A DNA stretch of 64,000 nt, taken from contig DATJTG010000266.1 of NCBI GenBank assembly GCA_035503555.1, positions 1,280 to 65,279 on the forward strand. Reading direction: 5' to 3'. Origin of the DNA: Acidobacteriaceae bacterium (lineage in GTDB: Bacteria; Acidobacteriota; Terriglobia; Terriglobales; Acidobacteriaceae). Every line of letters begins with the position of its first letter. Within the stretch, counting starts at the first letter, position 1. The notes below the pieces were generated by a model. That model made no database searches and had not been told where the DNA came from. It saw only the letters and a program-made list of their open reading frames with translations. Shown in pieces: positions 1-64,000 of this stretch. The position numbers and the translations under genes were made by a program.

Positions 1-290
1 AAGCGGCGCGGCTACGTCTCGAATGCGAGCGCATCGGCGTAGCGCAAATCGACCGCAAGCGCGACGCGGTGCACATCCGCTTCACTGAGTCCGCAGCGGT
101 CGATCCGGGCCGCCTGATGAAGCTCGTCGCCAGAAATGCGAAGCGCGGCGCGCAGTTCACGCCGCAAGGCGTGCTCAAGTTCCCCATCGCTTCGCTGAAG
201 CCGGACGAAATCCTCGCCGAAGTGCGGGCCTTGTTGGGAGAACTGGCGGACCAGAGCAGCGCTCAGCGTTCGGCGATCGGCGTTCCCTGA
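1..290 (+). CDS. mfd: Transcription-repair coupling factor Mfd, C-terminal fragment (5' end outside the window)
   Basis: Frame 3 is open from the window edge. The translated tail AARLRLECERIGVAQIDRKRDAVHIRFTESAAVDPGRLMKLV..GAQFTPQGVLKF matches by eye the C-terminal TRCF segment of bacterial Mfd. Stop codon at 288-290. Confidence 0.6.
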   Translation, partial: AARLRLECERIGVAQIDRKRDAVHIRFTESAAVDPGRLMKLVARNAKRGAQFTPQGVLKFPIASLKPDEILAEVRALLGELADQSSAQRSAIGVP

Positions 291-308
291 CGCTGGCCGC
301 AACCGCGC

Positions 309-1184
309 TCACGGTACCAGCGCAATCTCCACATGCCGATGGATCGTCTGCGCCTTCGGCGCGCCGCATTGTGTGAGCGCCGCGTCCTCGCAGATGCGGC
401 GCGAGAGCACGACCGGGTTGTTCATGGTCGCCGAGAGAATCTTGCCGTCGACGGTGCTCACCGTGATTGTGACGTCGAAAGTCTCCTTGCCCGCGCCTGC
501 CTCATACTTGCCCTCTGCCGTCTTCGTAATCTCCATCCAGTTGTTCGGCGTGTCCGCAATCGCCGATTCCATCCACGCGGCGGGGAATTTCAGCGGTGAC
601 TTTGCCGGGGGAACGTGATGCACCACGAGCACGGCGGTGTGCGCAGCCGCGTCAAGCGACTGCAAATGCAGATCGAAGTCGATCGCGTCGGTACCCGTGA
701 GAACCCGCGTGCCATCCGCCCACGAGCTCGGATTGGGATTCGGAACATAGAAGCGATCGCCCGCCTGATGAAAGAGGGGAATCTTCTGGAACAGCCAGTC
801 GTCAACGTAGAACGTCATCAGATCGGTCACCGGTCCGACGAAGCGCGGATCGAGCCCGGCGAGGTTCGGCCCCGAGGGCATGTGGCTGGGGTCGAGTGAA
901 AATGCGAGGCGCGCATCGAGCGTGGCCGGCGAGAGCACGACCGCCTGGCCGTCTGAGGTCATTGCCGTCCAGCGGAATTCCTCGACCCAGGAACCATCGG
1001 CGGCCTTCTTCACCACCCCCGCCGCATCGGCCGTGTAATGCCATGCATCGTTCGCGGCGGTCATGTGGTAGTGCAGCGCTTCGCCCTCCGTGTAGTGGCG
1101 GGCGATGGGACTTGTCGGGGCGGTTTGCGCGGCAAGCATCGCAGGCGCCACAAGCATTCCCAGAAACAGGGCGGCTTTTATCAT
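309..1184 (-). CDS. Secreted hypothetical protein
   Basis: The ORF 309..1319 is trimmed to the internal ATG at 1184, giving MIKAALFLGMLVAPAMLAAQ, a signal-peptide-like N-terminus with AAGGA upstream. Third-codon-position GC (GC3) bias is strong. I recognise no family. Confidence 0.6.
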   Translation of the reverse strand: MIKAALFLGMLVAPAMLAAQTAPTSPIARHYTEGEALHYHMTAANDAWHYTADAAGVVKKAADGSWVEEFRWTAMTSDGQAVVLSPATLDARLAFSLDPSHMPSGPNLAGLDPRFVGPVTDLMTFYVDDWLFQKIPLFHQAGDRFYVPNPNPSSWADGTRVLTGTDAIDFDLHLQSLDAAAHTAVLVVHHVPPAKSPLKFPAAWMESAIADTPNNWMEITKTAEGKYEAGAGKETFDVTITVSTVDGKILSATMNNPVVLSRRICEDAALTQCGAPKAQTIHRHVEIALVP

Positions 1185-1293
1185 GGAGTCCTTGCGTCCG
1201 TCATAGTCCCGCAAAAGGCCGCCGTCAACGCAAATTGCCAGAGGGTGAGTTACGTCCGGATGCAGGCGTAACGTCGAGCTTCGAGCTCGCGCA

Positions 1294-2007
1294 TCAGAAC
1301 CATCGCAGCAGCTCCGCAAACCCCGAAACTTCCAGCAGCCGCTGCCCCTCCGGCGCTGCGTCCAGCGAGTCGTGCTCCAGCACCCATGTGTTTGGGTGAT
1401 GGATGTACACTGCGTTCAGCCCGCAGGCGAGCGCAGGATTGATATCGGACCGCGGGCTGTTGCCGATCATCCACGTCTTCCCCGATTCGAGCGAGTACTT
1501 CTCGCAAACAGTGCGGTAGGCGCTGGGGTCCTTCTCGCGCGGCACTTCGACAGCAAAGAAATGGTGGGTCAGGCCGGAGCGGGCCAGCTTGTCCAGCTGC
1601 TCGTCCTGATCGCCCTTCGTCACCAGGATCAGACGATGGCGCTCCGCCAGAATCGGCAGCGTGGCCGCAACGCCCTCCAGGAGTTCGATCTCCTGGTCCG
1701 CAATGGTCTGCGCAAAGCTCAGGATGCGTTCGTGCTTGTCCGGCGTGACCGAAACCGGTGAAAGCCGCTCAAAACAAGCGACTAAGGCACGGCGAAAACT
1801 GACCAGTCCGTAGCCGTGCGCACGGACGTTTTCGCGCTCCACCTCGTTCAGCTTCTCGCGAACTTGCTCCCGCGTGTACTCCTTGTGGTCGACATAGGAG
1901 ATAAAAGCCGCGATGGCCCGCTCAAAATAGATATTATTTTCCCAGAGGGTGTCGTCGGCATCGATCAGGAGGATTTGACCGGGCTGAAATTGAGGCTGAG
2001 AAGACAT
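1294..2007 (-). CDS. HAD-superfamily hydrolase
   Basis: Only the C-terminal 237 aa of the 691-aa ORF is used. It starts MSSQPQFQPGQILLIDADDTLW (DxDxT motif I), followed by LVTKGD (motif II-like) and IGNSPRSD (motif III-like). Confidence 0.8.
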   Translation of the reverse strand: MSSQPQFQPGQILLIDADDTLWENNIYFERAIAAFISYVDHKEYTREQVREKLNEVERENVRAHGYGLVSFRRALVACFERLSPVSVTPDKHERILSFAQTIADQEIELLEGVAATLPILAERHRLILVTKGDQDEQLDKLARSGLTHHFFAVEVPREKDPSAYRTVCEKYSLESGKTWMIGNSPRSDINPALACGLNAVYIHHPNTWVLEHDSLDAAPEGQRLLEVSGFAELLRWF

Positions 2008-2202
2008 CGTTCTGAGCGTAACAGGTAGGCGGAGCGAAGCCGAGGCGAATATTCGGCGAAAATCGTGCGAAAACTGTCTGCCGAATGAACAACTTAAACG
2101 GTCTCGCCGGGTTCCAATAGGCATAACCCCGGTGCCGGGCCAGGGCAAAAAGGCACATTCTGGGAAGGTTCGGGCGTTGAGGGCCCCAGCGGCGCAAACG
2201 TG

Positions 2203-3204
2203 ATGCGATTCGTGTTGAAACTCGGACTGGTGATCGCACTGGCGGCTGCGCTGGGGTGTGCCCAGGCGCACGCCGACGCCGCGCTGCTCATGGAGGAGCC
2301 ATTCGGCGAGTTTGGGGCGATCAACCCCACCGGCCACGCTGCCATTTATTTGAACCGCGTCTGCGCCGACACACCCACGCATCTGCGTCCCTGCCGCGAG
2401 GGCGAGATAGGCGTCGTCCTGAGCCGGTATCACCGCATCGACGGGTACGACTGGCTCGCCATTCCGCTCATTCCTTACCTCTACGCGGTCGACGATCCCT
2501 CGGAGATTCCGGCTACCGCAACGCCGCGCCTCGAACGCAAACTGCGCGATACCTACCGGCGCGATCACCTCATCGATCTGGTTCCCGACGACCCCGAACA
2601 CGAGATCCCCGTCGGCGACTGGATCCAGCTGGTTGGAGCTTCCTATGACCGGCGCATCTGGGGTTTTGAGGTGGCGACGAGCACCGATCAGGACGACACA
2701 CTCATTCGGGAATTCAATGAGCGCAGGAACATCAGCCACTTCAATCTGTTCTTCAACAACTGCGCAAATTTCAGCGAAAAGGTGCTGAACTTCTACTATC
2801 CGCACTCGATCCATCGGAACTTTATCGCCGACGCGGCCATGATGACCCCGAAGCAGACGGCGAAGTCGCTGGTGAAGTACAGCCGCAAGCATCCGGAAGT
2901 CGACCTCAGGACGTTCGTCATTCCCCAGGTGCCGGGTACCATCAAACGCAGCACGCCGGTCGATGGCGTCGTGGAATCGCTGGTGAAGTCGAAGAAATAT
3001 GTGCTGCCGCTGGCCGCTCTGCACCCATTTGTGGCCGGGACGCTCGTGGTGGCCTACTTTGGCGACGGACGCTTCCACCCCGATCCGCATGCGGAAATCT
3101 ACAACCCCACCGAAGCCGCGGAGCCGGGTGAACCGATCGGCGCCGCGGCATCCGCCGGTGGCGCGGCAGGCGAGTTGACGGCAGACGAGCCTATCCAGCC
3201 ATAA
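2203..3204 (+). CDS. Secreted protein with a possible PPPDE/DeSI-like permuted papain fold
   Basis: Signal peptide MRFVLKLGLVIALAAALGCAQAHA (a GTG at 2200 is also possible). His in NPTGHAAIYL comes before Cys in FNLFFNNCANFSEKVL, which resembles the NNCNHF catalytic-Cys motif of PPPDE peptidases. Confidence 0.6.
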   Translation: MRFVLKLGLVIALAAALGCAQAHADAALLMEEPFGEFGAINPTGHAAIYLNRVCADTPTHLRPCREGEIGVVLSRYHRIDGYDWLAIPLIPYLYAVDDPSEIPATATPRLERKLRDTYRRDHLIDLVPDDPEHEIPVGDWIQLVGASYDRRIWGFEVATSTDQDDTLIREFNERRNISHFNLFFNNCANFSEKVLNFYYPHSIHRNFIADAAMMTPKQTAKSLVKYSRKHPEVDLRTFVIPQVPGTIKRSTPVDGVVESLVKSKKYVLPLAALHPFVAGTLVVAYFGDGRFHPDPHAEIYNPTEAAEPGEPIGAAASAGGAAGELTADEPIQP

Positions 3205-3298
3205 CGAGCGGCTCAACAGCCTCTCCTGCCCGCATGATCCCTCGGAAACCACGGCGCTCTCGCTCGCGTATGATGTTCCTTCCGCTTTTGGAGGAGCC

Positions 3299-5371
3299 AT
3301 GCGACGACTGCTGTTGGCAGCCAGCCTGCTGTCTGCGTTTACCCTTGCCGCCGTAGCCCAGAATCCCACTCCGGCGCCCGCCGACCAGCACTACGCGCCG
3401 ATCCCGGGATTCGATCCCTCGGCCATGAACACCAAAGCTGATCCCTGCACGGACTTTTACCAGTACGCCTGCGGCAATTTCGCCAGCGAGCACCCCATCC
3501 CGTCGGACCTGCCGGAATTCGACCAGTTCGCGAACCTTTACGAGTTCAACACCCAGGCCCTGCACGAGATTCTCGAGCAGGCCTCGGCAGGCCAGGCGAC
3601 CCCGGGCTCGAACGAGCAGAAGATCGGCGATTACTACAAAAGCTGCATGGATACTGACGCCATCGAGAAGAAGGGCCTCGCGCCGTTGCAGCCGGAACTG
3701 GACCGCATCGGCGCGCTCGAAGACAAGAAGGATCTCCCCGCTCTGATCGCGCACCTGAATCAGCTGGGCGTGGGCGTTTTCTTCGATTTCAGCTCGCAGC
3801 AGGATTTCAAGGACGCCACGCAGGAAATTGCTTACATCGACCAGGGCGGACTCGGACTGCCGGAGAAAGACTACTACCTGCGCACCGATCCGAAGAGCGT
3901 CGAGCTGCGTAAACAGTACGTGACGCACATCGGGAAGATGCTGATGCTTCTGGGCTACGGTCCTGACGAAGCCGCCTCGGCCGCTGTCCAGGTGATGGCT
4001 CTCGAAACCGCGCTCGCCAAAGGATCGATGGGCGTTGTGGACCGACGTGACCCGGAGAAGATCTACCACATGACGCCGATCGATAAGTTCGCCACGACCG
4101 CTCCGCTGATCGACGCCAGGCAGTACATCGCCCTCATGGGTGCGCCGGCGGTCGAGCAGCTCAATGTCGTTTCCCCGGCATTCTTCCCCGCGCTGAACAA
4201 AGCCATCGACGATGCCGAACTCACCACCATCAAGGCCTACCTGCGCGTGCATCTCGCCGATTCCTTCTCCATGCGCCTGCCCAAAGCCTTCGACGACGAA
4301 AATTTCGATTTCTACGGACGCAAGCTGACCGGCACGCCGGAGCAGCAGGCGCGCTGGAAGCGCTGCGTCAACGCCACCGACGCCTCGCTGGGCGAAGCCC
4401 TCGGCCAGCTCTATGTGCAAAAGTACTTCACGCCCGACATGAAGGCCTCAACGCTGCAAATGGTCCACGACATCGAAGCCGCGATGGGCAAGGACATCGA
4501 AGGCCTCGACTGGATGAGCACCGCCACCAAAGCGAAGGCCGAAGACAAGCTCCACATGGTGGCCGACAAGATCGGGTATCCCAACAAGTGGCGCGATTAC
4601 TCGAAGCTCTCCATTGAGCCCGGCGACGCGCTGGGAAATTCGTTCCGCTCGCGCCTGTTCGAGGTCGCCTATCAGCTGAACAAAATCGGCAAGCCCGTCA
4701 ACCGCGACGAGTGGCAGATGACGCCGCCAACGGTGAATGCCTACTACGATCCCAGCATGAACGACATCAACTTCCCCGCCGGGATTCTCCAGCCTGCGTT
4801 CTACGACAAGGACGCAACCGACGCCACCAACTACGGCCACATCGGCGCGGTCGTCGGCCACGAACTTACCCACGGCTTCGACGATCAGGGCGCGAAGTTC
4901 GACGGCCAGGGCAATCTCCACAACTGGTGGACGCCCGCGGATAAGCAGAAGTTCGAAGTGAAAACCAACTGCCTCGTGCAGGAATACGGTTCGTTTACTG
5001 CCGTCGACGACGTGAAGGTGAACGGCAAGCTGACCCTCGGCGAAAACACCGCCGACAACGGCGGCGTTCGCATCGCATTGATGGCTTTGATGGCGCGCGA
5101 AGCCATGAAGGGCGCAGCCGCGAGCCAGACCGAAGAGCAGGCCTCCGAGCACACGTACACGCTGGAGCAGCAGTTCTTCATCGGCTACGCGCAGAACTGG
5201 TGCTCCAACGAGCGGCCCGAGTTCATCCGCATGCTCGCCAATGTCGATCCGCATTCGCCCGACGCCCTGCGCGTGAAAGGCGTGCTCGTCAATACACCGG
5301 AGTTCGCGAAGGCCTTCAACTGCAAAGCCGGGCAACCGATGGCGCCGGTGAAGAGCTGCCGCGTCTGGTAA
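3299..5371 (+). CDS. pepO: M13-family zinc metallopeptidase (PepO / endothelin-converting-enzyme-like), secreted
   Basis: Signal peptide MRRLLLAASLLSAFTLAAVAQ. HExxH zinc site VVGHELTHGFDDQG and the downstream GENTADNGG (ExxxD) motif. C-terminal CRVW is typical of M13. Length 690 aa. Confidence 0.9.
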   Translation: MRRLLLAASLLSAFTLAAVAQNPTPAPADQHYAPIPGFDPSAMNTKADPCTDFYQYACGNFASEHPIPSDLPEFDQFANLYEFNTQALHEILEQASAGQATPGSNEQKIGDYYKSCMDTDAIEKKGLAPLQPELDRIGALEDKKDLPALIAHLNQLGVGVFFDFSSQQDFKDATQEIAYIDQGGLGLPEKDYYLRTDPKSVELRKQYVTHIGKMLMLLGYGPDEAASAAVQVMALETALAKGSMGVVDRRDPEKIYHMTPIDKFATTAPLIDARQYIALMGAPAVEQLNVVSPAFFPALNKAIDDAELTTIKAYLRVHLADSFSMRLPKAFDDENFDFYGRKLTGTPEQQARWKRCVNATDASLGEALGQLYVQKYFTPDMKASTLQMVHDIEAAMGKDIEGLDWMSTATKAKAEDKLHMVADKIGYPNKWRDYSKLSIEPGDALGNSFRSRLFEVAYQLNKIGKPVNRDEWQMTPPTVNAYYDPSMNDINFPAGILQPAFYDKDATDATNYGHIGAVVGHELTHGFDDQGAKFDGQGNLHNWWTPADKQKFEVKTNCLVQEYGSFTAVDDVKVNGKLTLGENTADNGGVRIALMALMAREAMKGAAASQTEEQASEHTYTLEQQFFIGYAQNWCSNERPEFIRMLANVDPHSPDALRVKGVLVNTPEFAKAFNCKAGQPMAPVKSCRVW

Positions 5372-5415
5372 CCACTTCGCGCGCTTCCGCTCGCATTCAG
5401 GCAAAACCTCAAAGA

Positions 5416-5458
5416 CCGGAATCCGGATTTTTCCGGATTCCGGCCTTCTCTTTCTCCC
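5416..5458. terminator. Rho-independent terminator between convergent genes (pepO and the small minus-strand ORF)
   Basis: Perfect 11-bp inverted repeat CCGGAATCCGG-ATTTTT-CCGGATTCCGG (5416-5443), followed by a CT/T-rich tract. Confidence 0.7.
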
Positions 5459-5506
5459 TGGTCGTTTCCCTGCACCGAATGCAGAAATGCCTGCAGGCGC
5501 TTCTGT

Positions 5507-5761
5507 CTATTTCTGCCCGGAGAAACGGCTCCGATCCTTCGCCGTCGCCTCCGCGCTCACGCGGCTCGCCTCATCGCCAAAATCCTGCGCGCCGCAGGCG
5601 TAGTCCGTGCTGCCGTACCCTTTGCGGCCTTCGTTCGGGATGCGCCTTCTCTCGTCCTCGTTGAGGCCCCAGCCCAGTTCGTGCGCGTTCTCGCTGGAGC
5701 GTTTGCGGGTGTGCTCGCTGAATCCTCGCGGCTCATGGTTCGATTCGCGTTTCGTCTCCAT
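5507..5761 (-). CDS. Small hydrophilic hypothetical protein (84 aa)
   Basis: Internal ATG at 5761 (METKRESNHEPRGFSEH..). Strong GC3 codon bias across the ORF. Very charged composition reminiscent of small stress proteins, but no family is recognised. Confidence 0.5.
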   Translation of the reverse strand: METKRESNHEPRGFSEHTRKRSSENAHELGWGLNEDERRRIPNEGRKGYGSTDYACGAQDFGDEASRVSAEATAKDRSRFSGQK

Positions 5762-5887
5762 ACTCGTGGGATGACCCCAGCGCGGCTCGCGGTGGCTCTG
5801 CGCATCCCCTAAAACCGCACGTTCCGTCGTCCTCAATTTTCGATTCCTGCTCGCAGACAACTCCGCACATGGTGCCCGCGCTGCGAT

Positions 5888-5920
5888 TCAAAAGAAGAGC
5901 CGTCCCTTGGCCGACGGCCG
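5888..5920 (-). terminator. Rho-independent terminator downstream of pheT
   Basis: On the minus strand: GCCGTC-ggccaagg-GACGGC followed by TCTTCTTTTG, about 45 nt after the pheT stop. Confidence 0.55.
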
Positions 5921-5964
5921 GCAGAGCAATGCAGTGCAGGCCAGATTCCAGGATCGCAGCGGCA

Positions 5965-8052
5965 TTAGCTCCGCAACTTCGCCCCGACGGCCTCGAGCGC
6001 CGTCACCATCTGCTGCGACCACGACTGCACCTCTTCCTCGCGCAGCGTGCGCTCGTGCGACTGAAACACCGCGCCCAGCAGCAGCGAATAGTGCCCCGCC
6101 GGCACGAGCTTGCCTTTCGCGTCACGCAGTACTTCTTTTGGCGCGTAGCTCAGCAGTTCCGGAATCGCCAGCGCATCGACAGCCGCGACGATCGTCGAAT
6201 ACGTAACTGTATCGGGCACAATCAGTGAGAAATCCCGCCGAACCGGCTGATAGCGAGACAATTCGCGCATCACAGGCTGGCGCAGATTCTGCTTGTAGAG
6301 GCGATCCAGCCAGACTTCGCCGATCTGAACCGCCTGCTTGATCTTGCGCCGCTCCGCTTCCGCAGGATGCAGCTCTCCAAACCAAGCCACCGTGGCGCCG
6401 TCGAGCACCGCCCGCGCGCTCCGGCCGGGATGCAGCCACGCCGACATCAGCCCTGCCGCCGCCGGAAAACGATCGAAGTACAGCGACCGCGCGGCAAAAT
6501 TGCCCAGCAGGGCTTCCATCGCGCTCTTCAGATCGTAAAAATCCGGCTCCGGTCTCCCGAACGCGTGACCTGCGGCTCCAATCGCCAGCGTCGGCCGTTC
6601 GTCGACGCGCGGATAGCCGTTGTCGGGAGATCCCGAAAACGACGTGCCCATCTCGAACAGCGCCGCGCCTTCCACATCGCGGCTAATGTTCAGCGCCAGC
6701 ATCTGCAGCATGCCCGGCACCAGCGACGGCCGCAGCATGCCCGCCTCTTCGCTCAGCGGATTGCCGAGCGCCACCGAAGATTTCGGCTCGCGCGCGAACA
6801 ACGCAGCATCTTCCGCCGAGCAAAACGTCGACGAAATGGCCTCGGTGAAGCCCAGCGCCAGCAGCGTGCTTCTCAGCTTCGCTTCCTTTTCGGCCCACGG
6901 CAGTTCCACCACGCTTCCGGCGAACGCGGGCAGCGTATTGCGAAAACGGTCGTAGCCGTACACGCGCGCGATCTCTTCCACCAGATCGATCTCGCGCTCC
7001 AGATCGAGCCGCCACGAAGGCAGCGTCACATCCCACTGCTCGGGTGAAGTCGCAGCAAGCCGGCAACCCAGCCCGGTCAGGATCGACTCGGCAACAGGCG
7101 CTGTGATTCCGGCGGGATCTTCCGTGGGACCGAGAATCCGATGCGCTTCGCTCAGCGCGAACGAGATTGCGGTACGCTGCGCCGTGCGCGCGGCAATTTC
7201 CGGCACGATCACATCCACCAGCTCGCCTACCGCAGTTCCGCCGGCTTCCAGAATGAGTTTGCTCACCAGCGCGCTGGCCACCGGCGGCGCGTTGAAGTCG
7301 GCCCCGCGTTCAAAGCGATGCGACGCATCCGTGTGCAGCTGATGCCGCTTCGACGAGCGCCGCACCGTGGTCTGCTCGAACCACGCCGCCTCCACGAGGA
7401 TGTTTTTCGTCTCCGCGGTGATCATCGTGTCCCACCCGCCCATCACCCCGGCCAGGCCGACGGCTTTCTTTTCATCGGCAACTACCAGATCATCGGCATC
7501 GAGCGTCCGCTCCACTCCGTCCAGCGTCCGCAGCTTTTCGCCCTTCCGCGCGCGGCGCACGATAATGCCGCCCTCCAGCTTGTCAAGATCGAACACGTGC
7601 GTGGGCTGGCCGATCGCAAGCGTGCAGAAATTCGTCGCGTCCACGGCGTTCGATATTGCCTTCTGCTCCAGCAGGCGGAACCGCTCGGCGACAGTGCCGG
7701 TGGCTGCAAGAATCTTCACATCGCGCAAAATGCGCGCGGTGAAGCGCCCGCACGCGTCGTTGGCTTCAATCCGCACAGGAAACCCAGCACCGGCCTGCGG
7801 CGAGGGCAATGCGACATCGAGTGGCGCCAGCGTCAGCCCGTAGATCGTCGCCGCTTCGCGCGCGATGCCGTAGTGGTTCATCGCATCTACGCGATTCGTC
7901 GTGATGTCCATCTCAAACAGCGAGCCGTGCGCGCCGAGATCGAAGACGCCCTCGACCGCAATACCACGGAGGGTCAGGTCGTCGGCCAGTTCGCGGTCCG
8001 AGACCGCAATGCCGGGCAGGTAAGAGCGAAGCCAGGAGCTGAGTATCTTCAC
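5965..8052 (-). CDS. pheT: Phenylalanine--tRNA ligase beta subunit (short form, 695 aa)
   Basis: N-terminus MKILSSWLRSYLP..DLTLRGIAVEGV is typical of PheT. B3/4 and B5 regions and a C-terminal FDX-ACB-like region are present. The start overlaps the pheS stop by 4 nt. Confidence 0.95.
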   Translation of the reverse strand: MKILSSWLRSYLPGIAVSDRELADDLTLRGIAVEGVFDLGAHGSLFEMDITTNRVDAMNHYGIAREAATIYGLTLAPLDVALPSPQAGAGFPVRIEANDACGRFTARILRDVKILAATGTVAERFRLLEQKAISNAVDATNFCTLAIGQPTHVFDLDKLEGGIIVRRARKGEKLRTLDGVERTLDADDLVVADEKKAVGLAGVMGGWDTMITAETKNILVEAAWFEQTTVRRSSKRHQLHTDASHRFERGADFNAPPVASALVSKLILEAGGTAVGELVDVIVPEIAARTAQRTAISFALSEAHRILGPTEDPAGITAPVAESILTGLGCRLAATSPEQWDVTLPSWRLDLEREIDLVEEIARVYGYDRFRNTLPAFAGSVVELPWAEKEAKLRSTLLALGFTEAISSTFCSAEDAALFAREPKSSVALGNPLSEEAGMLRPSLVPGMLQMLALNISRDVEGAALFEMGTSFSGSPDNGYPRVDERPTLAIGAAGHAFGRPEPDFYDLKSAMEALLGNFAARSLYFDRFPAAAGLMSAWLHPGRSARAVLDGATVAWFGELHPAEAERRKIKQAVQIGEVWLDRLYKQNLRQPVMRELSRYQPVRRDFSLIVPDTVTYSTIVAAVDALAIPELLSYAPKEVLRDAKGKLVPAGHYSLLLGAVFQSHERTLREEEVQSWSQQMVTALEAVGAKLRS

Positions 8053-9155
8053 GCGAACTGCTCCAGGAATCTGAGATCCCCCGAGAACATCAACCCAATA
8101 TCCCCAATGCCGTACTTCATCATGGCCACGCGGTCGATGCCCATGCCGAAGGCGAAGCCCGCGATCTTCTTCGGGTCGTAGGCCGGTTGCTTCAGGCGCG
8201 CGAACTCAAACACCGCGGGATCGACCATGCCGCAGCCCAGCAGTTCGATCCAGCCGGAGTACTTGCACTTGCGGCAGCCCGCCTGTCCGCAGAACGGGCA
8301 GCTGATCGACACATCGGCGCTCGGCTCCGTGAACGGAAAGAACGACGGAAAGAAGCGCGTCTTCACCTGCGAACCGAACAGCGCCTTCATCGCGAAGTCG
8401 AGCGTGCCCTTCAGGTCGCCGAACGTGATGTTGGTGTCGACGCACAGGCCCTCGATCTGGTGAAACATCGGGGAATGCGTCGCGTCGGCCGCGTCGTTGC
8501 GGTGCACCTTGCCGGGAATGATGATGCGCAGCGGCGGCGCCTGCTGCTCCATGGTGCGAATCTGCACCGGCGAAGTGTGCGTGCGCATCAGCAGGCGGTC
8601 GCGCAGCGGGCGGCGTTCCTGGTGGGCCACCACCAGCGTGTCCTGGGTGTCGCGCGCCGGATGACCCGGCGGGAAGTTCAGGGACTCGAAATTGTAGTAG
8701 TCCGTTTCGACCTCGGGGCCGACACCGACCGAATACCCCATGCGCTGGAAGATCGCCACCAGCTCGTTCCAGGTTTTGATCAGCGGATGCTCGGCGCCAA
8801 TCGCGTGGCGGGGTCCAGGCAGCGTAATGTCGATGGCCTCGGCGTCCAGTGCAGCGGCAGGCACGCCGGCACGCGCACCTTCATCCAGGCGCTGCTCAAT
8901 GCGCGCCTTGAGGGTGTTGAATCGCTGGCCGATCAGCTTTTTGGCGTCCCCGGGCGCGGCCTTCAGCCACGCGTCGCTGATCAGCTTCAGCCGCCCCTGT
9001 TTCCGCCCGAGCCAGCGCAGCCTGAATTCCTCGGTCGCCTCCGGCGACTGGAGCGACTGCGCCGAGATCTCAACTTCAGCCGCCACCGCGGCGAATGCGC
9101 GGTCCAGCTCAGGCTCGGAGTAGCCCCCGAGCGATGGAATTGCGTCTTCCTGCAT
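8049..9155 (-). CDS. pheS: Phenylalanine--tRNA ligase alpha subunit
   Basis: Class II aaRS motifs: HPARDTQDT, LRTHTSPVQIR-type (here MRTHTSPVQIR), and FPFTEPSADV ... GCGMVDP ... GFAFGMGIDR. Confidence 0.95.
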   Translation of the reverse strand: MQEDAIPSLGGYSEPELDRAFAAVAAEVEISAQSLQSPEATEEFRLRWLGRKQGRLKLISDAWLKAAPGDAKKLIGQRFNTLKARIEQRLDEGARAGVPAAALDAEAIDITLPGPRHAIGAEHPLIKTWNELVAIFQRMGYSVGVGPEVETDYYNFESLNFPPGHPARDTQDTLVVAHQERRPLRDRLLMRTHTSPVQIRTMEQQAPPLRIIIPGKVHRNDAADATHSPMFHQIEGLCVDTNITFGDLKGTLDFAMKALFGSQVKTRFFPSFFPFTEPSADVSISCPFCGQAGCRKCKYSGWIELLGCGMVDPAVFEFARLKQPAYDPKKIAGFAFGMGIDRVAMMKYGIGDIGLMFSGDLRFLEQFA

Positions 9156-9474
9156 GATTCTTTTGATTGTAGCGGGTAGTGTGCGGCGGCGAACCGAGAC
9201 GCAGCGGCGGTACGTATTCTGCGGTTGACTCTTCCAATTTCGGATTACTCAACCCGCCGCGTGGCCATCACACCGTCCTTGCGCCTGAAACTTCCGGCTT
9301 TCCCTTATGGCATGATGAGGCCACAAGTACCGTATTTCCATCAGATGCAGAATTTGAGGGGGTTTTGGGCGCCATCGGTATGGGCTGCGTTCCTTTCCGT
9401 GACGCTCAAAGCGGCCCGAATTCGCCTGAACCCTGCGCCGGGGAGCGCATACTACGGCGGTCTACACTAATCCC

Positions 9475-10020
9475 ATGATTCGTTCGTACCAGGGAAAAAC
9501 GCCAGTGATTCCGGCCTCGTGCTACGTCGACCTCTCGGCGCAGGTGATCGGCGACGTGGAGCTGGGCGAGCACGCGAGCGTTTGGATGAACGCCGTCGTC
9601 CGCGGCGATGTTCACTCGATCCGGGTCGGTGCGCACTCCAACGTGCAGGACTGCGCTGTGCTCCACGGCATGCGCTATAAGTACCCGGTGATCGTCGGCG
9701 AGTACGTCACCATCGGTCATAACGCAACCGTGCACGGATGCGTGATTGAGGACGCCTGCCTCATTGGCATCGGCGCGACGATCCTGAACAACGCGCGCAT
9801 TGGCGAGGGATCGATCATCGCGGCCGGCGCCGTGATCCCGGAGAACATGGTCGTCCCGCCGCGGTCGCTCGTCGCCGGCGTGCCCGGCAAGGTCCGGCGC
9901 AATCTCACCTCTGACGATCGCGAGGAGATCCTCATGTACGCGAGGAACTACCTCGACTATGTGAAACTCTACCTCGCCGAGACGCGCGAGGCAGAGCTCG
10001 AGACGAGCCACCACTCCTAA
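9475..10020 (+). CDS. Gamma-carbonic-anhydrase-like / hexapeptide-repeat (LbH) protein (YrdA/PaaY family)
   Basis: 181 aa. Left-handed beta-helix repeats and the His-containing motifs SVWMNAVVRGD and VLHG are typical of gamma-CA-like proteins. Confidence 0.85.
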   Translation: MIRSYQGKTPVIPASCYVDLSAQVIGDVELGEHASVWMNAVVRGDVHSIRVGAHSNVQDCAVLHGMRYKYPVIVGEYVTIGHNATVHGCVIEDACLIGIGATILNNARIGEGSIIAAGAVIPENMVVPPRSLVAGVPGKVRRNLTSDDREEILMYARNYLDYVKLYLAETREAELETSHHS

Positions 10021-10094
10021 GCAGCCGATCGCGCGGCGTCGCTTTACCCGAAGTCCAGGATGGCCGAAAATAGAAGTGAGGTCAACGGAGGATT

Positions 10095-10277
10095 ATGCCC
10101 CTGTCCGGCGAAGCCATTCGCATGATGAACCTGGTGGACGACGTAGCCACCACGATGCGCCGCATTCTGGCCCTGGTCCCGACGCTCGCTCCCGAAGAGC
10201 GCGCGCGGGTGAGCGATTACCTGAAGAAGTCCGAGCCTGGCGCCGGTGCGGTGCTGCAGGCACTCGAAGGCAAGTAG
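10095..10277 (+). CDS. Small hypothetical protein (60 aa)
   Basis: GGAGGA lies 5-10 nt upstream of the ATG. GC3 is high throughout. No family recognised. Confidence 0.55.
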   Translation: MPLSGEAIRMMNLVDDVATTMRRILALVPTLAPEERARVSDYLKKSEPGAGAVLQALEGK

Positions 10278-10338
10278 CCCAGCAGCAAACTGTCGCGCAC
10301 GATCCAACCCCTCGCGCGCGTTGCGCTCAGTTTCGTAC

Positions 10339-12798
10339 TCAGGCAGAGCGCAGCTGTTCGGCCGGATCCGCAGCGGCAGCGCGCAGCGCAGGCAACGCCG
10401 AGGCGAGCATTGCCAGAAGCAGCATCAGGACCGCGCTCACCGCGTACACAAAGGGATTCGTCGCACTCACTCCGAAGAGAAACACGCTGACGAGGCGGGC
10501 AACGGCCAGCGATCCCAGAATGCCGAGCGCGCACCCGATCGCGGCAATCTTAGCGCCGTAGCCGAGCACCAGCCGCGCGATGTTGCCGCGCTGCGCGCCC
10601 AGCGCCATGCGAATTGCGATTTCCTGCGTGCGCTGCGAAACGCTGAATGCAATCACGGCATAAATACCCATTGCAGCAAGAAGCAAAGCGCCGAGCGCGA
10701 AGGCCGAGAGCAAGCCGGTGTTGAAGCGGCGCGGCGCTTCCACTGCCGCGATGGCGTCGGACATCGGCTGAACAGGATCGAGAGCCAGTCGCGGGTCGAT
10801 CCCGCCGACGACCGAGCGCAGAATGTGACTCATCTGCTCCGGCAACAGCGTGGACCGCAGCGCGATCCAGCCGGTGGAGAGATTCACGATTCCGGCAGCG
10901 CCCGCACCTTCGATGATGGCGGGCTGCTCCAGCGGAAAGTACCACTGCTCGCCGGCGGGCTGATCGGGCGCGTCGATGCGGACATCGGGCACGACGCCGA
11001 CGACCGTTGCCCATGGCAAATTGTGTTTTGGGTTGCCGATGTGCAGGCGCTTCCCGATGGGGTTCTGCCCCGGCCATTCCTGCTTCGCCATCGACTCGTC
11101 GACGATGCATACAAGCGGCGCGTCGGAGCGATCCCGGATGGTGAAGTCGCGGCCCTCAACAAGCGGAATGCCGAGCGCCTGGAAGTAGTCGCCATACGTC
11201 TCGATGAAGGGGGCAAAGCGCAGCTTCCAGCCGGCGACTGGTGCGCCTTCGATGGTGAAGCCGCCGCGTCCGCCGCCGCCCGTGTCGGGCAGCGTGTTTG
11301 CGAGGCCGACGGCAACGGTGGCGGGCTGAGCCGCAAGGCGATTCACCACCTCGCGGTTAAACGCAGCGATCGACGATTCCGTCGCATACTGCTGCGCCGG
11401 TAACTGGTAGCCGGCGATCAGGAGGTGGTTTGGGCGGAATCCAGGATCGACAGCGAGCATCTGCTGATAGCTGCGCAGGAATCCGAGAGACACCGTCAGG
11501 AGCAGCGTGGCGATGGCGATCTCCGTAATCACCAGACACGCGCGGAGCCAGCTCTGACGCATGCTGCCGCCGCCGGATCGCACATCCTCCTTCAGGCCCT
11601 CCAGCAGATTGGTGTGGAGCGCCGCCCAGGCCGGCGCCAGGCTGCAAAGAACTCCCGTGGCAACCGCGAGGAGCAGCGCGAAGATCGCCACGCCGGCGTT
11701 GATCGAAATGGAATCGACGCGCGGCATCGACTCGGGCAGCAGCGGAACGGCAACGCGCAGAGCCATCGCGGCAAGAATCAGGCCGAGCAGGCCTCCGGCC
11801 AGGCTCAGCAGCAGTCCTTCGAGGACGCATTCGCGCAGCATGACTCCGGCGCGCGCTCCCAGCGCAAGTCGAACGGCATGCTCCCGGCGTCGGCGCAGAG
11901 CGCGGACCAGCAGCAGGATTGCGACATTGGCGCAGGCGATGAGCAGCACCACATCGACAGCGAGAAAGAGCGTGCGCAGCAAAGGCCGCACATCGGCGAC
12001 TACCGACTCGCGCAGCGGCACGACATCGCCGCGGATGTGAATCGCAGCCAGCTCCGGGGGAAAGTCGCGCATCACCTGCTGCGCAACCCGATTGGCGTCC
12101 TGCGCGGCCTGTTGCAGGGTTACTCCGTCGCGGAGGTGCCCGACGAGATGGGTTCCCCAGGCGCCGGCAGCGGCGGGCGCAAGCTCATCCGCCGTGAAGC
12201 TCATTGGCACCCAGAGCTGCGCCTGGCCGACGCGACCGGGCAGCAGCGGAAACTCGAAGCTGCGTGGCATGACGCCGACAATTGTGTAGTTCCTGCGATC
12301 GAGCGTGATGGTGGTTCCCGCAATGTTTGGGTCGCGATGATAGCGGTTGAGCCACAACGCGTAGCTGATCACCGCAACGGGAGCGTGGGAATCGTCTTCC
12401 TGCTGGGTGAAGACGCGGCCGAGGATCGGCGCGACGTCCAGCGTAGGGAAGACACCGGCGGTCAGGCGCGCGCCATTGACGGATTCAGAAGCCGATCCGC
12501 CGGAAAGTTCCCACGACGTCGTGACGAAGGCTCCCATCGACGAAAAGGCATGTGCCGCATGAACGTAAGTGGCCACTTCCGGCGCGGCGACGCCGAGTTG
12601 CAGCCCATCGCCGAGCCTGTCGCCCAAAAGGACGAGCCGCTCCGGATCGTGAAAAGCCAGCGGGCGCAGGAGCACGCCTTCGACGAGCGAGAAGATGGCG
12701 GTGGTGGCACCGATGCCCAGCGCGAGAGTGAGAACAATCGTGAGCGAAAAGCCGGGCGCTTTCCGGAGTTGGCGAAGGGCAAGCCGAAGGTCGCGCAT
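10339..12798 (-). CDS. ADOP-type (acidobacterial duplicated orphan permease) MacB/FtsX-family ABC permease
   Basis: 819 aa. N-terminus MRDLRLALRQLRKAPGFSLTIVLTLALGIGATTAIFSLVEGVLLRPL. Duplicated MacB_PCD plus FtsX 4-TM architecture. No ATPase gene is adjacent. Confidence 0.9.
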   Translation of the reverse strand: MRDLRLALRQLRKAPGFSLTIVLTLALGIGATTAIFSLVEGVLLRPLAFHDPERLVLLGDRLGDGLQLGVAAPEVATYVHAAHAFSSMGAFVTTSWELSGGSASESVNGARLTAGVFPTLDVAPILGRVFTQQEDDSHAPVAVISYALWLNRYHRDPNIAGTTITLDRRNYTIVGVMPRSFEFPLLPGRVGQAQLWVPMSFTADELAPAAAGAWGTHLVGHLRDGVTLQQAAQDANRVAQQVMRDFPPELAAIHIRGDVVPLRESVVADVRPLLRTLFLAVDVVLLIACANVAILLLVRALRRRREHAVRLALGARAGVMLRECVLEGLLLSLAGGLLGLILAAMALRVAVPLLPESMPRVDSISINAGVAIFALLLAVATGVLCSLAPAWAALHTNLLEGLKEDVRSGGGSMRQSWLRACLVITEIAIATLLLTVSLGFLRSYQQMLAVDPGFRPNHLLIAGYQLPAQQYATESSIAAFNREVVNRLAAQPATVAVGLANTLPDTGGGGRGGFTIEGAPVAGWKLRFAPFIETYGDYFQALGIPLVEGRDFTIRDRSDAPLVCIVDESMAKQEWPGQNPIGKRLHIGNPKHNLPWATVVGVVPDVRIDAPDQPAGEQWYFPLEQPAIIEGAGAAGIVNLSTGWIALRSTLLPEQMSHILRSVVGGIDPRLALDPVQPMSDAIAAVEAPRRFNTGLLSAFALGALLLAAMGIYAVIAFSVSQRTQEIAIRMALGAQRGNIARLVLGYGAKIAAIGCALGILGSLAVARLVSVFLFGVSATNPFVYAVSAVLMLLLAMLASALPALRAAAADPAEQLRSA

Positions 12799-12820
12799 AC
12801 GAGGGAGAATACCGCCAGCG

Positions 12821-12846
12821 GAGGACTCCGCGCAGCGGATCCTCCT
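12821..12846 (-). terminator. Hairpin between dnaN and the downstream permease (possible attenuating terminator)
   Basis: GGAGGA(C)TCCGC-GCA-GCGGATCCTCC imperfect stem. It lacks a clear U-tract, so the call is weak. Confidence 0.3.
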
Positions 12847-12857
12847 TCACCCTGCGC

Positions 12858-13979
12858 TCAGATGCGCATGGGCATGATGATGTAGCGGTACTTGAAGTCG
12901 TCGGAGCCGTCTTCAGGACGCATCTGACCGGCCGACTGCGCGTCCTTGAATTCGAGGCGGACTTCGCCTTCGTTGCCCACCGCCTTCAGGAAATCGATCA
13001 GGTAGGCGGAGTTGAAGCCCACCACAATCGGATCGAAGTTGTAAGGCGTCTCGATCGTGTCTTCCGACTCGCCTGCCTCCGTTGACGACGACGAGATCTT
13101 CACCTCGTTCTGCTCGAGGCGCATTTTGATCGCGCCGGAGCGCTCGTCGGCGAACTGCGCCACGCGCTGGATGGATGCCGAAAGATCGGGGCTGCGTACG
13201 ATCACGAACTTCGTGTTGTCGCGCGGCATGACGGCTTCGTAGTTCGGGAACTGGCCGCTCAGCTTGCGGCTGGTGAGCACGCGATGGCCGATGCGGAAGA
13301 AGAGCGTCGAATCGTCGTCGGCAAACTCAACATGCTCGGCCTCGGTGTTCGAGAGCAACGACTGCAGCTCCTGCAGAGCCTTGCGCGGGATGAGGGTCTT
13401 CTTCTCGCCGGTGATGCCGGAGAAGTTCTCGCCGCTCTTTTCGATGTGCGCAAGGCGATGGCCATCGGTGGCCACCATGGCGATCGACTCCGCCTTGAGG
13501 ATCAGCAGAGCCCCGTTCAGCGTGTAGCGCGATTCCTCATTGGAGATGGCGAAAATCGTGCGGGCGATGAGCGTGCGGAGGGAGCCAACCGGGATCTTCG
13601 TGACGCTGCCCTCAGGGAACTCAGGCACCTGCGGGAAGTTGGCGCGGGCCATGCCGACCATCTTCGTATTCGAGCGTCCGGAGCGGATCTGGACCCAGTG
13701 ATTCTCGAGCAGTTTGATCGAAATTTCGCCGTCCCCCAGCAGCTTGATGTAGTCGTACAGCTTGCGCGCAGGGATGGTGCACGAGCCGGCCTTCTTGACT
13801 TTGGCCGCGCAGGAAGTGCGCATGCTCTGGTCAAGATCGGTTGCCGTGATGACGATGCGATCGTTATCGGCTTCCACGAGGAAATTGGAGAGGATGGGAA
13901 TCGTCGTTTTCCGCTCGACGACGCTCTGCGTGGCGGTCAGCTCGCGCAGCAGGTCCTGACGGCTGACTGAAATCTCCAT
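12858..13979 (-). CDS. dnaN: DNA polymerase III beta sliding clamp
   Basis: Trimmed to the ATG at 13979: MEISVSRQDLLRELTATQSVVERKTTIPILSNFLVEA... 373 aa with the three-domain clamp length and the typical C-terminal YIIMPMRI. Confidence 0.95.
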   Translation of the reverse strand: MEISVSRQDLLRELTATQSVVERKTTIPILSNFLVEADNDRIVITATDLDQSMRTSCAAKVKKAGSCTIPARKLYDYIKLLGDGEISIKLLENHWVQIRSGRSNTKMVGMARANFPQVPEFPEGSVTKIPVGSLRTLIARTIFAISNEESRYTLNGALLILKAESIAMVATDGHRLAHIEKSGENFSGITGEKKTLIPRKALQELQSLLSNTEAEHVEFADDDSTLFFRIGHRVLTSRKLSGQFPNYEAVMPRDNTKFVIVRSPDLSASIQRVAQFADERSGAIKMRLEQNEVKISSSSTEAGESEDTIETPYNFDPIVVGFNSAYLIDFLKAVGNEGEVRLEFKDAQSAGQMRPEDGSDDFKYRYIIMPMRI

Positions 13980-14540
13980 AGTCGCTCCCTGGACGGCTTT
14001 CTCCTGTTCCACACCAGCCGGCATCTTGGCTCTCCCGATGATCGCCCCGGCGGGCAGATACGCCAGGGACCAATCTGATTGGACTCAATGTACACCATGC
14101 GGCGCAACATCCCGCAAGCAATCCAATTCTAGTGAGAAACCATGGGAAAAGGCTCTCTGGAAAACGTGTCCGCAGTGTGCGAACCCGGTTACGAGTGGAT
14201 GGAGGGGAGAGCGACGGCGAATACAAAATTTCTTAGGTTCTTATTCCCCGTAGTCGTAGTCGTTCGGTTCGGAAAAGTGGAAAGGTGAGGTGAAACCGCG
14301 ACCGCATAGGCTTCCGGATGGGGCTGGGTTTTAGAAAACGTGGACCGCTCGGGAAGCAAAAGGAGGAAAGCAGAGAAACAAATCGAAAATGCGGTACGGG
14401 ATCTCCACGAAAGCCACAGGGCGCGGCGGAAGCCGTGTGGAAAGGAATTGCTGTGAGTGGAAAGCGCGGCTTTGTACAGGCAGGATGCAGGTGCCGCGAG
14501 AACCGGTCATCCACAGATCCAGGGTTATCCAAAACTCCCA
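13980..14540. promoter_or_regulatory. Candidate oriC / DnaA-box cluster plus dnaN promoter region
   Basis: 561-bp non-coding region. TCATCCACA (14507-14515) and TTATCCAAA (14525-14533) each match 8/9 of the TTATCCACA consensus. TGTTCCACA lies at 14005-14013. Three same-orientation (A/T)GTGGAAAG copies lie at 14276, 14436 and 14456. An AT-rich tract lies at 14219-14247. Confidence 0.4.
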
Positions 14541-14572
14541 CAGAAGAGAAAGGCCCTGCGGAAAGCAGGGCC
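14541..14572 (-). terminator. Rho-independent terminator of the DUF4097-like gene
   Basis: Minus strand: GGCCCTGC-tttcc-GCAGGGCC followed by TTTCTCTTCTG, about 30 nt after the stop at 14603. Confidence 0.75.
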
Positions 14573-14602
14573 GCTGTTCAATCCAGGATGCGTGCGGGGT
14601 CG

Positions 14603-15484
14603 TTAGTCTCCCGAGTCAGAATCGGAATCAGAGCTGTCGTGGGAGATGGTGATACCGCCGTTGGTGGTCTGGGTATGGATGGTGGCACCGCCGCCGCCGA
14701 TGTTGGTGTCGAGGTGATTCTTGATCTCACCCTGGACGGTCACGGGGAAGTCGACGCGGATGCCGCCGTTGGTGGTGCCCGCTTCGAGGTGCGCCGAGTA
14801 GTGATCGGGCACGTGCAGGTCGACTCCGCCGTTGGTGGTGTCAGCCTGCAGGCCCTGGCCCTGCCAGCGATCACCGGAGAGCGCGATGTTCAGACCGCCA
14901 TTCGTGGTGCGGCCCTCCACGTCGCCAGACAGCGCCTTCAGGCCCACTCCGCCATTCGTGGTCGAAAAGCGGATGGTGCCGTCGAGGCTGGCCAGCTCAA
15001 TTCCGCCGTTCATGGAATGGAACTCGGCCGTAAGATGACGCGGCACGTGCAGGTGGTAATCGACGCTGTAACCTCTGCGGCCGAAGAAGTTCTCGTGCGG
15101 GCCATGGTCGTGGATATCGCCGCCGGCCGTGTCGATCACGACCTCGTTCAGAAGGTTCGTGGCATCCGACTCCGACGAACCCCATGCCGTCACTTTGGCC
15201 TCCAGCGCGACGTCGGAGCGGTCTTCGCCGACGACATTGATGCCACCGTTGGTCGTATCGACGCTGAGATGGCCGGAAGCGAGCGTAAACGTGGTGCGGC
15301 GCATCTGGCAGACGTGGGGATTCCCCCAATGGCTGTTGTGATCATCGCAATCGCCGGTTTGCCAGTTGCCCGGGATCTGGGCTGCGGCGGCGACGCTGCG
15401 ATCGCGAAGGCGAGAGTGGGGAAGCAGCGCTCCGAGCACAACGATTGCGCAGAACGCCAGGACAAACAATACGAAGCGGCGCAT
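14603..15484 (-). CDS. DUF4097-like putative adhesin/beta-helix protein with TTNGG repeats
   Basis: Start chosen at MRRFVLFVLAFCAIVVLGALL (15484; 15523 is an alternative). Seven spaced repeats of (T/S)(T/M)NGG(I/V/L). Acidic SDSDSDSGD tail. Confidence 0.8.
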   Translation of the reverse strand: MRRFVLFVLAFCAIVVLGALLPHSRLRDRSVAAAAQIPGNWQTGDCDDHNSHWGNPHVCQMRRTTFTLASGHLSVDTTNGGINVVGEDRSDVALEAKVTAWGSSESDATNLLNEVVIDTAGGDIHDHGPHENFFGRRGYSVDYHLHVPRHLTAEFHSMNGGIELASLDGTIRFSTTNGGVGLKALSGDVEGRTTNGGLNIALSGDRWQGQGLQADTTNGGVDLHVPDHYSAHLEAGTTNGGIRVDFPVTVQGEIKNHLDTNIGGGGATIHTQTTNGGITISHDSSDSDSDSGD

Positions 15485-15754
15485 GGCACGGACCTCGGGA
15501 GAGGGATACGCGTTGGGTTGCATGGTAGTTCCCTGACAGAATTCTGGGCCTATCGAGGCAAAAGCACGCAACGGGCCGAACCGTTTACACGATAAGAGGC
15601 GCAGGATGTGTCGGTTACCGAACACTGGTGAGAACCCAGTTGTCCGAAGCAGAGAAGCTGTGTTCAGGAATGGACAGATTCTGGTGAATGAAGACGGGGA
15701 GTTCGGCCGATCGTTGCGGACTAAGGGTCGCCGGCAACCAGATTCAGGAAGATT

Positions 15755-16858
15755 TCAGCGCTTACGTTCCCAGAACTCTTCGTGCCGGTCATCACTGAAT
15801 CGAATACCGGTGATGTGACCTTCGGAATCGTGCTCGAAGGTCAGCCGCCGCGTTCCCCCGGCGGGATAGAAGAAAGTGGTCGCGTTCTCCGGCAGCAACT
15901 CGAAGGTTTCGCCGATCTGGTTCTTCTGCATGAGCTTATTGCCGTCGCGGAAGATCGTGGCAACGATCTCATTTTGGTCCTCGTATTCACCGAAGTAAGC
16001 GCTATAGAGCGCGGGATCAACGATCGCGGGAACAGGATGGATGGGAACAAGGACCTCTTCCGCCGCCGGCGAGAGCCTGGGGATGGTGCTGAGGCGCTGG
16101 GCGAGGAGCCAGCGGGGGAGCTGGGGCTCGCCGTAAGCGCGGTCCCAGACGTTGTGCTTAACGCCCGCGTACTCCCAAAAGCGGACTTCGCCGCCGCTCG
16201 CCTTAAGCGCCTGAAACATAAGCTGCGATTGGCGCGGTATCACCACCGGATCATCGGCGCCATGGAAGATCCAGGTGGGCGTGCGGCCGATGACATGCGC
16301 GTATTCGGCGGGGAGGGATGCAGCCTCGCGCCAGCGGTCAGGCTGGTACGACCAGAACACGCCGCCGCAGACGGGAACGATGGCAGCGAAATGATGCGGG
16401 TAGGTCTTCGCGATTTCCCACGCGCCGTAGCCGCCGAGCGACAGGCCGGTGAGGTAGATGCGGTCGGGGTCGCCGTGGAACTCCTTCACCTCGTCGTGAA
16501 GAGCTGCCATGGCCATCGTCATCATGTCGGGATCGGTCCAGTGGTGATGGCTGAAGGGCACCTGCGGCATAACGACAACGAAGGGCCAGCGTTCTGGGTG
16601 GAGGCGTATGGCCTGAGGCAGGCCGATCTGAGTCTGATCCATGCCCTCAGATCCGCGCTCGCCCGATCCGTGGAGAAATAGGATCACGGGCCAGGTTTGG
16701 TTCGGGCTCCAGTTCTCAGGCAGGTAGACGACGTAGCGGTGGAGGGTGCCGTTGACCTCAATCGTGCGATTGAGAAAGCCGGTGTCCTGGCGACGCGGCG
16801 CGGCGTAGGCGGGGAGCAGCGTGAGAAAGCAGAGAGCCAGGATCACGCGTGGGTTCAT
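15755..16858 (-). CDS. Secreted alpha/beta-hydrolase esterase (phospholipase/carboxylesterase or PHB-depolymerase-like) with a C-terminal DUF3471-like domain
   Basis: Trimmed to MNPRVILALCFLTLLPAYAAP (signal peptide). LFLHGSGERG, nucleophile elbow GLSLGG, and HGADDPVV and KHNVW (Asp/His candidates). Confidence 0.85.
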   Translation of the reverse strand: MNPRVILALCFLTLLPAYAAPRRQDTGFLNRTIEVNGTLHRYVVYLPENWSPNQTWPVILFLHGSGERGSEGMDQTQIGLPQAIRLHPERWPFVVVMPQVPFSHHHWTDPDMMTMAMAALHDEVKEFHGDPDRIYLTGLSLGGYGAWEIAKTYPHHFAAIVPVCGGVFWSYQPDRWREAASLPAEYAHVIGRTPTWIFHGADDPVVIPRQSQLMFQALKASGGEVRFWEYAGVKHNVWDRAYGEPQLPRWLLAQRLSTIPRLSPAAEEVLVPIHPVPAIVDPALYSAYFGEYEDQNEIVATIFRDGNKLMQKNQIGETFELLPENATTFFYPAGGTRRLTFEHDSEGHITGIRFSDDRHEEFWERKR

Positions 16859-17106
16859 GGGTAAAAACAGGGTATAGCGGGTTGGCGGTGAGCGAGCAGG
16901 AGAATACGCGACGCGGCCATGTTGGTGTCCGGGAATGGACGACTGCGCTGGAAAGCGGACAATACGGTGCGTTCCTTCAGCGTTCGAGCAAGCTGCAACT
17001 ATCGATGCTTGCGAGAGTTGGCTCAGAGTTGCGGATGGCGCAAACCTTGCAGCTACGCTGGATGGCGAGGTCTGTTCAACAGTTCCTGACCGCGGAGGGA
17101 TGGGAC

Positions 17107-19530
17107 ATGCAGGAAGCGTGGACGGATGTGAGGATTGCGGTGCGGCGGCTGCGGCGGTCACCGGGTTTCGCCGTGACCGTCGTGGCCACCCTGACCATGG
17201 CCATTGCTGTGAACCTGGTGGTGTTCGGAGTCTTCCGAGCGATGGTTGCCGGGCCTCTCGGGATGGTTGGCGGCGACAGCCTCGTGATGGTGGTGCAGAA
17301 ACCGCAGGGCTACATTAGCCAGTCGTACCCCGACTATCAGGATTTCAAAACGCGCAATTCCGTGTTCAGCGACATGCTGGCCTACCGGATCGGCGAGGCC
17401 GGCGCGCGCACAGGCGGCATGGCCCGCAAGAGCTGGGACTACGAAGTGACGGGCAATTATTTCGACATGCTGGGCGTGCAGCCAGAGATTGGCCGCTTCT
17501 TTCACGCGAGCGATGAGCACGGACCGAACTCCGCGCCCTATGTGGTGTTGAGCGACGCGTTCTGGCGGTCGCGATTCAGCGCGGATCCGCGCGTGGTGGG
17601 AAGCACGATCGAACTGGACAAGCACCCCTTCACGATCATCGGGGTGGCGCCCGCGAACTTTCATGGAACGGAGCTGCTGATCTGGCCCGACTTCTGGTAT
17701 CCGATGGTGAACGCGCCGCAGGTGAACGGATACAGCTATCTGGAGCGGCGCTACAACCACACCCTCAACGTGCTGGGACGGCTGGAGCCGGGCGTAACCC
17801 AGCAACAGGCGCTCGAAAATCTGAACGCCGTGGCTGCACAGCTTGCGAAGCAGTATCCGCAGACCGATGACCGCATAGGCGTTCGGCTAATCCGGCCAGG
17901 CTTGTTCGGCGATCAGCTGGACAGCGCCAGCCGGAGTTTTCTCGCGGGCCTTCTCTTGCTGGCGCTTCTGGCGCTGGCGGCGGCGTGCGTGAATCTCGCG
18001 AGCATTTTTGCGGCCCGCGCGGCGGATCGCGGCAGAGAGCTGGCAGTGCGAATCGCGATCGGTTCCAGCCGGTGGCGTGTGCTGCGGCAGGTGCTGGCTG
18101 AGGCGGCGGTCCTGTCCGTTGCCGGCGGCGGCGTTGGATTACTGGCAGCCACCTGGTTGCTGCGCTTGCTGAGCGCGTGGCAGCCGATCGCGGAATATCC
18201 GGTGCACATGACGGTCGATGCGGATCCCAGGGTGTATGCGGGGTCGCTGCTGCTGGCGGCGGCAAGCTGCGTGCTGCCGGCAATGCTGACCGCGCGGCAG
18301 ATCTGGAAGACCGATGCGATGCAGGCGATGAAGAGCACCGCGCAGCCGATGATGAGGAAGCTGACGGTGCGCGACGCGCTGCTGGGGATTCAGGTGGCGC
18401 TGTGCGCGCTGCTGGTGACCTGCGCTCTGGTGGGCATGCGTGGGCTCGAGCGCTCGCTGCATGCGCCGATCGGATTCGATCCGCAGGGCGCGCTGCTGGC
18501 CGGGATGGAGATGAAGATGTCGGGTTACACCGATGATTCAGCGCTGCCGGTCGAAAAGAAGATGCTCGAAGAGGCGGCGGATATTCCGGGCGTAACTGCG
18601 GTAGGCAGCATCGACGAAGAGCCGCTGAACGGCGGAGGCAGCACGACGCCGGTGTACCGCGCGGGGACGAGGGATTTTCGCGGGTCGAACGAAGTGGCCG
18701 CCGCGAAATACTTCACGATCACGCCGGGATATCTGCCGGCTGCGCGTACGCGGCTCGTCGCGGGGCGCAACATAACCTGGGCTGACGATCATGGTCATCC
18801 CAACGTGGTTCTCATCAACGAGACGATGGCACGGGTCCTCTTCGGCAGCGTGCCGCGCGCGGTGGGACAGCATTTTGCCCTGCCGGGGCCCTCAGACTAC
18901 GAAGTGATCGGCGTGGTGGAAGACGGGAAGTACGATTCACTCACTGAGGATGCGCGGCCGGCGATGTTCTGGCCGCTGGCGCAGAATCCCGAGAACGAGA
19001 TCACCCTGGTCGTGCGTTCGCAGCGGCCGGCGGCGGAGGTTGCGGGCGCGGTCGGCGCGATGCTCGAGAAGACCGATCCCACATTGCCCGTGACCATCGA
19101 AACCTGGCCGGATGCCATGCAGCTGGTATTGTTTCCTGCTCGTGCGGCCACGGTGGTGCTGGGCGTGCTGGGGCTGCTGGCGGGGTTGCTGGCGGCGACA
19201 GGGATTTTCGGCATGGCGAGTTACACCGTGGTTCGGCGGCTGCGGGAGCTGGGGATTCGAGTGGCGCTCGGCGCCCAGCAGCGTCAGGTCCTGCGCGCCG
19301 CGATGGGGCGAACCGTTCTCCTGGTGGGCATTGGATCTGTGGCGGGACTGGGCCTCGGGATTCTCGGCAGCAAGGTGCTGGCGAGCATCGTGTATCAGGC
19401 CACGATCTACGATCCGGTGGTCCTGCTCGGCGCGATTGCGGCGATGGCTTTCATCGGAGCGGCGGCAGCGCTGGTACCGGCGCGGCGCGCGATGCGCGTG
19501 GATCCGGCGGGGCTCCTGCGCGAAGAATAG
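17107..19530 (+). CDS. ADOP-type MacB/FtsX-family ABC permease (second copy)
   Basis: Trimmed to MQEAWTDVRIAVRRLRRSPGFAVTVVATLTMAIAVNLVVFGV, which parallels the N-terminus of the 10339..12798 protein. 807 aa with duplicated permease architecture. No ATPase gene is adjacent. Confidence 0.9.
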   Translation: MQEAWTDVRIAVRRLRRSPGFAVTVVATLTMAIAVNLVVFGVFRAMVAGPLGMVGGDSLVMVVQKPQGYISQSYPDYQDFKTRNSVFSDMLAYRIGEAGARTGGMARKSWDYEVTGNYFDMLGVQPEIGRFFHASDEHGPNSAPYVVLSDAFWRSRFSADPRVVGSTIELDKHPFTIIGVAPANFHGTELLIWPDFWYPMVNAPQVNGYSYLERRYNHTLNVLGRLEPGVTQQQALENLNAVAAQLAKQYPQTDDRIGVRLIRPGLFGDQLDSASRSFLAGLLLLALLALAAACVNLASIFAARAADRGRELAVRIAIGSSRWRVLRQVLAEAAVLSVAGGGVGLLAATWLLRLLSAWQPIAEYPVHMTVDADPRVYAGSLLLAAASCVLPAMLTARQIWKTDAMQAMKSTAQPMMRKLTVRDALLGIQVALCALLVTCALVGMRGLERSLHAPIGFDPQGALLAGMEMKMSGYTDDSALPVEKKMLEEAADIPGVTAVGSIDEEPLNGGGSTTPVYRAGTRDFRGSNEVAAAKYFTITPGYLPAARTRLVAGRNITWADDHGHPNVVLINETMARVLFGSVPRAVGQHFALPGPSDYEVIGVVEDGKYDSLTEDARPAMFWPLAQNPENEITLVVRSQRPAAEVAGAVGAMLEKTDPTLPVTIETWPDAMQLVLFPARAATVVLGVLGLLAGLLAATGIFGMASYTVVRRLRELGIRVALGAQQRQVLRAAMGRTVLLVGIGSVAGLGLGILGSKVLASIVYQATIYDPVVLLGAIAAMAFIGAAAALVPARRAMRVDPAGLLREE

Positions 19531-19567
19531 AGCGGCGCGCCCTACAATGGCGGCGGAGGGTTTGAGG

Positions 19568-20674
19568 ATGAACCTGAATCGCCGCGATTTTTCCCGGCTG
19601 GGCGCCATGGCCGCGATGGCCACGGCCATGCCACGCATCGATGCGCAGAACGAGGAGAATCCAGGGCGCAAGTTGCGCTGGTGCATCGTGGGGCTGGGGC
19701 GCATCTCGATGGACCACTTTATGCCAGGGGTAGCGCTCTCGAAGACCGGCAAAATCACGGCGCTGGTGAGCGGACATCGGGAGAAGGCCGAGAAACAGGC
19801 GGCGCAATACAACGTGCCCTCACCCTCGATCTACAGCTACGAGAACTACGACGAGATCGCGCAGAACAACGAGATCGACGCGGTGTACATCGCGTTGCCG
19901 AACTCCATGCACGCGGAGTACACGATCCGCGCGGCGAAGGCGGGCAAGCACGTGCTGTGCGAGAAGCCGATGGCCTCAAGCGTGGCGGACTGCGAGGCGA
20001 TGATCGAGCAGTGCGCGAAGCATCGCGTGAAGCTGATGATCGCGTACCGCTGCCAGTACCAGCCGCAGCATCTGAAGGCGATTGAGATCATTCGCTCGGG
20101 CGCGATTGGCAAAGTGCAGGTGATCGAAAGCGCGTTTGGGTTTCCGATTCAGGCCGGCGAATGGCGGCTGAACAAAAAGATGGCGGGCGGAGGCCCGCTG
20201 CTCGACGTTGGCATCTACTCGCTGAACGCATGCCGGTACCTGAGCGGGGAGGAGCCAGTGGACATTAAGGCGAACGCATCCGTGATCGACAGGGACGGGC
20301 GATTCAACGAAGTGGAAGAGAACGACGGCTGGACCATGCGATTTCCCTCAGGGATTCTGGCGAGCTGCAATACGACCTACGGCGGCGACATGGGCGGGGG
20401 CGGATTCTTTAAGGTGCATGGGTCGAAGGGATGGGTGGCGATGGAGCCCGCATTTCCCTATCAGGGCATGCGACTGCAAGCGCATTCTTGGGATGGGCTG
20501 GAGCTGGACATGCCCGATCCGCAAAAGGATCCGGCGCAATTCACGACCCAGGCGGATTATTTCACAGACTGCGTCTGGAACAACCGCGAGCCGAAGACCG
20601 ACGGGCAGGAAGGTCTGCGCGATATGACGTACATCTCGCAGATCTATGAGGCGGCGGGGATGCGTGGCCTATAG
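19568..20674 (+). CDS. Gfo/Idh/MocA-family NAD(P)-dependent oxidoreductase with Tat signal (glucose-fructose-oxidoreductase-like)
   Basis: Trimmed to MNLNRRDFSRLGAMAAMATAMP (twin-arginine motif). Rossmann motif IVGLGRIS and EKPMA motif (CEKPMASS). Confidence 0.9.
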   Translation: MNLNRRDFSRLGAMAAMATAMPRIDAQNEENPGRKLRWCIVGLGRISMDHFMPGVALSKTGKITALVSGHREKAEKQAAQYNVPSPSIYSYENYDEIAQNNEIDAVYIALPNSMHAEYTIRAAKAGKHVLCEKPMASSVADCEAMIEQCAKHRVKLMIAYRCQYQPQHLKAIEIIRSGAIGKVQVIESAFGFPIQAGEWRLNKKMAGGGPLLDVGIYSLNACRYLSGEEPVDIKANASVIDRDGRFNEVEENDGWTMRFPSGILASCNTTYGGDMGGGGFFKVHGSKGWVAMEPAFPYQGMRLQAHSWDGLELDMPDPQKDPAQFTTQADYFTDCVWNNREPKTDGQEGLRDMTYISQIYEAAGMRGL

Positions 20675-20720
20675 AAATTCTCGCTCTATGCCGCGAGGCG
20701 CTTACCCGGACGGCGAGTCC

Positions 20721-22151
<1,431 letters not shown>

Positions 22152-22641
22152 GCGCAATCCTTTTTGCCAAACGCCGGGGCCGCGGAAGAGACCGGAAAGG
22201 CGAAAATCGGAAATGCCCAAGGTTAACCCTGCACTGTGGAAACACGCAGGGCGAGTTCAGGAGCAAGATCCGTTCTGGCCGGGATGGGTTCCGCTCTGTC
22301 ACGCAGCGGAACTACGGTCTGGTTCTTCCGACAGCCACATGGCGCCGAAAAAATCTTAAGTGAACGTTGCCGATAGTAGCACAGTCAGGAGGGAGTGCAA
22401 ACGCAATCGCGAAGAGAAAATTTACGCGTGGTAAGGGTTGCACCGGAGGTGGTGAAAATCGCACCAGACGGGAGTTTTTGCGGGCGCAGAATCGATGGGA
22501 TATACTGAATTCTTGCCGCCCGAAGCGTGATGTGTGCATCAGCGCGGCCCATAGGATTCGGGTTACGCGATCAGGGCGGGCAGAGGCCCGCAACGCGCTG
22601 GCCGGAGAATCCGATCCAAAAGTTCAGGAGTCACGGTTTCC
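22152..22641. promoter_or_regulatory. Divergent dnaA / rpmH promoter region (weak secondary oriC candidate)
   Basis: 490-bp non-coding region between divergent dnaA and rpmH. The only box-like element is TGTGGAAAC (22235-22243). AT-richer patches lie at 22345-22375 and 22495-22515. Confidence 0.3.
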
Positions 22642-22797
22642 ATGCCGAAACGTACTTTTCAGCCCAATCGCCGCAGCCGTTCCAAGACGCACGGCTTTCG
22701 CAGCCGCATGAAGACGAAGAGCGGCGCAGCGGTATTGTCGCGGCGGCGCGCGAAGGGCCGCAAGCGTGTTTCCGTAAGCGCAGGGTATCGCGACTAG
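22642..22797 (+). CDS. rpmH: 50S ribosomal protein L34
   Basis: Not in the ORF track because it is under 60 aa. [51 protein letters not shown] with AGGAG 12 nt upstream. Confidence 0.9.
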
Positions 22798-22872
22798 GCT
22801 TTCCGCAAGATTTTTCCGTTCAGCAGGGCGGCGATTCGGCTGCCCCTCCCCAACGAGAGACGGAATGGAGAT

Positions 22873-23247
22873 ATGCCGGAGTCAGGGTTCGACTGGCGGA
22901 GCATCCGTCTGCGGAAGCACGCGGACTACCAGCGTGTATACCAGGAGAGCCGAAGGTTCACGTCCGCCTCGATGACGTACTTTTTCCGTCCACGAGCAGT
23001 GAATGAACCCGCGGGCGCACCGCCGCGTATCGGATTGACGACGGGCCGAGTGCTGGGTGGAGCAGTCGAGCGCAACCGCATTCGGCGCCGGATGCGCGAA
23101 GCCGTGCGTTTGCATGCAGACGAACTGCCGGAGCGCGTGGATGTGGTGTTGCATCCGCGGAAGCAGGTGCTGGAAATGGAATTCGGACGCCTGGAGAGCG
23201 AAGTGGCGCGCGTTTTTGCCGCGGTCGTGGCGGGAGCGAAGCGGTGA
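22873..23247 (+). CDS. rnpA: Ribonuclease P protein component
   Basis: 124 aa, basic. [14 protein letters not shown].. and the RNR motif [16 protein letters not shown]. Conserved position after rpmH. Confidence 0.9.
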
Positions 23248-23579
23248 GCCGCACGCAGGCGTTTTTCGCCAGGGTCAACGAGCGCGCGGCGCTGGCGCTG
23301 CTTCGGATCTACAAGCGGGTGCTCAGCCCCTCGATGCATGCGGGCGTTCCCGGCGCATGCTGTTTTCAACCTACATGTTCGGAATACGCGGCGATTGCGC
23401 TGGCAGAACACGGCGTCCTGCGCGGCGGCCTGATGGCCACCTGGCGCGTGCTGCGGTGTCACCCGTTCAGCCGCGGCGGATTCGATCCAGTTCCAGCGAA
23501 GAATGCATCGACCACAGGAAACGCGAACGCGTGGACGGGATCGTCCATGACGGGTTCGAAGGTTCCAGGAATCCGATAG
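23244..23579 (+). CDS. yidD: Membrane protein insertion efficiency factor YidD (with C-terminal extension)
   Basis: GTG start overlaps the rnpA stop (GTGA). [11 protein letters not shown]....[12 protein letters not shown]....G...G..M...R.LRCHPF..GG.DPVP is the YidD signature. Confidence 0.85.
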
Positions 23580-23599
23580 AGAGACAGGGAAGCTAAGAC

Positions 23600-25378
23600 T
23601 TGGCAGAAATACAAAATCCTAATCAGCAGGGCAGCGGCAGCGGTGGCGGTTCGGGCACCGGCTCGCTCATGAGCTTCCTGATCGTCTTCGCCCTGATGCT
23701 TTTCGCCTTTGAGTACTGGGGACCGAAGAGGACGCAGGAGCAAAAGCAGCCCACAGCCGCGAGCCAGCAGACAGCGCAGAGCAGCACGCCGGCGTCTGCC
23801 GCGCAACCCCTCGCTGCGACCGAATCGCGGGCGTCGTCGACTGCGAAGGCTGAGAATGCGGTGCAGGCCACAAGCGCGACCGAAACGGTCGTCGACAGCG
23901 AGCTCTATCGCATTGTCTTCACAAACGCAGGCGCGGATGTGAAGTCGTGGGTGCTGAAGCGGTACAAAGACGACGATGGCAAGCCGCTCGACCTGGTGAA
24001 TGCCGATGCGAAGGGCAAGTTTGGCCTGCCGCTTTCGCTTTACACCTACGACGCCGGGTTGAAGGGGAAGCTGAATTCGTCTCTCTATGTGCCGTCGGCT
24101 ACGGGAACGCTGCACGCGCCGGCAACGCTGAGCTTCGACTATTTGGCGGGCGGGCTGACGGTTCACAAGACCTTCAGCTTCGACAACAGCTATGTGATTC
24201 ACGCCGATGTGAGTGTGACTCAGAACGGCGCGCCGGTCACGACGTTTCTGGCCTGGCCCGGCGGCCTCGGCGACCAGACGACCCTGCAGGAATATGCGGC
24301 GTCAACTTTCGTCACCCTGGAAAACGGCAAGAACAACCAGCAGGCAGCCAAGAAAGTCTCCGGCGGAGACACGCTGCATGGAGCCTTCGGCTATGCAGGT
24401 GTGGGCGATCTGTACTTCGCCGCCATCTTTATGCCGGATGCTCCTGATGATACGAGCGTCGTCACGCTGCACGACACGATCGATATTCCAAAGGACCGGC
24501 AACATCCTGCGGCCAGCGCCGCGGTGCCGGAGTCGCTGTTGGGCGCCGGTGTAAGCCAGAATGGCGGCGCGATCCACACCCGGCTGTTTGTGGGGCCGAA
24601 ACTGCTCGAGGTTCTGGACTCGGTGCACCCCACGGGCGGCGGATCGCTCGAGCCGGTGGTGAACTTCGGGATGGTGGGATGGATCGCCAAGCCGATGCTG
24701 CTGGTCCTTCGTTTCTTCGTCACGCACGGCATTCCCAACTGGGGATGGTCGATCCTGGTCCTGACGTTCATTCTGAACCTGGCGATGCTGCCGACGCGCT
24801 ACCTCATGATGAAGTCGTCGCTGAAGATGCAGCGCCTGCAACCGCAGATGGACGCGATCAAGGCCAAGTACGCGAAGTACAAGACGACCGATCCGCGGCG
24901 GCAGGAAATGAACCAGGAGATCTTCGCTCTCCAGCGGAGCGAGGGCGTGAATATGTTCGGCAGCTGTTTGCCGATGTTGCTGCAGTATCCGCTGCTATGG
25001 GGCTTCTACCGGATGCTGGAATATGCGATTGAATTGCGCCACGCACATTGGCTGTGGCTTCCGGACCTGTCCTCAGCGGATCCGACGCATATCCTGCCGA
25101 TCTTCGTGATCGTCTCGATGGTGATGTCGCAGCTCTTTATGCCGTCGCCCGGGGTGGATCAGGCGCAGCAGCGCATGATGGCCTTCATGATGCCCGCAAT
25201 TTTCGGCGTGATGATGTGGAGCATAGGCTCGGGCGTGGCGCTGTATTGGGCAGGCAGCAACCTGATCGGCGTGGGCCAGCAGGTGGTGATGAACCGCACC
25301 AGCATGGGCAAGGAGATGCGAGCCATCGCAGCGAAGCGCGCGGCCAAGAAGCAGGGCAAACAGCCTCCGAAAAAATAG
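23600..25378 (+). CDS. yidC: Membrane protein insertase YidC
   Basis: TTG start, 592 aa. N-terminal TM segment, large periplasmic P1 domain, and a C-terminal 60-kDa-IMP core (ILVLTFILNLAMLPT..MKSSLKMQRLQPQM..K) with a basic tail. Confidence 0.9.
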   Translation: MAEIQNPNQQGSGSGGGSGTGSLMSFLIVFALMLFAFEYWGPKRTQEQKQPTAASQQTAQSSTPASAAQPLAATESRASSTAKAENAVQATSATETVVDSELYRIVFTNAGADVKSWVLKRYKDDDGKPLDLVNADAKGKFGLPLSLYTYDAGLKGKLNSSLYVPSATGTLHAPATLSFDYLAGGLTVHKTFSFDNSYVIHADVSVTQNGAPVTTFLAWPGGLGDQTTLQEYAASTFVTLENGKNNQQAAKKVSGGDTLHGAFGYAGVGDLYFAAIFMPDAPDDTSVVTLHDTIDIPKDRQHPAASAAVPESLLGAGVSQNGGAIHTRLFVGPKLLEVLDSVHPTGGGSLEPVVNFGMVGWIAKPMLLVLRFFVTHGIPNWGWSILVLTFILNLAMLPTRYLMMKSSLKMQRLQPQMDAIKAKYAKYKTTDPRRQEMNQEIFALQRSEGVNMFGSCLPMLLQYPLLWGFYRMLEYAIELRHAHWLWLPDLSSADPTHILPIFVIVSMVMSQLFMPSPGVDQAQQRMMAFMMPAIFGVMMWSIGSGVALYWAGSNLIGVGQQVVMNRTSMGKEMRAIAAKRAAKKQGKQPPKK

Positions 25379-25449
25379 CGGGAGACTGAGCGGAAGCCCC
25401 ATGTCAGATGTGCTTTAATTACGTCGGGATGCGATACTAATAACTGTCG

Positions 25450-26004
25450 ATGCCAATCGAAGATTACTCCGCCGCCGCACAGAAAATTGCAGAATTCCTG
25501 AAGACCCTCATCAACCTGGGCGGGCTGCGCCTGAAGTATCGGATTACGGCGGGAGCGGGCGCGGCCGATCCGGCGGGCCTCGAGGCGCGGGAAATCTACG
25601 TGGAGCTGGCGGGCCCGGACGCCGGCCTGCTGACGCAGCGCGGCGGCGAATTACTGCGCGCGCTCGAGCACGTGGCGGCAAAAGCGCTGCGGCTGGAGAA
25701 CGAAGAGCACGACAAGATCAGCTTCGACGCGGAGAATTTTAAAGCTCTGCGCGCCCGCGAGCTGAAGCTGGCCGCGGAGACGGCGGCCGAGCGAGTTCGC
25801 AGCACAGGGCAGCCGTACAGCTTTGCGCCGATGAGTTCGCGGGAGCGGCGGATGCTGCACCTGGCGTTTCGCGGCTATGACGATCTGGAAACCGCGTCGA
25901 GCGGCGAAGGCCTCAACCGGTTCGTGGTGGCCTATCCGAAGGGGCACCAGCATCGCGTAGAGGCGCCGCGGGGCGGCCCGCGATTCGAGAGACGGCGCCG
26001 CTAG
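25450..26004 (+). CDS. jag: Jag/KhpB-like RNA-binding protein (KH + R3H domains)
   Basis: Conserved position after yidC. R3H-like segment FAPMSSRERRMLHLAFRGYDDLETASSGEGLNRFVVAYP. Confidence 0.8.
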   Translation: MPIEDYSAAAQKIAEFLKTLINLGGLRLKYRITAGAGAADPAGLEAREIYVELAGPDAGLLTQRGGELLRALEHVAAKALRLENEEHDKISFDAENFKALRARELKLAAETAAERVRSTGQPYSFAPMSSRERRMLHLAFRGYDDLETASSGEGLNRFVVAYPKGHQHRVEAPRGGPRFERRRR

Positions 26005-26050
26005 CAAGCGTCGCTTCGCGCGACACCGCGCCGCCACGGAGGGTGCGATC

Positions 26051-27508
26051 ATGCAGCCTCATCCGCAGACAACCGAACGCGAGGCGATTGCGCAGGAGAC
26101 CATCGTCGCCATTTCGACGCCACCGGGTCGCGGAGGCATCGGGATCGTACGCCTCTCCGGTTCGCATGCGAAGCTGATTGCGGGGAGGCTGATTCGGCAC
26201 CAGAGCGGGAATGCGGCGGGGGAATTCGCACTGGAACCGGCGCGAGCGCGCGTCGTGGAGATTCCTGATCCCGAGAGCGGAGAAAAAATCGACGAGGCCG
26301 TCGTCACATTTTTCGCCGCTCCTAACTCGTACACCGGCGAAGATCTGATCGAGATAGCGGCCCACGGATCCCCGGTGGTCCTCGATCTCCTGGTGCGCAC
26401 AGCTCTGCGCGGCGGCGCGAGGCTGGCTCGACCGGGCGAGTTTACGGAACGGGCTTTTCTCTCCGGTCGCATGGATCTGACGCAGGCGGAGGCCGTGCGG
26501 GATCTGATCGAGGCGCAAACGCTGTATCAGGCACGCATTGCCGCGGAACAGATGGGCGGCGCACTCTCGCGGCGGGTGCAACCGGCAAAAGAGAAACTGG
26601 TGGAACTGATCTCACTGCTGGAGGCGGGGATCGACTTTGCCGAAGACGATGTTTCGGTGACTCCGGACGAAGAAATTATCACTCGCATCGATGCGATCGC
26701 CGACGAACTGCGGACGCTGGCGCTCTCCTTCGAGCACGGTCGCATCGTGCATGCGGGATTACGACTGGCGATTGTGGGTCGGCCCAACGTGGGCAAGTCT
26801 TCGCTCTTCAATCGGCTGCTGGAGCGGGAGCGCGCCATCGTGACTGATGCGCCGGGAACGACGCGCGATTTGGTGACGGAGCGATTGTCGCTGGGCGGCA
26901 TTCCCGTGGAGTTAGTGGATACGGCAGGACTGCGCGAAGCGCTGGACGAGGCTGAGGCGATCGGCGTGCGCAAATCCCGCGAGACCCTGGCCGAGGCCGA
27001 TGTGGTGCTGGTCGTGCTGGATGCGTCAGTGCCTTTGCGCGACGACGAAGCCGAGCTGATCGGCAGCCTGTCAGGCCGGCGGGTGCTGGTCGTCGAGAAC
27101 AAATGCGACCTGAATCAGCCAGCCAGCCGTCAGGCTGGCGAGTCAGCCGCGACTGGGTATGCAACCGGGGAGTTTGGTCACCGTCCAGCGGCAATAGCGG
27201 TGCTGCGGACCTCGGCTCTGACCGGAAAAGGAATTGTGGAACTTCGCGATGCGCTGGCGGGGATGGCGCGGAATCCCGCGGGAGAGAGCGAAGCGGGGCT
27301 GCTGACAACGCTCCGGCACTTCGAAGCAGTCACGGGTGTGCTGACGGCGCTGAGCGCGGCCCGTGACGCGGTGGCGGCAAGGGTACCTCACGAGATGTTG
27401 TTGCTGGATCTCTACGGTGCGCTACGCCAGCTGGACAGCCTGACCGGAGAAACGACGGCTGACGATATTCTGAACCGCATCTTCTCGACGTTCTGCATCG
27501 GAAAGTAG
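26051..27508 (+). CDS. mnmE: tRNA modification GTPase MnmE (TrmE)
   Basis: TIVAISTPPGRGGIGIVRLSG N-terminus. G-domain GRPNVGKSSLFN, DTAG, NKCD. Diagnostic C-terminal FCIGK. Confidence 0.95.
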   Translation: MQPHPQTTEREAIAQETIVAISTPPGRGGIGIVRLSGSHAKLIAGRLIRHQSGNAAGEFALEPARARVVEIPDPESGEKIDEAVVTFFAAPNSYTGEDLIEIAAHGSPVVLDLLVRTALRGGARLARPGEFTERAFLSGRMDLTQAEAVRDLIEAQTLYQARIAAEQMGGALSRRVQPAKEKLVELISLLEAGIDFAEDDVSVTPDEEIITRIDAIADELRTLALSFEHGRIVHAGLRLAIVGRPNVGKSSLFNRLLERERAIVTDAPGTTRDLVTERLSLGGIPVELVDTAGLREALDEAEAIGVRKSRETLAEADVVLVVLDASVPLRDDEAELIGSLSGRRVLVVENKCDLNQPASRQAGESAATGYATGEFGHRPAAIAVLRTSALTGKGIVELRDALAGMARNPAGESEAGLLTTLRHFEAVTGVLTALSAARDAVAARVPHEMLLLDLYGALRQLDSLTGETTADDILNRIFSTFCIGK

Positions 27509-27574
27509 CTCTCCGCGCGCACGCTCGGCGAGAACACAATCCGGTCAGAATTTCAGGCTTCATTGAGGCAAATA

Positions 27575-29779
27575 TCAGTTTTCGGCAAAGAAGACGAGCT
27601 CCGACGACAGTGGTTGCGACAGCACTACCGAAAGGCCCTTTTTCATTAGCTCGCCACCGCTCATGCGTCTGTCTTTTGAGCTGCCATCCTCGAAATGAAG
27701 CTGGTAGGAGCGAACAGGATCGAGGCCCTTCAGAAAATAGCGATGCTGCGGCTCCTCCGGCGCTGAACCATGGAACGCGAACACGACGCCGTGACGGTGT
27801 GCAGGGTCCCAGTATTCAGTGCCATCCCAGTGAATGCCGTCCGGGCGTGGCGCGATATGGAACAGCTGCGCATCGCGAATCAGTGGGCGGAGGCGCGCTT
27901 TGTAGAGCGCGATGGCATCGCGGGCCGCGGAATGCTGCTCGGGCGTCCAGTGAACGGTGTCCTGCATGATGGAAAGCCAGCCCATCATGCCGCTGCGCAG
28001 TTCGTAGAGAAAATTCGCAAGACTCGGCGTGGGCCATTTGTCGACGTAGGTTTCGAGCATGGCTGCCGGCAGAACGTAGCTGGCGTCGTAAAAGGCGCGG
28101 CGATTGGAGAGAGGGTCGTAGCTGTCGGTGATGGAGAAGTAATCGCCGTGCGCAGCGCTGCCGAAGTCGACCATTCGTCCCCCGTCATTGCAAATCTCGA
28201 AGAGCAGGCCGGGGTGATCGTGGCGGGTCTGCTCGTAGATGCGATAGTAGGCCTGAACCGCGTGGTAGCTGACATCGGTGGAGTTGGAGCTGAGGACGAT
28301 GTCTTCCCCGTCGTAGTGCTCGACGGTAGTGTGGCGCGGATCGGGTGCCGCATGGGGATGATCGTCGCGGGTACATCCCTGGGCGACGAGATAACCGTCG
28401 TGCTCGAGCATATCGAGCTGATCGCTGGTGACAATCCTGTCGACTTCGCGAGATGCGTATTCGGCAGCGGCGGGGACGCCGAGGTCGATGGTCTGGCCTT
28501 TGAAGTCCTGCGGCTTCCAGGTATCAGGCACGTCGGCAACGAGCCAGTCGCGGACTTTGGGATCGCGGAGGTTGAGCGCGCCCGGCTCGGTGTCGAGACC
28601 CGCCTGAGTCCAGTCAGTCCAAAGACCGAAGCGTTCGCCGTGCGCATGCGCATCCTCGGAAATTGCGGCGAGGCCATGGGGAAATTTGTTTGGGTTTGGA
28701 TACCAGTCGCCGACACCGCGGAACCAGCCGGCGTCGAGATGAAACATTTCGAAGCCCAGCGCGGCTGAGTCGGCAATCATCGCGTGCGCCGTGGACTCGT
28801 TGATTTCCATGCCGATGCCCCAGCTGTTGTTGACGACGAGCGGATACTGCGGATCGGACCAGGTACGCGGTGACCCGAGAACCGCGCGCACCCAGGGACG
28901 AAGCTGATTACCGGCGCCGTCGGGACCGCCGACAAACGCGCCAAGGAAAACCGTTGGTGCCGTGAAGCTGCCGCCGGCTGCAAGGCGTGTGACCGCGGGT
29001 GATGGAGTGGGGTCGAGGCCGAACTGCGCGGTCAGGAACCGCGCGCTGCGACGGAGCGCGATGCGCGTGCGCCCGCTGAATTCGATGCCGGCCATCCATC
29101 CGGAGGACGAAGAGTTCGCGCGGTCGACGGCCATATACGGGATGATTTCGCGGGGCTCATCGAGGATGGGGTGAGCAAAGGTGCTGGAGCGGCCGATCCA
29201 GGAGTACCCGGCAGAGAGAGGCTGCAGGTGGGTCCCGATGGCAGAAGGCGCGCCTGCACCCTTCTCGATATAAAGTTGGCGCAAGTTTGCAGCAGCCGGT
29301 ATTGCGAGAGAGAGGGCAAGGGTGTCAGGGACCGGAAGCCAGTATTCGTCGGCGGTTAGGTTCTCGATCACAGCACTGTGCTCGACAGGGCCGAAGGCGG
29401 CGCGGGCCGCCCACTCCCAGGTAAGGCGCAAATGTGGCTGCTGCGACTCGTAAACGAACGCGATGCGTTGCGGAGTGACGGCGGTGGCGGCGGGAATGTT
29501 GTGCCAGACGAGCGGGAGATGCTGTCCGCCGCGCTCAACCGACGCGGGGAGGGTTTCGGGAGTAGTGTTGGTCCAGAGATCGCCATCGCGCCCACGAATA
29601 GAAAGCAGCCGGGGTGCGGAAGGCCCGGCAGCAAATTGCAGGGTAACGTCTGCAGTGACAAGAGTGGCGCGAGACTGCGCGGAGGAGACCGTCGCGAGCG
29701 CGAGAAGGAAGGCGAGAGTCGCGGCCGAGCACAAGCGCGCGACAAAGGGCAAGAGGTTGGGCGCGTCAGGCCATCTCAT
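27575..29779 (-). CDS. Secreted GH36-like (clan GH-D, alpha-galactosidase/melibiase-type) glycoside hydrolase
   Basis: Signal-like N-terminus. NNSWGIGMEINESTAHAMIADSAALGFEMFHLDAGWF..DWYPNPNKFPHGL...HAHGERFGLWTDW resembles the GH36 catalytic TIM-barrel core. FEICNDGGRMVDFG resembles the CSSGGGR region. Confidence 0.7.
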   Translation of the reverse strand: MRWPDAPNLLPFVARLCSAATLAFLLALATVSSAQSRATLVTADVTLQFAAGPSAPRLLSIRGRDGDLWTNTTPETLPASVERGGQHLPLVWHNIPAATAVTPQRIAFVYESQQPHLRLTWEWAARAAFGPVEHSAVIENLTADEYWLPVPDTLALSLAIPAAANLRQLYIEKGAGAPSAIGTHLQPLSAGYSWIGRSSTFAHPILDEPREIIPYMAVDRANSSSSGWMAGIEFSGRTRIALRRSARFLTAQFGLDPTPSPAVTRLAAGGSFTAPTVFLGAFVGGPDGAGNQLRPWVRAVLGSPRTWSDPQYPLVVNNSWGIGMEINESTAHAMIADSAALGFEMFHLDAGWFRGVGDWYPNPNKFPHGLAAISEDAHAHGERFGLWTDWTQAGLDTEPGALNLRDPKVRDWLVADVPDTWKPQDFKGQTIDLGVPAAAEYASREVDRIVTSDQLDMLEHDGYLVAQGCTRDDHPHAAPDPRHTTVEHYDGEDIVLSSNSTDVSYHAVQAYYRIYEQTRHDHPGLLFEICNDGGRMVDFGSAAHGDYFSITDSYDPLSNRRAFYDASYVLPAAMLETYVDKWPTPSLANFLYELRSGMMGWLSIMQDTVHWTPEQHSAARDAIALYKARLRPLIRDAQLFHIAPRPDGIHWDGTEYWDPAHRHGVVFAFHGSAPEEPQHRYFLKGLDPVRSYQLHFEDGSSKDRRMSGGELMKKGLSVVLSQPLSSELVFFAEN

Positions 29780-29783
29780 ACGG

Positions 29784-32348
29784 TCACCGATTCAGGAATG
29801 CAACGGTCATGGAGCGGTGAGTATAAGCAAGCGTCGAGCTCGCGGGTTCTGAAACCGCAATCGGTGATGTGAACGTGAATCGATACCAGTTCTGGCGGAT
29901 GCGCGTCGCGGCGCCTCCACGGACCGAGGCGATTGTCCACGGAGTTTCGATTTCGATGGAGGACTGATCGGAGCTCGCCACATCGGCGTCGAGGGTGAAC
30001 GTTCTGCCGTCGAGATGGAGCGCCGTGAGCTTAATACCGCGGGACGCGTCGCCGCGCTCGGGGGTAACGGTGGGGACGCGAACGCGAAGTCCTCCAGTGA
30101 AGAGGATTTTGACGCGAGCGGCCGTAGCGCGGAGGTCGCAGGCAACCCTCGCATGCTGATCTTCGGCGTGGAGTTCGAGTTTCACAGGAACGGAACGGCC
30201 ATCGAGCAGCGCGCGAACGTGCGTGGCTCCCAGGGGAATCTCGGGAGCAAAGACGATATGAACCGGGCTGGATCGCACCGTGAAGCCCGCGTCGATCTCC
30301 TGAGGGCGCTGATCGATGGTGACGGCGACCTGCGCGGAGCCTACGGGAATCTGTGCGAGGGAAACATGGTCCCAGCGGGGATCGAGGTGCGGAGCGACGG
30401 TGAGACTGTGCTCTGCGGCGTGCACATCGAGCCCGAACAACCCGCGAACAGCAGCATGGAGAAATCCCGACGAGGACCAGGTTTGCTCGGGCACGGATTC
30501 AACCTGCGGCTGGAAGTGATCGCCGTCGGCCACTTCGTGGATGTGGCCGGACGAGTCCATTTGTACCCATGGCAGGAGCGATTCGAGGATCGGGGCAGCG
30601 ATGGCGGGGCGATGATCGCGCCAGAAAGCCTGGGCTGTCTCCGCGGTGGAAAGGGCAAAAATGCTTCCGGAAGCGTACGAATGCGGCTCGTAGCCGCGCG
30701 ACACCGAAGACATACTGCGTGTGCCCCAGTCCGTTTCGAAGACAGAGCCGGCGAGGCGATTGAGAGTGGCTTCTTCCTGATCCGTGGGAAACAGGCCATT
30801 TCCGAGAAGGCCTGAGTGGCTGCGCTCGTCGGTCATCGGCGCGCCGGAAGCGGAATAGCCAGCGATCCAGATGCTCTTTTGCGGGTCCCAGTAGCGCGCC
30901 ATGAGAGCCTGCCGTGCAGCTTCAGCAGGAGCGGCGGCGGCCGCCGCTTCGCCCGGATGCCCCGCAGCGGCAGCAAGAGTGCCATAGGCCGCGGACGCGG
31001 TGACCCAGGAAGCGGAGAGGTCGACGTCTTCTCTCATGCGGTCCTGTTCATTGCCACCTTCCTTGTCTGCGGGAATTTTGGGTAGCGCCGTTTGCGGGTC
31101 GATGAGCGAACGGCAATAACGATAGGCCGCTTCGATCTGCTGCCAGTGATCGCGCACGAACGCATCGTCGCCGGTGGCAGCATAGTAGTCGGCCAGCGTC
31201 GAAAGGAAATCGAAGGTGATATCGACGTGGACGTACATGTAAGGGTATTTGCCGGCCCAGTCGAGAAAACCAGCGCTCTGCGAGATCTCGTGCCAAATCA
31301 TCCCGTTGGCCGGGTTCTGGTAATGGAGGATCAGGTTCAGCTCGTCGCGGGCGCGTGCCAGGTCTCCGGCAGAGAGGAGCCCCTGGACGGCGACAAGACC
31401 GTCCCCGGCGAAGAACCAGTCGTACTGAGGGCGGCGCTCCGGGCGCGAGGGACCGTAGCCGCCGACGCTGCCGCAGCCAATGCGCGGATTGCAGACCCAC
31501 GCTTCATCGAGCGCGAGGCGCGACCATGCAAGGGCGCGATTGAGATTCTCGTCAGGCGTGTGGATTTGCAAGCCGCTGTTCAGGAGATCGGCAACGTGGG
31601 TTTGATATGCGGCATGAAGCTGTGCTTCGTCAGCCTCAAGGGTCTGGAGCACAGAGCCTTCGGCAGCAGGCTTGCTCTCGAGCGCAGCGAAAAGTTCTGC
31701 CCGGCCATGCTCCGGCCGCAGCAGGATGGATTGCCTGAGGTTCTGACGCAGCGTGGCATTGACCACGGGTGTGTGGTCGACCGCCTGGGGTGAAGCAATC
31801 ACGGCGCGAAATCCTGTGGTGAATTCGGAAATCACGTAGCCGTGCAGGGCAGCGTTCCAGTGGAGATCCTGGCCGCCCAGGGCGGCCGGCCACATGAGAT
31901 CGAGGACAGGCAGGAAAGTCACGCGAAGATCGAGCGGACGCGTACTCTGCACAGTCCAGGAAAGGACCGTTCCCGGGCGATCGAGAGGGACAAAGAGATG
32001 CTCGCGAATCTCAAATCCGGGGCCGTTGTAGATACGGACGATTGCGTCGGGGTGGTATTCAATGCGGCGGAGGAACGGATCAGCCTGAATGGGAGGAGAT
32101 CCGTCGGACGGAACGATTTGTAAAGCGAGATGCGTGAAGAGCTGGAAGGGATACGCCCACGCCTCGAGTCCGTGTCCGGTATAACCCATCAGGACAGCAT
32201 CCTGGCCGTGCGCCGCCCCGAAACGCGGCAGCGAGGATACGTCAGCCTGCAACGTGAGCGACTCGGGAGTGGTTTGCCCGCAGACGGGAAGCGAGAGCGC
32301 GGCTAAAGCGAGAAGCGAGACTGTCGGACGAGGCAACGCAGCGATCAC
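29784..32348 (-). CDS. Secreted (alpha/alpha)6-barrel glycoside hydrolase, amylo-alpha-1,6-glucosidase (GDE_C)-like
   Basis: Signal peptide MIAALPRPTVSLLALAALSLPVCGQ. Core motif QYDWFFAGDGLVAVQGLL...ILHYQNPANGMIWHEISQS is typical of GDE_C-type barrels. Paralogous to the next gene. Confidence 0.7.
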   Translation of the reverse strand: MIAALPRPTVSLLALAALSLPVCGQTTPESLTLQADVSSLPRFGAAHGQDAVLMGYTGHGLEAWAYPFQLFTHLALQIVPSDGSPPIQADPFLRRIEYHPDAIVRIYNGPGFEIREHLFVPLDRPGTVLSWTVQSTRPLDLRVTFLPVLDLMWPAALGGQDLHWNAALHGYVISEFTTGFRAVIASPQAVDHTPVVNATLRQNLRQSILLRPEHGRAELFAALESKPAAEGSVLQTLEADEAQLHAAYQTHVADLLNSGLQIHTPDENLNRALAWSRLALDEAWVCNPRIGCGSVGGYGPSRPERRPQYDWFFAGDGLVAVQGLLSAGDLARARDELNLILHYQNPANGMIWHEISQSAGFLDWAGKYPYMYVHVDITFDFLSTLADYYAATGDDAFVRDHWQQIEAAYRYCRSLIDPQTALPKIPADKEGGNEQDRMREDVDLSASWVTASAAYGTLAAAAGHPGEAAAAAAPAEAARQALMARYWDPQKSIWIAGYSASGAPMTDERSHSGLLGNGLFPTDQEEATLNRLAGSVFETDWGTRSMSSVSRGYEPHSYASGSIFALSTAETAQAFWRDHRPAIAAPILESLLPWVQMDSSGHIHEVADGDHFQPQVESVPEQTWSSSGFLHAAVRGLFGLDVHAAEHSLTVAPHLDPRWDHVSLAQIPVGSAQVAVTIDQRPQEIDAGFTVRSSPVHIVFAPEIPLGATHVRALLDGRSVPVKLELHAEDQHARVACDLRATAARVKILFTGGLRVRVPTVTPERGDASRGIKLTALHLDGRTFTLDADVASSDQSSIEIETPWTIASVRGGAATRIRQNWYRFTFTSPIAVSEPASSTLAYTHRSMTVAFLNR

Positions 32349-34852
32349 CAGGTTAAAGTTACGGTTTTTTCCACGTATCCGGAGCCGGCCGGGAACTGTA
32401 CGGCCAGGGTGCGGAGTCCGTTGACCGCCTCACCGAGTTGCGCGTCGCGAGCCTCGAGCCGCGGCTGGGAAAGATTTTCGCGGATGGACAGCTTCTGCGT
32501 GGAGCCGGCGGGAGCGGCCAGTTTCAGCGTAAGGGATCGGTCACCGATGCTGTCGGCGAGGACTTTGAGCTGATGAGTTTCAGAGCCGGGCTCGGGCAAC
32601 TGTTCGGTGGTGGCGGCTTCAATGTCGGGCAGCGGGATGCGGAGTGCGCCACCTTTGAAAACGGCGCCTGGCGCCGCAGAGACAAGTCGAAGGGAGCCGT
32701 CGTTCGCGCTCACGAGCAATTCCCTGCCTTCGCGCCGGAAGCTGAGGTCGACCATGCGATCGCCGAAGGGAAGGCGCCGTATGTTCGCGTGATCCCAGGT
32801 GGCCGGCAGATGCGGCGTGACGGAGAGAGTATGCGCAGACTCGTTCCACGCGAGTCCGAAAAGGCCGCGCAGGACAGGTGATACGACCATGGCTGAGGAC
32901 CAGAGCTGGTGAGCAGTGCTGCGCCCGAGGACCTGATAGAACTGGCCCGAAAGCAGCTCGGTCACGTCGCCGGGATCCTGCGCCCAGGTGAGATTGGCGT
33001 CCTGCATCAGGTGCGCGTATCCGGAGAGCGGGTGCCCGGCGCGATATTCCGCGAGCGACACCCATCCCGTGAACAGAGGCCAGACCGATCCCTGGTGATA
33101 ACTGATGGGATCGTAGAACGAAGTGCTGTCGCTTAAGTCGCGTGTGCCCCAGTCGGTGGAGAATTCGGCGGATGCCCAGCGCTCGAACATGGATTCCGGA
33201 TGAGCAAGCTGGAAGTCGCCGTCCCACCATGCGACGGAAGGATAGATGGTGGCGCTGGCGTCACGCTGGCCGGCGTTCCAGCTGAAGGCATAGTTCTGCT
33301 CGTCGGGAAGGTAGTATTCGTGCTCAATGGTGGGCGCGATCCGTTGCGCGCGCTGCGACGCGGCTGAGGCTAAATCTGCGTGGCCAGCGGCGGTGGCGAG
33401 AAGCGCGAAAGCGAGGCTGGCTTGCTCATCCAGGGTGGCCAGGTAGATTTCCTGGCGCGGCATCGAGGGCACCCACGACTCCACCCAGCCTGAGCCCTCA
33501 GCGTTGTCATAGATGCCGTCGCCGTCGGTGTCGTGTGAAGTTTCAAAAGTCCACGCGCTCTGCAGGCTCGGCCAAATCGATGCAACAAACGCGCGGTCGC
33601 CGCTGATGCGGAGATAGTCGCTGACCGCCATGAGGAAGAGCGGCGTGGAATCGGCAGCGGCCCATTGATACGGCAAGGAAGCCCAGTCGATAAGATTCGC
33701 GGTTTGCGACCACTCATGCATGATTTTGCCGTCGGCGCGCTGATGATCGATGAGGAACTGGATTTCCTGTCTCGTGGTGTCGAAGTCCCCGTAGCTGTCG
33801 ACGGCGTAGAGCGTCCAGAGAGCGTCCCGGCCGAAGAACCACCCGAAGCCCGGCCGCGCGGCGTCGCCGGAACCGTAGAAGCCGGCGGTCAGCGCCTGAT
33901 GGCCCGAGCCGACAGGGCTTTCCACACGAAGCTGATCGATTGCGGTCTCAGCCCACGTAAATGCGTCGTTGAGACGCGCGTCGGGTGTGTCGATGGTGGC
34001 GTGCTTTGCGAGAAAATCACGGTAGTACGACTGATTTGCGGCGAAGATGGTCTGCGCCTGACCGTCGAGTTGCACAAGGCTCGCAGCGAAGGCGGACTTC
34101 GTGGTCGAGTCGCTGGAGTCTGCGAAGGCCATGAGCAGTGGATAGAGCTTGCCTGCGTCTTGCCTGGGATCGAAGTGCACGACGAACTGCAGCGGCCACG
34201 ATGAGGCGCGTTCCTGGTAGGGAGGGAGGATGCCCGGCTCAGCCGTCGGGATCGCCAGAGCGGCGGCGTGATCCGGGGTGTTGAGGTGAAGGATGTAAAA
34301 GCCAGAGCCCCCGGGAGACGCGATCCATTCAGGCGAAGGCCGATCGGGCGATTCGGCCGGCCACATGCGCTGCATGTCGGGATGAAAGCTGAACGTGACA
34401 TCCATAGGACGCACAGCGGCGAAGGAAAAGAAGATGAGCGCGCCAGGCCTGCCGGATTTGGGTGCCAGCATGATCTGGCGGATGGTGAAGTTGGCGTGCG
34501 AATACGTGATCGTCGTTTCGTCCGGCTGCACGTCGATGGAAGCGGCCTGGGGATTGACTTCGATCGGCACAGCGTAATCCTGCATGGAGACAGACAGACG
34601 CAAATTGCTGAAAATCTTCCACGGGAAGAGCCAAACCTCGCTGGTTCCGTCCTGTTGGCCGAGCACCGCACCGCGTGGCCCAACGACGGAGAACGGCAGT
34701 TCCGGCATCGCGTCGCGGTGAATGACGGGGAGATCCGGCGCGCTGATCGGAAAAGCGGAAACAGGCCGCAGCGATTCCTGTGAGCGCAGAGAAACACCCC
34801 CTGCTAACCAGCAGAGCAAAGCAAGCCCAGGGAAAAAGACGCGACTCAACAC
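32345..34852 (-). CDS. Secreted (alpha/alpha)6-barrel glycoside hydrolase, GDE_C-like (tandem paralog)
   Basis: FGWFFGRDALWTLYAV...LIDHQRADGKIMHEWSQT...GDGIYDNAEGSGWVESW. The stop overlaps the downstream start (ATGA). GTG start at 34852 chosen (VLSRVFFPGLALLCWLAGG signal, GAGGGTGG upstream). The longest ORF starts at 34957. Confidence 0.7.
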   Translation of the reverse strand: MLSRVFFPGLALLCWLAGGVSLRSQESLRPVSAFPISAPDLPVIHRDAMPELPFSVVGPRGAVLGQQDGTSEVWLFPWKIFSNLRLSVSMQDYAVPIEVNPQAASIDVQPDETTITYSHANFTIRQIMLAPKSGRPGALIFFSFAAVRPMDVTFSFHPDMQRMWPAESPDRPSPEWIASPGGSGFYILHLNTPDHAAALAIPTAEPGILPPYQERASSWPLQFVVHFDPRQDAGKLYPLLMAFADSSDSTTKSAFAASLVQLDGQAQTIFAANQSYYRDFLAKHATIDTPDARLNDAFTWAETAIDQLRVESPVGSGHQALTAGFYGSGDAARPGFGWFFGRDALWTLYAVDSYGDFDTTRQEIQFLIDHQRADGKIMHEWSQTANLIDWASLPYQWAAADSTPLFLMAVSDYLRISGDRAFVASIWPSLQSAWTFETSHDTDGDGIYDNAEGSGWVESWVPSMPRQEIYLATLDEQASLAFALLATAAGHADLASAASQRAQRIAPTIEHEYYLPDEQNYAFSWNAGQRDASATIYPSVAWWDGDFQLAHPESMFERWASAEFSTDWGTRDLSDSTSFYDPISYHQGSVWPLFTGWVSLAEYRAGHPLSGYAHLMQDANLTWAQDPGDVTELLSGQFYQVLGRSTAHQLWSSAMVVSPVLRGLFGLAWNESAHTLSVTPHLPATWDHANIRRLPFGDRMVDLSFRREGRELLVSANDGSLRLVSAAPGAVFKGGALRIPLPDIEAATTEQLPEPGSETHQLKVLADSIGDRSLTLKLAAPAGSTQKLSIRENLSQPRLEARDAQLGEAVNGLRTLAVQFPAGSGYVEKTVTLTW

Positions 34853-34984
34853 GGCACCACCCTCAGCACTGAGCGGAAAACGCGGCGATTCGTCAGGAAC
34901 ATGCCGCAGGAAACTCGATGCACAGCCGCACGCTGTACACACGATACTGCCTCGCACACTCCGGTAGTCGGCAAAGAACAGAGC

Positions 34985-35026
34985 GAGTCAAAAGGGAGAG
35001 GGATGGCCACAGTCCGGCCATCCCTC
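34985..35026 (-). terminator. Rho-independent terminator after the TonB-dependent receptor gene
   Basis: Perfect 11-bp stem GAGGGATGGCC-(7 nt)-GGCCATCCCTC (34998-35026), followed on the minus strand by TCCCTTTTGAC. Confidence 0.75.
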
Positions 35027-35039
35027 GCAAGTATCCAGG

Positions 35040-38000
35040 TCAGAACTGGAAGCGAGCGGCGAATTGCAGGCGGCGCATCGAGGTCCCATCCTGTTCGGAA
35101 TAGGTTCCCTGGATATACCCGGAGTTATTCGAGTCCCCGCAATCGATGCACGTGTTCGGATTGGCAAGGTTCATGTGGTTGAAGACGTTGAAGGCTTCCA
35201 CAATCATCTGCATCTTCACGTTCTCCCACAGCGTGAAGTTCTTTGAGAGAGTTGAGTCCACGTTGAACATGCCGGGACCCCACAGGGCATCGCGTCCGAT
35301 ATTGCCGAACGTGTCGGGCGCGGGGCGGGCGTAGGCGTTGAACGAGTTGTCCGGCTGTCCCGGCGACTGCAGCACGTAGGGGGAGGGCGTGATGTACGGC
35401 ACTCTCAGCTTGATTGGATCGAAGCTGCCTTTGTGGAGGCCGAAGCTCTTGCCGGGAACCTTATTCAGGAAGCAGGCATTGTCGTCGCCGGCAATGTCGT
35501 TATCCTGAGAGCCGCACAGCTCATAGTTCGTGTTGAACGGGATTCCGCCGTCTACGGTGAGATTCGCATTCAGCTGGAATCCCCCGATGATCTCGTCCAT
35601 CCACCCCGGCGCATTCGAGCCGATGAGCTTCTGCCGCCCGAAGGGCAGATCGTAGTTGCCTGCGAACACCCACGCGTGACGCCGGTTGTAGTAGCCGTTG
35701 CCCCGCCCGATCCGCGGATCGATCAGGAACTGGTACGACTCGTGCGTAATGTCGTGCGACCACGTGTAATGCGTCAGGAACTGCAGGCCATTCTGGTAGC
35801 GCTTGCTCACGATGATCTGCAGCGCGTTGTAGCTGGCGGTTGCCTGATTCGCCATGAAGTCGATGCGCTGCGTCCAGCCATGCGGCACGCCGTACTTCAC
35901 GCCCAGCTCGCTTTGCGCCGTGCCATCGTAATACGGCGACCTCTGCGGGCCGGTGTAGTAACACGATCCGGGCGCCGAAGGATAGGTCATGCCCGCGCAG
36001 CTCCCGCCCCCGGGCGTTGTGTTCATCGGATTCACCTCGTGGAATCCGCGATAGGTCTCCTCGTTCGCGTTGTACGACGGCGACGAGTCGAACATGTTGT
36101 GATACGCCTCGCTGCCCACATACCCCACCTGGAGTGACAGCGTCTTCGTCAGCTCCTGCTGCACGGTCAGATTCCATCCCTGCACGCTGGGCAGGCGCAC
36201 TCTCGACGGACGCGCGATCTGGTAAATGCCGTCGGGAAGCACATAAGCCCCGTTCGACGGAATCGGCGGGAACGTGTAGCCCGGCGGTCCCGGCGCTACG
36301 CCGTCCTCGGTGGATGTGAGATTGAACACTGCGGCGTCGTTCGTCACCGGGACAACGCTTTGCTGAATTTGTGTGGGGAACGAGGACGTGAGCACGTCGC
36401 CGAAACTGTCGCCGGCCCAGCCTTGCCCGTAAACAAGACCATAGCCTGCCCGCACCACCGTGTTGGGCCGAAGCTGCCAGGCGGCTCCAAGGCGCGGCGC
36501 GAACATCTTGAAGTTGTTTTTTACGTTGGCGGCGGAGTTGAATTCGCCGATCCCGGCAATGCCGAGGATCCCGGTATCCAGGTTGAGCAGTCCGCCGGCT
36601 CCCGCTGCGGTCAGCGACTCAGGCGTGTACAGCTCCCAGCGCAGTCCGTAGTTCACCGTCAGATCGCGCGTGGCGCGCCATTGGTCCTGCGCGTAAGCGA
36701 AGAACAGGTTTTCCTGCGATGCCGCGTTGGTGTTTGCGGTCTGCGTGCGCCAGAAGGTGGTCGTATCTCCCAGCAGGAACGTGGCGAAGCCGACGCCCGG
36801 CGACTCCGTGCCGCCCGTGCTCACGCCCGAGGTGCGCGACGACGCAAAGAAATACGTCCCGGAGCGCAGTGCATTGCTGGCGATGCTCAGGCTGCGGTCC
36901 TTCAGGTAGTGGTAATCCGCCCCAAAGCGGATGTTGTGGTTGCCGAACGCATGCGACCAGTTGTTCGTGATCTGGTAGAGCGAAGTCTGCTGCAGGCTGG
37001 CGTTGGCTGAAGTCCCGTATTCGGCGTTCTGGCCTCCATTCGCTCCGTTCGCAGGTATATCGATGTTGAACTGCGGCAGGCCGCCGTCCAGCGTCAGGTT
37101 GCCGACGTTCGCGTTAGGAATGCCGAGGTCGTTGCCGAGCGGCTGCGTGGCATTCGGCCCGGCCGTGTTGTTGTAGATCGTGTAGAAGCCAAAACGGAAA
37201 TCCGTCAGCCACTTCACCGACAGCACGTAGTCGCCGCCGGATGCGAGGCTGTTGTAGTGGAATGCATCGGTGCCGGCAAAGCCCCCCGATCCGAAGCCCG
37301 GTCCGCCGGCCGCGCCGAAGAACGGCGCGCCTCCCAGCGTGCCCTGGAAATACGTGTACCGCGTAAAGAGATGCAGCTTGTCCGTCGGTTTCCAGTCCAC
37401 GCGCACGTCGGGCTGGTTGGTGTTGAACGCGCCGGAGCCGGAGGCCGCGTAGTTGTTTTCCACCGCGGTTCCGTTCGTATTCGGCGGCGGCAGCAGCTTG
37501 AAGAAATTGATGGCTGCCGCGGAAAGGTCTCCGGCCGGAATAACATTGCCGCTGTACGGCGTCCGCCCCGAGTTGGTCGTATCGGTCAGGGAATTTGGCT
37601 TGTAAATCTGCCCAACCGCCAGATAGTCGCTCAGGTCGCAGTTGCCGCCTGAGGTGCAGGTAGTTTCCGCTTTCAGCGTTGGCACCGTGGTCAGCGTCGA
37701 AACTCCCGTCTTTTCCCGCAAACCCTGGTAGTCGACGAAGAAGAACAGTTTGTCCTTCAGGATCGGACCGCCGACCGATCCGCCAAACTGGTTGTGCAGC
37801 GTCGGCGCCAGCTTGTTGTTCGGCGGCGCATTGGCAAAAGGATCGCGGGCCTGCTGCGCGTCGGAGCGCCGGTACTCGAAGGCCGTTCCGTGGATGTCGT
37901 TGCTCCCCGAACGGGTTTGCGCAGTCACCAGTCCCGCCACGGCCTTGCCGAATTCCGCGTCGTAGTTCTGCGACGTCACCTTCATTTCGGAAACAGCGTC

Positions 38001-38687
38001 AAGATTGGGGTTGATGACCGCGACTCCGTTCAGGGGATCCTGATTATCGGTGCCATCCAGTTCATAGCCGGTGGCGAAGGGGAGCTGGCCATCCACTTCG
38101 ATTGACTCGCTGCGCTGCGGATTTCCGCTGCCTTCGCCGGGTCCCCAGCCGATATACGTTGTGCCAGGCGTGAGCAATTCAAAGGCCGTGAAGTTGCGGT
38201 TCATGTTCGGAAGGTTCTCAACGGCGCGCTCATTCAAAATGGTCGAAACGTCGGCGCGGTCGGTCTGGAGCAGGGTTGTGCCGCCCTCAACGGTGACGGT
38301 TTCCGAGGCGGCCCCAACGGCTAGCTGCAGGTTCACCTCCGGAGCTGTGTCGGCAAATACCGTGACCGAGTCGACCGTTGCGCCCGTAAATCCCTGAGCT
38401 TCCGCCTTCACGCGGTACGCGTCCGGGATCAGATGCTGGACGCGGTACTCGCCGCTCTCGTTGGTCTGAGTGGTCTGGACTGTGCCCTTCGAAATATCGG
38501 TCACCGTGACCGTGGCATTAGGAATGACGGCGTTCGATTTGTCGGTAACGGTCCCGTAGATCGACCCGTAGACGGCCTGGGCGTTGCCCGTCGCTGTCGC
38601 GATCCAGGTTAGGGCCAGCAATGCTGCGAAAGCGAGGGAAAAGCGAAGGAACCCGGCCTGGAACCTGGCTCTGCAAGTGCTGTGCAT
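35040..38687 (-). CDS. TonB-dependent outer-membrane receptor with N-terminal CarboxypepD_reg domain
   Basis: Trimmed to MHSTCRARF.. (GGAGG upstream) with a signal peptide ending NAQA. GTVTDKSNAVIPNATVTVTDISKGTVQTTQTNESGEYRV (carboxypeptidase-regulatory fold), a plug-like region, a long beta-barrel, and a terminal aromatic residue (..AARFQF). Confidence 0.85.
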   Translation of the reverse strand: MHSTCRARFQAGFLRFSLAFAALLALTWIATATGNAQAVYGSIYGTVTDKSNAVIPNATVTVTDISKGTVQTTQTNESGEYRVQHLIPDAYRVKAEAQGFTGATVDSVTVFADTAPEVNLQLAVGAASETVTVEGGTTLLQTDRADVSTILNERAVENLPNMNRNFTAFELLTPGTTYIGWGPGEGSGNPQRSESIEVDGQLPFATGYELDGTDNQDPLNGVAVINPNLDAVSEMKVTSQNYDAEFGKAVAGLVTAQTRSGSNDIHGTAFEYRRSDAQQARDPFANAPPNNKLAPTLHNQFGGSVGGPILKDKLFFFVDYQGLREKTGVSTLTTVPTLKAETTCTSGGNCDLSDYLAVGQIYKPNSLTDTTNSGRTPYSGNVIPAGDLSAAAINFFKLLPPPNTNGTAVENNYAASGSGAFNTNQPDVRVDWKPTDKLHLFTRYTYFQGTLGGAPFFGAAGGPGFGSGGFAGTDAFHYNSLASGGDYVLSVKWLTDFRFGFYTIYNNTAGPNATQPLGNDLGIPNANVGNLTLDGGLPQFNIDIPANGANGGQNAEYGTSANASLQQTSLYQITNNWSHAFGNHNIRFGADYHYLKDRSLSIASNALRSGTYFFASSRTSGVSTGGTESPGVGFATFLLGDTTTFWRTQTANTNAASQENLFFAYAQDQWRATRDLTVNYGLRWELYTPESLTAAGAGGLLNLDTGILGIAGIGEFNSAANVKNNFKMFAPRLGAAWQLRPNTVVRAGYGLVYGQGWAGDSFGDVLTSSFPTQIQQSVVPVTNDAAVFNLTSTEDGVAPGPPGYTFPPIPSNGAYVLPDGIYQIARPSRVRLPSVQGWNLTVQQELTKTLSLQVGYVGSEAYHNMFDSSPSYNANEETYRGFHEVNPMNTTPGGGSCAGMTYPSAPGSCYYTGPQRSPYYDGTAQSELGVKYGVPHGWTQRIDFMANQATASYNALQIIVSKRYQNGLQFLTHYTWSHDITHESYQFLIDPRIGRGNGYYNRRHAWVFAGNYDLPFGRQKLIGSNAPGWMDEIIGGFQLNANLTVDGGIPFNTNYELCGSQDNDIAGDDNACFLNKVPGKSFGLHKGSFDPIKLRVPYITPSPYVLQSPGQPDNSFNAYARPAPDTFGNIGRDALWGPGMFNVDSTLSKNFTLWENVKMQMIVEAFNVFNHMNLANPNTCIDCGDSNNSGYIQGTYSEQDGTSMRRLQFAARFQF

Positions 38688-38963
38688 TGTGCGCCTCCGA
38701 AAGAAACTCGCTGGCTGGCGTCCCGAAGAACCGGCGCCAGACTTTGGATTCAGGGACAGGTATGTGTTTTGAGAGTCTCCCGCCCCGCGGTTACTAACCG
38801 ATCGTGAAGGAAAATCGCCGCGAACGGCGCGCTGCCAGTGCAGCTTCGACACAGATTTCCATCACAGCCGCGAAGTATTCGCCTGCGGATGATGAACCTA
38901 CAAGGGTTTTTACGGTGATTTGACGGGTGAAATGCCGTGTGACATACTTGCCACCGATTTGAA

Positions 38964-40226
38964 ATGCCTGCCAGTGATGGAGTTACCGAAGTCAGCGTTC
39001 CTGATGTTGCGGATGAACGATGGGCCCTGGTGAACCGAATTGCTTCGAGTCAACACCTGAAAACCTCTCCGCGGCTGCGGGAATTTCTGTTTTACATAGC
39101 CAGGTGTTCGATCCGGGACGCCCCCGAAGAAGCGACTGAACAGCAGATTGGCATCCGCGTGTTCGGGCGGCCAGCTGGATACAACTCCAGCGAAGACAGC
39201 ATTGTCCGCACCCATGCGCGGCTCCTGCGGCAAAAGCTTGCGGCTTACTTTAGCGAGGAGGGTCTCCAGGAAGGGATCATCCTCGAAGTGCCCAAGGGAC
39301 ACTATCTTCCGGTTTTTCATCCCCGCGGGACCCTCCATGCGAATGGTCAGATCTCGCTGACAGCGCAACCGGCCCTGGAGTCGGCAAGCCACCCGGATGA
39401 TGTATCTGCGGCCGAACAGCAATGGAAGCTGGGACTCGGCTTTGGCGTGGCGCTTGGGGTTGTGCTTGCAGCAGTAGTCCTAGCGGTTGCAGCTCTCGCA
39501 TGGCACCCGTGGCGAACCGCGGCAGCGCCACAAACGGCTGTGGATGTCTTCTGGCATCCGTTTTTGAGCGCCGATCCTCCCCTTGTGATTTACAGCAATG
39601 CTCTGTTCGAAGGCAGTTCAACGCAGGGGCTCCGGTATGCGCCGCCGGAAACCGCGCGTCCCTCCGATAGCGACGGGTACGTGGACACCTACACCGGAAT
39701 CGGCGAGCTTGCGTCGGTCTACACGCTCACGCGCCTCTTCGACGCACACCACGAGACGTTTCTTCTGAAGCGCAGCCTGCTGGTGACCTGGGATGAGGCC
39801 CAACTTCGAAATCTGATCTTCATCGGGTCGCGGGCAGAGAATCCTTCGTTGCGGGTGCTGGAGCCGACCTCGGATTTCACGATGGTGGCGGGACCGGATT
39901 CCGCGGGCGTGGTGAACGTGCATCCTCTGCCGGGCGAGCCGGCAGTCTATTCACGACTGGAGCGTCCTCTCACGACCGACTACGCGATTCTTGCGCTCCA
40001 GCCTGGCGTGCGAACCGGCAAACAAATGCTGGTATTCAGCGGGCTCACCACCTTCGGTACGCAGGCCGCGGTCGACTTCGTGTGCAATCCAGATACCGTG
40101 GCGCTGCTCCTGAAGAAAATTACCGGGCCCAGGGGCGAGATTCGTCCGTTCCAGGCAGTCCTGCAAACGACAATCGGGGGTGGTGTCCCGCTGCAGACAC
40201 GGCTCGTGACGATTCGCGTGCACTAG
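38964..40226 (+). CDS. Membrane-anchored winged-helix (CadC/OmpR trans_reg_C-like) regulator with periplasmic sensor domain
   Basis: N-terminal LREFLFYIARCS...IGIRVFGRPAGYNSSEDSIVRTHARLLRQKLAAYF...EVPKGHYLPVF resembles the wHTH DNA-binding module. One TM helix (LGLGFGVALGVVLAAVVLAVAALAW), then a 230-aa extracytoplasmic domain. Divergent from the TonB receptor gene. Confidence 0.55.
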   Translation: MPASDGVTEVSVPDVADERWALVNRIASSQHLKTSPRLREFLFYIARCSIRDAPEEATEQQIGIRVFGRPAGYNSSEDSIVRTHARLLRQKLAAYFSEEGLQEGIILEVPKGHYLPVFHPRGTLHANGQISLTAQPALESASHPDDVSAAEQQWKLGLGFGVALGVVLAAVVLAVAALAWHPWRTAAAPQTAVDVFWHPFLSADPPLVIYSNALFEGSSTQGLRYAPPETARPSDSDGYVDTYTGIGELASVYTLTRLFDAHHETFLLKRSLLVTWDEAQLRNLIFIGSRAENPSLRVLEPTSDFTMVAGPDSAGVVNVHPLPGEPAVYSRLERPLTTDYAILALQPGVRTGKQMLVFSGLTTFGTQAAVDFVCNPDTVALLLKKITGPRGEIRPFQAVLQTTIGGGVPLQTRLVTIRVH

Positions 40227-40300
40227 AGGCCGCCCCTTCGGTTCGATCCGTCGGGGCCACTGCAGAGCGTTCGGCCTGTCCCAGGGCAAACTCGAACCAA

Positions 40301-41326
40301 TCACTGCAAAGGGCCGGGACCCGCTTCGCCGCCGGGGTGACTCTTCGCGGCCAGTTCATTTTCGCGCCGCGCGTCCTCTGCCTGCCCGGAGATGCCGTAT
40401 GCCTGTGCGAGGAAGGCGTGGGTAATGTAATTGCTCGGATCCATCTTTTCGGCGTGCTTCAGGTACATGATCGCGGTTCGGGCATCCTGCCGGCGGAGCA
40501 GCACGCGTCCCATCAGAATGAACGGTGCGGTGCTGCTCATATCGAGGGCAAGCGCCCGGGTGAGGGACTGCTGGGCGAGGTCGAGATTGCCATTGCGGAG
40601 ATACGCGTCGCCCATGCGTTCATACACTGCCGCATTTCCGGGGTTGATCTTCTGCTCTGCGCTGAACTGCTTCTGCGCTTCGTCAAGATTCGAATTGAGC
40701 AGCGCCACTTCTCCGACGAGCAGATGGGCGAGCGGCAGGTTCGGATCCACAGCGAGCGCCTTCTGCGCCTGCTGCGCAGCCTGGAGCGGCAGATTCGCTC
40801 GCTGCAGCATGGCGGCCAACAAGAGCCACGCGGCGCCGGAATCCGGCGGCTCGCCGAACTGCGCTGCGAAGGACTTGCGCGCATCGTCGTAGCGATCGGC
40901 ATTCAGATAGCAGAGTCCGAGGACATAGTTGGCGTCGGTACCGGCGTCGGGCGTCCACTGGCGAACGCGCTCCAGATAAGGAATCGCCGCCGCCGGTTGG
41001 TTGAGGCGATACAGCGTGAGGCCCTCCATCTGCACCGATTCGATGTCCTGCGGATCCTCGGACATCGCGTTGCGAAACGCCTGGTCCGCCTCGGCGAGCT
41101 TCCCGGTGCGGTAGTACGCCAGGCCTAACTCGCGATTCACGCCCTTTGGAACCGGCTGCTTTGAAGCCATTTGCCGCAGCAGAGCGATGGCCTCGTCAGT
41201 CCTGTTGTGCTGCAGATATTCCTGTGCTGTCGCGAGGTCGGCCGCTGACGACGCTGGGGGAAGCTGCGCCGCCAACGCAGGAACGCTGAGCAGGAAAAGA
41301 AGGAGAATTCTGACCGGAGCCATCAC
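40301..41326 (-). CDS. Secreted tetratricopeptide-repeat (TPR) protein
   Basis: Signal peptide MMAPVRILLLFLLSVPALAA. Repeated 34-aa A/L/Y/G-patterned units (..LGLAYYRTGKLAEADQAF.., ..LGLCYLNADRYDDARKSF.., ..MGDAYLRNGNLDLAQQSL..). Confidence 0.8.
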   Translation of the reverse strand: MMAPVRILLLFLLSVPALAAQLPPASSAADLATAQEYLQHNRTDEAIALLRQMASKQPVPKGVNRELGLAYYRTGKLAEADQAFRNAMSEDPQDIESVQMEGLTLYRLNQPAAAIPYLERVRQWTPDAGTDANYVLGLCYLNADRYDDARKSFAAQFGEPPDSGAAWLLLAAMLQRANLPLQAAQQAQKALAVDPNLPLAHLLVGEVALLNSNLDEAQKQFSAEQKINPGNAAVYERMGDAYLRNGNLDLAQQSLTRALALDMSSTAPFILMGRVLLRRQDARTAIMYLKHAEKMDPSNYITHAFLAQAYGISGQAEDARRENELAAKSHPGGEAGPGPLQ

Positions 41327-41426
41327 CGAAAAGCATACTGCGGCGAACGGCGAGGGGGTAGTCTTCCGAGGAGAAGTTTGATCCCTGCATGACCGGTTCG
41401 ATCAAACGCGCGGATACAATCTCGCT

Positions 41427-43283
41427 GTGATCTTCACGGGTGCTGTCGGTCGATCGAGCAACCGGTCGCGGCCTTGCTCTGTCACCTTCGCTGTGGGCTG
41501 CGGCGGAGTCGCGCTTGCGGTCTGCTGTTTAGTCGGATCCTGGCTCTCTGCTCAATCGAGTCAAGGACAGAATTCGTCGAAACCCGCTGCCCAGGCTGTT
41601 TCGAAAACCGACGCCGGAAAAGACGCGAAGCCTGGGCCGAATTCAGGCATGCGATTTCGAGACATCAGCCGCGAGGCCGGCCTCACCACCATTCCCCATT
41701 CAACCGCCGAACGGCGCTACATCGTCGAAACCATGGGCGGCGGCGGTATCGCTCTTTTCGACTGCGACAACGACGGCAAGCTCGACATAGCTGTGGTCAA
41801 CGATTCGACGATCGATCGCTATAAGGCAGGCGGCGATCCGATGATCACGCTCTACCACCAGGATGGTACCGACGGAAAAATCCATTTCACCGACATCACC
41901 GAGGCGGCGGGACTCACGAGCCGCGGCTGGGGCATGGCCATTGCGGTTGGAGATTACGACAACGATGGTCTGCCCGATCTCTATGTGACGGGCTACGGCC
42001 ACAACGTGCTCTACCACAACCTGGGAGGCTGCCGGTTCGAAGACGTGACGGACCGCGCGGGCGTTGGGCTGGGCGGCTTCAGCACCGGCGCTGCGTGGGC
42101 CGATTACGATCGCGACGGTCATCTCGATCTCTTCGTCGCCCGTTATGTCGATACCGATCTCCGTCACCTGCCCGCTCCCAATCCCGAAGCCGCCGGATAT
42201 CGATCGGTCATCCTTCAGGTCCCCGACGAGATGCCAGGAGAATCCGATTATCTGCTGCGGAATCGTGGCGATGGAACTTTCCAGGATGCATCGCAACAGG
42301 CCGGTGTCAGCAATTCCGCGAAGCTGCATGGCATGGGAGTGGTCTGGGGCGATTACGACAACGATGGATGGCCGGATCTCTTCGTCACCAATGACGGCGG
42401 GAGGAATTATCTCTACCGCAATTTGGGTAACGGCAAGTTCGAAGAAAATGGCATGGCCACCGGCGTCGCGTTTGGAGCCGATGGCCAGATTTTTGGCAAC
42501 ATGGCCGGCGATTTCGGAGATTTCAATCACGATGGGTTGCTCGATTTAGTAGCTACGCGGTACAGTCTGCAGCCCGTCAGCCTTTATCGGAACGATGGGG
42601 TGGCCTTCACCGACGTTGCCGCCGAGGTGGGGCTGGCGCGCGACACCGTAGCGCCCGTGAAGTGGGGAACGGGCTTCGGCGACTTCGATAACGATGGATG
42701 GCCCGACCTCCTGATCGCCAACGGCAATTTTTCTTCGCTCATGGACAAGTTGCCGGGCCAGGTGAAGTTTCGTGAGCCCATGCAGCTCTTTCGGAACCAG
42801 CAGGGGCGCGCCTTCCAGAATGTGTCCGACCAACCCGGACTGAACGACGGAGCCCTTCAGTCGCGTCGCGGGATCGCGCTCGGCGACATCAATAACGACG
42901 GCAACCTCGACTTCGTCGTCTTCAATGTCAACGCGCCCCCATCCCTCTTCATCAACGAAAGCCGCAACACGAACCATCGGGTGCTGTTCCGCCTGGTTGG
43001 AAGCAAAAGCAATCGCATGGCGATCGGAGCGCGCGTGACGATCGAAGCCGGAGGCTTGAATCAGATCGACGAGGTGCGTGCCGGAGGCGGCTACAACTCG
43101 AGCAACGACACGCGCCTGCATTTTGGATTAGGCCAGGCAGCGACTATGTCGAAAGTTGAAGTGCGCTGGCCGAGCGGAGAGCGGCAGGAGTTTCAGAACG
43201 TTCCTGGCGATGCGATCTATGAGATTGTCGAGGGCCAGGAAATCCGTAAGCTCGTCGCTTTAACTCCGCCCTCGGCGAAATAG
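41427..43283 (+). CDS. CRTAC1-family protein (FG-GAP/VCBS repeats + ASPIC/UnbV domain)
   Basis: Repeated D.DNDG..D(L/I) calcium-binding FG-GAP motifs (FDCDNDGKLDIAV, GDYDNDGLPDLYV, ADYDRDGHLDLFV, GDYDNDGWPDLFV, GDFDNDGWPDLLI). C-terminal UnbV_ASPIC signature GARV...GG....EV..GGGY.S.ND.RLHFGLG. Confidence 0.85.
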   Translation: MIFTGAVGRSSNRSRPCSVTFAVGCGGVALAVCCLVGSWLSAQSSQGQNSSKPAAQAVSKTDAGKDAKPGPNSGMRFRDISREAGLTTIPHSTAERRYIVETMGGGGIALFDCDNDGKLDIAVVNDSTIDRYKAGGDPMITLYHQDGTDGKIHFTDITEAAGLTSRGWGMAIAVGDYDNDGLPDLYVTGYGHNVLYHNLGGCRFEDVTDRAGVGLGGFSTGAAWADYDRDGHLDLFVARYVDTDLRHLPAPNPEAAGYRSVILQVPDEMPGESDYLLRNRGDGTFQDASQQAGVSNSAKLHGMGVVWGDYDNDGWPDLFVTNDGGRNYLYRNLGNGKFEENGMATGVAFGADGQIFGNMAGDFGDFNHDGLLDLVATRYSLQPVSLYRNDGVAFTDVAAEVGLARDTVAPVKWGTGFGDFDNDGWPDLLIANGNFSSLMDKLPGQVKFREPMQLFRNQQGRAFQNVSDQPGLNDGALQSRRGIALGDINNDGNLDFVVFNVNAPPSLFINESRNTNHRVLFRLVGSKSNRMAIGARVTIEAGGLNQIDEVRAGGGYNSSNDTRLHFGLGQAATMSKVEVRWPSGERQEFQNVPGDAIYEIVEGQEIRKLVALTPPSAK

Positions 43284-43286
43284 AAC

Positions 43287-43306
43287 GCAGGCCCCTATTC
43301 GCCTGC
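43287..43306. terminator. Short hairpin between convergent genes (possible bidirectional terminator)
   Basis: GCAGGC-ccctattc-GCCTGC. The flanking T-tracts are poor. Confidence 0.3.
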
Positions 43307-43344
43307 GATGCGTATCTTCGAGTGAAACCACCGATACCGGCTGC

Positions 43345-45732
43345 TCAAACCGCAGCCGTCACAGCTGCGGCTGAAGCAAAAGCCTCATGCTCGGTGCGGG
43401 CGATAATCTCATCTTGCAAGGCTCGCGTCAGATCGCAGAAGTAATCGCTATATCCGGCGACGCGCACGATCAGGTCGCGATACTTCTCGGGCTCCGCCTG
43501 CGCCGCGCGCAGAGTGGCCGCCGTCACCACGTTGAACTGAATGTGATGGCCACCGAGGCGGAAGTACGAGCGGACGAGGTGCGCAACCCGGTCCAGTCCC
43601 GCATCGTCCGCAAGCAGTTGCGGTGTGAACTTCTGGTTCAGCAGCGTTCCTCCGGTTCGCGCATGGTCCAGGCGAGCAGCGGATCGGATCACCGCCGTCG
43701 GTCCGTTGCGGTCTGCGCCCTGCACCGGCGAGACGCCGTCGGCCAGCGGCTCCCAGGCGCGGCGTCCATCCGGCGTGGCTCCGGTCATGGAGCCGAAATA
43801 AACGTGGCACGTGGTGGACAGATAGTTGACGTGATACCTGCCGCCCTTGGTGTTTGGGCGCCCTTCGATCTCTTCGAAGAAGGCATCGAACATCTCCCTC
43901 AGAATCCCATCGGCATATTCGTCGTCGTTGCCGAATTTCGGCGACCGGTTCCACAGCAGCAGGCGCAGCTTCTCGTTGCCCTCGAAGTTCCCCGCCAGGG
44001 CTTCCAGGACCTGTCCCATCGACACAGCCTGCCGATCGTAGACGTGGAACTTGATGGCCGCGAGACTGTCGGTGCAGCTCGCCGGCGCGACGCCCATGAT
44101 GTACGTCGAGTTGTAGCGCGGACCGCCGTCGTTGTAGTCTCGGCCCTTCGCGATGCAATCCTCGACAAAGAGAGATAGGAACGGAGCCGGCATGAAATCC
44201 GCGTACATCCGCTCAATCACGTTGTTGCCGCGCACTTTGATATCGACGAACCAGTGCAACTGACGGCGAAACGCCGCAAACAACTCCTCGTAGGACGAAA
44301 AGCTTCGCGGATCGCCGGTCTCGATGCCGATCTTTCTGCCTGTGCGCGGATCCACGCCGTTGTTCAGCGTGATCTCCAGCACCTTGGGCAAATTGAAGTA
44401 GCCGGTGAGGATATAGGCTTCCCTCCCGAAGGCGCCCGTCTCCACACAGCCGGAAATACCGCCGCAGCGAGCGTCTTCCACGGATTTTCCCTGTCGGAGC
44501 AACTCCTCCACGACCATATCGGCGTTGAAGATCGAGGGCTGCCCCCAGCCTTCGCGGACGATTTCCAGTCCGCGGCGGAGAAACGCATCGGGATTCTTCG
44601 CGCTCAGCTGGAGATTCGATGAAGGTTGCAGAAGGTGCATTTCGTCGATGACTTCGAGGATGAGATAGGTGACGTCGTTGACGCCGTCCGAGCCGTCGCG
44701 CCGCAGGCCGCCGCTGTTGATGTTGGCGAAGTCAGTGTAGGTGCCGCTTTCGGCGGCCGTGACGCCAACTTTCGGAGGAGCCGGCTGATTGTTGAATTTG
44801 ACCCACAGACATTCGAGGAGCTCCTTTGCCTGGTTGCGAGTCAACTCTCCCTCTTCCATGCCCTTCCGATAAAAGGGGAAGAGGTGCTGATCGAAGCGGC
44901 CGGGGCAGAACGAATCCCAGGTGTTCAGCTCGGTGACCACACCGAGGTGAACGAACCAATAGGCCTGCAGCGCCTCCCAGAAATTGCGTGGAGCGTGCGC
45001 CGGAACATGGCGACACACGGCAGCGATCCGCTCGAGTTCCGCGCGCCGGTTCGGGCTCGCCTTGGCCCTGGCTAACTCTTCGGCCTTCTCGGCATGGCGC
45101 TCCGCGAACCGAATGACTGCGTCGGCTGCGATGGCCATCGCCCGCAATTCGTCCCTGCGCGCGGATGCCTCGGTGTCGTTGAAGAAATCGAGCTTCAACA
45201 AGGCCGCATCAATCTCGGCTTTCAAATCCACAAGGCCCTTGCCATAGATCACGTCCCCCAGGACGGTATGCCCAGGCGCGCGCTGCTCCATGAACTCGGT
45301 AAAGATGCCTGCCTCGTAGGCGTTCTTCCACTCGGGCGTCATTTCCGCGAAGATCAGATCGCGCATCGAGCGGCTGCCCCAGTAAGGGATTACTTCATCG
45401 CGCTGGATCTGCCGAGCGCGATCATCAACGGAATAGGAGATTTTCTCGCGCGTGTCGAGGATTTCGAAATCGTCGAGAGTGTGACAGCAGAGTTCTGGGA
45501 ATGTAGGCGATCCCTTTGGCGCGGGGCCGCGCTCACCCACGATCAACTCGTCCCGCCCAATCGCGATCTCCTTGTGCTCCATCAGGTAGGCGAGAGCGCG
45601 GGCCCGCCGGATCGGGACCGATATCGTCTTGTCCTGCTGGTAAAACTCGGTCAGCAACTGGGCTCTTTCGATGGAAAGCCACGGTTTGGTTTCGAGAGTT
45701 TCCTGTCTCAGTCTGCTGATGCGCTCGTTCAT
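43345..45732 (-). CDS. Glycyl-radical enzyme, PFL2/glycerol-dehydratase class (dehydratase/lyase type; resembles hydroxyproline-dehydratase-like GREs)
   Basis: Trimmed to MNERISRLRQETLETKPWLSIERAQLL (GGAGG upstream), 795 aa. Cys-loop GGISGCVETG (Cys-x-Glu rather than the Cys-Cys of PFL). Glycyl-radical motif LIVRVAGYSDYF at 43450-43467. Confidence 0.9.
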   Translation of the reverse strand: MNERISRLRQETLETKPWLSIERAQLLTEFYQQDKTISVPIRRARALAYLMEHKEIAIGRDELIVGERGPAPKGSPTFPELCCHTLDDFEILDTREKISYSVDDRARQIQRDEVIPYWGSRSMRDLIFAEMTPEWKNAYEAGIFTEFMEQRAPGHTVLGDVIYGKGLVDLKAEIDAALLKLDFFNDTEASARRDELRAMAIAADAVIRFAERHAEKAEELARAKASPNRRAELERIAAVCRHVPAHAPRNFWEALQAYWFVHLGVVTELNTWDSFCPGRFDQHLFPFYRKGMEEGELTRNQAKELLECLWVKFNNQPAPPKVGVTAAESGTYTDFANINSGGLRRDGSDGVNDVTYLILEVIDEMHLLQPSSNLQLSAKNPDAFLRRGLEIVREGWGQPSIFNADMVVEELLRQGKSVEDARCGGISGCVETGAFGREAYILTGYFNLPKVLEITLNNGVDPRTGRKIGIETGDPRSFSSYEELFAAFRRQLHWFVDIKVRGNNVIERMYADFMPAPFLSLFVEDCIAKGRDYNDGGPRYNSTYIMGVAPASCTDSLAAIKFHVYDRQAVSMGQVLEALAGNFEGNEKLRLLLWNRSPKFGNDDEYADGILREMFDAFFEEIEGRPNTKGGRYHVNYLSTTCHVYFGSMTGATPDGRRAWEPLADGVSPVQGADRNGPTAVIRSAARLDHARTGGTLLNQKFTPQLLADDAGLDRVAHLVRSYFRLGGHHIQFNVVTAATLRAAQAEPEKYRDLIVRVAGYSDYFCDLTRALQDEIIARTEHEAFASAAAVTAAV

Positions 45733-45733
45733 A

Positions 45734-46687
45734 TCAACCTCCGATTTGCACGCTGAAGCCGCATTGCCGCAGGCGTGCGGCGATCGACTCCATATGCTCG
45801 GCCGATGGTGGCTCGACCTTATCCATGCGGCTCGGCCTGCCCAGCCGCTCATATTTGCCGCCGCCGATGCGGTGGTAGGGAAGAAGATCGATCCGCGGCA
45901 GCCCCAGCGGCGAGAGGAATGCGCCCATCGCGTCGAGGTTCTCGCAATCGTCATTCACTCCTGGAACCACTGGCACGCGAACGATTACCGTTCGTCCCAG
46001 CCGGGCCAGCATTTCGAGATTCCGCAAAATACGCTCGTTCCCTGCTCCTGCAGCGTCCCTGTGCCGCTCACTATCCATCACCTTGACGTCGTAGAGAAAG
46101 AGATCGACGTTTGCCCTGATTCGGCGCAGAACATCGGCAGCGGCAAATCCGCTTGTTTCGACAGCGATGTGAATTCTCCGCTCGCGGCAACCCGCAAGCA
46201 GCTCCTCGACAAACTGTCCCTGCATCAAGGGTTCGCCCCCGGAAATCGTCACGCCTCCCCCCGACTCTTCGAAGAAGACGCGGTCCTTCAGCACCTCGTC
46301 CATCACTTCCGGCACGGTCATCCAGCGCCCGGCGAGCTGATGCGCTCCTGCGGGGCAAGCGTCCACGCAGGCTCCGCATTGCTGGCATCGATCGGCATCG
46401 CGAAGAACTCCCTCATCCAGAAGGAGAGCGCCGTGCGGGCAGGCGCGAACACAATCTCCGCAACGGATGCATCGCTCCGCGAACCAGCTGACCTCGGGCT
46501 CCATGTGCTGGCCCTCGGGATTGTGGCACCACCAGCAGCGCAGAGGACAGCCTTTCAGAAACACGGTCGTCCGGATGCCGGGTCCGTCATGCAGCGAGAA
46601 ACGCATGATGTTGAACACGAACCCCTTCACCGCTCCGGCGTGTCCAGTGGCAGGGAGTGTTGCGACGAAATCGGGAGGCACAGGCAT
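45734..46687 (-). CDS. Glycyl-radical-enzyme activating protein (radical SAM, with two ferredoxin-type clusters)
   Basis: FSLHDGPGIRTTVFLKGCPLRCWWCHNPE (CxxxCxxC). CIRCGDCVRACPHGA and CQQCGACVDACPAGA. GGEPL. The stop lies 1 nt before the GRE start. Confidence 0.9.
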   Translation of the reverse strand: MPVPPDFVATLPATGHAGAVKGFVFNIMRFSLHDGPGIRTTVFLKGCPLRCWWCHNPEGQHMEPEVSWFAERCIRCGDCVRACPHGALLLDEGVLRDADRCQQCGACVDACPAGAHQLAGRWMTVPEVMDEVLKDRVFFEESGGGVTISGGEPLMQGQFVEELLAGCRERRIHIAVETSGFAAADVLRRIRANVDLFLYDVKVMDSERHRDAAGAGNERILRNLEMLARLGRTVIVRVPVVPGVNDDCENLDAMGAFLSPLGLPRIDLLPYHRIGGGKYERLGRPSRMDKVEPPSAEHMESIAARLRQCGFSVQIGG

Positions 46688-46760
46688 CGATTTGAATACT
46701 ATTTTGCATACTTTTTCGGTGAATCGGCTCGAAGGACACCGGCCTGTTCGTGACTTAAGT

Positions 46761-46780
46761 AATTTCGACCGTCAGAAATT
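46761..46780. promoter_or_regulatory. Palindromic candidate operator in the AT-rich gap upstream of the GRE-activase gene
   Basis: AATTTC-GACCGTCA-GAAATT (6-bp arms) inside the 128-bp AT-rich intergenic region 46688-46815. Confidence 0.25.
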
Positions 46781-46815
46781 CTGGCATCAAGCCTCAAAAT
46801 TCAGGGCTCAATCGG

Positions 46816-47610
46816 TCAATCGGGCGGCGTCGGACTAAGTCGGGCGAGAACATGAATCCAGTAAGTCAGCGATGGCCGGTAGAAAGCCTCGTTGTGCGCT
46901 TGGTCCGGAACGATGACCAGCTCAGCTCTGGGATTGGAATACGCTGCGAGACGGTAAGCCATCGAGGTCGGGAAGGCGCGATCCTTGTCGCAGTGGACGA
47001 CGAGCACCGGTACCGCACAGCTCCGCAGCGAAATGGCGCCATCCCAGATGGCCGGGAGCGTGGCAGCCAGCGCGCGCGGCACGCCCAGTACCCGCGCAGC
47101 CTCTCGATACGATGTGAAAGCAGAACAGAGGATCAGGCGCTCGGCCGGAATGTGACCGGCGACGGCTGCGGCAATCCCGCCACCCATGGAGAAGCCCAGA
47201 ATGGACGCCGGTAACCCGGGCGTCAATGATCGCAGGTCATCGAACGCATCGACTGCGTTTTCTTCGCAGCGCCGCCAGTCGATCGGTCCCGGACTGCGGC
47301 CATAGCCCGAGTAATCGAAGACCAGCGACGCCACTCCATGCCGGGCAAGCAGAGTTTGCGCGGCAGTCCAATGATCCACGGTTTCGCCGATCCCGTGACA
47401 AATCAGGAGCGCGGCTTGCGCCGTTGACTCGGAAGGCTGAACGAACACCGCGTCGAGACCGCGACTCGAGAATACGTGTCGTTCGATCCGTGCCCCGCTG
47501 GTGGCCGCACTTCGGATCTTCTTCATTCTTCCCAACAGATGGTCGCGCAGGATCAGCATGCGGCTGATTACGGTGACCGAAATCGTGAAAAGACGATCCT
47601 GCGGCGGCAT
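46816..47610 (-). CDS. Alpha/beta-fold hydrolase
   Basis: HG oxyanion motif LLICHGIGET, nucleophile elbow GFSMGG, Asp in VHCDKDRAF and His in DQAHNEAF. Start is uncertain: 47610 was chosen (8 nt after the upstream stop), with 47649, 47559 and 47526 as alternatives. Confidence 0.75.
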   Translation of the reverse strand: MPPQDRLFTISVTVISRMLILRDHLLGRMKKIRSAATSGARIERHVFSSRGLDAVFVQPSESTAQAALLICHGIGETVDHWTAAQTLLARHGVASLVFDYSGYGRSPGPIDWRRCEENAVDAFDDLRSLTPGLPASILGFSMGGGIAAAVAGHIPAERLILCSAFTSYREAARVLGVPRALAATLPAIWDGAISLRSCAVPVLVVHCDKDRAFPTSMAYRLAAYSNPRAELVIVPDQAHNEAFYRPSLTYWIHVLARLSPTPPD

Positions 47611-47618
47611 GCGCGTCT

Positions 47619-49232
47619 CTATCCTCGCCCAATCGTACGACGCCACCATCGCGCTGGTTCCCGCGGTTGCTCACCCCCGGAAAGCAATCGGCGAAGGGTC
47701 ACATAGTCGATTTTTGCGTTGTGGCGCTTATCCAGGGGAATGGAGAACAGCACACGCACTTCATCCAGGCGCGCGTTCGGCAGCGCCTCGAGAATACGAG
47801 CCGCCGTCGCAGGGGAAACGAGCTCAACGGCGAGGATGCGGTGATCCCCGAGGCGCAGAACGGCGGCGCGCCGCACGCCGGGGATCTGCTGCGCCGCGCA
47901 CTCAACGGCAAACGGATAGAGAATGCCACGATCGTCCTCGATCTTCGCGGAGGCGCGGCCGAGCAGCCAGAGGCGTCCCCGCGAGTCCAGGCGACCGAGG
48001 TCGCCCGTGCGATGCCACCGCGTGCCTCCGACGTCGAACTTGGTCTCCGAATCTCCCACGCCGTTCAGATAGCCGGGCAGCACATGTGCACCAGAGACAG
48101 CGATCTCCCCAACCTCGCCCGGCGCGGCCCAAAGTGCGCGAAACTCCGCCTCGGTGAGCGGCGCAATCGGCCGGCCCCAGCCATCGCGAAGAATTCGCAG
48201 CGAGACGCTCGTAACTGGAGAGCCGGAGAGCAGGCCGTCGCCTCGCTCCATGGCCAGAAAATCGTCGGGCGAAATGGCGGAATAGTCGACTTCCGCCATC
48301 GGCTCGGCTTCAGTCGACCCATAAACCGCCGTAACCTCAGCGTTGGGGAAGGCAGTGCGGGCATCGCGCAGATCGCGTGGGAAAACCGGGGCGCCACCCA
48401 TGAAAACGTGCTGCACGCAGGGGATGCCGTGACCCGCCCGCGCGCACTTCTCGACGAGGCGGGCGATGAGCGCGGGCGACGCCCCAACGGTCTGGATTGC
48501 GTGCCGCTCGATCTGCGCAAGAACCGGCGCTGCATCGACGGCCCCGGGGCGACGGAGGTCGCAGTCGGGCAGAACGCTGGTAACGCCGGAAGCAAGATTG
48601 GCGAGTACGAAGATTGGCAGCGTGGTGAGGTCTACGACACCTGCGCGCAGGCCGATGGCCGACGCAATCGCTCGATGCTGCGCCAGCAGAAATCCATGCG
48701 AGCGAGCGGCCGCCTTCGGCTCTCCGGTGCTGCCTGAAGTGAACGTGACCAGTGCGGGTGCGGACTCGGAGAGACTGGCGATCTCCGCCCGAGCGCCGCT
48801 ATCGGAGATCGAAACGCGCACGGCGCCCGGAAAAAATCCCGGACACAATGCAAGGGGAACGCGGCGCAGCGGAGCCAGAGCCAGGCGCAACAGATGCGCC
48901 TTCGGGCTGCCGAAGAAGGCGCGGATGGGGAAGAGATCGCAGCAACGCGCGATATGCTGCCGCCCGGCGGATGGATCGAGAAACACCGCGACTGCGCCTG
49001 CGCGAAACACTCCCGTCAGGAAGGCGTACAGTTCAAGCGACATGCGATGCAGCACGAGAATGCCGTCGCCCGGAGCAACGCCGAGCGCGAGAATCTGTGC
49101 CGCGACGCGGGCTGCGGCTTCATCGAGTTCGCGAAAAGTGAGGACGCGATCGCGCCCCCCTCTCACGTCGATGATCGCCGGCGCCGCCGGTCTTTCAGCA
49201 GCGACCTCCGCGAAAGCCTCAGCGATATTCAC
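47619..49232 (-). CDS. Adenylate-forming enzyme (acyl-CoA / acyl-AMP ligase family)
   Basis: GTG start in a GTGA overlap with the upstream stop. AMP-binding motifs FTSGSTGEPKAA, YGSTEAEP and WHRTGDLGRLDSRGRLWLLGR. 537 aa. Confidence 0.85.
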   Translation of the reverse strand: MNIAEAFAEVAAERPAAPAIIDVRGGRDRVLTFRELDEAAARVAAQILALGVAPGDGILVLHRMSLELYAFLTGVFRAGAVAVFLDPSAGRQHIARCCDLFPIRAFFGSPKAHLLRLALAPLRRVPLALCPGFFPGAVRVSISDSGARAEIASLSESAPALVTFTSGSTGEPKAAARSHGFLLAQHRAIASAIGLRAGVVDLTTLPIFVLANLASGVTSVLPDCDLRRPGAVDAAPVLAQIERHAIQTVGASPALIARLVEKCARAGHGIPCVQHVFMGGAPVFPRDLRDARTAFPNAEVTAVYGSTEAEPMAEVDYSAISPDDFLAMERGDGLLSGSPVTSVSLRILRDGWGRPIAPLTEAEFRALWAAPGEVGEIAVSGAHVLPGYLNGVGDSETKFDVGGTRWHRTGDLGRLDSRGRLWLLGRASAKIEDDRGILYPFAVECAAQQIPGVRRAAVLRLGDHRILAVELVSPATAARILEALPNARLDEVRVLFSIPLDKRHNAKIDYVTLRRLLSGGEQPREPARWWRRTIGRG

Positions 49233-50224
49233 TGTGCAATCTCCCGGCTGAAAAGGGCATAGCGGCGCATGACCGAGCCGTAGCGAAGGCTGGTGTTCAG
49301 CGATACGTTCTTCTCATGCATCAGCGCGTGGATGCACCGGCGGAATCCGAGACGCGATCCTTCCTGCTGTACGCGCTCGGCCATGAGCGCGCCGAGGCCG
49401 GCGAGCGCGGGGTCAGGCAGAATGGCGAGGGTTTTGAGGAGGAACGTATCGATAGGCTCCCCGCGTGCTGCCTGCGCCAGATCAGGAATCGCAAAGGTGA
49501 ATCCCACAAGATCGTTGCCACGCTCAGCGAGCAAAAGAAGCTCGGGGCGCAAGTACGGCACGATCTTCTCGTACTGCGCGAGGAAGTCGGCCTGCGGCAA
49601 CTCGGTATAGAGGAAATTGTGCGCGAATGCGACCTGGCTGAGCCGATAGATGCGGACCAGGTCAGTCTGCAGCTCGGGGAGGCGAATCGCTCGAATGCGC
49701 ACGCCGAGCCTGTCCATGCGCACAGCCACCCGCAGAACACGAGAATCCTTCTGTGTCAGGTCGCTGTTCAGCGCCGAAACATACTGCGCGAAGGGCGTGA
49801 AGCCTGCGCGCTGCCACTGGGTCGGCCATTCCGGCGCGTTGGTCGGTTCCAGGAAGAACGGCGGCTCGCCGCCGGCCTCGACTACGAAGCGATAGCGTCT
49901 CCACGTATTGCCATCCATGGGGCCGATAGCGAGCGTGCAGCCTTGTTCCGCAAGAACACCAAGCGCGGCGGCAAGCAGACGCGCCGCGGCCTCGTCGCTG
50001 GCGCTGGCATAGTGGCCGATCACTCCAACCCTTTGCGATCCGTAGCGCGGACTGTTGGTCCACCAAAGCGATGCCTGCGCTTCGACGATTTCCGCGTCGG
50101 ATACCGCGCAGAGGTGCAGGTCAGGCCGTTGAGAGGCGAGGAGTGTCGCGTCGAACGGAGGCAGATCGGGCGTGTTGGGCAGGGTGCCGCGCTCGCCCGG
50201 AGTGTGCAGCGTCTTCACGATCAC
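49229..50224 (-). CDS. GNAT-like (double acyl-CoA N-acyltransferase fold) protein, tentative
   Basis: 331 aa. Two halves each carry a GNAT-like beta-alpha-beta segment (..VGVIGHYASASDEAAARLLAAALGVLAEQG.. and ..LAILPDPALAGLGALMAERVQQEGSRLGFRR..). GTGA overlaps at both ends. Confidence 0.45.
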   Translation of the reverse strand: MIVKTLHTPGERGTLPNTPDLPPFDATLLASQRPDLHLCAVSDAEIVEAQASLWWTNSPRYGSQRVGVIGHYASASDEAAARLLAAALGVLAEQGCTLAIGPMDGNTWRRYRFVVEAGGEPPFFLEPTNAPEWPTQWQRAGFTPFAQYVSALNSDLTQKDSRVLRVAVRMDRLGVRIRAIRLPELQTDLVRIYRLSQVAFAHNFLYTELPQADFLAQYEKIVPYLRPELLLLAERGNDLVGFTFAIPDLAQAARGEPIDTFLLKTLAILPDPALAGLGALMAERVQQEGSRLGFRRCIHALMHEKNVSLNTSLRYGSVMRRYALFSREIAQ

Positions 50225-51558
50225 AGCAGGCTGGCGACTCCCGCGCCGATCAGAGTGAAGAGAAATCCAATGGACGACTGATAGAGCCAGCGCCGGCCGC
50301 TCAGAGAATACTGTCCTGCTCTGCGTGGCTCAACGATGCAGAAGGCGGCAAAGGCAATGCCGGAGAGTGCGAGAGCGATCGCGGATTCGACAATCGAGCG
50401 GCGCGCGAAGCGCTGCTCGATCGCCACCGGCACGAAGATCAGCAGCCAGCTTTGCAGCACCAGCACCGGGCCGAACTTCCAGATGTTGCGCTCGGGATGA
50501 TGGAAGCAGCTCAGGGTCCAGGCAAGCAGTGCGAGCTGAATCGCATAGCCCAGCGCGTAGGGGAACAGCAGCGTATCGCCACGCTTGGCCTGCGCCAGAA
50601 AGATCCAGAACAGCCCTGAAGATGCGACGCTGAGCACCGCAAAGACATTGTGCGTGCGATCGCCGCGCAGCAGCCGCCCAGGAAAGAAAAGCGTGTAAGT
50701 GACAAAGAGCGTGGCGGGGGCAAGCAGCCACCGCCATCCGCCCAGCCCCCAGGAAATGTAGAGCACCAGAGCCGACGCGATCAGCGCGCTGGTGGCGAGA
50801 GTGGTACGCGAACGATAGAGCAGAACGAAAATCAGCAGGGCCAGGGCCACCGCAAAGCGTGCGAGCAGCCGTTCCATCGGCATGGCTGTGTAGATGTGAA
50901 GAAGGATGAAAACTCCAAAAGGGATAAACACGTTGTCGAGGCCGCGCCACGCGATGGCTTCGAGCAGAGTGACCACCAGCGCGATATCGGCGGCGATCAG
51001 CAGCGTTTCCGGTCGCCCCAACGGCGTAAAGAGCAACAGTGGCACATGCACGCTCAGGAAGGCCACGGTGAAGAAACCGACCGAACCCTCCATGCTCTTG
51101 GAGCCATCAATGCCAGCGTAGCCGTGCTTGCCGTACTGCTCGCCCAGCAGGGCAGCGACGCTGTCGGCGAGGGTGAGCACCAGGATGGGAATGGCATAGA
51201 GAAGTCGGTTGCCCCGCGCGAGGACAAAAAGGATCGCGACTGAAGCAGGAAAGTAGACATCGCCGCGAGACTTGCGTCCGACGCCATGCAGCACCTGCGC
51301 GAAATACGCCTGGACGGGTGGGTAGTACTGCACCACAAGCATGAGAGCTGCAGCCAGCGCGCAGACGAGCCCGACGGCCCACGGCGACGAGAATATCCAC
51401 GGAAACGATAGCGCTAAAAATCCCGTGCCCACATGTGCAAGTTTGCGAACCTGTTCCGGCGTGAGCGGAAGCCAGGGCTTGACGAGCCGCAGGACGAGCA
51501 GCAGAAGTACGACGACGCCAAGAACGCCGAAGACGCGGAGAAGATCGCCCACGGTCAT
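50221..51558 (-). CDS. Polytopic membrane protein with N-terminal CTP-transferase-1 / dolichol(phytol)-kinase-like domain
   Basis: About 12 predicted hydrophobic helices. LADSVAALLGEQYGKHGY...GSKSMEGSVGFFTVAFL resembles the C-terminal signature of the CdsA/dolichol-kinase/phytol-kinase family. The C-terminal half is an extra multi-TM module. Confidence 0.55.
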   Translation of the reverse strand: MTVGDLLRVFGVLGVVVLLLLVLRLVKPWLPLTPEQVRKLAHVGTGFLALSFPWIFSSPWAVGLVCALAAALMLVVQYYPPVQAYFAQVLHGVGRKSRGDVYFPASVAILFVLARGNRLLYAIPILVLTLADSVAALLGEQYGKHGYAGIDGSKSMEGSVGFFTVAFLSVHVPLLLFTPLGRPETLLIAADIALVVTLLEAIAWRGLDNVFIPFGVFILLHIYTAMPMERLLARFAVALALLIFVLLYRSRTTLATSALIASALVLYISWGLGGWRWLLAPATLFVTYTLFFPGRLLRGDRTHNVFAVLSVASSGLFWIFLAQAKRGDTLLFPYALGYAIQLALLAWTLSCFHHPERNIWKFGPVLVLQSWLLIFVPVAIEQRFARRSIVESAIALALSGIAFAAFCIVEPRRAGQYSLSGRRWLYQSSIGFLFTLIGAGVASLL

Positions 51559-52646
51559 CGCACCTGCTCCACGACGAAGGCGCTGTAGAAGAAGGCCTTG
51601 TCCCTGCGAAAGAGAGCCGCGCTCAAATCGGCGAGCGGATCAAGAAGCGCCACCATCGACTGCGGACGGCTGCGCGGCGCCAGCATGTTCCAGTAGGCAA
51701 GCCGCGCCGCGGGACGCGACGCCGCGACGATGAGGCGCAGAAGCTGCTCGTAGGCCTGCGGTGCCATGTACTCGAAGATATCGGAGAGGTTGAAGCAGTC
51801 GAATTTCTCAGGCCCGTCGAGAGCCTCCTCGAGGGCGCAGCAGCGCCACTCCAGCGCGTCGAGATTGCGGCGGATCGCTTCGAAATTCTCTTCACGCAGC
51901 GCAAATGGCAGAGCGGCGCCATGGGTTCCGAGCATGATCCATTGGAGGTAGGGATTCTCCGCCGGGGCAAGTTCCGTCATAGCGTACCGGGCGCGAGCCA
52001 GAATACGGTCGGCCACGCTGCCCTCCACGTAGCGAAAAAATTCCGGATCGCGGCCCAGCGCGCCCATCACGCGGCGCGAGAAAAAGAACCGGAAGAAGAG
52101 CCTCCAGCGGAAGTTATTCCACTCACCGTCATGGAACGCAACGCGTTCCGGCAAAGACCGTGGCGCAAAAAGAGATTCGACGCGCGAGCCGCCATGCACC
52201 AGCGGAAGGACGCGCGTCCGAAACGCAGCAAAATAGCGCTCGAATTTCCCCGCGCTGCCGAGTCCGCCTTCGAGCAGGGCCTTGTGGTCATCCCAGAAGG
52301 CGATGGCCGTTCGCGAGAGGCGGGTGCGGCACGCTTCGTAAAGACGCAGGCGGCGATCGCTGCGGCGCGAGCCCATCAGCGCCAGAAGATCGGGATAATC
52401 CAGCACACGATACGCCGCAACGCGCAGATCCAGGCACGCAAGCTGCGCAGGGCTCAGATCGACAGCGAGCACGCGCTCGGGCGCGCGCGCAAGGAACGCG
52501 AGCGTGTTGTCTCCCGCGCTCGCAATCGACAGGCACCGCTTGCCCGGCCCCGGTGCGAGCGCCTCCAGGAGAATGTCGGCATCTTCCCAGCATTGTGCAT
52601 AGCGAATGCCGGAGAAATCGGCACGCTCGGCGGCCTCGCTACGCAT
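51555..52646 (-). CDS. BtaA-like / DUF3419-family SAM-dependent (3-amino-3-carboxypropyl-transferase-like) protein
   Basis: IRYAQCWEDADILLEAL followed by CLSIASAGDNTLAFL (SAM-binding-loop-like) and the NLSDIFEYM region, as in the BtaA/DUF3419 family. Start 52646 chosen (8-nt overlap with the upstream stop). The ORF extends to 52703. Confidence 0.75.
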   Translation of the reverse strand: MRSEAAERADFSGIRYAQCWEDADILLEALAPGPGKRCLSIASAGDNTLAFLARAPERVLAVDLSPAQLACLDLRVAAYRVLDYPDLLALMGSRRSDRRLRLYEACRTRLSRTAIAFWDDHKALLEGGLGSAGKFERYFAAFRTRVLPLVHGGSRVESLFAPRSLPERVAFHDGEWNNFRWRLFFRFFFSRRVMGALGRDPEFFRYVEGSVADRILARARYAMTELAPAENPYLQWIMLGTHGAALPFALREENFEAIRRNLDALEWRCCALEEALDGPEKFDCFNLSDIFEYMAPQAYEQLLRLIVAASRPAARLAYWNMLAPRSRPQSMVALLDPLADLSAALFRRDKAFFYSAFVVEQVR

Positions 52647-55281
52647 GCGGCTCCTCGGCAGACAATCGGCGGATCGTGCCATGTGCGCCATCCAGCTCGA
52701 CAAGATCGCCGTCGCAAAGCCACGCGGTCAGGCCGGGGATGGATACCACGGCGGGGATGCCGAGCTCGCGCGCGACGATTGCAGAGTGCGATAGCAGGCT
52801 GCCTCGCTCCACCAGCAGGCCCGCAGCTGCGGGAAAGAGCATGATCCATCCCGGATCGGTGTGGTCGGCTACGAGGATGCATCCAGCGGGCAGCTGTGCG
52901 TTGCGCGGATCGCGGACGACGCGGACTTTTCCACGGACGACGCCCGGGCAGCACCCGATTCCGCGCCGAGCGTCTCCGGTTGCATCTGCCGCCACGGGCT
53001 GCACAAGGGGCTGATAGGTCTGAGCGACATAGACCATGCCGCGCGTCTCGAAGCGTTCCGCGGGTGGCGGCGTGTTGCGGTACAAGTCGAATTCGGATTT
53101 GCGCAGCGCCGCGAGCGCGCGAACGTCCGCTGTCACCGCGGTCCCCGCAACCAGTGCCACCACTTCGTCCGTCTCCAGATAGAAAATATCCCGCGGATCG
53201 TCGAGCGTGCCGTTCGCATGCAGCCGCTTGCCTGCCTCGAGGAAGATGCGCCGAATCCGGCCAAAGAGCCGCGTTCGCTCGAAGCGCAGATTCTCGCGCT
53301 CGCGAACACGCCGGCGTGCAATGCGCAGCACCCAGCCAAGAGCAAGCTGTTTGACAGGCGAGCCCCGCAGCTTTATACGGATCGTCGGCATCGCATCAGC
53401 GGCCATTCCGGGAGTCGAGGAATGGTCCGAACCTGGTCCCGCTCGCGCAAGCTCGCCGATGCTGCGCAGCAGCACGACAGGATTCTCGTAAAGGGCTTCG
53501 CTCTCGAGTTTCAGCTCTTCTAGGCAGCGGTCGCCAAATTTCGCCAGATACGCGTCGTAGAGGGAGCAGAACTCCGGGCGCTGGCGAATCGCACGGACAG
53601 CCTCGGCGGCGGACTGGTCGCACAACGCGCGCACCAGGTCCGGATCCCTTTTCGCCAGAGCCGCCATTTCCCGCACGCGTGCCGCCGGCTCGGCGCTGAC
53701 CATTCCGCCTCCGCCGCGAATCGCGTCGTTCGCGAGCATGCCCCGCTCATCGCCGCACCACGCCATCGTGAGCTTACGCAGCACGCCATGAAAGATCATC
53801 GCGAAGAAGTCATTGGAGAGCGGTGCGTCCCAGCGTGTGCCCAGCTCGCGCTGAAGCGACTCGAAATGCGCTGTAAGCTCATCCAGACGCATGCGCGCCA
53901 GCGGCGGCGCCGGCTCCGCGAGTGCTGATGCGAGGCGCGCGTGGAAGCGCCGAATTTGTGCCTCCAGAGTTACGTAATTCCACGCGAGGCCGGCTGCCAT
54001 CGCGGCAACGTGTATCGAGTCGATCATTCGATCCCGGAATGTGGCAGCTTTTCCTGTGCCGAGCGCTTGCTCGGGCAGGCTTTCGCGCACGCCCATCATC
54101 TGCTCCATGAACCGGCGATTGATGGTGAATCCCGGCAGCAAGGCAAGCGCGCGGTACCAGTTGAGCAGGTTGTAGTACACCCGGCCCCGAATGAGCCCCA
54201 GCATGTTGCGGAACACAGGATCGTTCGCGGCGAGCGTACGCTCCGGAACGCGCAGGATCCGGCAAAACTGCCGATAGACGCTCTCGTAGCTCGAGCGTGC
54301 AAACGAAAACGTGAGCGGAGTGGTGATGCCGCTATAGCTCTCGACGATGTTGCTGTTGTCCCACAGATTCAGCGCGCCGTCCGGATCGGCCAGCGCGCGC
54401 AGCGTCGTAATCGGACGCGACTGGAGCAGAAAAAGCTCACCATTCTGCACAGCCCACTCGATGTCCTGGGGCTGGCCGAATGCGGACTCCGCGGCCCTTG
54501 CGAGCGCGGCAACCTCGACGGCGCGCTCGTCGGAAAGAGCGGGCTCCTGCTGCCGATCGGCGGGGACTGAAAAGGCGGAGAAGTTTTCCGGAGATTGGTC
54601 ATCGAACCGGTGACAAATAGACTTGTTCGCCACAGTCTGGCGCTCAATGCGGCCGCTTCGGTCGATGGCCCAGGTATCCGCATCGGCGTCACCGCCAACC
54701 AGCGCCGTGCCGATGCCGTAGACCGCGGAAACGACTGCAAGGCCGCGCCGGCCGCTGACAGGATCGGCGCTGAACGCCACGCCGGAGCATTCCGCGTCGA
54801 CCATGCGCTGGACGAGGACCGCCGGCGCGGACGGAGATCCCGACAATCCCCGCTGGCGCCGATATTCCATCAATCGATCGCCGAATCCCGACCGCCACAC
54901 GGCGGCGACCCGATCGAGGACTGCGTCGCCATCGACAAAGAGATAGCTTTCGAGCTGTCCTGCGAACGAACTTTCCGCACCATCCTCGTCGATCGCAGAG
55001 GAACGAACCGCAAAGCGGATCCCAGGAGAAGCGATAGCGCAGAGGGCGGCTTCTATTCCGGCAGCAACTTCAGGCGCGACGCGGAGCGATGTCAGGGCTG
55101 CGGAATCGAGGGCGCCCGACGCAAACAGTTCCTGCTGTTCTTGGGTGAGACTCTGTTTGAATGCTTCAGGCGTAACTGCGAACCAATCCGGAACACGGAT
55201 GTCCGCGGCGGCGAGACGCGCAAGGGCGAAGGCCTTGCCGCCCAGCTCGCGGAGGCTCCCGCTGCGCAGCACGCAGTTCAC
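52639..55281 (-). CDS. PEP/pyruvate-binding (PPDK_N, ATP-grasp) + PEP-utilizer swivel-His domain phosphotransferase (PEP-synthase / rifampicin-phosphotransferase-like architecture)
   Basis: GTG start in a GTGA overlap. N-terminal LRELGGKAFALARL...VPDWFAVT...FAVRSSAIDEDG.. (PPDK_N). C-terminal ILVADHTDPGWIMLFPAAAGLLVERGSLLSHSAIVARELGIPAVV (mobile His domain). 880 aa with a roughly 400-aa central region of unknown fold. Confidence 0.85.
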   Translation of the reverse strand: MNCVLRSGSLRELGGKAFALARLAAADIRVPDWFAVTPEAFKQSLTQEQQELFASGALDSAALTSLRVAPEVAAGIEAALCAIASPGIRFAVRSSAIDEDGAESSFAGQLESYLFVDGDAVLDRVAAVWRSGFGDRLMEYRRQRGLSGSPSAPAVLVQRMVDAECSGVAFSADPVSGRRGLAVVSAVYGIGTALVGGDADADTWAIDRSGRIERQTVANKSICHRFDDQSPENFSAFSVPADRQQEPALSDERAVEVAALARAAESAFGQPQDIEWAVQNGELFLLQSRPITTLRALADPDGALNLWDNSNIVESYSGITTPLTFSFARSSYESVYRQFCRILRVPERTLAANDPVFRNMLGLIRGRVYYNLLNWYRALALLPGFTINRRFMEQMMGVRESLPEQALGTGKAATFRDRMIDSIHVAAMAAGLAWNYVTLEAQIRRFHARLASALAEPAPPLARMRLDELTAHFESLQRELGTRWDAPLSNDFFAMIFHGVLRKLTMAWCGDERGMLANDAIRGGGGMVSAEPAARVREMAALAKRDPDLVRALCDQSAAEAVRAIRQRPEFCSLYDAYLAKFGDRCLEELKLESEALYENPVVLLRSIGELARAGPGSDHSSTPGMAADAMPTIRIKLRGSPVKQLALGWVLRIARRRVRERENLRFERTRLFGRIRRIFLEAGKRLHANGTLDDPRDIFYLETDEVVALVAGTAVTADVRALAALRKSEFDLYRNTPPPAERFETRGMVYVAQTYQPLVQPVAADATGDARRGIGCCPGVVRGKVRVVRDPRNAQLPAGCILVADHTDPGWIMLFPAAAGLLVERGSLLSHSAIVARELGIPAVVSIPGLTAWLCDGDLVELDGAHGTIRRLSAEEPHA

Positions 55282-56198
55282 GGATGCCTCCAGTAGCGGA
55301 GGGCGATCGGAATGACGCCGAGGCTGAGATAGAGAATAAGGCTCCAGACGCCGCCAATCGTTTCGAGGGACTTGCCCCGTCCAGGCACTTCCGCGGCAAG
55401 GAAGCGCGCGCCCAGCACGGCTGAGATCAGGACCAGCGTGCCGAGCAGAAACGTAGCAGTCAGGCTGAAAGCAATCCCCCGCGCGGCCTCAATGGCAAAG
55501 ACGGCGGTGAGCGTCATCACCACAAGCCAGACGCCGACTGCCCTCTTCCTCCCCCACAGGAAGCTATAGGTTTCCACGCCCGCTTCCTCGTCGGAGGGAG
55601 TACGAATCTTGCGGCCAATTTCAAGCACAACGCCGTTGCAATAGCTCACCAGCAGAAACCAGAGCAGTCCGCGGGGCGGCCGCCGGTAACCGAGCGGAAC
55701 CCAGTCGCACGCCGTGGTGTAGAGATCCACCAGCGGCATGATGGCCATGTGCGACAGCATGTAGGTGATGGGCCGCGACTTCAGCCACGAGCGCAGAAAG
55801 AACTCGCGGCTCATCAGGCCGAGGTAGGTCCACGTAACCACGAGCAGCGGAACTAAACGCGGCGACAACCATGCCGCAAGCAGGAGTTGCAGCACGATGC
55901 ACGCGGCCCAGATCCACGCCAGCTCCCGCAGCTGGATCAGGCCTCTGGGCACGGGGCGATACGGACGGAAACGCGAGTCCTCGTCAAAGTCCTTGAACTC
56001 ATCGGCGAGGCGAAGCTGCAGAAACGTGAGAAACGAGTTGGCGAAAGCGACGAAGCACGGCTTCCAGCCGGGCAGCGCTGAGGCTCCGCGGAGGAGCGCG
56101 GAATAACTGACGGCGGAGAGGCTGAACGCAAGGATGATGGGTGAGTGAGCAAAGATGGGAAAGCGTTCGCGCTGGTACACCCACCAGCGGTTAGCCAT
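55278..56198 (-). CDS. UbiA-family prenyltransferase (integral membrane)
   Basis: Trimmed to MANRWWVYQRERFPIF. First Asp-rich motif LRLADEFKDFDEDSRFRPYRPVPRGL. Second acidic motif region EIGRKIRTPSDEEAGVETYSFLWG. About 8 TM helices. Confidence 0.8.
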   Translation of the reverse strand: MANRWWVYQRERFPIFAHSPIILAFSLSAVSYSALLRGASALPGWKPCFVAFANSFLTFLQLRLADEFKDFDEDSRFRPYRPVPRGLIQLRELAWIWAACIVLQLLLAAWLSPRLVPLLVVTWTYLGLMSREFFLRSWLKSRPITYMLSHMAIMPLVDLYTTACDWVPLGYRRPPRGLLWFLLVSYCNGVVLEIGRKIRTPSDEEAGVETYSFLWGRKRAVGVWLVVMTLTAVFAIEAARGIAFSLTATFLLGTLVLISAVLGARFLAAEVPGRGKSLETIGGVWSLILYLSLGVIPIALRYWRHP

Positions 56199-57486
56199 GG
56201 CTTTCTCCCCCGCCGGATTCGCGTCCCCGCGCCCGCTTGCGATGCGCTCGCGTAAAGTCACCGGAAGCCAGCGCGGCCGCAATTGAGAGCTCGCCCGCAA
56301 GTGCTAGGGCACCGCAAAGCTCGGCGAGCGCCCGCGCCTTGCCTTCACCTGCCATGCCGAGAATGTCGAGGCAGGCCCGTTGGCTCGGAAGCCCCGTGCC
56401 CCCGCCGACGGTCCCCACGACGATACTCGGCAAGGTGACGGCGGCATAGAGATCGCCGGATGCGGTGACCTCGAAGCGCGTGACGCCGACCGAAGACTCC
56501 GCAACGCAGGCGGGATCCTGACCGCAGGCGATGTAGAGGGCCGTAAGCGCGTTGGCAAAGTGACCCTGAATGCCGATGCTGCCGCTCTGGATCGCCCCCA
56601 GCGACGATATGCGCCAGTAGCGCTCCATCTGCTGTGGAGTGGAGTGCAGCCGATCCCGGATCAGATCCGCGGGGAGAGTGATCTCAGCCGAAACTTTCTT
56701 GCCGCGCACCGTCACGAACGAGTGCGCGGTCGCCTTCTTATCGCCGGAGAGATTCGCCTCAACGCAGTAAAACTCCGGTGCAATCGGCGAATTGGCCGCA
56801 ATGTAATCGCAAATGGCCTGCGTGGCGATCGTCACCATGTTCTGGCCCGAAGCATCGCCTGTGGTGTACTCGAGGATCAGATAGACGTGGTTGCCCTCGA
56901 TGGCAATGCCCAGATCGATTAGCTCGCCGTGCGTGGTCGTGGCGCCCGCGGCCTTGCTCAGCGCTTCACGCTGGTCGATGCACCAGATGGCAAAGATGCC
57001 CGCTTCGCGCAGGGAGTGAAAAGCAAATCCAGGCGTGCGTCGCATGCCCTCGTGCAGCAGGATGCTCACGCATCCGCCGGCCTCGGTGATGACCTGGCAT
57101 CCGCGTGAGTAGGAGGCAACGAGCGCCGCTTCGGTAGTCGCCAGCGGCACGTAGAAATCGCCAGAGGCGAACATGCCGCGCGTGCGCAGCGGCCCGGCCA
57201 GCCCAACCGGAACGCGTACCGCTCCGATCAGGTTCTCAATGTTGTTCTGGTAGTGTTCGGCTTCTGCAGCCGTGTGCGGGTCGAGCAGTTCCTGCCGGAC
57301 AGTTTCCGGCAGATTCAGCAACTGCCAGCGCCGGTCGAGCGCCGCCGGAGATACGGATCCCGCTCCCGGGACGCGCGGCGGCAGCGGCTTGGCCTCGCCG
57401 ACCAGCGACTGCGCGATGGCCAGCGCCGACCTGTCGCGGAGGAGGCGTCGCAGGAATTTCCCGATCCTCTCCTCGGTGCTCGCCAT
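56191..57486 (-). CDS. Class-I-type hydroxymethylglutaryl-CoA reductase homolog (soluble, orphan)
   Basis: Trimmed to MASTEERIGKFL. ENLIGAVRVPVGLAGPL, TTEAALVASYSRG, DASGQNMV and GTVGGGTGL correspond to the conserved HMGR catalytic-domain motifs. No other mevalonate-pathway gene is in the window. Confidence 0.85.
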   Translation of the reverse strand: MASTEERIGKFLRRLLRDRSALAIAQSLVGEAKPLPPRVPGAGSVSPAALDRRWQLLNLPETVRQELLDPHTAAEAEHYQNNIENLIGAVRVPVGLAGPLRTRGMFASGDFYVPLATTEAALVASYSRGCQVITEAGGCVSILLHEGMRRTPGFAFHSLREAGIFAIWCIDQREALSKAAGATTTHGELIDLGIAIEGNHVYLILEYTTGDASGQNMVTIATQAICDYIAANSPIAPEFYCVEANLSGDKKATAHSFVTVRGKKVSAEITLPADLIRDRLHSTPQQMERYWRISSLGAIQSGSIGIQGHFANALTALYIACGQDPACVAESSVGVTRFEVTASGDLYAAVTLPSIVVGTVGGGTGLPSQRACLDILGMAGEGKARALAELCGALALAGELSIAAALASGDFTRAHRKRARGRESGGGESHG

Positions 57487-58097
57487 GGGCCTCTGCCAAG
57501 CCTCCGCTCGTTCCAGACGTTGACCCCGATTCGCGAAACGGTTATGAAACCATTCGCTGCCACGGCAGGCCGGCGACACGCCTCTGCTGGTTCATGTGTG
57601 GGTCTCAGATGGCCGGAACTGACCAGGATTGTATCCTGCTCAAATTTGCCGGCATAGACTCCTTTGCCGACTTGCCACCGGGGAGGAAGCAACCTGATCC
57701 ATTTCCTGGCCAAAGTCTCGACTCGCGACGGATGTCCACTTCCCTCGAACTTCATCGGAACCGCGGCTGCGCCAACCTGCGGGTTGTCGCACTCATGCAC
57801 GAGCGATTCACAAATCGTCGAAACGGGGATGGATTCCTGGGTACGCGGCCGGAATTACGTCACACCGATCGTGTGCACCTCCTGCCGTGAAGCTTGCGGC
57901 CACGGACGAACGCGCTTCCCACAATCAGTCAGGCCTTCGTGCCCGTACCGGCTCATCGGAGTTCAATGTTCTGCGCGGCGGTGCGATCGGCAACCGACAG
58001 CGCGATCGAAGACATACGGCGGTGTTATCGCTTCTGAGCGGAAATAGCGCAGGATACGGAACTTGCAGGCAAACCTGACGGGGGGATTGAGGGGAGA

Positions 58098-59507
58098 TCA
58101 GCGCAGACGCCAGTGCACTCCGTCGCTACTGATCCAAACAGCGCCGTCGGTGGAGGTGAGCTCGAAGAGCGGCGGCGTTGTTCTGGAGGGTTCCGCCTTG
58201 TGGAGGGCCGCACTCACTCCCGGCTCGGCCAGGCCCAGGTGCGCGATGGAACCAGACCAAACGGGCGGGACTTTCTTCCATTTCCGCCCCCCATTACGGC
58301 TGAGGAAGAGCGTGCCGGCCGTGTCGAGCGCGAGAATGCGTCCGCTACGCACGACCGTTGTGGTCGCCGGGAGCCTGCCGGGCAACACGGGAACAAGAGC
58401 CGCGAGCCGAGCGTCGGCAGAGTGCGTGTTCGTCGGGATATCGGTTGCGGCAGCGCTGACCTCGACGGACGCTGCGGAGGAGCCCACTTGCAGCGCCGGA
58501 GAAAGCGAAGCCAGGTCGCCTCCCTGAAGATCGAAGCGCTCCGTGTCTGTTCTGAATCCCGGGGCGCTAATTTGCAGTTGGTACTGGCCAGGCGTTACCG
58601 ACGGCAACTCAAATCTGCCGGATTGATCCGTGCTTGTCGTAGCGGCTGTGGCTCCCGATATAGCACGCAAAGTCACAGACGCTCGAGCAATGATCGCTCC
58701 CGATGGATCGGTGACCGTGCCGTGAATTGCGGAGGAACTTTTGTTCGGGTTCTGATTGTGTTCGATGGTGAGGTGCGCGGAGCGGGCGGAATTGAGGAAT
58801 CCGTTCTGCGGTACAGCTCGCGCCAGCGCCCCATCGGCTCCTGGAACGGCGAGTTGATTGTGCGGCGCCATGGCTGCAGAGCCGACGGCCTTGTTCGTTG
58901 CCAGAGGCGATGGTTCCGTGCCGCTCACCTGCGGAGCTCCTCGCGCCTGATCTCGAGCCACCATGGAAGCGCTCTCTTTTGCGGATAGTTGTTCCGCCGG
59001 AGCTTCGGATCTGGATGTGACCCTGCCGAGCGCTTCCTGTGGAGCAGCGGGAGGGCGGGGCGGGGGCGGGGGAGGGGCCGCCCTCCTGTCGTTGCGCTCG
59101 TGGTGCGAGCCAGCAAGCAGAGCGGTCCGCGTTGGTGCAGCCTCCGGAGCAGGCGCGGCAACCGGTTGGTGCAGCGGCACGGCCGGATGGACGACGGCGG
59201 CCGTACTCGTTGAGGGAGTAGCAGCGGGGTGCGGATGCATCCTCAGAATGGCAACGAGGACGCAAGCGGCGGCAGCAGTTGCAAGCGAGAGCGGCGGCAG
59301 CCAGCGCCGCCCGGCGGGCACTGCCGGAGGCTGGACCGGTGGGACAGGAACCGCATCCTGCGCCAGAAAGACAATGCGCCGGCATTCCTCGCAGGCTGCC
59401 AGATGCGTAAGGCAATCCTGCCGTTCCCGTTCGGTCAGGACGCCCTCCATGAAGGCATTGAGCCGATCAGCGTCAGGATGCGATAAGGAATGGAGGTGTT
59501 CGCTCAT
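58098..59507 (-). CDS. Anti-sigma factor (zf-HC2) with TM helix, Pro/Ala-rich linker and CarboxypepD_reg-like extracytoplasmic domain
   Basis: N-terminal ..LNAFMEGVLTERERQDCLTHLAACEECRRIV (HxxxCxxC). TM segment WLPPLSLATAAAACVLVAIL. IHGTVTDPSGAIIARASVTLR...QSGRFELPSVTPGQYQL. The start overlaps the sigma gene stop by 4 nt. Confidence 0.75.
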   Translation of the reverse strand: MSEHLHSLSHPDADRLNAFMEGVLTERERQDCLTHLAACEECRRIVFLAQDAVPVPPVQPPAVPAGRRWLPPLSLATAAAACVLVAILRMHPHPAATPSTSTAAVVHPAVPLHQPVAAPAPEAAPTRTALLAGSHHERNDRRAAPPPPPPRPPAAPQEALGRVTSRSEAPAEQLSAKESASMVARDQARGAPQVSGTEPSPLATNKAVGSAAMAPHNQLAVPGADGALARAVPQNGFLNSARSAHLTIEHNQNPNKSSSAIHGTVTDPSGAIIARASVTLRAISGATAATTSTDQSGRFELPSVTPGQYQLQISAPGFRTDTERFDLQGGDLASLSPALQVGSSAASVEVSAAATDIPTNTHSADARLAALVPVLPGRLPATTTVVRSGRILALDTAGTLFLSRNGGRKWKKVPPVWSGSIAHLGLAEPGVSAALHKAEPSRTTPPLFELTSTDGAVWISSDGVHWRLR

Positions 59508-60598
59508 GCTCGATTCTGGCCTGTCTGTTGAAGGAACGGAGAACCCGATGTAGTTTGCAGCAGATTCCGCAAATTCACCGTGAGGTCGCGCGGGTCGGTG
59601 CCGAGGGCTTCCTGCGCGGCGCGGCGACGCAACCCGCCGGCTTCGAGCTCTTTCAATAGCTGTCGATGCAGATCGCCGGTAAGGCGTCGAATTCGACGGC
59701 TGATGGTGGCCTCATGCACGTGCAGCAGACGAGCCAAATCGAGCAGGGTGCGCTCGTCGAGAAAATACGCTGTCAGCAAAAAACGATTTTCTGCTGAAAG
59801 GCTGCGCAGGATCGGGGTAAGCGCGCTGCTCAGACGCTCCAGGGTCTGTGGATCTGGCTGCGGCGCCGAAACCGGAGCGGGAATCTCGTCACCCTCCAGC
59901 TCGGTCTCGCGGCGCGTAACGCGATGGCGGTCGACCTGACGCTGCGCGAGCGTGGCGCGCAGCCATCCCATCAGCGATCCCCGCCCCGAGTACGTAGTGA
60001 GCGGCGACCAGCGCCAGCCGTCGCGCTCCGTCAGTCCGAAAAGCTCAGAAAAGAGCGAATCGGCAAGCTCTTCGCCTTCGGAGGCTGATCGGGTGATGGC
60101 GACGGCCGCTTCGCGCAGAGGCGCGCGAAACTGGGCCACGAAGCGCTCCCAGGCCGCATCTCTGCCTCGCGCGCAGCCATGTGCCAGAGCAAGGTCGCGA
60201 AGATGCAGGGCTCGCCAAAATCCGGCCCGCTGCGCTTCATTCGTTACTGTTCCTGGCGGCGCGCCGAAATTCGATTTCGCTCCCGCGGAAAGGAGCACCT
60301 CCGCGAATTCTGATTCCGAAAGGCCGCTGAAACGAAGATCCGCCTGGCTCGACAATGCAAGCAGCAGTTTCACTGAAAGACCAGGAGTTTCCCGCAACGA
60401 AGAACTGCCGCTGGGCGCGGCCGAAACCACCGCGGAACCGGCGGCTTCAGTGCCGGACGAGGAAGCGGCTGCGCCGGGATCGGCGGATTGTGACGGCCCG
60501 GAATCCACGGTTTCCCCTACGCTATACCAACCTGCACGCGGCAGCACAGGCGCTTCCCAGCCCGTAGTATTGACTTTTTCCCGCCCGAGCGATTTCAT
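59504..60598 (-). CDS. ECF-type sigma-70 family factor with long N-terminal extension
   Basis: Region 2-like AWERFVAQFRAPLREAAVAI...ADSLFSELF. Region 4 HTH LLDLARLLHVHEATISRRIRRL. About 150 aa of low-complexity Ser/Ala-rich sequence precede region 2, and the true start is uncertain. Confidence 0.7.
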   Translation of the reverse strand: MKSLGREKVNTTGWEAPVLPRAGWYSVGETVDSGPSQSADPGAAASSSGTEAAGSAVVSAAPSGSSSLRETPGLSVKLLLALSSQADLRFSGLSESEFAEVLLSAGAKSNFGAPPGTVTNEAQRAGFWRALHLRDLALAHGCARGRDAAWERFVAQFRAPLREAAVAITRSASEGEELADSLFSELFGLTERDGWRWSPLTTYSGRGSLMGWLRATLAQRQVDRHRVTRRETELEGDEIPAPVSAPQPDPQTLERLSSALTPILRSLSAENRFLLTAYFLDERTLLDLARLLHVHEATISRRIRRLTGDLHRQLLKELEAGGLRRRAAQEALGTDPRDLTVNLRNLLQTTSGSPFLQQTGQNRA

Positions 60599-60721
60599 CG
60601 TTTAACGCAATTCCTCGGGATTTTGGACCTGATTTGGATCGGGCGAACGTTCCGCTCCATTCCTCGCTGTGACATCTGCGCCTTGAGTTCGGGATACAGT
60701 ATCTGCATCAACACGGAAGCC

Positions 60722-61492
60722 ATGGGTAAGACTTCAGCAAGCAGGGCTTTTGGACTTTCAGACGTCGGATGCGTCCGCGAGATGAACGAGGATTCGTTCG
60801 GCATTCGGGACGGCGACGGCCTGTTCGTGGTCTGTGACGGAATGGGCGGCGGCGCGGCCGGAGAAGTGGCAAGTACGCTTGCCGTGGATGCGTTTCTCGC
60901 GCAGCTGGGACAATCGAAGCTCGAATCCACGCCCGCAGCCGATGCTGTAACCGAGGCGGTAAGGTCGGCGATTCAGTATGCCAATAGTCTGGTGTTACAG
61001 CGGTCGAGGCTGAGCCCGGAATTTCGCGGCATGGGAACGACCCTGGTTGCGCTTTGGCTGCGCAAGGCGCAATTTAACGGCGCAGCTCATCGCGCCGCGT
61101 GGGTTGCGCACGCGGGCGACAGCCGCTGTTATCGGTTCCGCGACGGCGAACTCAGCGCCCTGACCGCCGATCACTCTCTGGTGGAACAACAGGTGCGGAT
61201 GGGGCAGATCACTGCACAAGAGGCCGAACAATCGAACATGCGCCACGTGATTACACGGGCCGTGGGTGTCGATCCGCAATTGGATCCGGAGATCGCCATC
61301 ACCGATGCCCAGGCGGGAGATTTGTTTCTTTTGTGCAGCGACGGACTCACGCAGGAAATTCCCGAGGCGCGTATCGCTGAAGTGTTGCGCCGCGAAGAGC
61401 GGCTCGAAGACGCGTGCGGAGTTCTGGTGGCCGAGGCCCGCCACCACGGCGGCCGGGATAACATCACCTGCGTGCTGGCGCAGGCGGAGTGA
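60722..61492 (+). CDS. PP2C-family Ser/Thr protein phosphatase
   Basis: Trimmed to MGKTSASRAFGLSDVGCVREMNEDSF. VVCDGMGGGAAGEVAS, GTTLVA, LLCSDGL and GGRDNITCV are the PPM motifs. Confidence 0.85.
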   Translation: MGKTSASRAFGLSDVGCVREMNEDSFGIRDGDGLFVVCDGMGGGAAGEVASTLAVDAFLAQLGQSKLESTPAADAVTEAVRSAIQYANSLVLQRSRLSPEFRGMGTTLVALWLRKAQFNGAAHRAAWVAHAGDSRCYRFRDGELSALTADHSLVEQQVRMGQITAQEAEQSNMRHVITRAVGVDPQLDPEIAITDAQAGDLFLLCSDGLTQEIPEARIAEVLRREERLEDACGVLVAEARHHGGRDNITCVLAQAE

Positions 61493-61507
61493 GCATCGCA
61501 GATAATT

Positions 61508-64000
61508 TTAGCGCGTCATCGCGTACTGCACCTGCTCTTCGATTGCAGCGATTTTGATGGGTTCACGATGCGCGCGCGAGAGTGCCGCATTGAGCGCATC
61601 CAGCCCGGACTTCTTGAATTGCTGCCACGCGGCTACTTTTGCCTTCTCGATCTCTCCCATTTGATCGAATATTGTGTGCGCCGTTGCTGGTGCGGTTCGG
61701 TCTCCGCTCTCGACCAGGCGCAGATCTGTGCCCAGGCCGGAGACGGCTTCTGCAAGACCGCCGCCTGACGCGCCGCCGCGAATCGCATCGAGATGCTTTT
61801 GCGCATCGCGGACTGCGCCGCTGAGATCGGCGGCCGTCGAGGTGTCGTTCAGATCGACCTTCCGGATCTGAGTAGCGACACTCTCCAGTTCCGCCATCGC
61901 TTTGCGGCCGGCGAGCAACTGCGCGTAAATCTGCTGTCCGAAGGCATACTGCTCGCCGAGCACGGCCTCCGTGCAGGCGCAGCGCGGATCCATCACGACC
62001 CTGAGCGTCCGATCCTGCTGCCACGAATCTTCCGGCATGCCCGTCGCCACATTCAGCCGCAGCGTGTAGGTGCCAGGCGGAACCCGCGGACCTGCCGGCG
62101 CTCCCAGAGCATCGTCGGCATCGTCGTCGCCTGTGCCCGCGCTGGAGCTGCCCGCATTCAGATCCCAGACAAAGCGATGCTCGCCTGCGCTCGTTTCGAG
62201 CATCTGCGGTTTCGGGAACCACCGCTCCGCAATCGGGAGCAGCGGCCGGCGAGACGGCGCTTTTTCTGCGCTGGAAAAGTGGCGGAGCACGCGGCCCTGC
62301 GCATCGAGTATTTGCAGGGTGACTTTCGTCGTCGTCTCGCCAAGGTAGTAGTCGATGATCGCCCCATTGGGCGGGTTGTCGGCCTGCGGCTCTTCCGGTG
62401 GCAGGGGCGTCCCGAGGAAACCGTCGTTATCCACGCGGATAGCCGTCGCCGGCTTGTAGAAATACCCATGGGCCGAGCTGCCAGCTGCCACAGCCTGGCG
62501 CAGCGGCGTCATGTCGTCGAGCACCCAAAACGACCGGCCGTGCGTGGCGATCACCAGATCGTCGTCATGAATGTCCATATCGCGCACCGACGTGACCGGC
62601 AGGTTCATCTGCAGCGGCTGCCACTCCGCGCCGCCGTTGAACGAAACGTAGATGCCGAATTCCGTTCCGGCGAAAAGCAAATTCTTCTCGACGGGGTCTT
62701 CCCGCACAGCATTCACGAAGTCGTGTCCGCCGATGCCGTTCACCGAGAGAGTCCAGGTTTTGCCGAAGTCATGCGTGATGTAGAGGTAGGGCTTGCGGTC
62801 ATCGAGGCGATGGCGATCGACGGCGACATACGCAGTCGCGGGATCGAAGTGCGACGCTTCGATCAGCGCGATCTTGCTCCAGGGTGAAAGTCCCGGGGGC
62901 GTGACGTTGGCCCAGGTCTTGCCGCCGTCCCGTGTGACATGGACAAGGCCGGTATCGCTGCCCGCCCAGATCTCGTCGGCCTGGAGCGGTGAAGGCGCGA
63001 TTGCGTAAACCACGCCGTAACCGCATGTCTCTGCCTGATCGAGGCTTGGTGGCTGCGAGCAGGAAACCGGTTTGCCCGCCCCGGTAAGGTCGTAGCTGAT
63101 TCGGTCCCAGTGCAGGCCGCCATCCACGGTCTTCATCACGTATTGCGTGCCAAGGTAGAGAGAAGTTTTGTCAGCCTGCGAGAAGACCAGCACCGGTGTC
63201 CACGGATCCCGGTACTTCCGCTGGTTGATCTCCGTGCCGAAGCCGCCCAGCGGCCAGGGCGAGATGTTCTGACTGAAGGCCGTGCGCTCATCAACACGCG
63301 TGGGGCCGCCGTAGGTGTCGGTCACGTAGACGATGTTCTCGTCTTTGGGATCGATAGCGATCCATCCGCTCTCGCTGCCGCCCGGCAGAAACCAGTCGCG
63401 CGTGTCCAGGTGCCCGTGGTCCGACCGGCTGTGCACGGCAATCGAGCCCGAATCCTGCTGCGCCCCATAAATGGTGTAAGGGAAGCGATGATCGGTCGTG
63501 ACGTGATAAAGCTGCGCCGTCGGCTGGTTGTACCAGGTGGACCACGTCTTGCCGCGATCGAGGCTGACGCTGGTGCCCTGGTCGACGCCCAGCACGAGGT
63601 GATTCGAATCTTTAGGATCGACCCAGATCTGGTGATAGTCGTCGCCGCCGGGTGCGCCGCGCACGATCTCGATTGTTTTGCCGCCGTCGTTGGTGCGGTA
63701 GAGCGCGACGTTGGGCATGTAGAGCACGTCAGAATCGCTTGGATCGATCGCGAGGGAATTGAAATACCAGGCGCGGCTGGTAATCCGCGCATCGCTCGAC
63801 TCGAGCGTCCAGGAATCGCCGCCGTCGTCGCTCCGATAGAGGCCCGAATGGCAGTCGTGGGCGCCTGGCGCGGAACCTGACTCTGCGTCGCCTCCGCAAT
63901 TCACGGTCAGATAAACGCGCCGGCCGTCGGCGGAAACCGCGATGCCGCTCCGGTTCCAGCCACCCTCCGGCAGACCGTGGCCCGCAATCTGCGTCCAGTT
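61508..64000 (-). CDS. BNR/Asp-box repeat protein (sortilin/VPS10-like beta-propeller), N-terminus outside the window
   Basis: The frame is open to the right window edge. Multiple Asp-boxes: SDDGGDSW, TNDGGKTI, SLDRGKTW, TVDGGLHW, TRDGGKTW, THDFGKTW, SFNGGAEW. Confidence 0.8.
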   Translation of the reverse strand, partial: NWTQIAGHGLPEGGWNRSGIAVSADGRRVYLTVNCGGDAESGSAPGAHDCHSGLYRSDDGGDSWTLESSDARITSRAWYFNSLAIDPSDSDVLYMPNVALYRTNDGGKTIEIVRGAPGGDDYHQIWVDPKDSNHLVLGVDQGTSVSLDRGKTWSTWYNQPTAQLYHVTTDHRFPYTIYGAQQDSGSIAVHSRSDHGHLDTRDWFLPGGSESGWIAIDPKDENIVYVTDTYGGPTRVDERTAFSQNISPWPLGGFGTEINQRKYRDPWTPVLVFSQADKTSLYLGTQYVMKTVDGGLHWDRISYDLTGAGKPVSCSQPPSLDQAETCGYGVVYAIAPSPLQADEIWAGSDTGLVHVTRDGGKTWANVTPPGLSPWSKIALIEASHFDPATAYVAVDRHRLDDRKPYLYITHDFGKTWTLSVNGIGGHDFVNAVREDPVEKNLLFAGTEFGIYVSFNGGAEWQPLQMNLPVTSVRDMDIHDDDLVIATHGRSFWVLDDMTPLRQAVAAGSSAHGYFYKPATAIRVDNDGFLGTPLPPEEPQADNPPNGAIIDYYLGETTTKVTLQILDAQGRVLRHFSSAEKAPSRRPLLPIAERWFPKPQMLETSAGEHRFVWDLNAGSSSAGTGDDDADDALGAPAGPRVPPGTYTLRLNVATGMPEDSWQQDRTLRVVMDPRCACTEAVLGEQYAFGQQIYAQLLAGRKAMAELESVATQIRKVDLNDTSTAADLSGAVRDAQKHLDAIRGGASGGGLAEAVSGLGTDLRLVESGDRTAPATAHTIFDQMGEIEKAKVAAWQQFKKSGLDALNAALSRAHREPIKIAAIEEQVQYAMTR

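Follow-up and report, generated by a model that had tools for sequence, protein, structure and literature searches.

Positions 46816-57486 of the window (the 64,000-nucleotide stretch of Acidobacteriaceae DNA that was analyzed) hold eight ORFs, all on the minus strand and each with a single, terminal stop (Table 1). They had been described as head-to-tail genes in an earlier note made from the DNA letters without database searches; the ORFs and coordinates were verified, as were the six start/stop overlaps, whose sequences and positions are exactly as first given. These are ATGGCTAA at 56191-56198 (reductase/UbiA), GTGA at 55278-55281 (UbiA/dikinase), the 8-nt overlap ATGCGTAG at 52639-52646 (dikinase/DUF3419), ATGA at 51555-51558 (DUF3419/membrane protein), and GTGA at both 50221-50224 (membrane protein/GNAT) and 49229-49232 (GNAT/ligase). 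The seventh junction, between the ligase and hydrolase genes, varies with start choice: an ATG at 47649 yields a 31-nt overlap, and an ATG at 47610, preceded by GAGGA, leaves an 8-nt gap after the ligase gene. Orthologous proteins in the related locus L081 (429, 306, 887, 363, 445, 335, and 526 aa) match the window proteins in length. The operon promoter presumably lies in the leader, for which an Rfam search returned zero families at E ≤ 1 and in which a search for a sigma-70-type consensus found none.

Table 1. Features of the locus and architectures of sister clusters (lengths follow the start codons of the earlier note; square brackets enclose fused domains)
Feature	Coordinates	Strand	Remarks
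FcrA-type acyl-CoA reductase (class I HMGR homologue), predicted, 431 aa	56191..57486	-	First operon gene; PF00368
Divergent UbiA-family membrane transferase, 306 aa	55278..56198	-	PF01040
Rifampin-phosphotransferase-like ATP-dependent dikinase, 880 aa	52639..55281	-	PPDK_N + PEP-utilizers
DUF3419 (BtaA-superfamily) protein, predicted SAM-dependent transferase, 363 aa	51555..52646	-	PF11899
Polytopic membrane protein, 445 aa	50221..51558	-	Weak orthologue matches to CTP_transf_1/DUF92
Tandem-GNAT acyltransferase, 331 aa	49229..50224	-	AlphaFold2 model + Foldseek
Adenylate-forming ligase (fatty-acid CoA ligase-like), 537 aa	47619..49232	-	PF00501
Alpha/beta hydrolase, 277 aa (264 aa from ATG 47610)	46816..47649	-	Abhydrolase_1; lineage-specific eighth gene
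Upstream non-coding leader, 611 nt	57487..58097	-	Gap to anti-sigma-like gene upstream
Sister cluster L090			[DUF3419-reductase-kinase]-UbiA-Rph
Sister cluster L091			[adenylation-reductase]-formyltransferase-UbiA-Rph-MMPL-DUF3419
Sister cluster L097			[adenylation-carrier-reductase-kinase]-CDP-alcohol transferase-Rph-UbiA-CarS-like
Sister cluster L100			ligase-DUF3419-reductase-UbiA homologue-Rph-FtsX/ABC exporter

Related loci number 423 in a one-genome-per-species collection of 185,579 species. In 49 of the 53 with enough flanking sequence, the genes for the UbiA protein, the Rph-like dikinase, the DUF3419 protein, the membrane protein, the tandem GNAT, and the ligase are collinear on one strand, an arrangement far beyond chance. 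These 49 loci span more than ten phyla, including Acidobacteriota, Cyanobacteriota, Verrucomicrobiota, Gammaproteobacteria, and Chloroflexota. Together with the six overlaps, this collinearity upholds the proposal of one tightly coupled, conserved biosynthetic unit. The unit is not, however, the eight-gene set first envisaged: six genes are conserved, the reductase heads the cluster in about two-thirds of the complete related loci (32/49), and the hydrolase is lineage specific. Brevibacillus laterosporus B9 and a Roseinatronobacter with the cluster on a plasmid are both cultured carriers; the replicons bearing it include a 137-kb plasmid and a 1.4-Mb accessory replicon.

The lead protein matches PF00368 (HMG-CoA_red) at 365.6 bits but scores 330.8 bits against the HMGR equivalog TIGR00533, under the 441.8 cutoff. 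Its catalytic residues E119, K250, D324, and H415 are kept, this tetrad being intact in all 18 cluster copies, and the equivalents of Arg590, Asp690, Lys691, Lys692, and Asn755 are retained. Its residues E243, I293, and F411 align with human S684, K735, and L862; across the cluster reductases these positions are Glu (18/18), Met, Ile, or Val (18/18), and invariant Phe, respectively. Pocket changes at Ser684 (Glu), Lys735 (Ile/Met/Val), and Leu862 (Phe) are the signature of FcrA, an enzyme that reduces fatty acyl-CoA, characterized in 2025 by Grossi et al. in ISME J, which converts acyl-CoA of C14 and longer to the alcohol and leaves HMG-CoA unreduced (PMC11948995). Lys735 salt-bridges the HMG carboxylate (PMC9500038). 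With both HMG-carboxylate contacts replaced in 18 of 18 copies, Leu862 changed to Phe, and a subcutoff TIGR00533 score, we rejected the earlier assignment to an orphan HMG-CoA reductase. The residues predict instead an FcrA-type fatty acyl-CoA reductase, and the mevalonate/isoprenoid argument therefore falls. As in the FcrA wax-ester pathway (FadD, FcrA, and WS/DGAT; PMC11948995), a class I HMGR fold with catalytic Glu/Lys/Asp/His and the three pocket substitutions is paired with a fatty-acid CoA ligase. Unlike in that system, no WS/DGAT wax synthase is encoded in the window cluster, and the alkyl-carrier (Lad) domain found at the N terminus of the characterized FcrA enzymes is missing from its reductase. 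PMC11948995 mentions none of the reductase's partners here (UbiA, Rph-like dikinase, DUF3419, CTP-transferase-clan protein, and tandem GNAT).

The UbiA protein passes PF01040 (40.4 bits; cutoff, 34.2). Its first motif, D66xxxD70xxxD74, is unchanged across 22 orthologues; the second DxxxD motif is gone, with E193xxR196K197xR199...E204 in its place. Among solved structures, DGGGP synthase (6m31; E 7e-6) and chlorophyll synthase (E 3e-5) are closest, and these relatives form O-linkages. The dikinase, with Pfam scores of 216 bits for PPDK_N and 81 bits for PEP-utilizers, comprises ATP-grasp, substrate, and swivel-His domains, and a Pfam search found no PEP/pyruvate TIM-barrel domain in it. This is the architecture of rifampin phosphotransferase and PigC/RedH, which carry out ATP-driven phosphorylation of a hydroxyl or carbonyl oxygen on a hydrophobic small molecule. 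Over its full length the protein also matches the equivalog models for Rph (309 bits; cutoff, 999), RedH (321 bits; cutoff, 1350), and PigC (292 bits; cutoff, 1300), in each case under the cutoff, as does NF004881 (800 bits; cutoff, 883). Listeria rifampin phosphotransferase (5fbs/5hv1; 227 bits) provides the best solved structures, and the L081 orthologue bears Pfam Rph_4th. Unlike these enzymes, the window dikinase lies in a biosynthetic operon and is paired with UbiA: in four of the five sister clusters carrying a dikinase, its gene is at most two genes from the UbiA gene (directly adjacent in three), and in the fifth, L092, a UbiA gene was not seen.

The DUF3419 protein matches PF11899 at 218 bits, and its cluster orthologues are 47-73% identical across phyla. 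It is homologous to BtaA over its full length, with only 23% identity to a btaA gene adjoining btaB, and homoserine transfer of the BtaA type is accordingly a hypothesis for it rather than a property conferred by membership. BtaA adds the 3-amino-3-carboxypropyl group from SAM. By analogy with the BtaA/BtaB system (DGTS), the cluster enzyme would attach homoserine derived from SAM to the hydroxyl of a lipid through an ether bond, though it may be methyltransferase-like instead of an aminocarboxypropyl transferase. Unlike that system, the cluster has neither a BtaB methyltransferase nor diacylglycerol-forming genes; with a GNAT or formyltransferase in place of BtaB, N-capping rather than N-methylation is implied.

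The window copy of the membrane protein has no Pfam or NCBIfam match, and both Foldseek with its full model and a PDB sequence search came back empty. Six of 30 orthologues match CTP_transf_1 (best E 1.1e-5) and four match DUF92, and JGI names homologues "phytol kinase." Residues D132, G139, G143, K154, G158, E200, D208, N209, and P213 are invariant; the C-terminal approximately 200 aa are variable, and the C-terminal half is missing in 10 of 30 orthologues. The N-terminal approximately 230 aa show a weak resemblance to the clan of CTP-dependent lipid kinases and cytidylyltransferases (VTE5, dolichol kinase, CdsA, and VTE6). Pfam corroborated six of the original family calls and the predicted fold the GNAT call; the CdsA/dolichol-kinase call is only weakly backed, by these orthologue matches and the JGI naming.

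The window copy of the 331-aa GNAT protein is without a Pfam match. Its AlphaFold2 model (pLDDT 82.7) retrieves glucosamine N-acetyltransferase 5kga, MshD 1ozp, MAB_4324, and VipF with Foldseek (E 3e-13 to 1e-10), and the Brevibacillus orthologue passes PF00583 (43.6 bits); the model and these matches confirm its prediction as a tandem GNAT. The ligase matches PF00501 (AMP-binding) at 169.6 bits; its best NCBIfam match is NF006754, "fatty acid CoA ligase family" (358.5 bits, under the 478 cutoff), and it scores 220 bits against OleC models (cutoff, 900). A GNAT gene followed by a ligase gene recurs in 71 of 80 related loci. The hydrolase (Abhydrolase_1, 69 bits; Hydrolase_4, 66 bits) has a homologue among these 80 only in L001, the window's closest relative. 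In other lineages its slot is occupied by a cytochrome P450, which adjoins the cluster in 13 of 80 loci and in Brevibacillus and whose nearest solved relatives include the lipid/isoprenoid hydroxylases CYP4B1, CYP97A3, and CYP102. MMPL, PAP2, sulfotransferase, and MFS genes are also found among the accessory genes, and a lipid product fits this complement.

Fusions of the reductase link the proposed steps (ligase, reductase, kinase, and DUF3419). Among 78 long relatives, approximately 26 carry an APH, EcKL, or choline-kinase domain, nine an adenylation domain, approximately five a carrier domain, and two each a DUF3419 or an acyl-CoA-binding domain. One reductase-DUF3419 fusion, P0243, shares 51% identity with the window reductase in one half and 45% with the window DUF3419 protein in the other. 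The sister clusters that house such fusions again contain UbiA and the Rph-like dikinase (Table 1), and in some of them a CDP-alcohol transferase replaces DUF3419 or a formyltransferase replaces the GNAT.

Taking these findings together, we propose, with a probability of about 0.45, that the operon is an assembly line for a fatty-alcohol-derived, membrane-bound amphiphile made from fatty acids. The ligase would activate a long-chain fatty acid as the CoA thioester, and the FcrA-type reductase would take part of this acyl-CoA pool to the fatty alcohol by a four-electron reduction; these predicted steps rest on a biochemically characterized homologue, diagnostic residues, and domain fusions. The VTE5/dolichol-kinase-like membrane protein would then phosphorylate the alcohol hydroxyl and the Rph-like dikinase activate it further, probably to the diphosphate, as suggested by the fusions and by domain swaps in sister clusters. 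The remaining steps, like the sequence of all steps and the structure of the end product, are inferred: we suppose that the UbiA enzyme may form an ether or ester between the activated lipid and an oxygen nucleophile (compare DGGGP and chlorophyll synthases), that DUF3419 may attach a SAM-derived group, most likely 3-amino-3-carboxypropyl, and that the GNAT may cap the resulting amine with a second acyl-CoA supplied by the ligase. The product probably bears an amino-acid head group, and there is no indication within the locus of a glycerol backbone. Tailoring and export would be lineage specific, with the hydrolase here and P450, sulfotransferase, and MMPL, MFS, or ABC exporters elsewhere. Counting against this explanation are the noncanonical second Asp-rich motif of the UbiA protein and the allylic donor rule: UbiA enzymes normally require an allylic diphosphate, and to our knowledge a saturated alkyl diphosphate would be an unprecedented donor. 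The weakly supported kinase-family assignment, the low identity of the DUF3419 protein to BtaA, and the missing Lad domain of the reductase weigh against it as well. In addition, one-third of clusters lack the reductase and keep the kinase-like protein, so the alcohol, or the lipid moved by UbiA, may come from elsewhere, e.g., as a polyprenol.

Two known systems offer partial parallels. Like archaeal ether-lipid assembly, the cluster has both a CTP-transferase-clan membrane protein and a UbiA-family enzyme, the latter closest among solved structures to DGGGP synthase, and the L097 cluster has genuine CarS-like and CDP-alcohol transferase genes; it differs in the absence of G1P dehydrogenase, GGGP synthase, and isoprenoid-chain synthesis genes, in the replaced UbiA motif, and in its predicted hydrophobic input, a fatty alcohol. 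With phytol salvage in plants and cyanobacteria (VTE5, VTE6, and VTE2) the proposed route shares its logic, a lipid alcohol being phosphorylated twice before UbiA-family transfer, and orthologues of the membrane protein weakly match the VTE5 and VTE6 Pfam families; the second kinase, however, would be of the Rph dikinase type and not of the DUF92 family, the cluster probably makes its own alcohol in situ, a fatty alcohol, and no aromatic-acceptor pathway is present.

With the enzymology unchanged, the product could be a specialized metabolite destined for export (a biosurfactant, signal, or antibiotic lipoamino-acid-like compound) and not a structural membrane lipid, a reading we regard as somewhat unlikely. 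The small number of loci, their patchy, cross-phylum spread, the plasmid and accessory replicon, the variable tailoring genes (P450, sulfotransferase, and hydrolase), the MFS, MMPL, and FtsX/ABC exporters, and a P450-GNAT-ligase module standing alone in some Gammaproteobacteria favor it. Yet the core includes two polytopic membrane enzymes, the partners swapped into sister clusters (CarS-like and CDP-alcohol phosphatidyltransferase) are classical enzymes of membrane-lipid synthesis, envelope lipids too are exported by MMPL proteins, and there is no PKS gene in the core, with an NRPS gene in the L098 sister cluster only.

Less probable still is prenol salvage with prenyl transfer, in which the membrane kinase and dikinase make polyprenol or phytol diphosphate for attachment by UbiA, the fatty alcohol being only the acceptor (for example, converted by DUF3419 to O-alkyl-homoserine and then N-acylated by the GNAT). 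Such a route obeys the allylic donor rule, GGPP or phytyl-PP being substrates of the nearest UbiA relatives; it suits the JGI naming, the weak DUF92 matches, and the persistence of the kinase-like gene in clusters without the reductase, and the fusion of DUF3419 with the reductase is consistent with DUF3419 using the alcohol directly. Against it, about one-third of the reductase's long relatives have a soluble kinase domain fused directly to the reductase, and such domains stand in for the membrane kinase in L090 and L097, pointing to phosphorylation of the reductase product itself. The cluster also has no conserved polyprenyl-diphosphate synthase or phosphatase. That a true HMG-CoA reductase supplies a mevalonate or similar unit for a prenylated or isoprenoid conjugate is highly improbable: despite the PF00368 score, the retained residues, and the adjoining UbiA gene, the FcrA signature and subcutoff score oppose it, further mevalonate-pathway genes are absent from the cluster in all of approximately 60 loci, and one-third of clusters dispense with the reductase.

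A full-text literature search found no published description of a pathway with this composition, in agreement with the earlier note, which knew of no characterized pathway combining these families. A membrane-lipid or lipid-conjugate product, as that note proposed, stays the best reading, and the patchy distribution, plasmid carriage, and exporters would fit a secreted specialized metabolite and a structural lipid equally.

The eight head-to-tail open reading frames described in the earlier note are all present on the minus strand of the window, and their predicted products of 431, 306, 880, 363, 445, 331, 537, and 277 amino acids, counted from the start codons chosen in that note, agree in length with those of orthologues. 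The six start/stop overlaps that it reported recur with exactly the same sequences and positions (see the table of positions). No Rfam match, riboswitch, or sigma-70-type consensus was detected in the 611-nt leader upstream of the operon, and no promoter or terminator signal at the operon rose above chance. The enzyme pair encoded just downstream would degrade hydroxyproline anaerobically in this Acidobacteriaceae metagenome-assembled genome (MAG), and comprises a glycyl-radical dehydratase (NF043068, 1285.8 bits against a cutoff of 1100) and a radical-SAM activase; we place it outside the unit because it is absent from every related locus. Any regulatory tie of the anti-sigma- and sigma-like genes beyond the leader to the operon is unproven because that neighborhood is not conserved elsewhere.

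Positions of features in the window and in related loci
Source	Positions	Strand	Feature	Sequence or remark
Window	46816-57486	minus	Operon	Eight open reading frames
Window	56191-56198	minus	Overlap reductase/UbiA	ATGGCTAA
Window	55278-55281	minus	Overlap UbiA/Rph-like dikinase	GTGA
Window	52639-52646	minus	Overlap Rph-like dikinase/DUF3419	ATGCGTAG
Window	51555-51558	minus	Overlap DUF3419/membrane protein	ATGA
Window	50221-50224	minus	Overlap membrane protein/GNAT	GTGA
Window	49229-49232	minus	Overlap GNAT/ligase	GTGA
Window	47649	minus	ATG of hydrolase	31-nt overlap with ligase
Window	47610	minus	Alternative ATG of hydrolase, preceded by GAGGA	8-nt gap to ligase
Window	43345-46687	minus	trans-4-Hydroxy-L-proline dehydratase gene and activase	128 nt downstream of operon, same strand
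Window	58098-60598	minus	zf-HC2 anti-sigma-like protein with CarboxypepD_reg domain; protein with weak sigma-70 region 4 match	611 nt upstream of operon, same direction
L084 (Brevibacillus laterosporus B9)	201-3267		ABC ATPase and two FecCD permease genes	Upstream of cluster
L084 (B. laterosporus B9)	16598-17551		ETX/MTX2 pore-forming toxin gene and AraC/GyrI-like regulator	Downstream of cluster
L086/L085 (Roseinatronobacter sp. S2 plasmid)	851-5029 (L086)		Two GT2 glycosyltransferases, WavE (LPS-synthesis family protein), HAD (phosphatase)	About 100 nt upstream of cluster, same direction
L087 (Rhizobium sp. plasmid pMK-2)	1-5155		Different DUF3419 gene with CoF synthetase (adenylate-forming enzyme), MBL-fold hydrolase, and NAD(P) oxidoreductase	One operon
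L098	9001-20709		Adenylation-FcrA-like fusion (902 aa)	Inside NRPS-type cluster

The lead gene had been read as an orphan HMG-CoA reductase (HMGR). Its product scores 365.6 bits against PF00368, and a profile of the reductase from 18 cluster copies gives its best structure alignments with the class I HMGRs of M. thermolithotrophicus (6hr7) and human (1dq8). In the numbering of human HMGR, the catalytic residues Glu559, Lys691, Asp767, and His866 (E119, K250, D324, and H415 in the window) are kept in 18/18 copies, as are Arg590, Asp690, Lys692, His752, and Asn755. The HMG terminal carboxylate is held by a salt bridge to Lys735, with Ser684 among the polar contacts (PMC9500038), and both of these residues are replaced in every copy: Ser684 by Glu (E243 in the window), and Lys735 by Met (15 copies), Ile (2 copies; I293 in the window), or Val (1 copy). 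Leu862 aligns with an invariant Phe (F411 in the window). These replacements recall FcrA, a class I HMGR homologue that converts acyl-CoAs of C14 and longer to fatty alcohols with NADPH, is inactive on HMG-CoA, and is insensitive to simvastatin (Grossi et al. 2025, PMC11948995). Relative to HMGR, FcrA has Glu for Ser684, other residues for the salt-bridge Lys, and a bulky residue for Leu862 (PMC11948995); that paper prints the lysine of human HMGR as “Lys795,” and PMC9500038 together with the 1dq8 alignment put it at Lys735. We file the window reductase as FcrA-type because it shows all three substitutions. The curated HMGR equivalog TIGR00533 gives it 330.8 bits, under the cutoff of 441.8, and no gene for the rest of the mevalonate pathway occurs in the cluster or flanks of any related locus. 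Judged by its sequence, the lead gene is FcrA-type and not an HMG-CoA reductase, and the isoprenoid link drawn from it is not borne out. On the same footing, bacterial genes of this type labeled “HMG-CoA reductase” give no ground for inferring a mevalonate pathway, and their naming appears to be a systematic annotation error. An N-terminal long-chain alkyl carrier (Lad) domain is found in “certain” FcrA enzymes and is not universal; further, FcrA frequently occurs without a wax synthase and may supply ether-lipid synthesis, and no UbiA, DUF3419, or kinase partners are mentioned for it (PMC11948995). The window reductase (431 aa) has about 80 residues ahead of its catalytic domain and lacks the Lad domain found at the N terminus of the FcrA enzymes that were assayed.

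With a profile of the GNAT protein as query, 423 related loci were recovered from 185,579 species, each represented by one genome, and the best 80 of these loci were analyzed. Among these 80, 49 of the 53 loci with enough flank carry the UbiA, Rph-like dikinase, DUF3419, membrane protein, GNAT, and ligase genes on a single strand in collinear order, spanning no more than 9 kb, and the “HMGR” gene stands first in 32 of the 49. The hydrolase gene is confined, among the best 80 of the 423, to the window and its nearest relative, L001, and a cytochrome P450 gene fills position eight or neighbors the GNAT gene in 13 of those 80 loci and in Brevibacillus; the nearest solved relatives of this P450 are CYP4B1, CYP97A3, CYP102, and CYP170A1. 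The conserved lipid-type pathway of the earlier note stands, and its count of eight conserved genes was too generous. The reductase is truly absent from 7/7 Blastocatellia loci and some from Acidobacteriaceae; masking does not explain this, as those loci contain no runs of N and one of them, L007, has an unrelated gene in its place. The hosts belong to Acidobacteriota (several classes), Cyanobacteriota, Verrucomicrobiota, Gammaproteobacteria, Chloroflexota, Planctomycetota, Gemmatimonadota, Armatimonadota, and Methylomirabilota. The cluster was also seen in MAGs labeled Klebsiella, Coriobacteriia, Clostridia, Akkermansia muciniphila, and Heliobacteriaceae (L010, L035, L042, L052, and L080), in which the proteins are 45 to 55% identical to the acidobacterial ones and the labels may reflect mis-binning.

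Two cultured carriers came from a plasmid collection. Brevibacillus laterosporus B9 (NZ_CP011076.1) has seven of the genes, the reductase orthologue at 4317-5777 of L084, and a translationally coupled P450, in a 25-kb stretch for which PLSDB holds no annotation. In Roseinatronobacter sp. S2, the cluster lies on a 137-kb plasmid (NZ_CP121116.1), with the reductase gene spanning the record origin and the cluster genes bearing generic PGAP (RefSeq) names. The glycosyltransferase neighborhood on this plasmid, known from one genome only, hints that the product in this strain is glycosylated or envelope associated.

The family calls made from sequence held for HMG-CoA_red, UbiA, PPDK_N with PEP-utilizers, DUF3419, AMP-binding, and the alpha/beta hydrolase (Pfam and NCBIfam). 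The UbiA protein scores 40.4 bits against a gathering score of 34.2. Its first Asp-rich motif (D66xxxD70xxxD74) is invariant in 22 sequences, and the second (DxxxD) is not kept, its place being taken by a conserved E193xxR196K197xR199...E204; this replacement, E193xxRKxR, could reflect a different donor. The nearest solved relatives, DGGGP synthase and chlorophyll synthase, both form O-linkages. The Rph-like protein combines a PPDK_N ATP-grasp domain, a swivel-His domain with the motif SHSAIVARE, and an Rph-type middle domain, without a PEP/pyruvate-binding domain. Its best solved matches are 5fbs/5hv1 (227 bits), the Rph_4th domain is found in its orthologue from the related locus L081, and its relatives phosphorylate oxygen atoms of hydrophobic molecules.

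The DUF3419 domain spans the full length of the fourth protein (PF11899, 218 bits, residues 28 to 378). This protein is only 23% identical to the product of a btaA gene adjoining a class I methyltransferase gene and 27 to 29% identical to those of rhizobial DUF3419 genes, no methyltransferase gene is present in the cluster, and orthology to characterized BtaA with an adjacent btaB N-methyltransferase was not recovered. NCBIfam has no usable BtaA model, since the annotated btaA gene likewise matches nothing. The DUF3419 protein of a Rhizobium plasmid (L087), 28% identical to that of the window, provides a second uncharacterized pairing of this domain with an adenylating enzyme.

The 445-aa membrane protein is the weakest family call of the operon. 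It is 100% identical to the NCBI protein VME68_19675 of an Acidobacteriaceae MAG. It has no Pfam or NCBIfam match, and 30 orthologues likewise lack an NCBIfam match; 6 of the 30 weakly match CTP_transf_1 (PF01148; best E value, 1.1e-5, mostly below the gathering score), 4 match DUF92 (PF01940, the VTE6 family), and homologues are annotated by JGI as “phytol kinase.” No solved structure emerged when PDB sequences were searched with a profile, and Foldseek with the full-length AlphaFold2 model returned nothing below an E value of 0.1. The conserved residues (D132, G139, G143, K154, G158, E200, D208, N209, and P213) fall within the N-terminal ~230 residues, and the C-terminal half is absent in 10 of the 30 orthologues. 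The motifs D-x3-A-x3-G...K-S-x-E-G-S and G-L-D-N-x-x-I-P presumably resemble those of VTE5 and dolichol kinase.

The 331-aa protein, also without a Pfam match in its window version, was rightly called a GNAT: its AlphaFold2 model (pLDDT 82.7) matches tandem-GNAT folds in Foldseek at E values of 3e-13 to 1e-10 (glucosamine N-acetyltransferase, MshD, MAB_4324, and VipF), and PF00583 is passed by the Brevibacillus orthologue at 43.6 bits and is precomputed in many homologues. GNAT-ligase fusions looked common by ORF length, and only that in L066 proved to be one frame, the others being ORF-extension artifacts. Outside the full cluster, the GNAT occurs in a P450-GNAT-ligase trio in L028 and L030 and with the ligase alone in L072 (all Gammaproteobacteria), and apparently by itself in some Cyanobacteriota (L040, L043, L054, and L068); therefore, the acylating module may have an independent life.

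When the window reductase served as query in an exhaustive HMMER search, 3,622 representative proteins were retrieved at an E value of ≤1e-3, and the top 150 relatives are mostly of the noncanonical type. Among the 78 relatives with at least 470 residues, additional Pfam domains include APH, EcKL, or choline-kinase domains (about 26/78), a PilZ-like N-terminal domain (15/78), an AMP-binding (adenylation) domain (9/78), a phosphopantetheine carrier domain (about 5/78), DUF3419 (2/78), and an acyl-CoA-binding domain (2/78). The PilZ-scoring N terminus (P0270, P0277, P0280, and others) may be either the beta-rich Lad alkyl carrier of FcrA or a genuine c-di-GMP-binding domain; a separate PilZ gene also stands at the end of the cluster L097. 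In one relative, P0243, a single polypeptide joins halves 51% and 45% identical to the window reductase and DUF3419 protein, respectively. The loci around such fused reductases form sister clusters, in which pairwise comparisons identify the GNAT, UbiA, and ligase as homologues of the window proteins.

Architectures of the sister clusters (fusions in square brackets)
Locus	Gene order
L090	[DUF3419-reductase-kinase]-UbiA-Rph-like
L091	[adenylation-reductase]-formyltransferase-UbiA-Rph-like-MMPL-DUF3419
L092	GNAT homologue (opposite strand), then [reductase-kinase]-MMPL-Rph-like
L097	[adenylation-carrier-reductase-kinase]-CDP-alcohol phosphatidyltransferase-136-aa ORF-Rph-like-UbiA-CarS-like
L100/L101	ligase-DUF3419-reductase-UbiA homologue-Rph-like-FtsX/ABC exporter

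The dikinase gene lies within two genes of UbiA in 4 of the 5 sister clusters that have it, directly adjoining it in 3; no UbiA gene occurs in the stretch read for L092. Together, the fusions and sister clusters support the order acid, thioester, alcohol, and phosphate ester and the pairing of UbiA with the Rph-like dikinase. The sister clusters further support the view that three components are exchangeable: soluble kinase domains or a CarS-like protein can stand in for the membrane kinase-like protein, a CDP-alcohol transferase for DUF3419 (both adding head groups), and a formyltransferase for the GNAT (both capping amines). In L098, the neighbors of the reductase fusion are a condensation-adenylation protein, a thioesterase, an ATP-grasp protein, and an ABC/FtsX exporter, a setting that suggests a further role of FcrA-type reductases in lipopeptide-like pathways.

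Taking these findings together, we rate the locus as a bacterial lipid-biosynthesis operon. We propose that the ligase provides a fatty acyl thioester and that the FcrA-type enzyme reduces it to a fatty alcohol, both steps being shown or strongly supported, with the chain-length preference of the window enzyme predicted only. The fusions and swaps suggest that the VTE5-like membrane protein phosphorylates this alcohol, probably with CTP, and that the Rph-like dikinase adds a further phosphate or activates a partner. By the chemistry of their families, the UbiA protein might then make an O-linkage, as do DGGGP synthase and chlorophyll synthase, the DUF3419 protein might add a SAM-derived aminocarboxypropyl group, and the tandem GNAT might N-acylate that group from acyl-CoA. 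We predict the product to be a lipid that combines alkyl and acyl chains with an amino-acid-type head group. Glycerol may be missing from it, because no glycerol-phosphate acyl- or alkyltransferase is found in any variant examined, and depending on lineage, it may be hydroxylated, sulfated, hydrolyzed, or exported.

The main chemical objection to this pathway is that UbiA enzymes normally require allylic diphosphates. The same requirement lends weight to an alternative in which UbiA transfers an ordinary polyprenyl group supplied via the two kinases, and the fatty alcohol may be the acceptor. With respect to the fate of the product, the patchy distribution, plasmid carriage, and exporters favor a secreted specialized metabolite, whereas the membrane-bound enzymes, together with the classical phospholipid partners that occur in sister clusters, favor a structural envelope lipid. 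Two other ideas were discarded: OleC/OleB-type beta-lactone formation by the ligase and hydrolase on mevalonate, since the hydrolase is not conserved, the ligase lies far under the OleC equivalog cutoffs (220 bits against 900 and 172 against 850), and the reductase is no HMGR; and a siderophore built by HMGR, ligase, and GNAT, as in fungal anhydromevalonyl siderophores and with the FecCD genes beside the Brevibacillus cluster in mind, since, besides the reductase being no HMGR, no hydroxylase or NRPS/NIS gene is present.

In its fullest form, the FcrA-based pathway would be a bacterial, nonisoprenoid counterpart of archaeal ether-lipid assembly, in which FcrA alcohols become alkyl phosphates or diphosphates through the VTE5-like kinase and Rph-like dikinase and are attached by a retooled UbiA, giving an ether lipid that has no glycerol and bears an N-acylated amino-acid head group derived from SAM; we consider this unlikely, with a probability of somewhat under one in five, and see a modest chance that the locus encodes a genuinely new way of making ether lipids. 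The operon shares the FcrA step with wax-ester synthesis, the UbiA and CTP-transferase logic with archaeal lipid assembly and phytol salvage, the DUF3419 step with betaine-lipid synthesis, and the ligase and GNAT logic with lipoamino acids. No described pathway combining these four systems was found in full-text literature searches; a “lipocone” paper and a soil biosynthetic-cluster paper were false leads for the cluster.

With the two cultured carriers, the question can be tested directly. If our model is true, a previously unassigned lipid or lipid-like metabolite is produced by several bacterial phyla, abundant Acidobacteriota of soils among them, by a route mixing wax-ester reduction, archaeal-type UbiA/CTP chemistry, betaine-lipid head-group transfer, and lipoamino-acid N-acylation, earlier known only from separate pathways. 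It would also provide a second major physiological context for FcrA, a family described only in 2025, and could account for unassigned ether-linked or amino-acid-bearing lipids of environmental lipidomes, with a bearing on the interpretation of lipid biomarkers. Should the nonisoprenoid ether-lipid reading prove true, the operon would define a new class of lipids and form the alkyl ether bond by new biochemistry.
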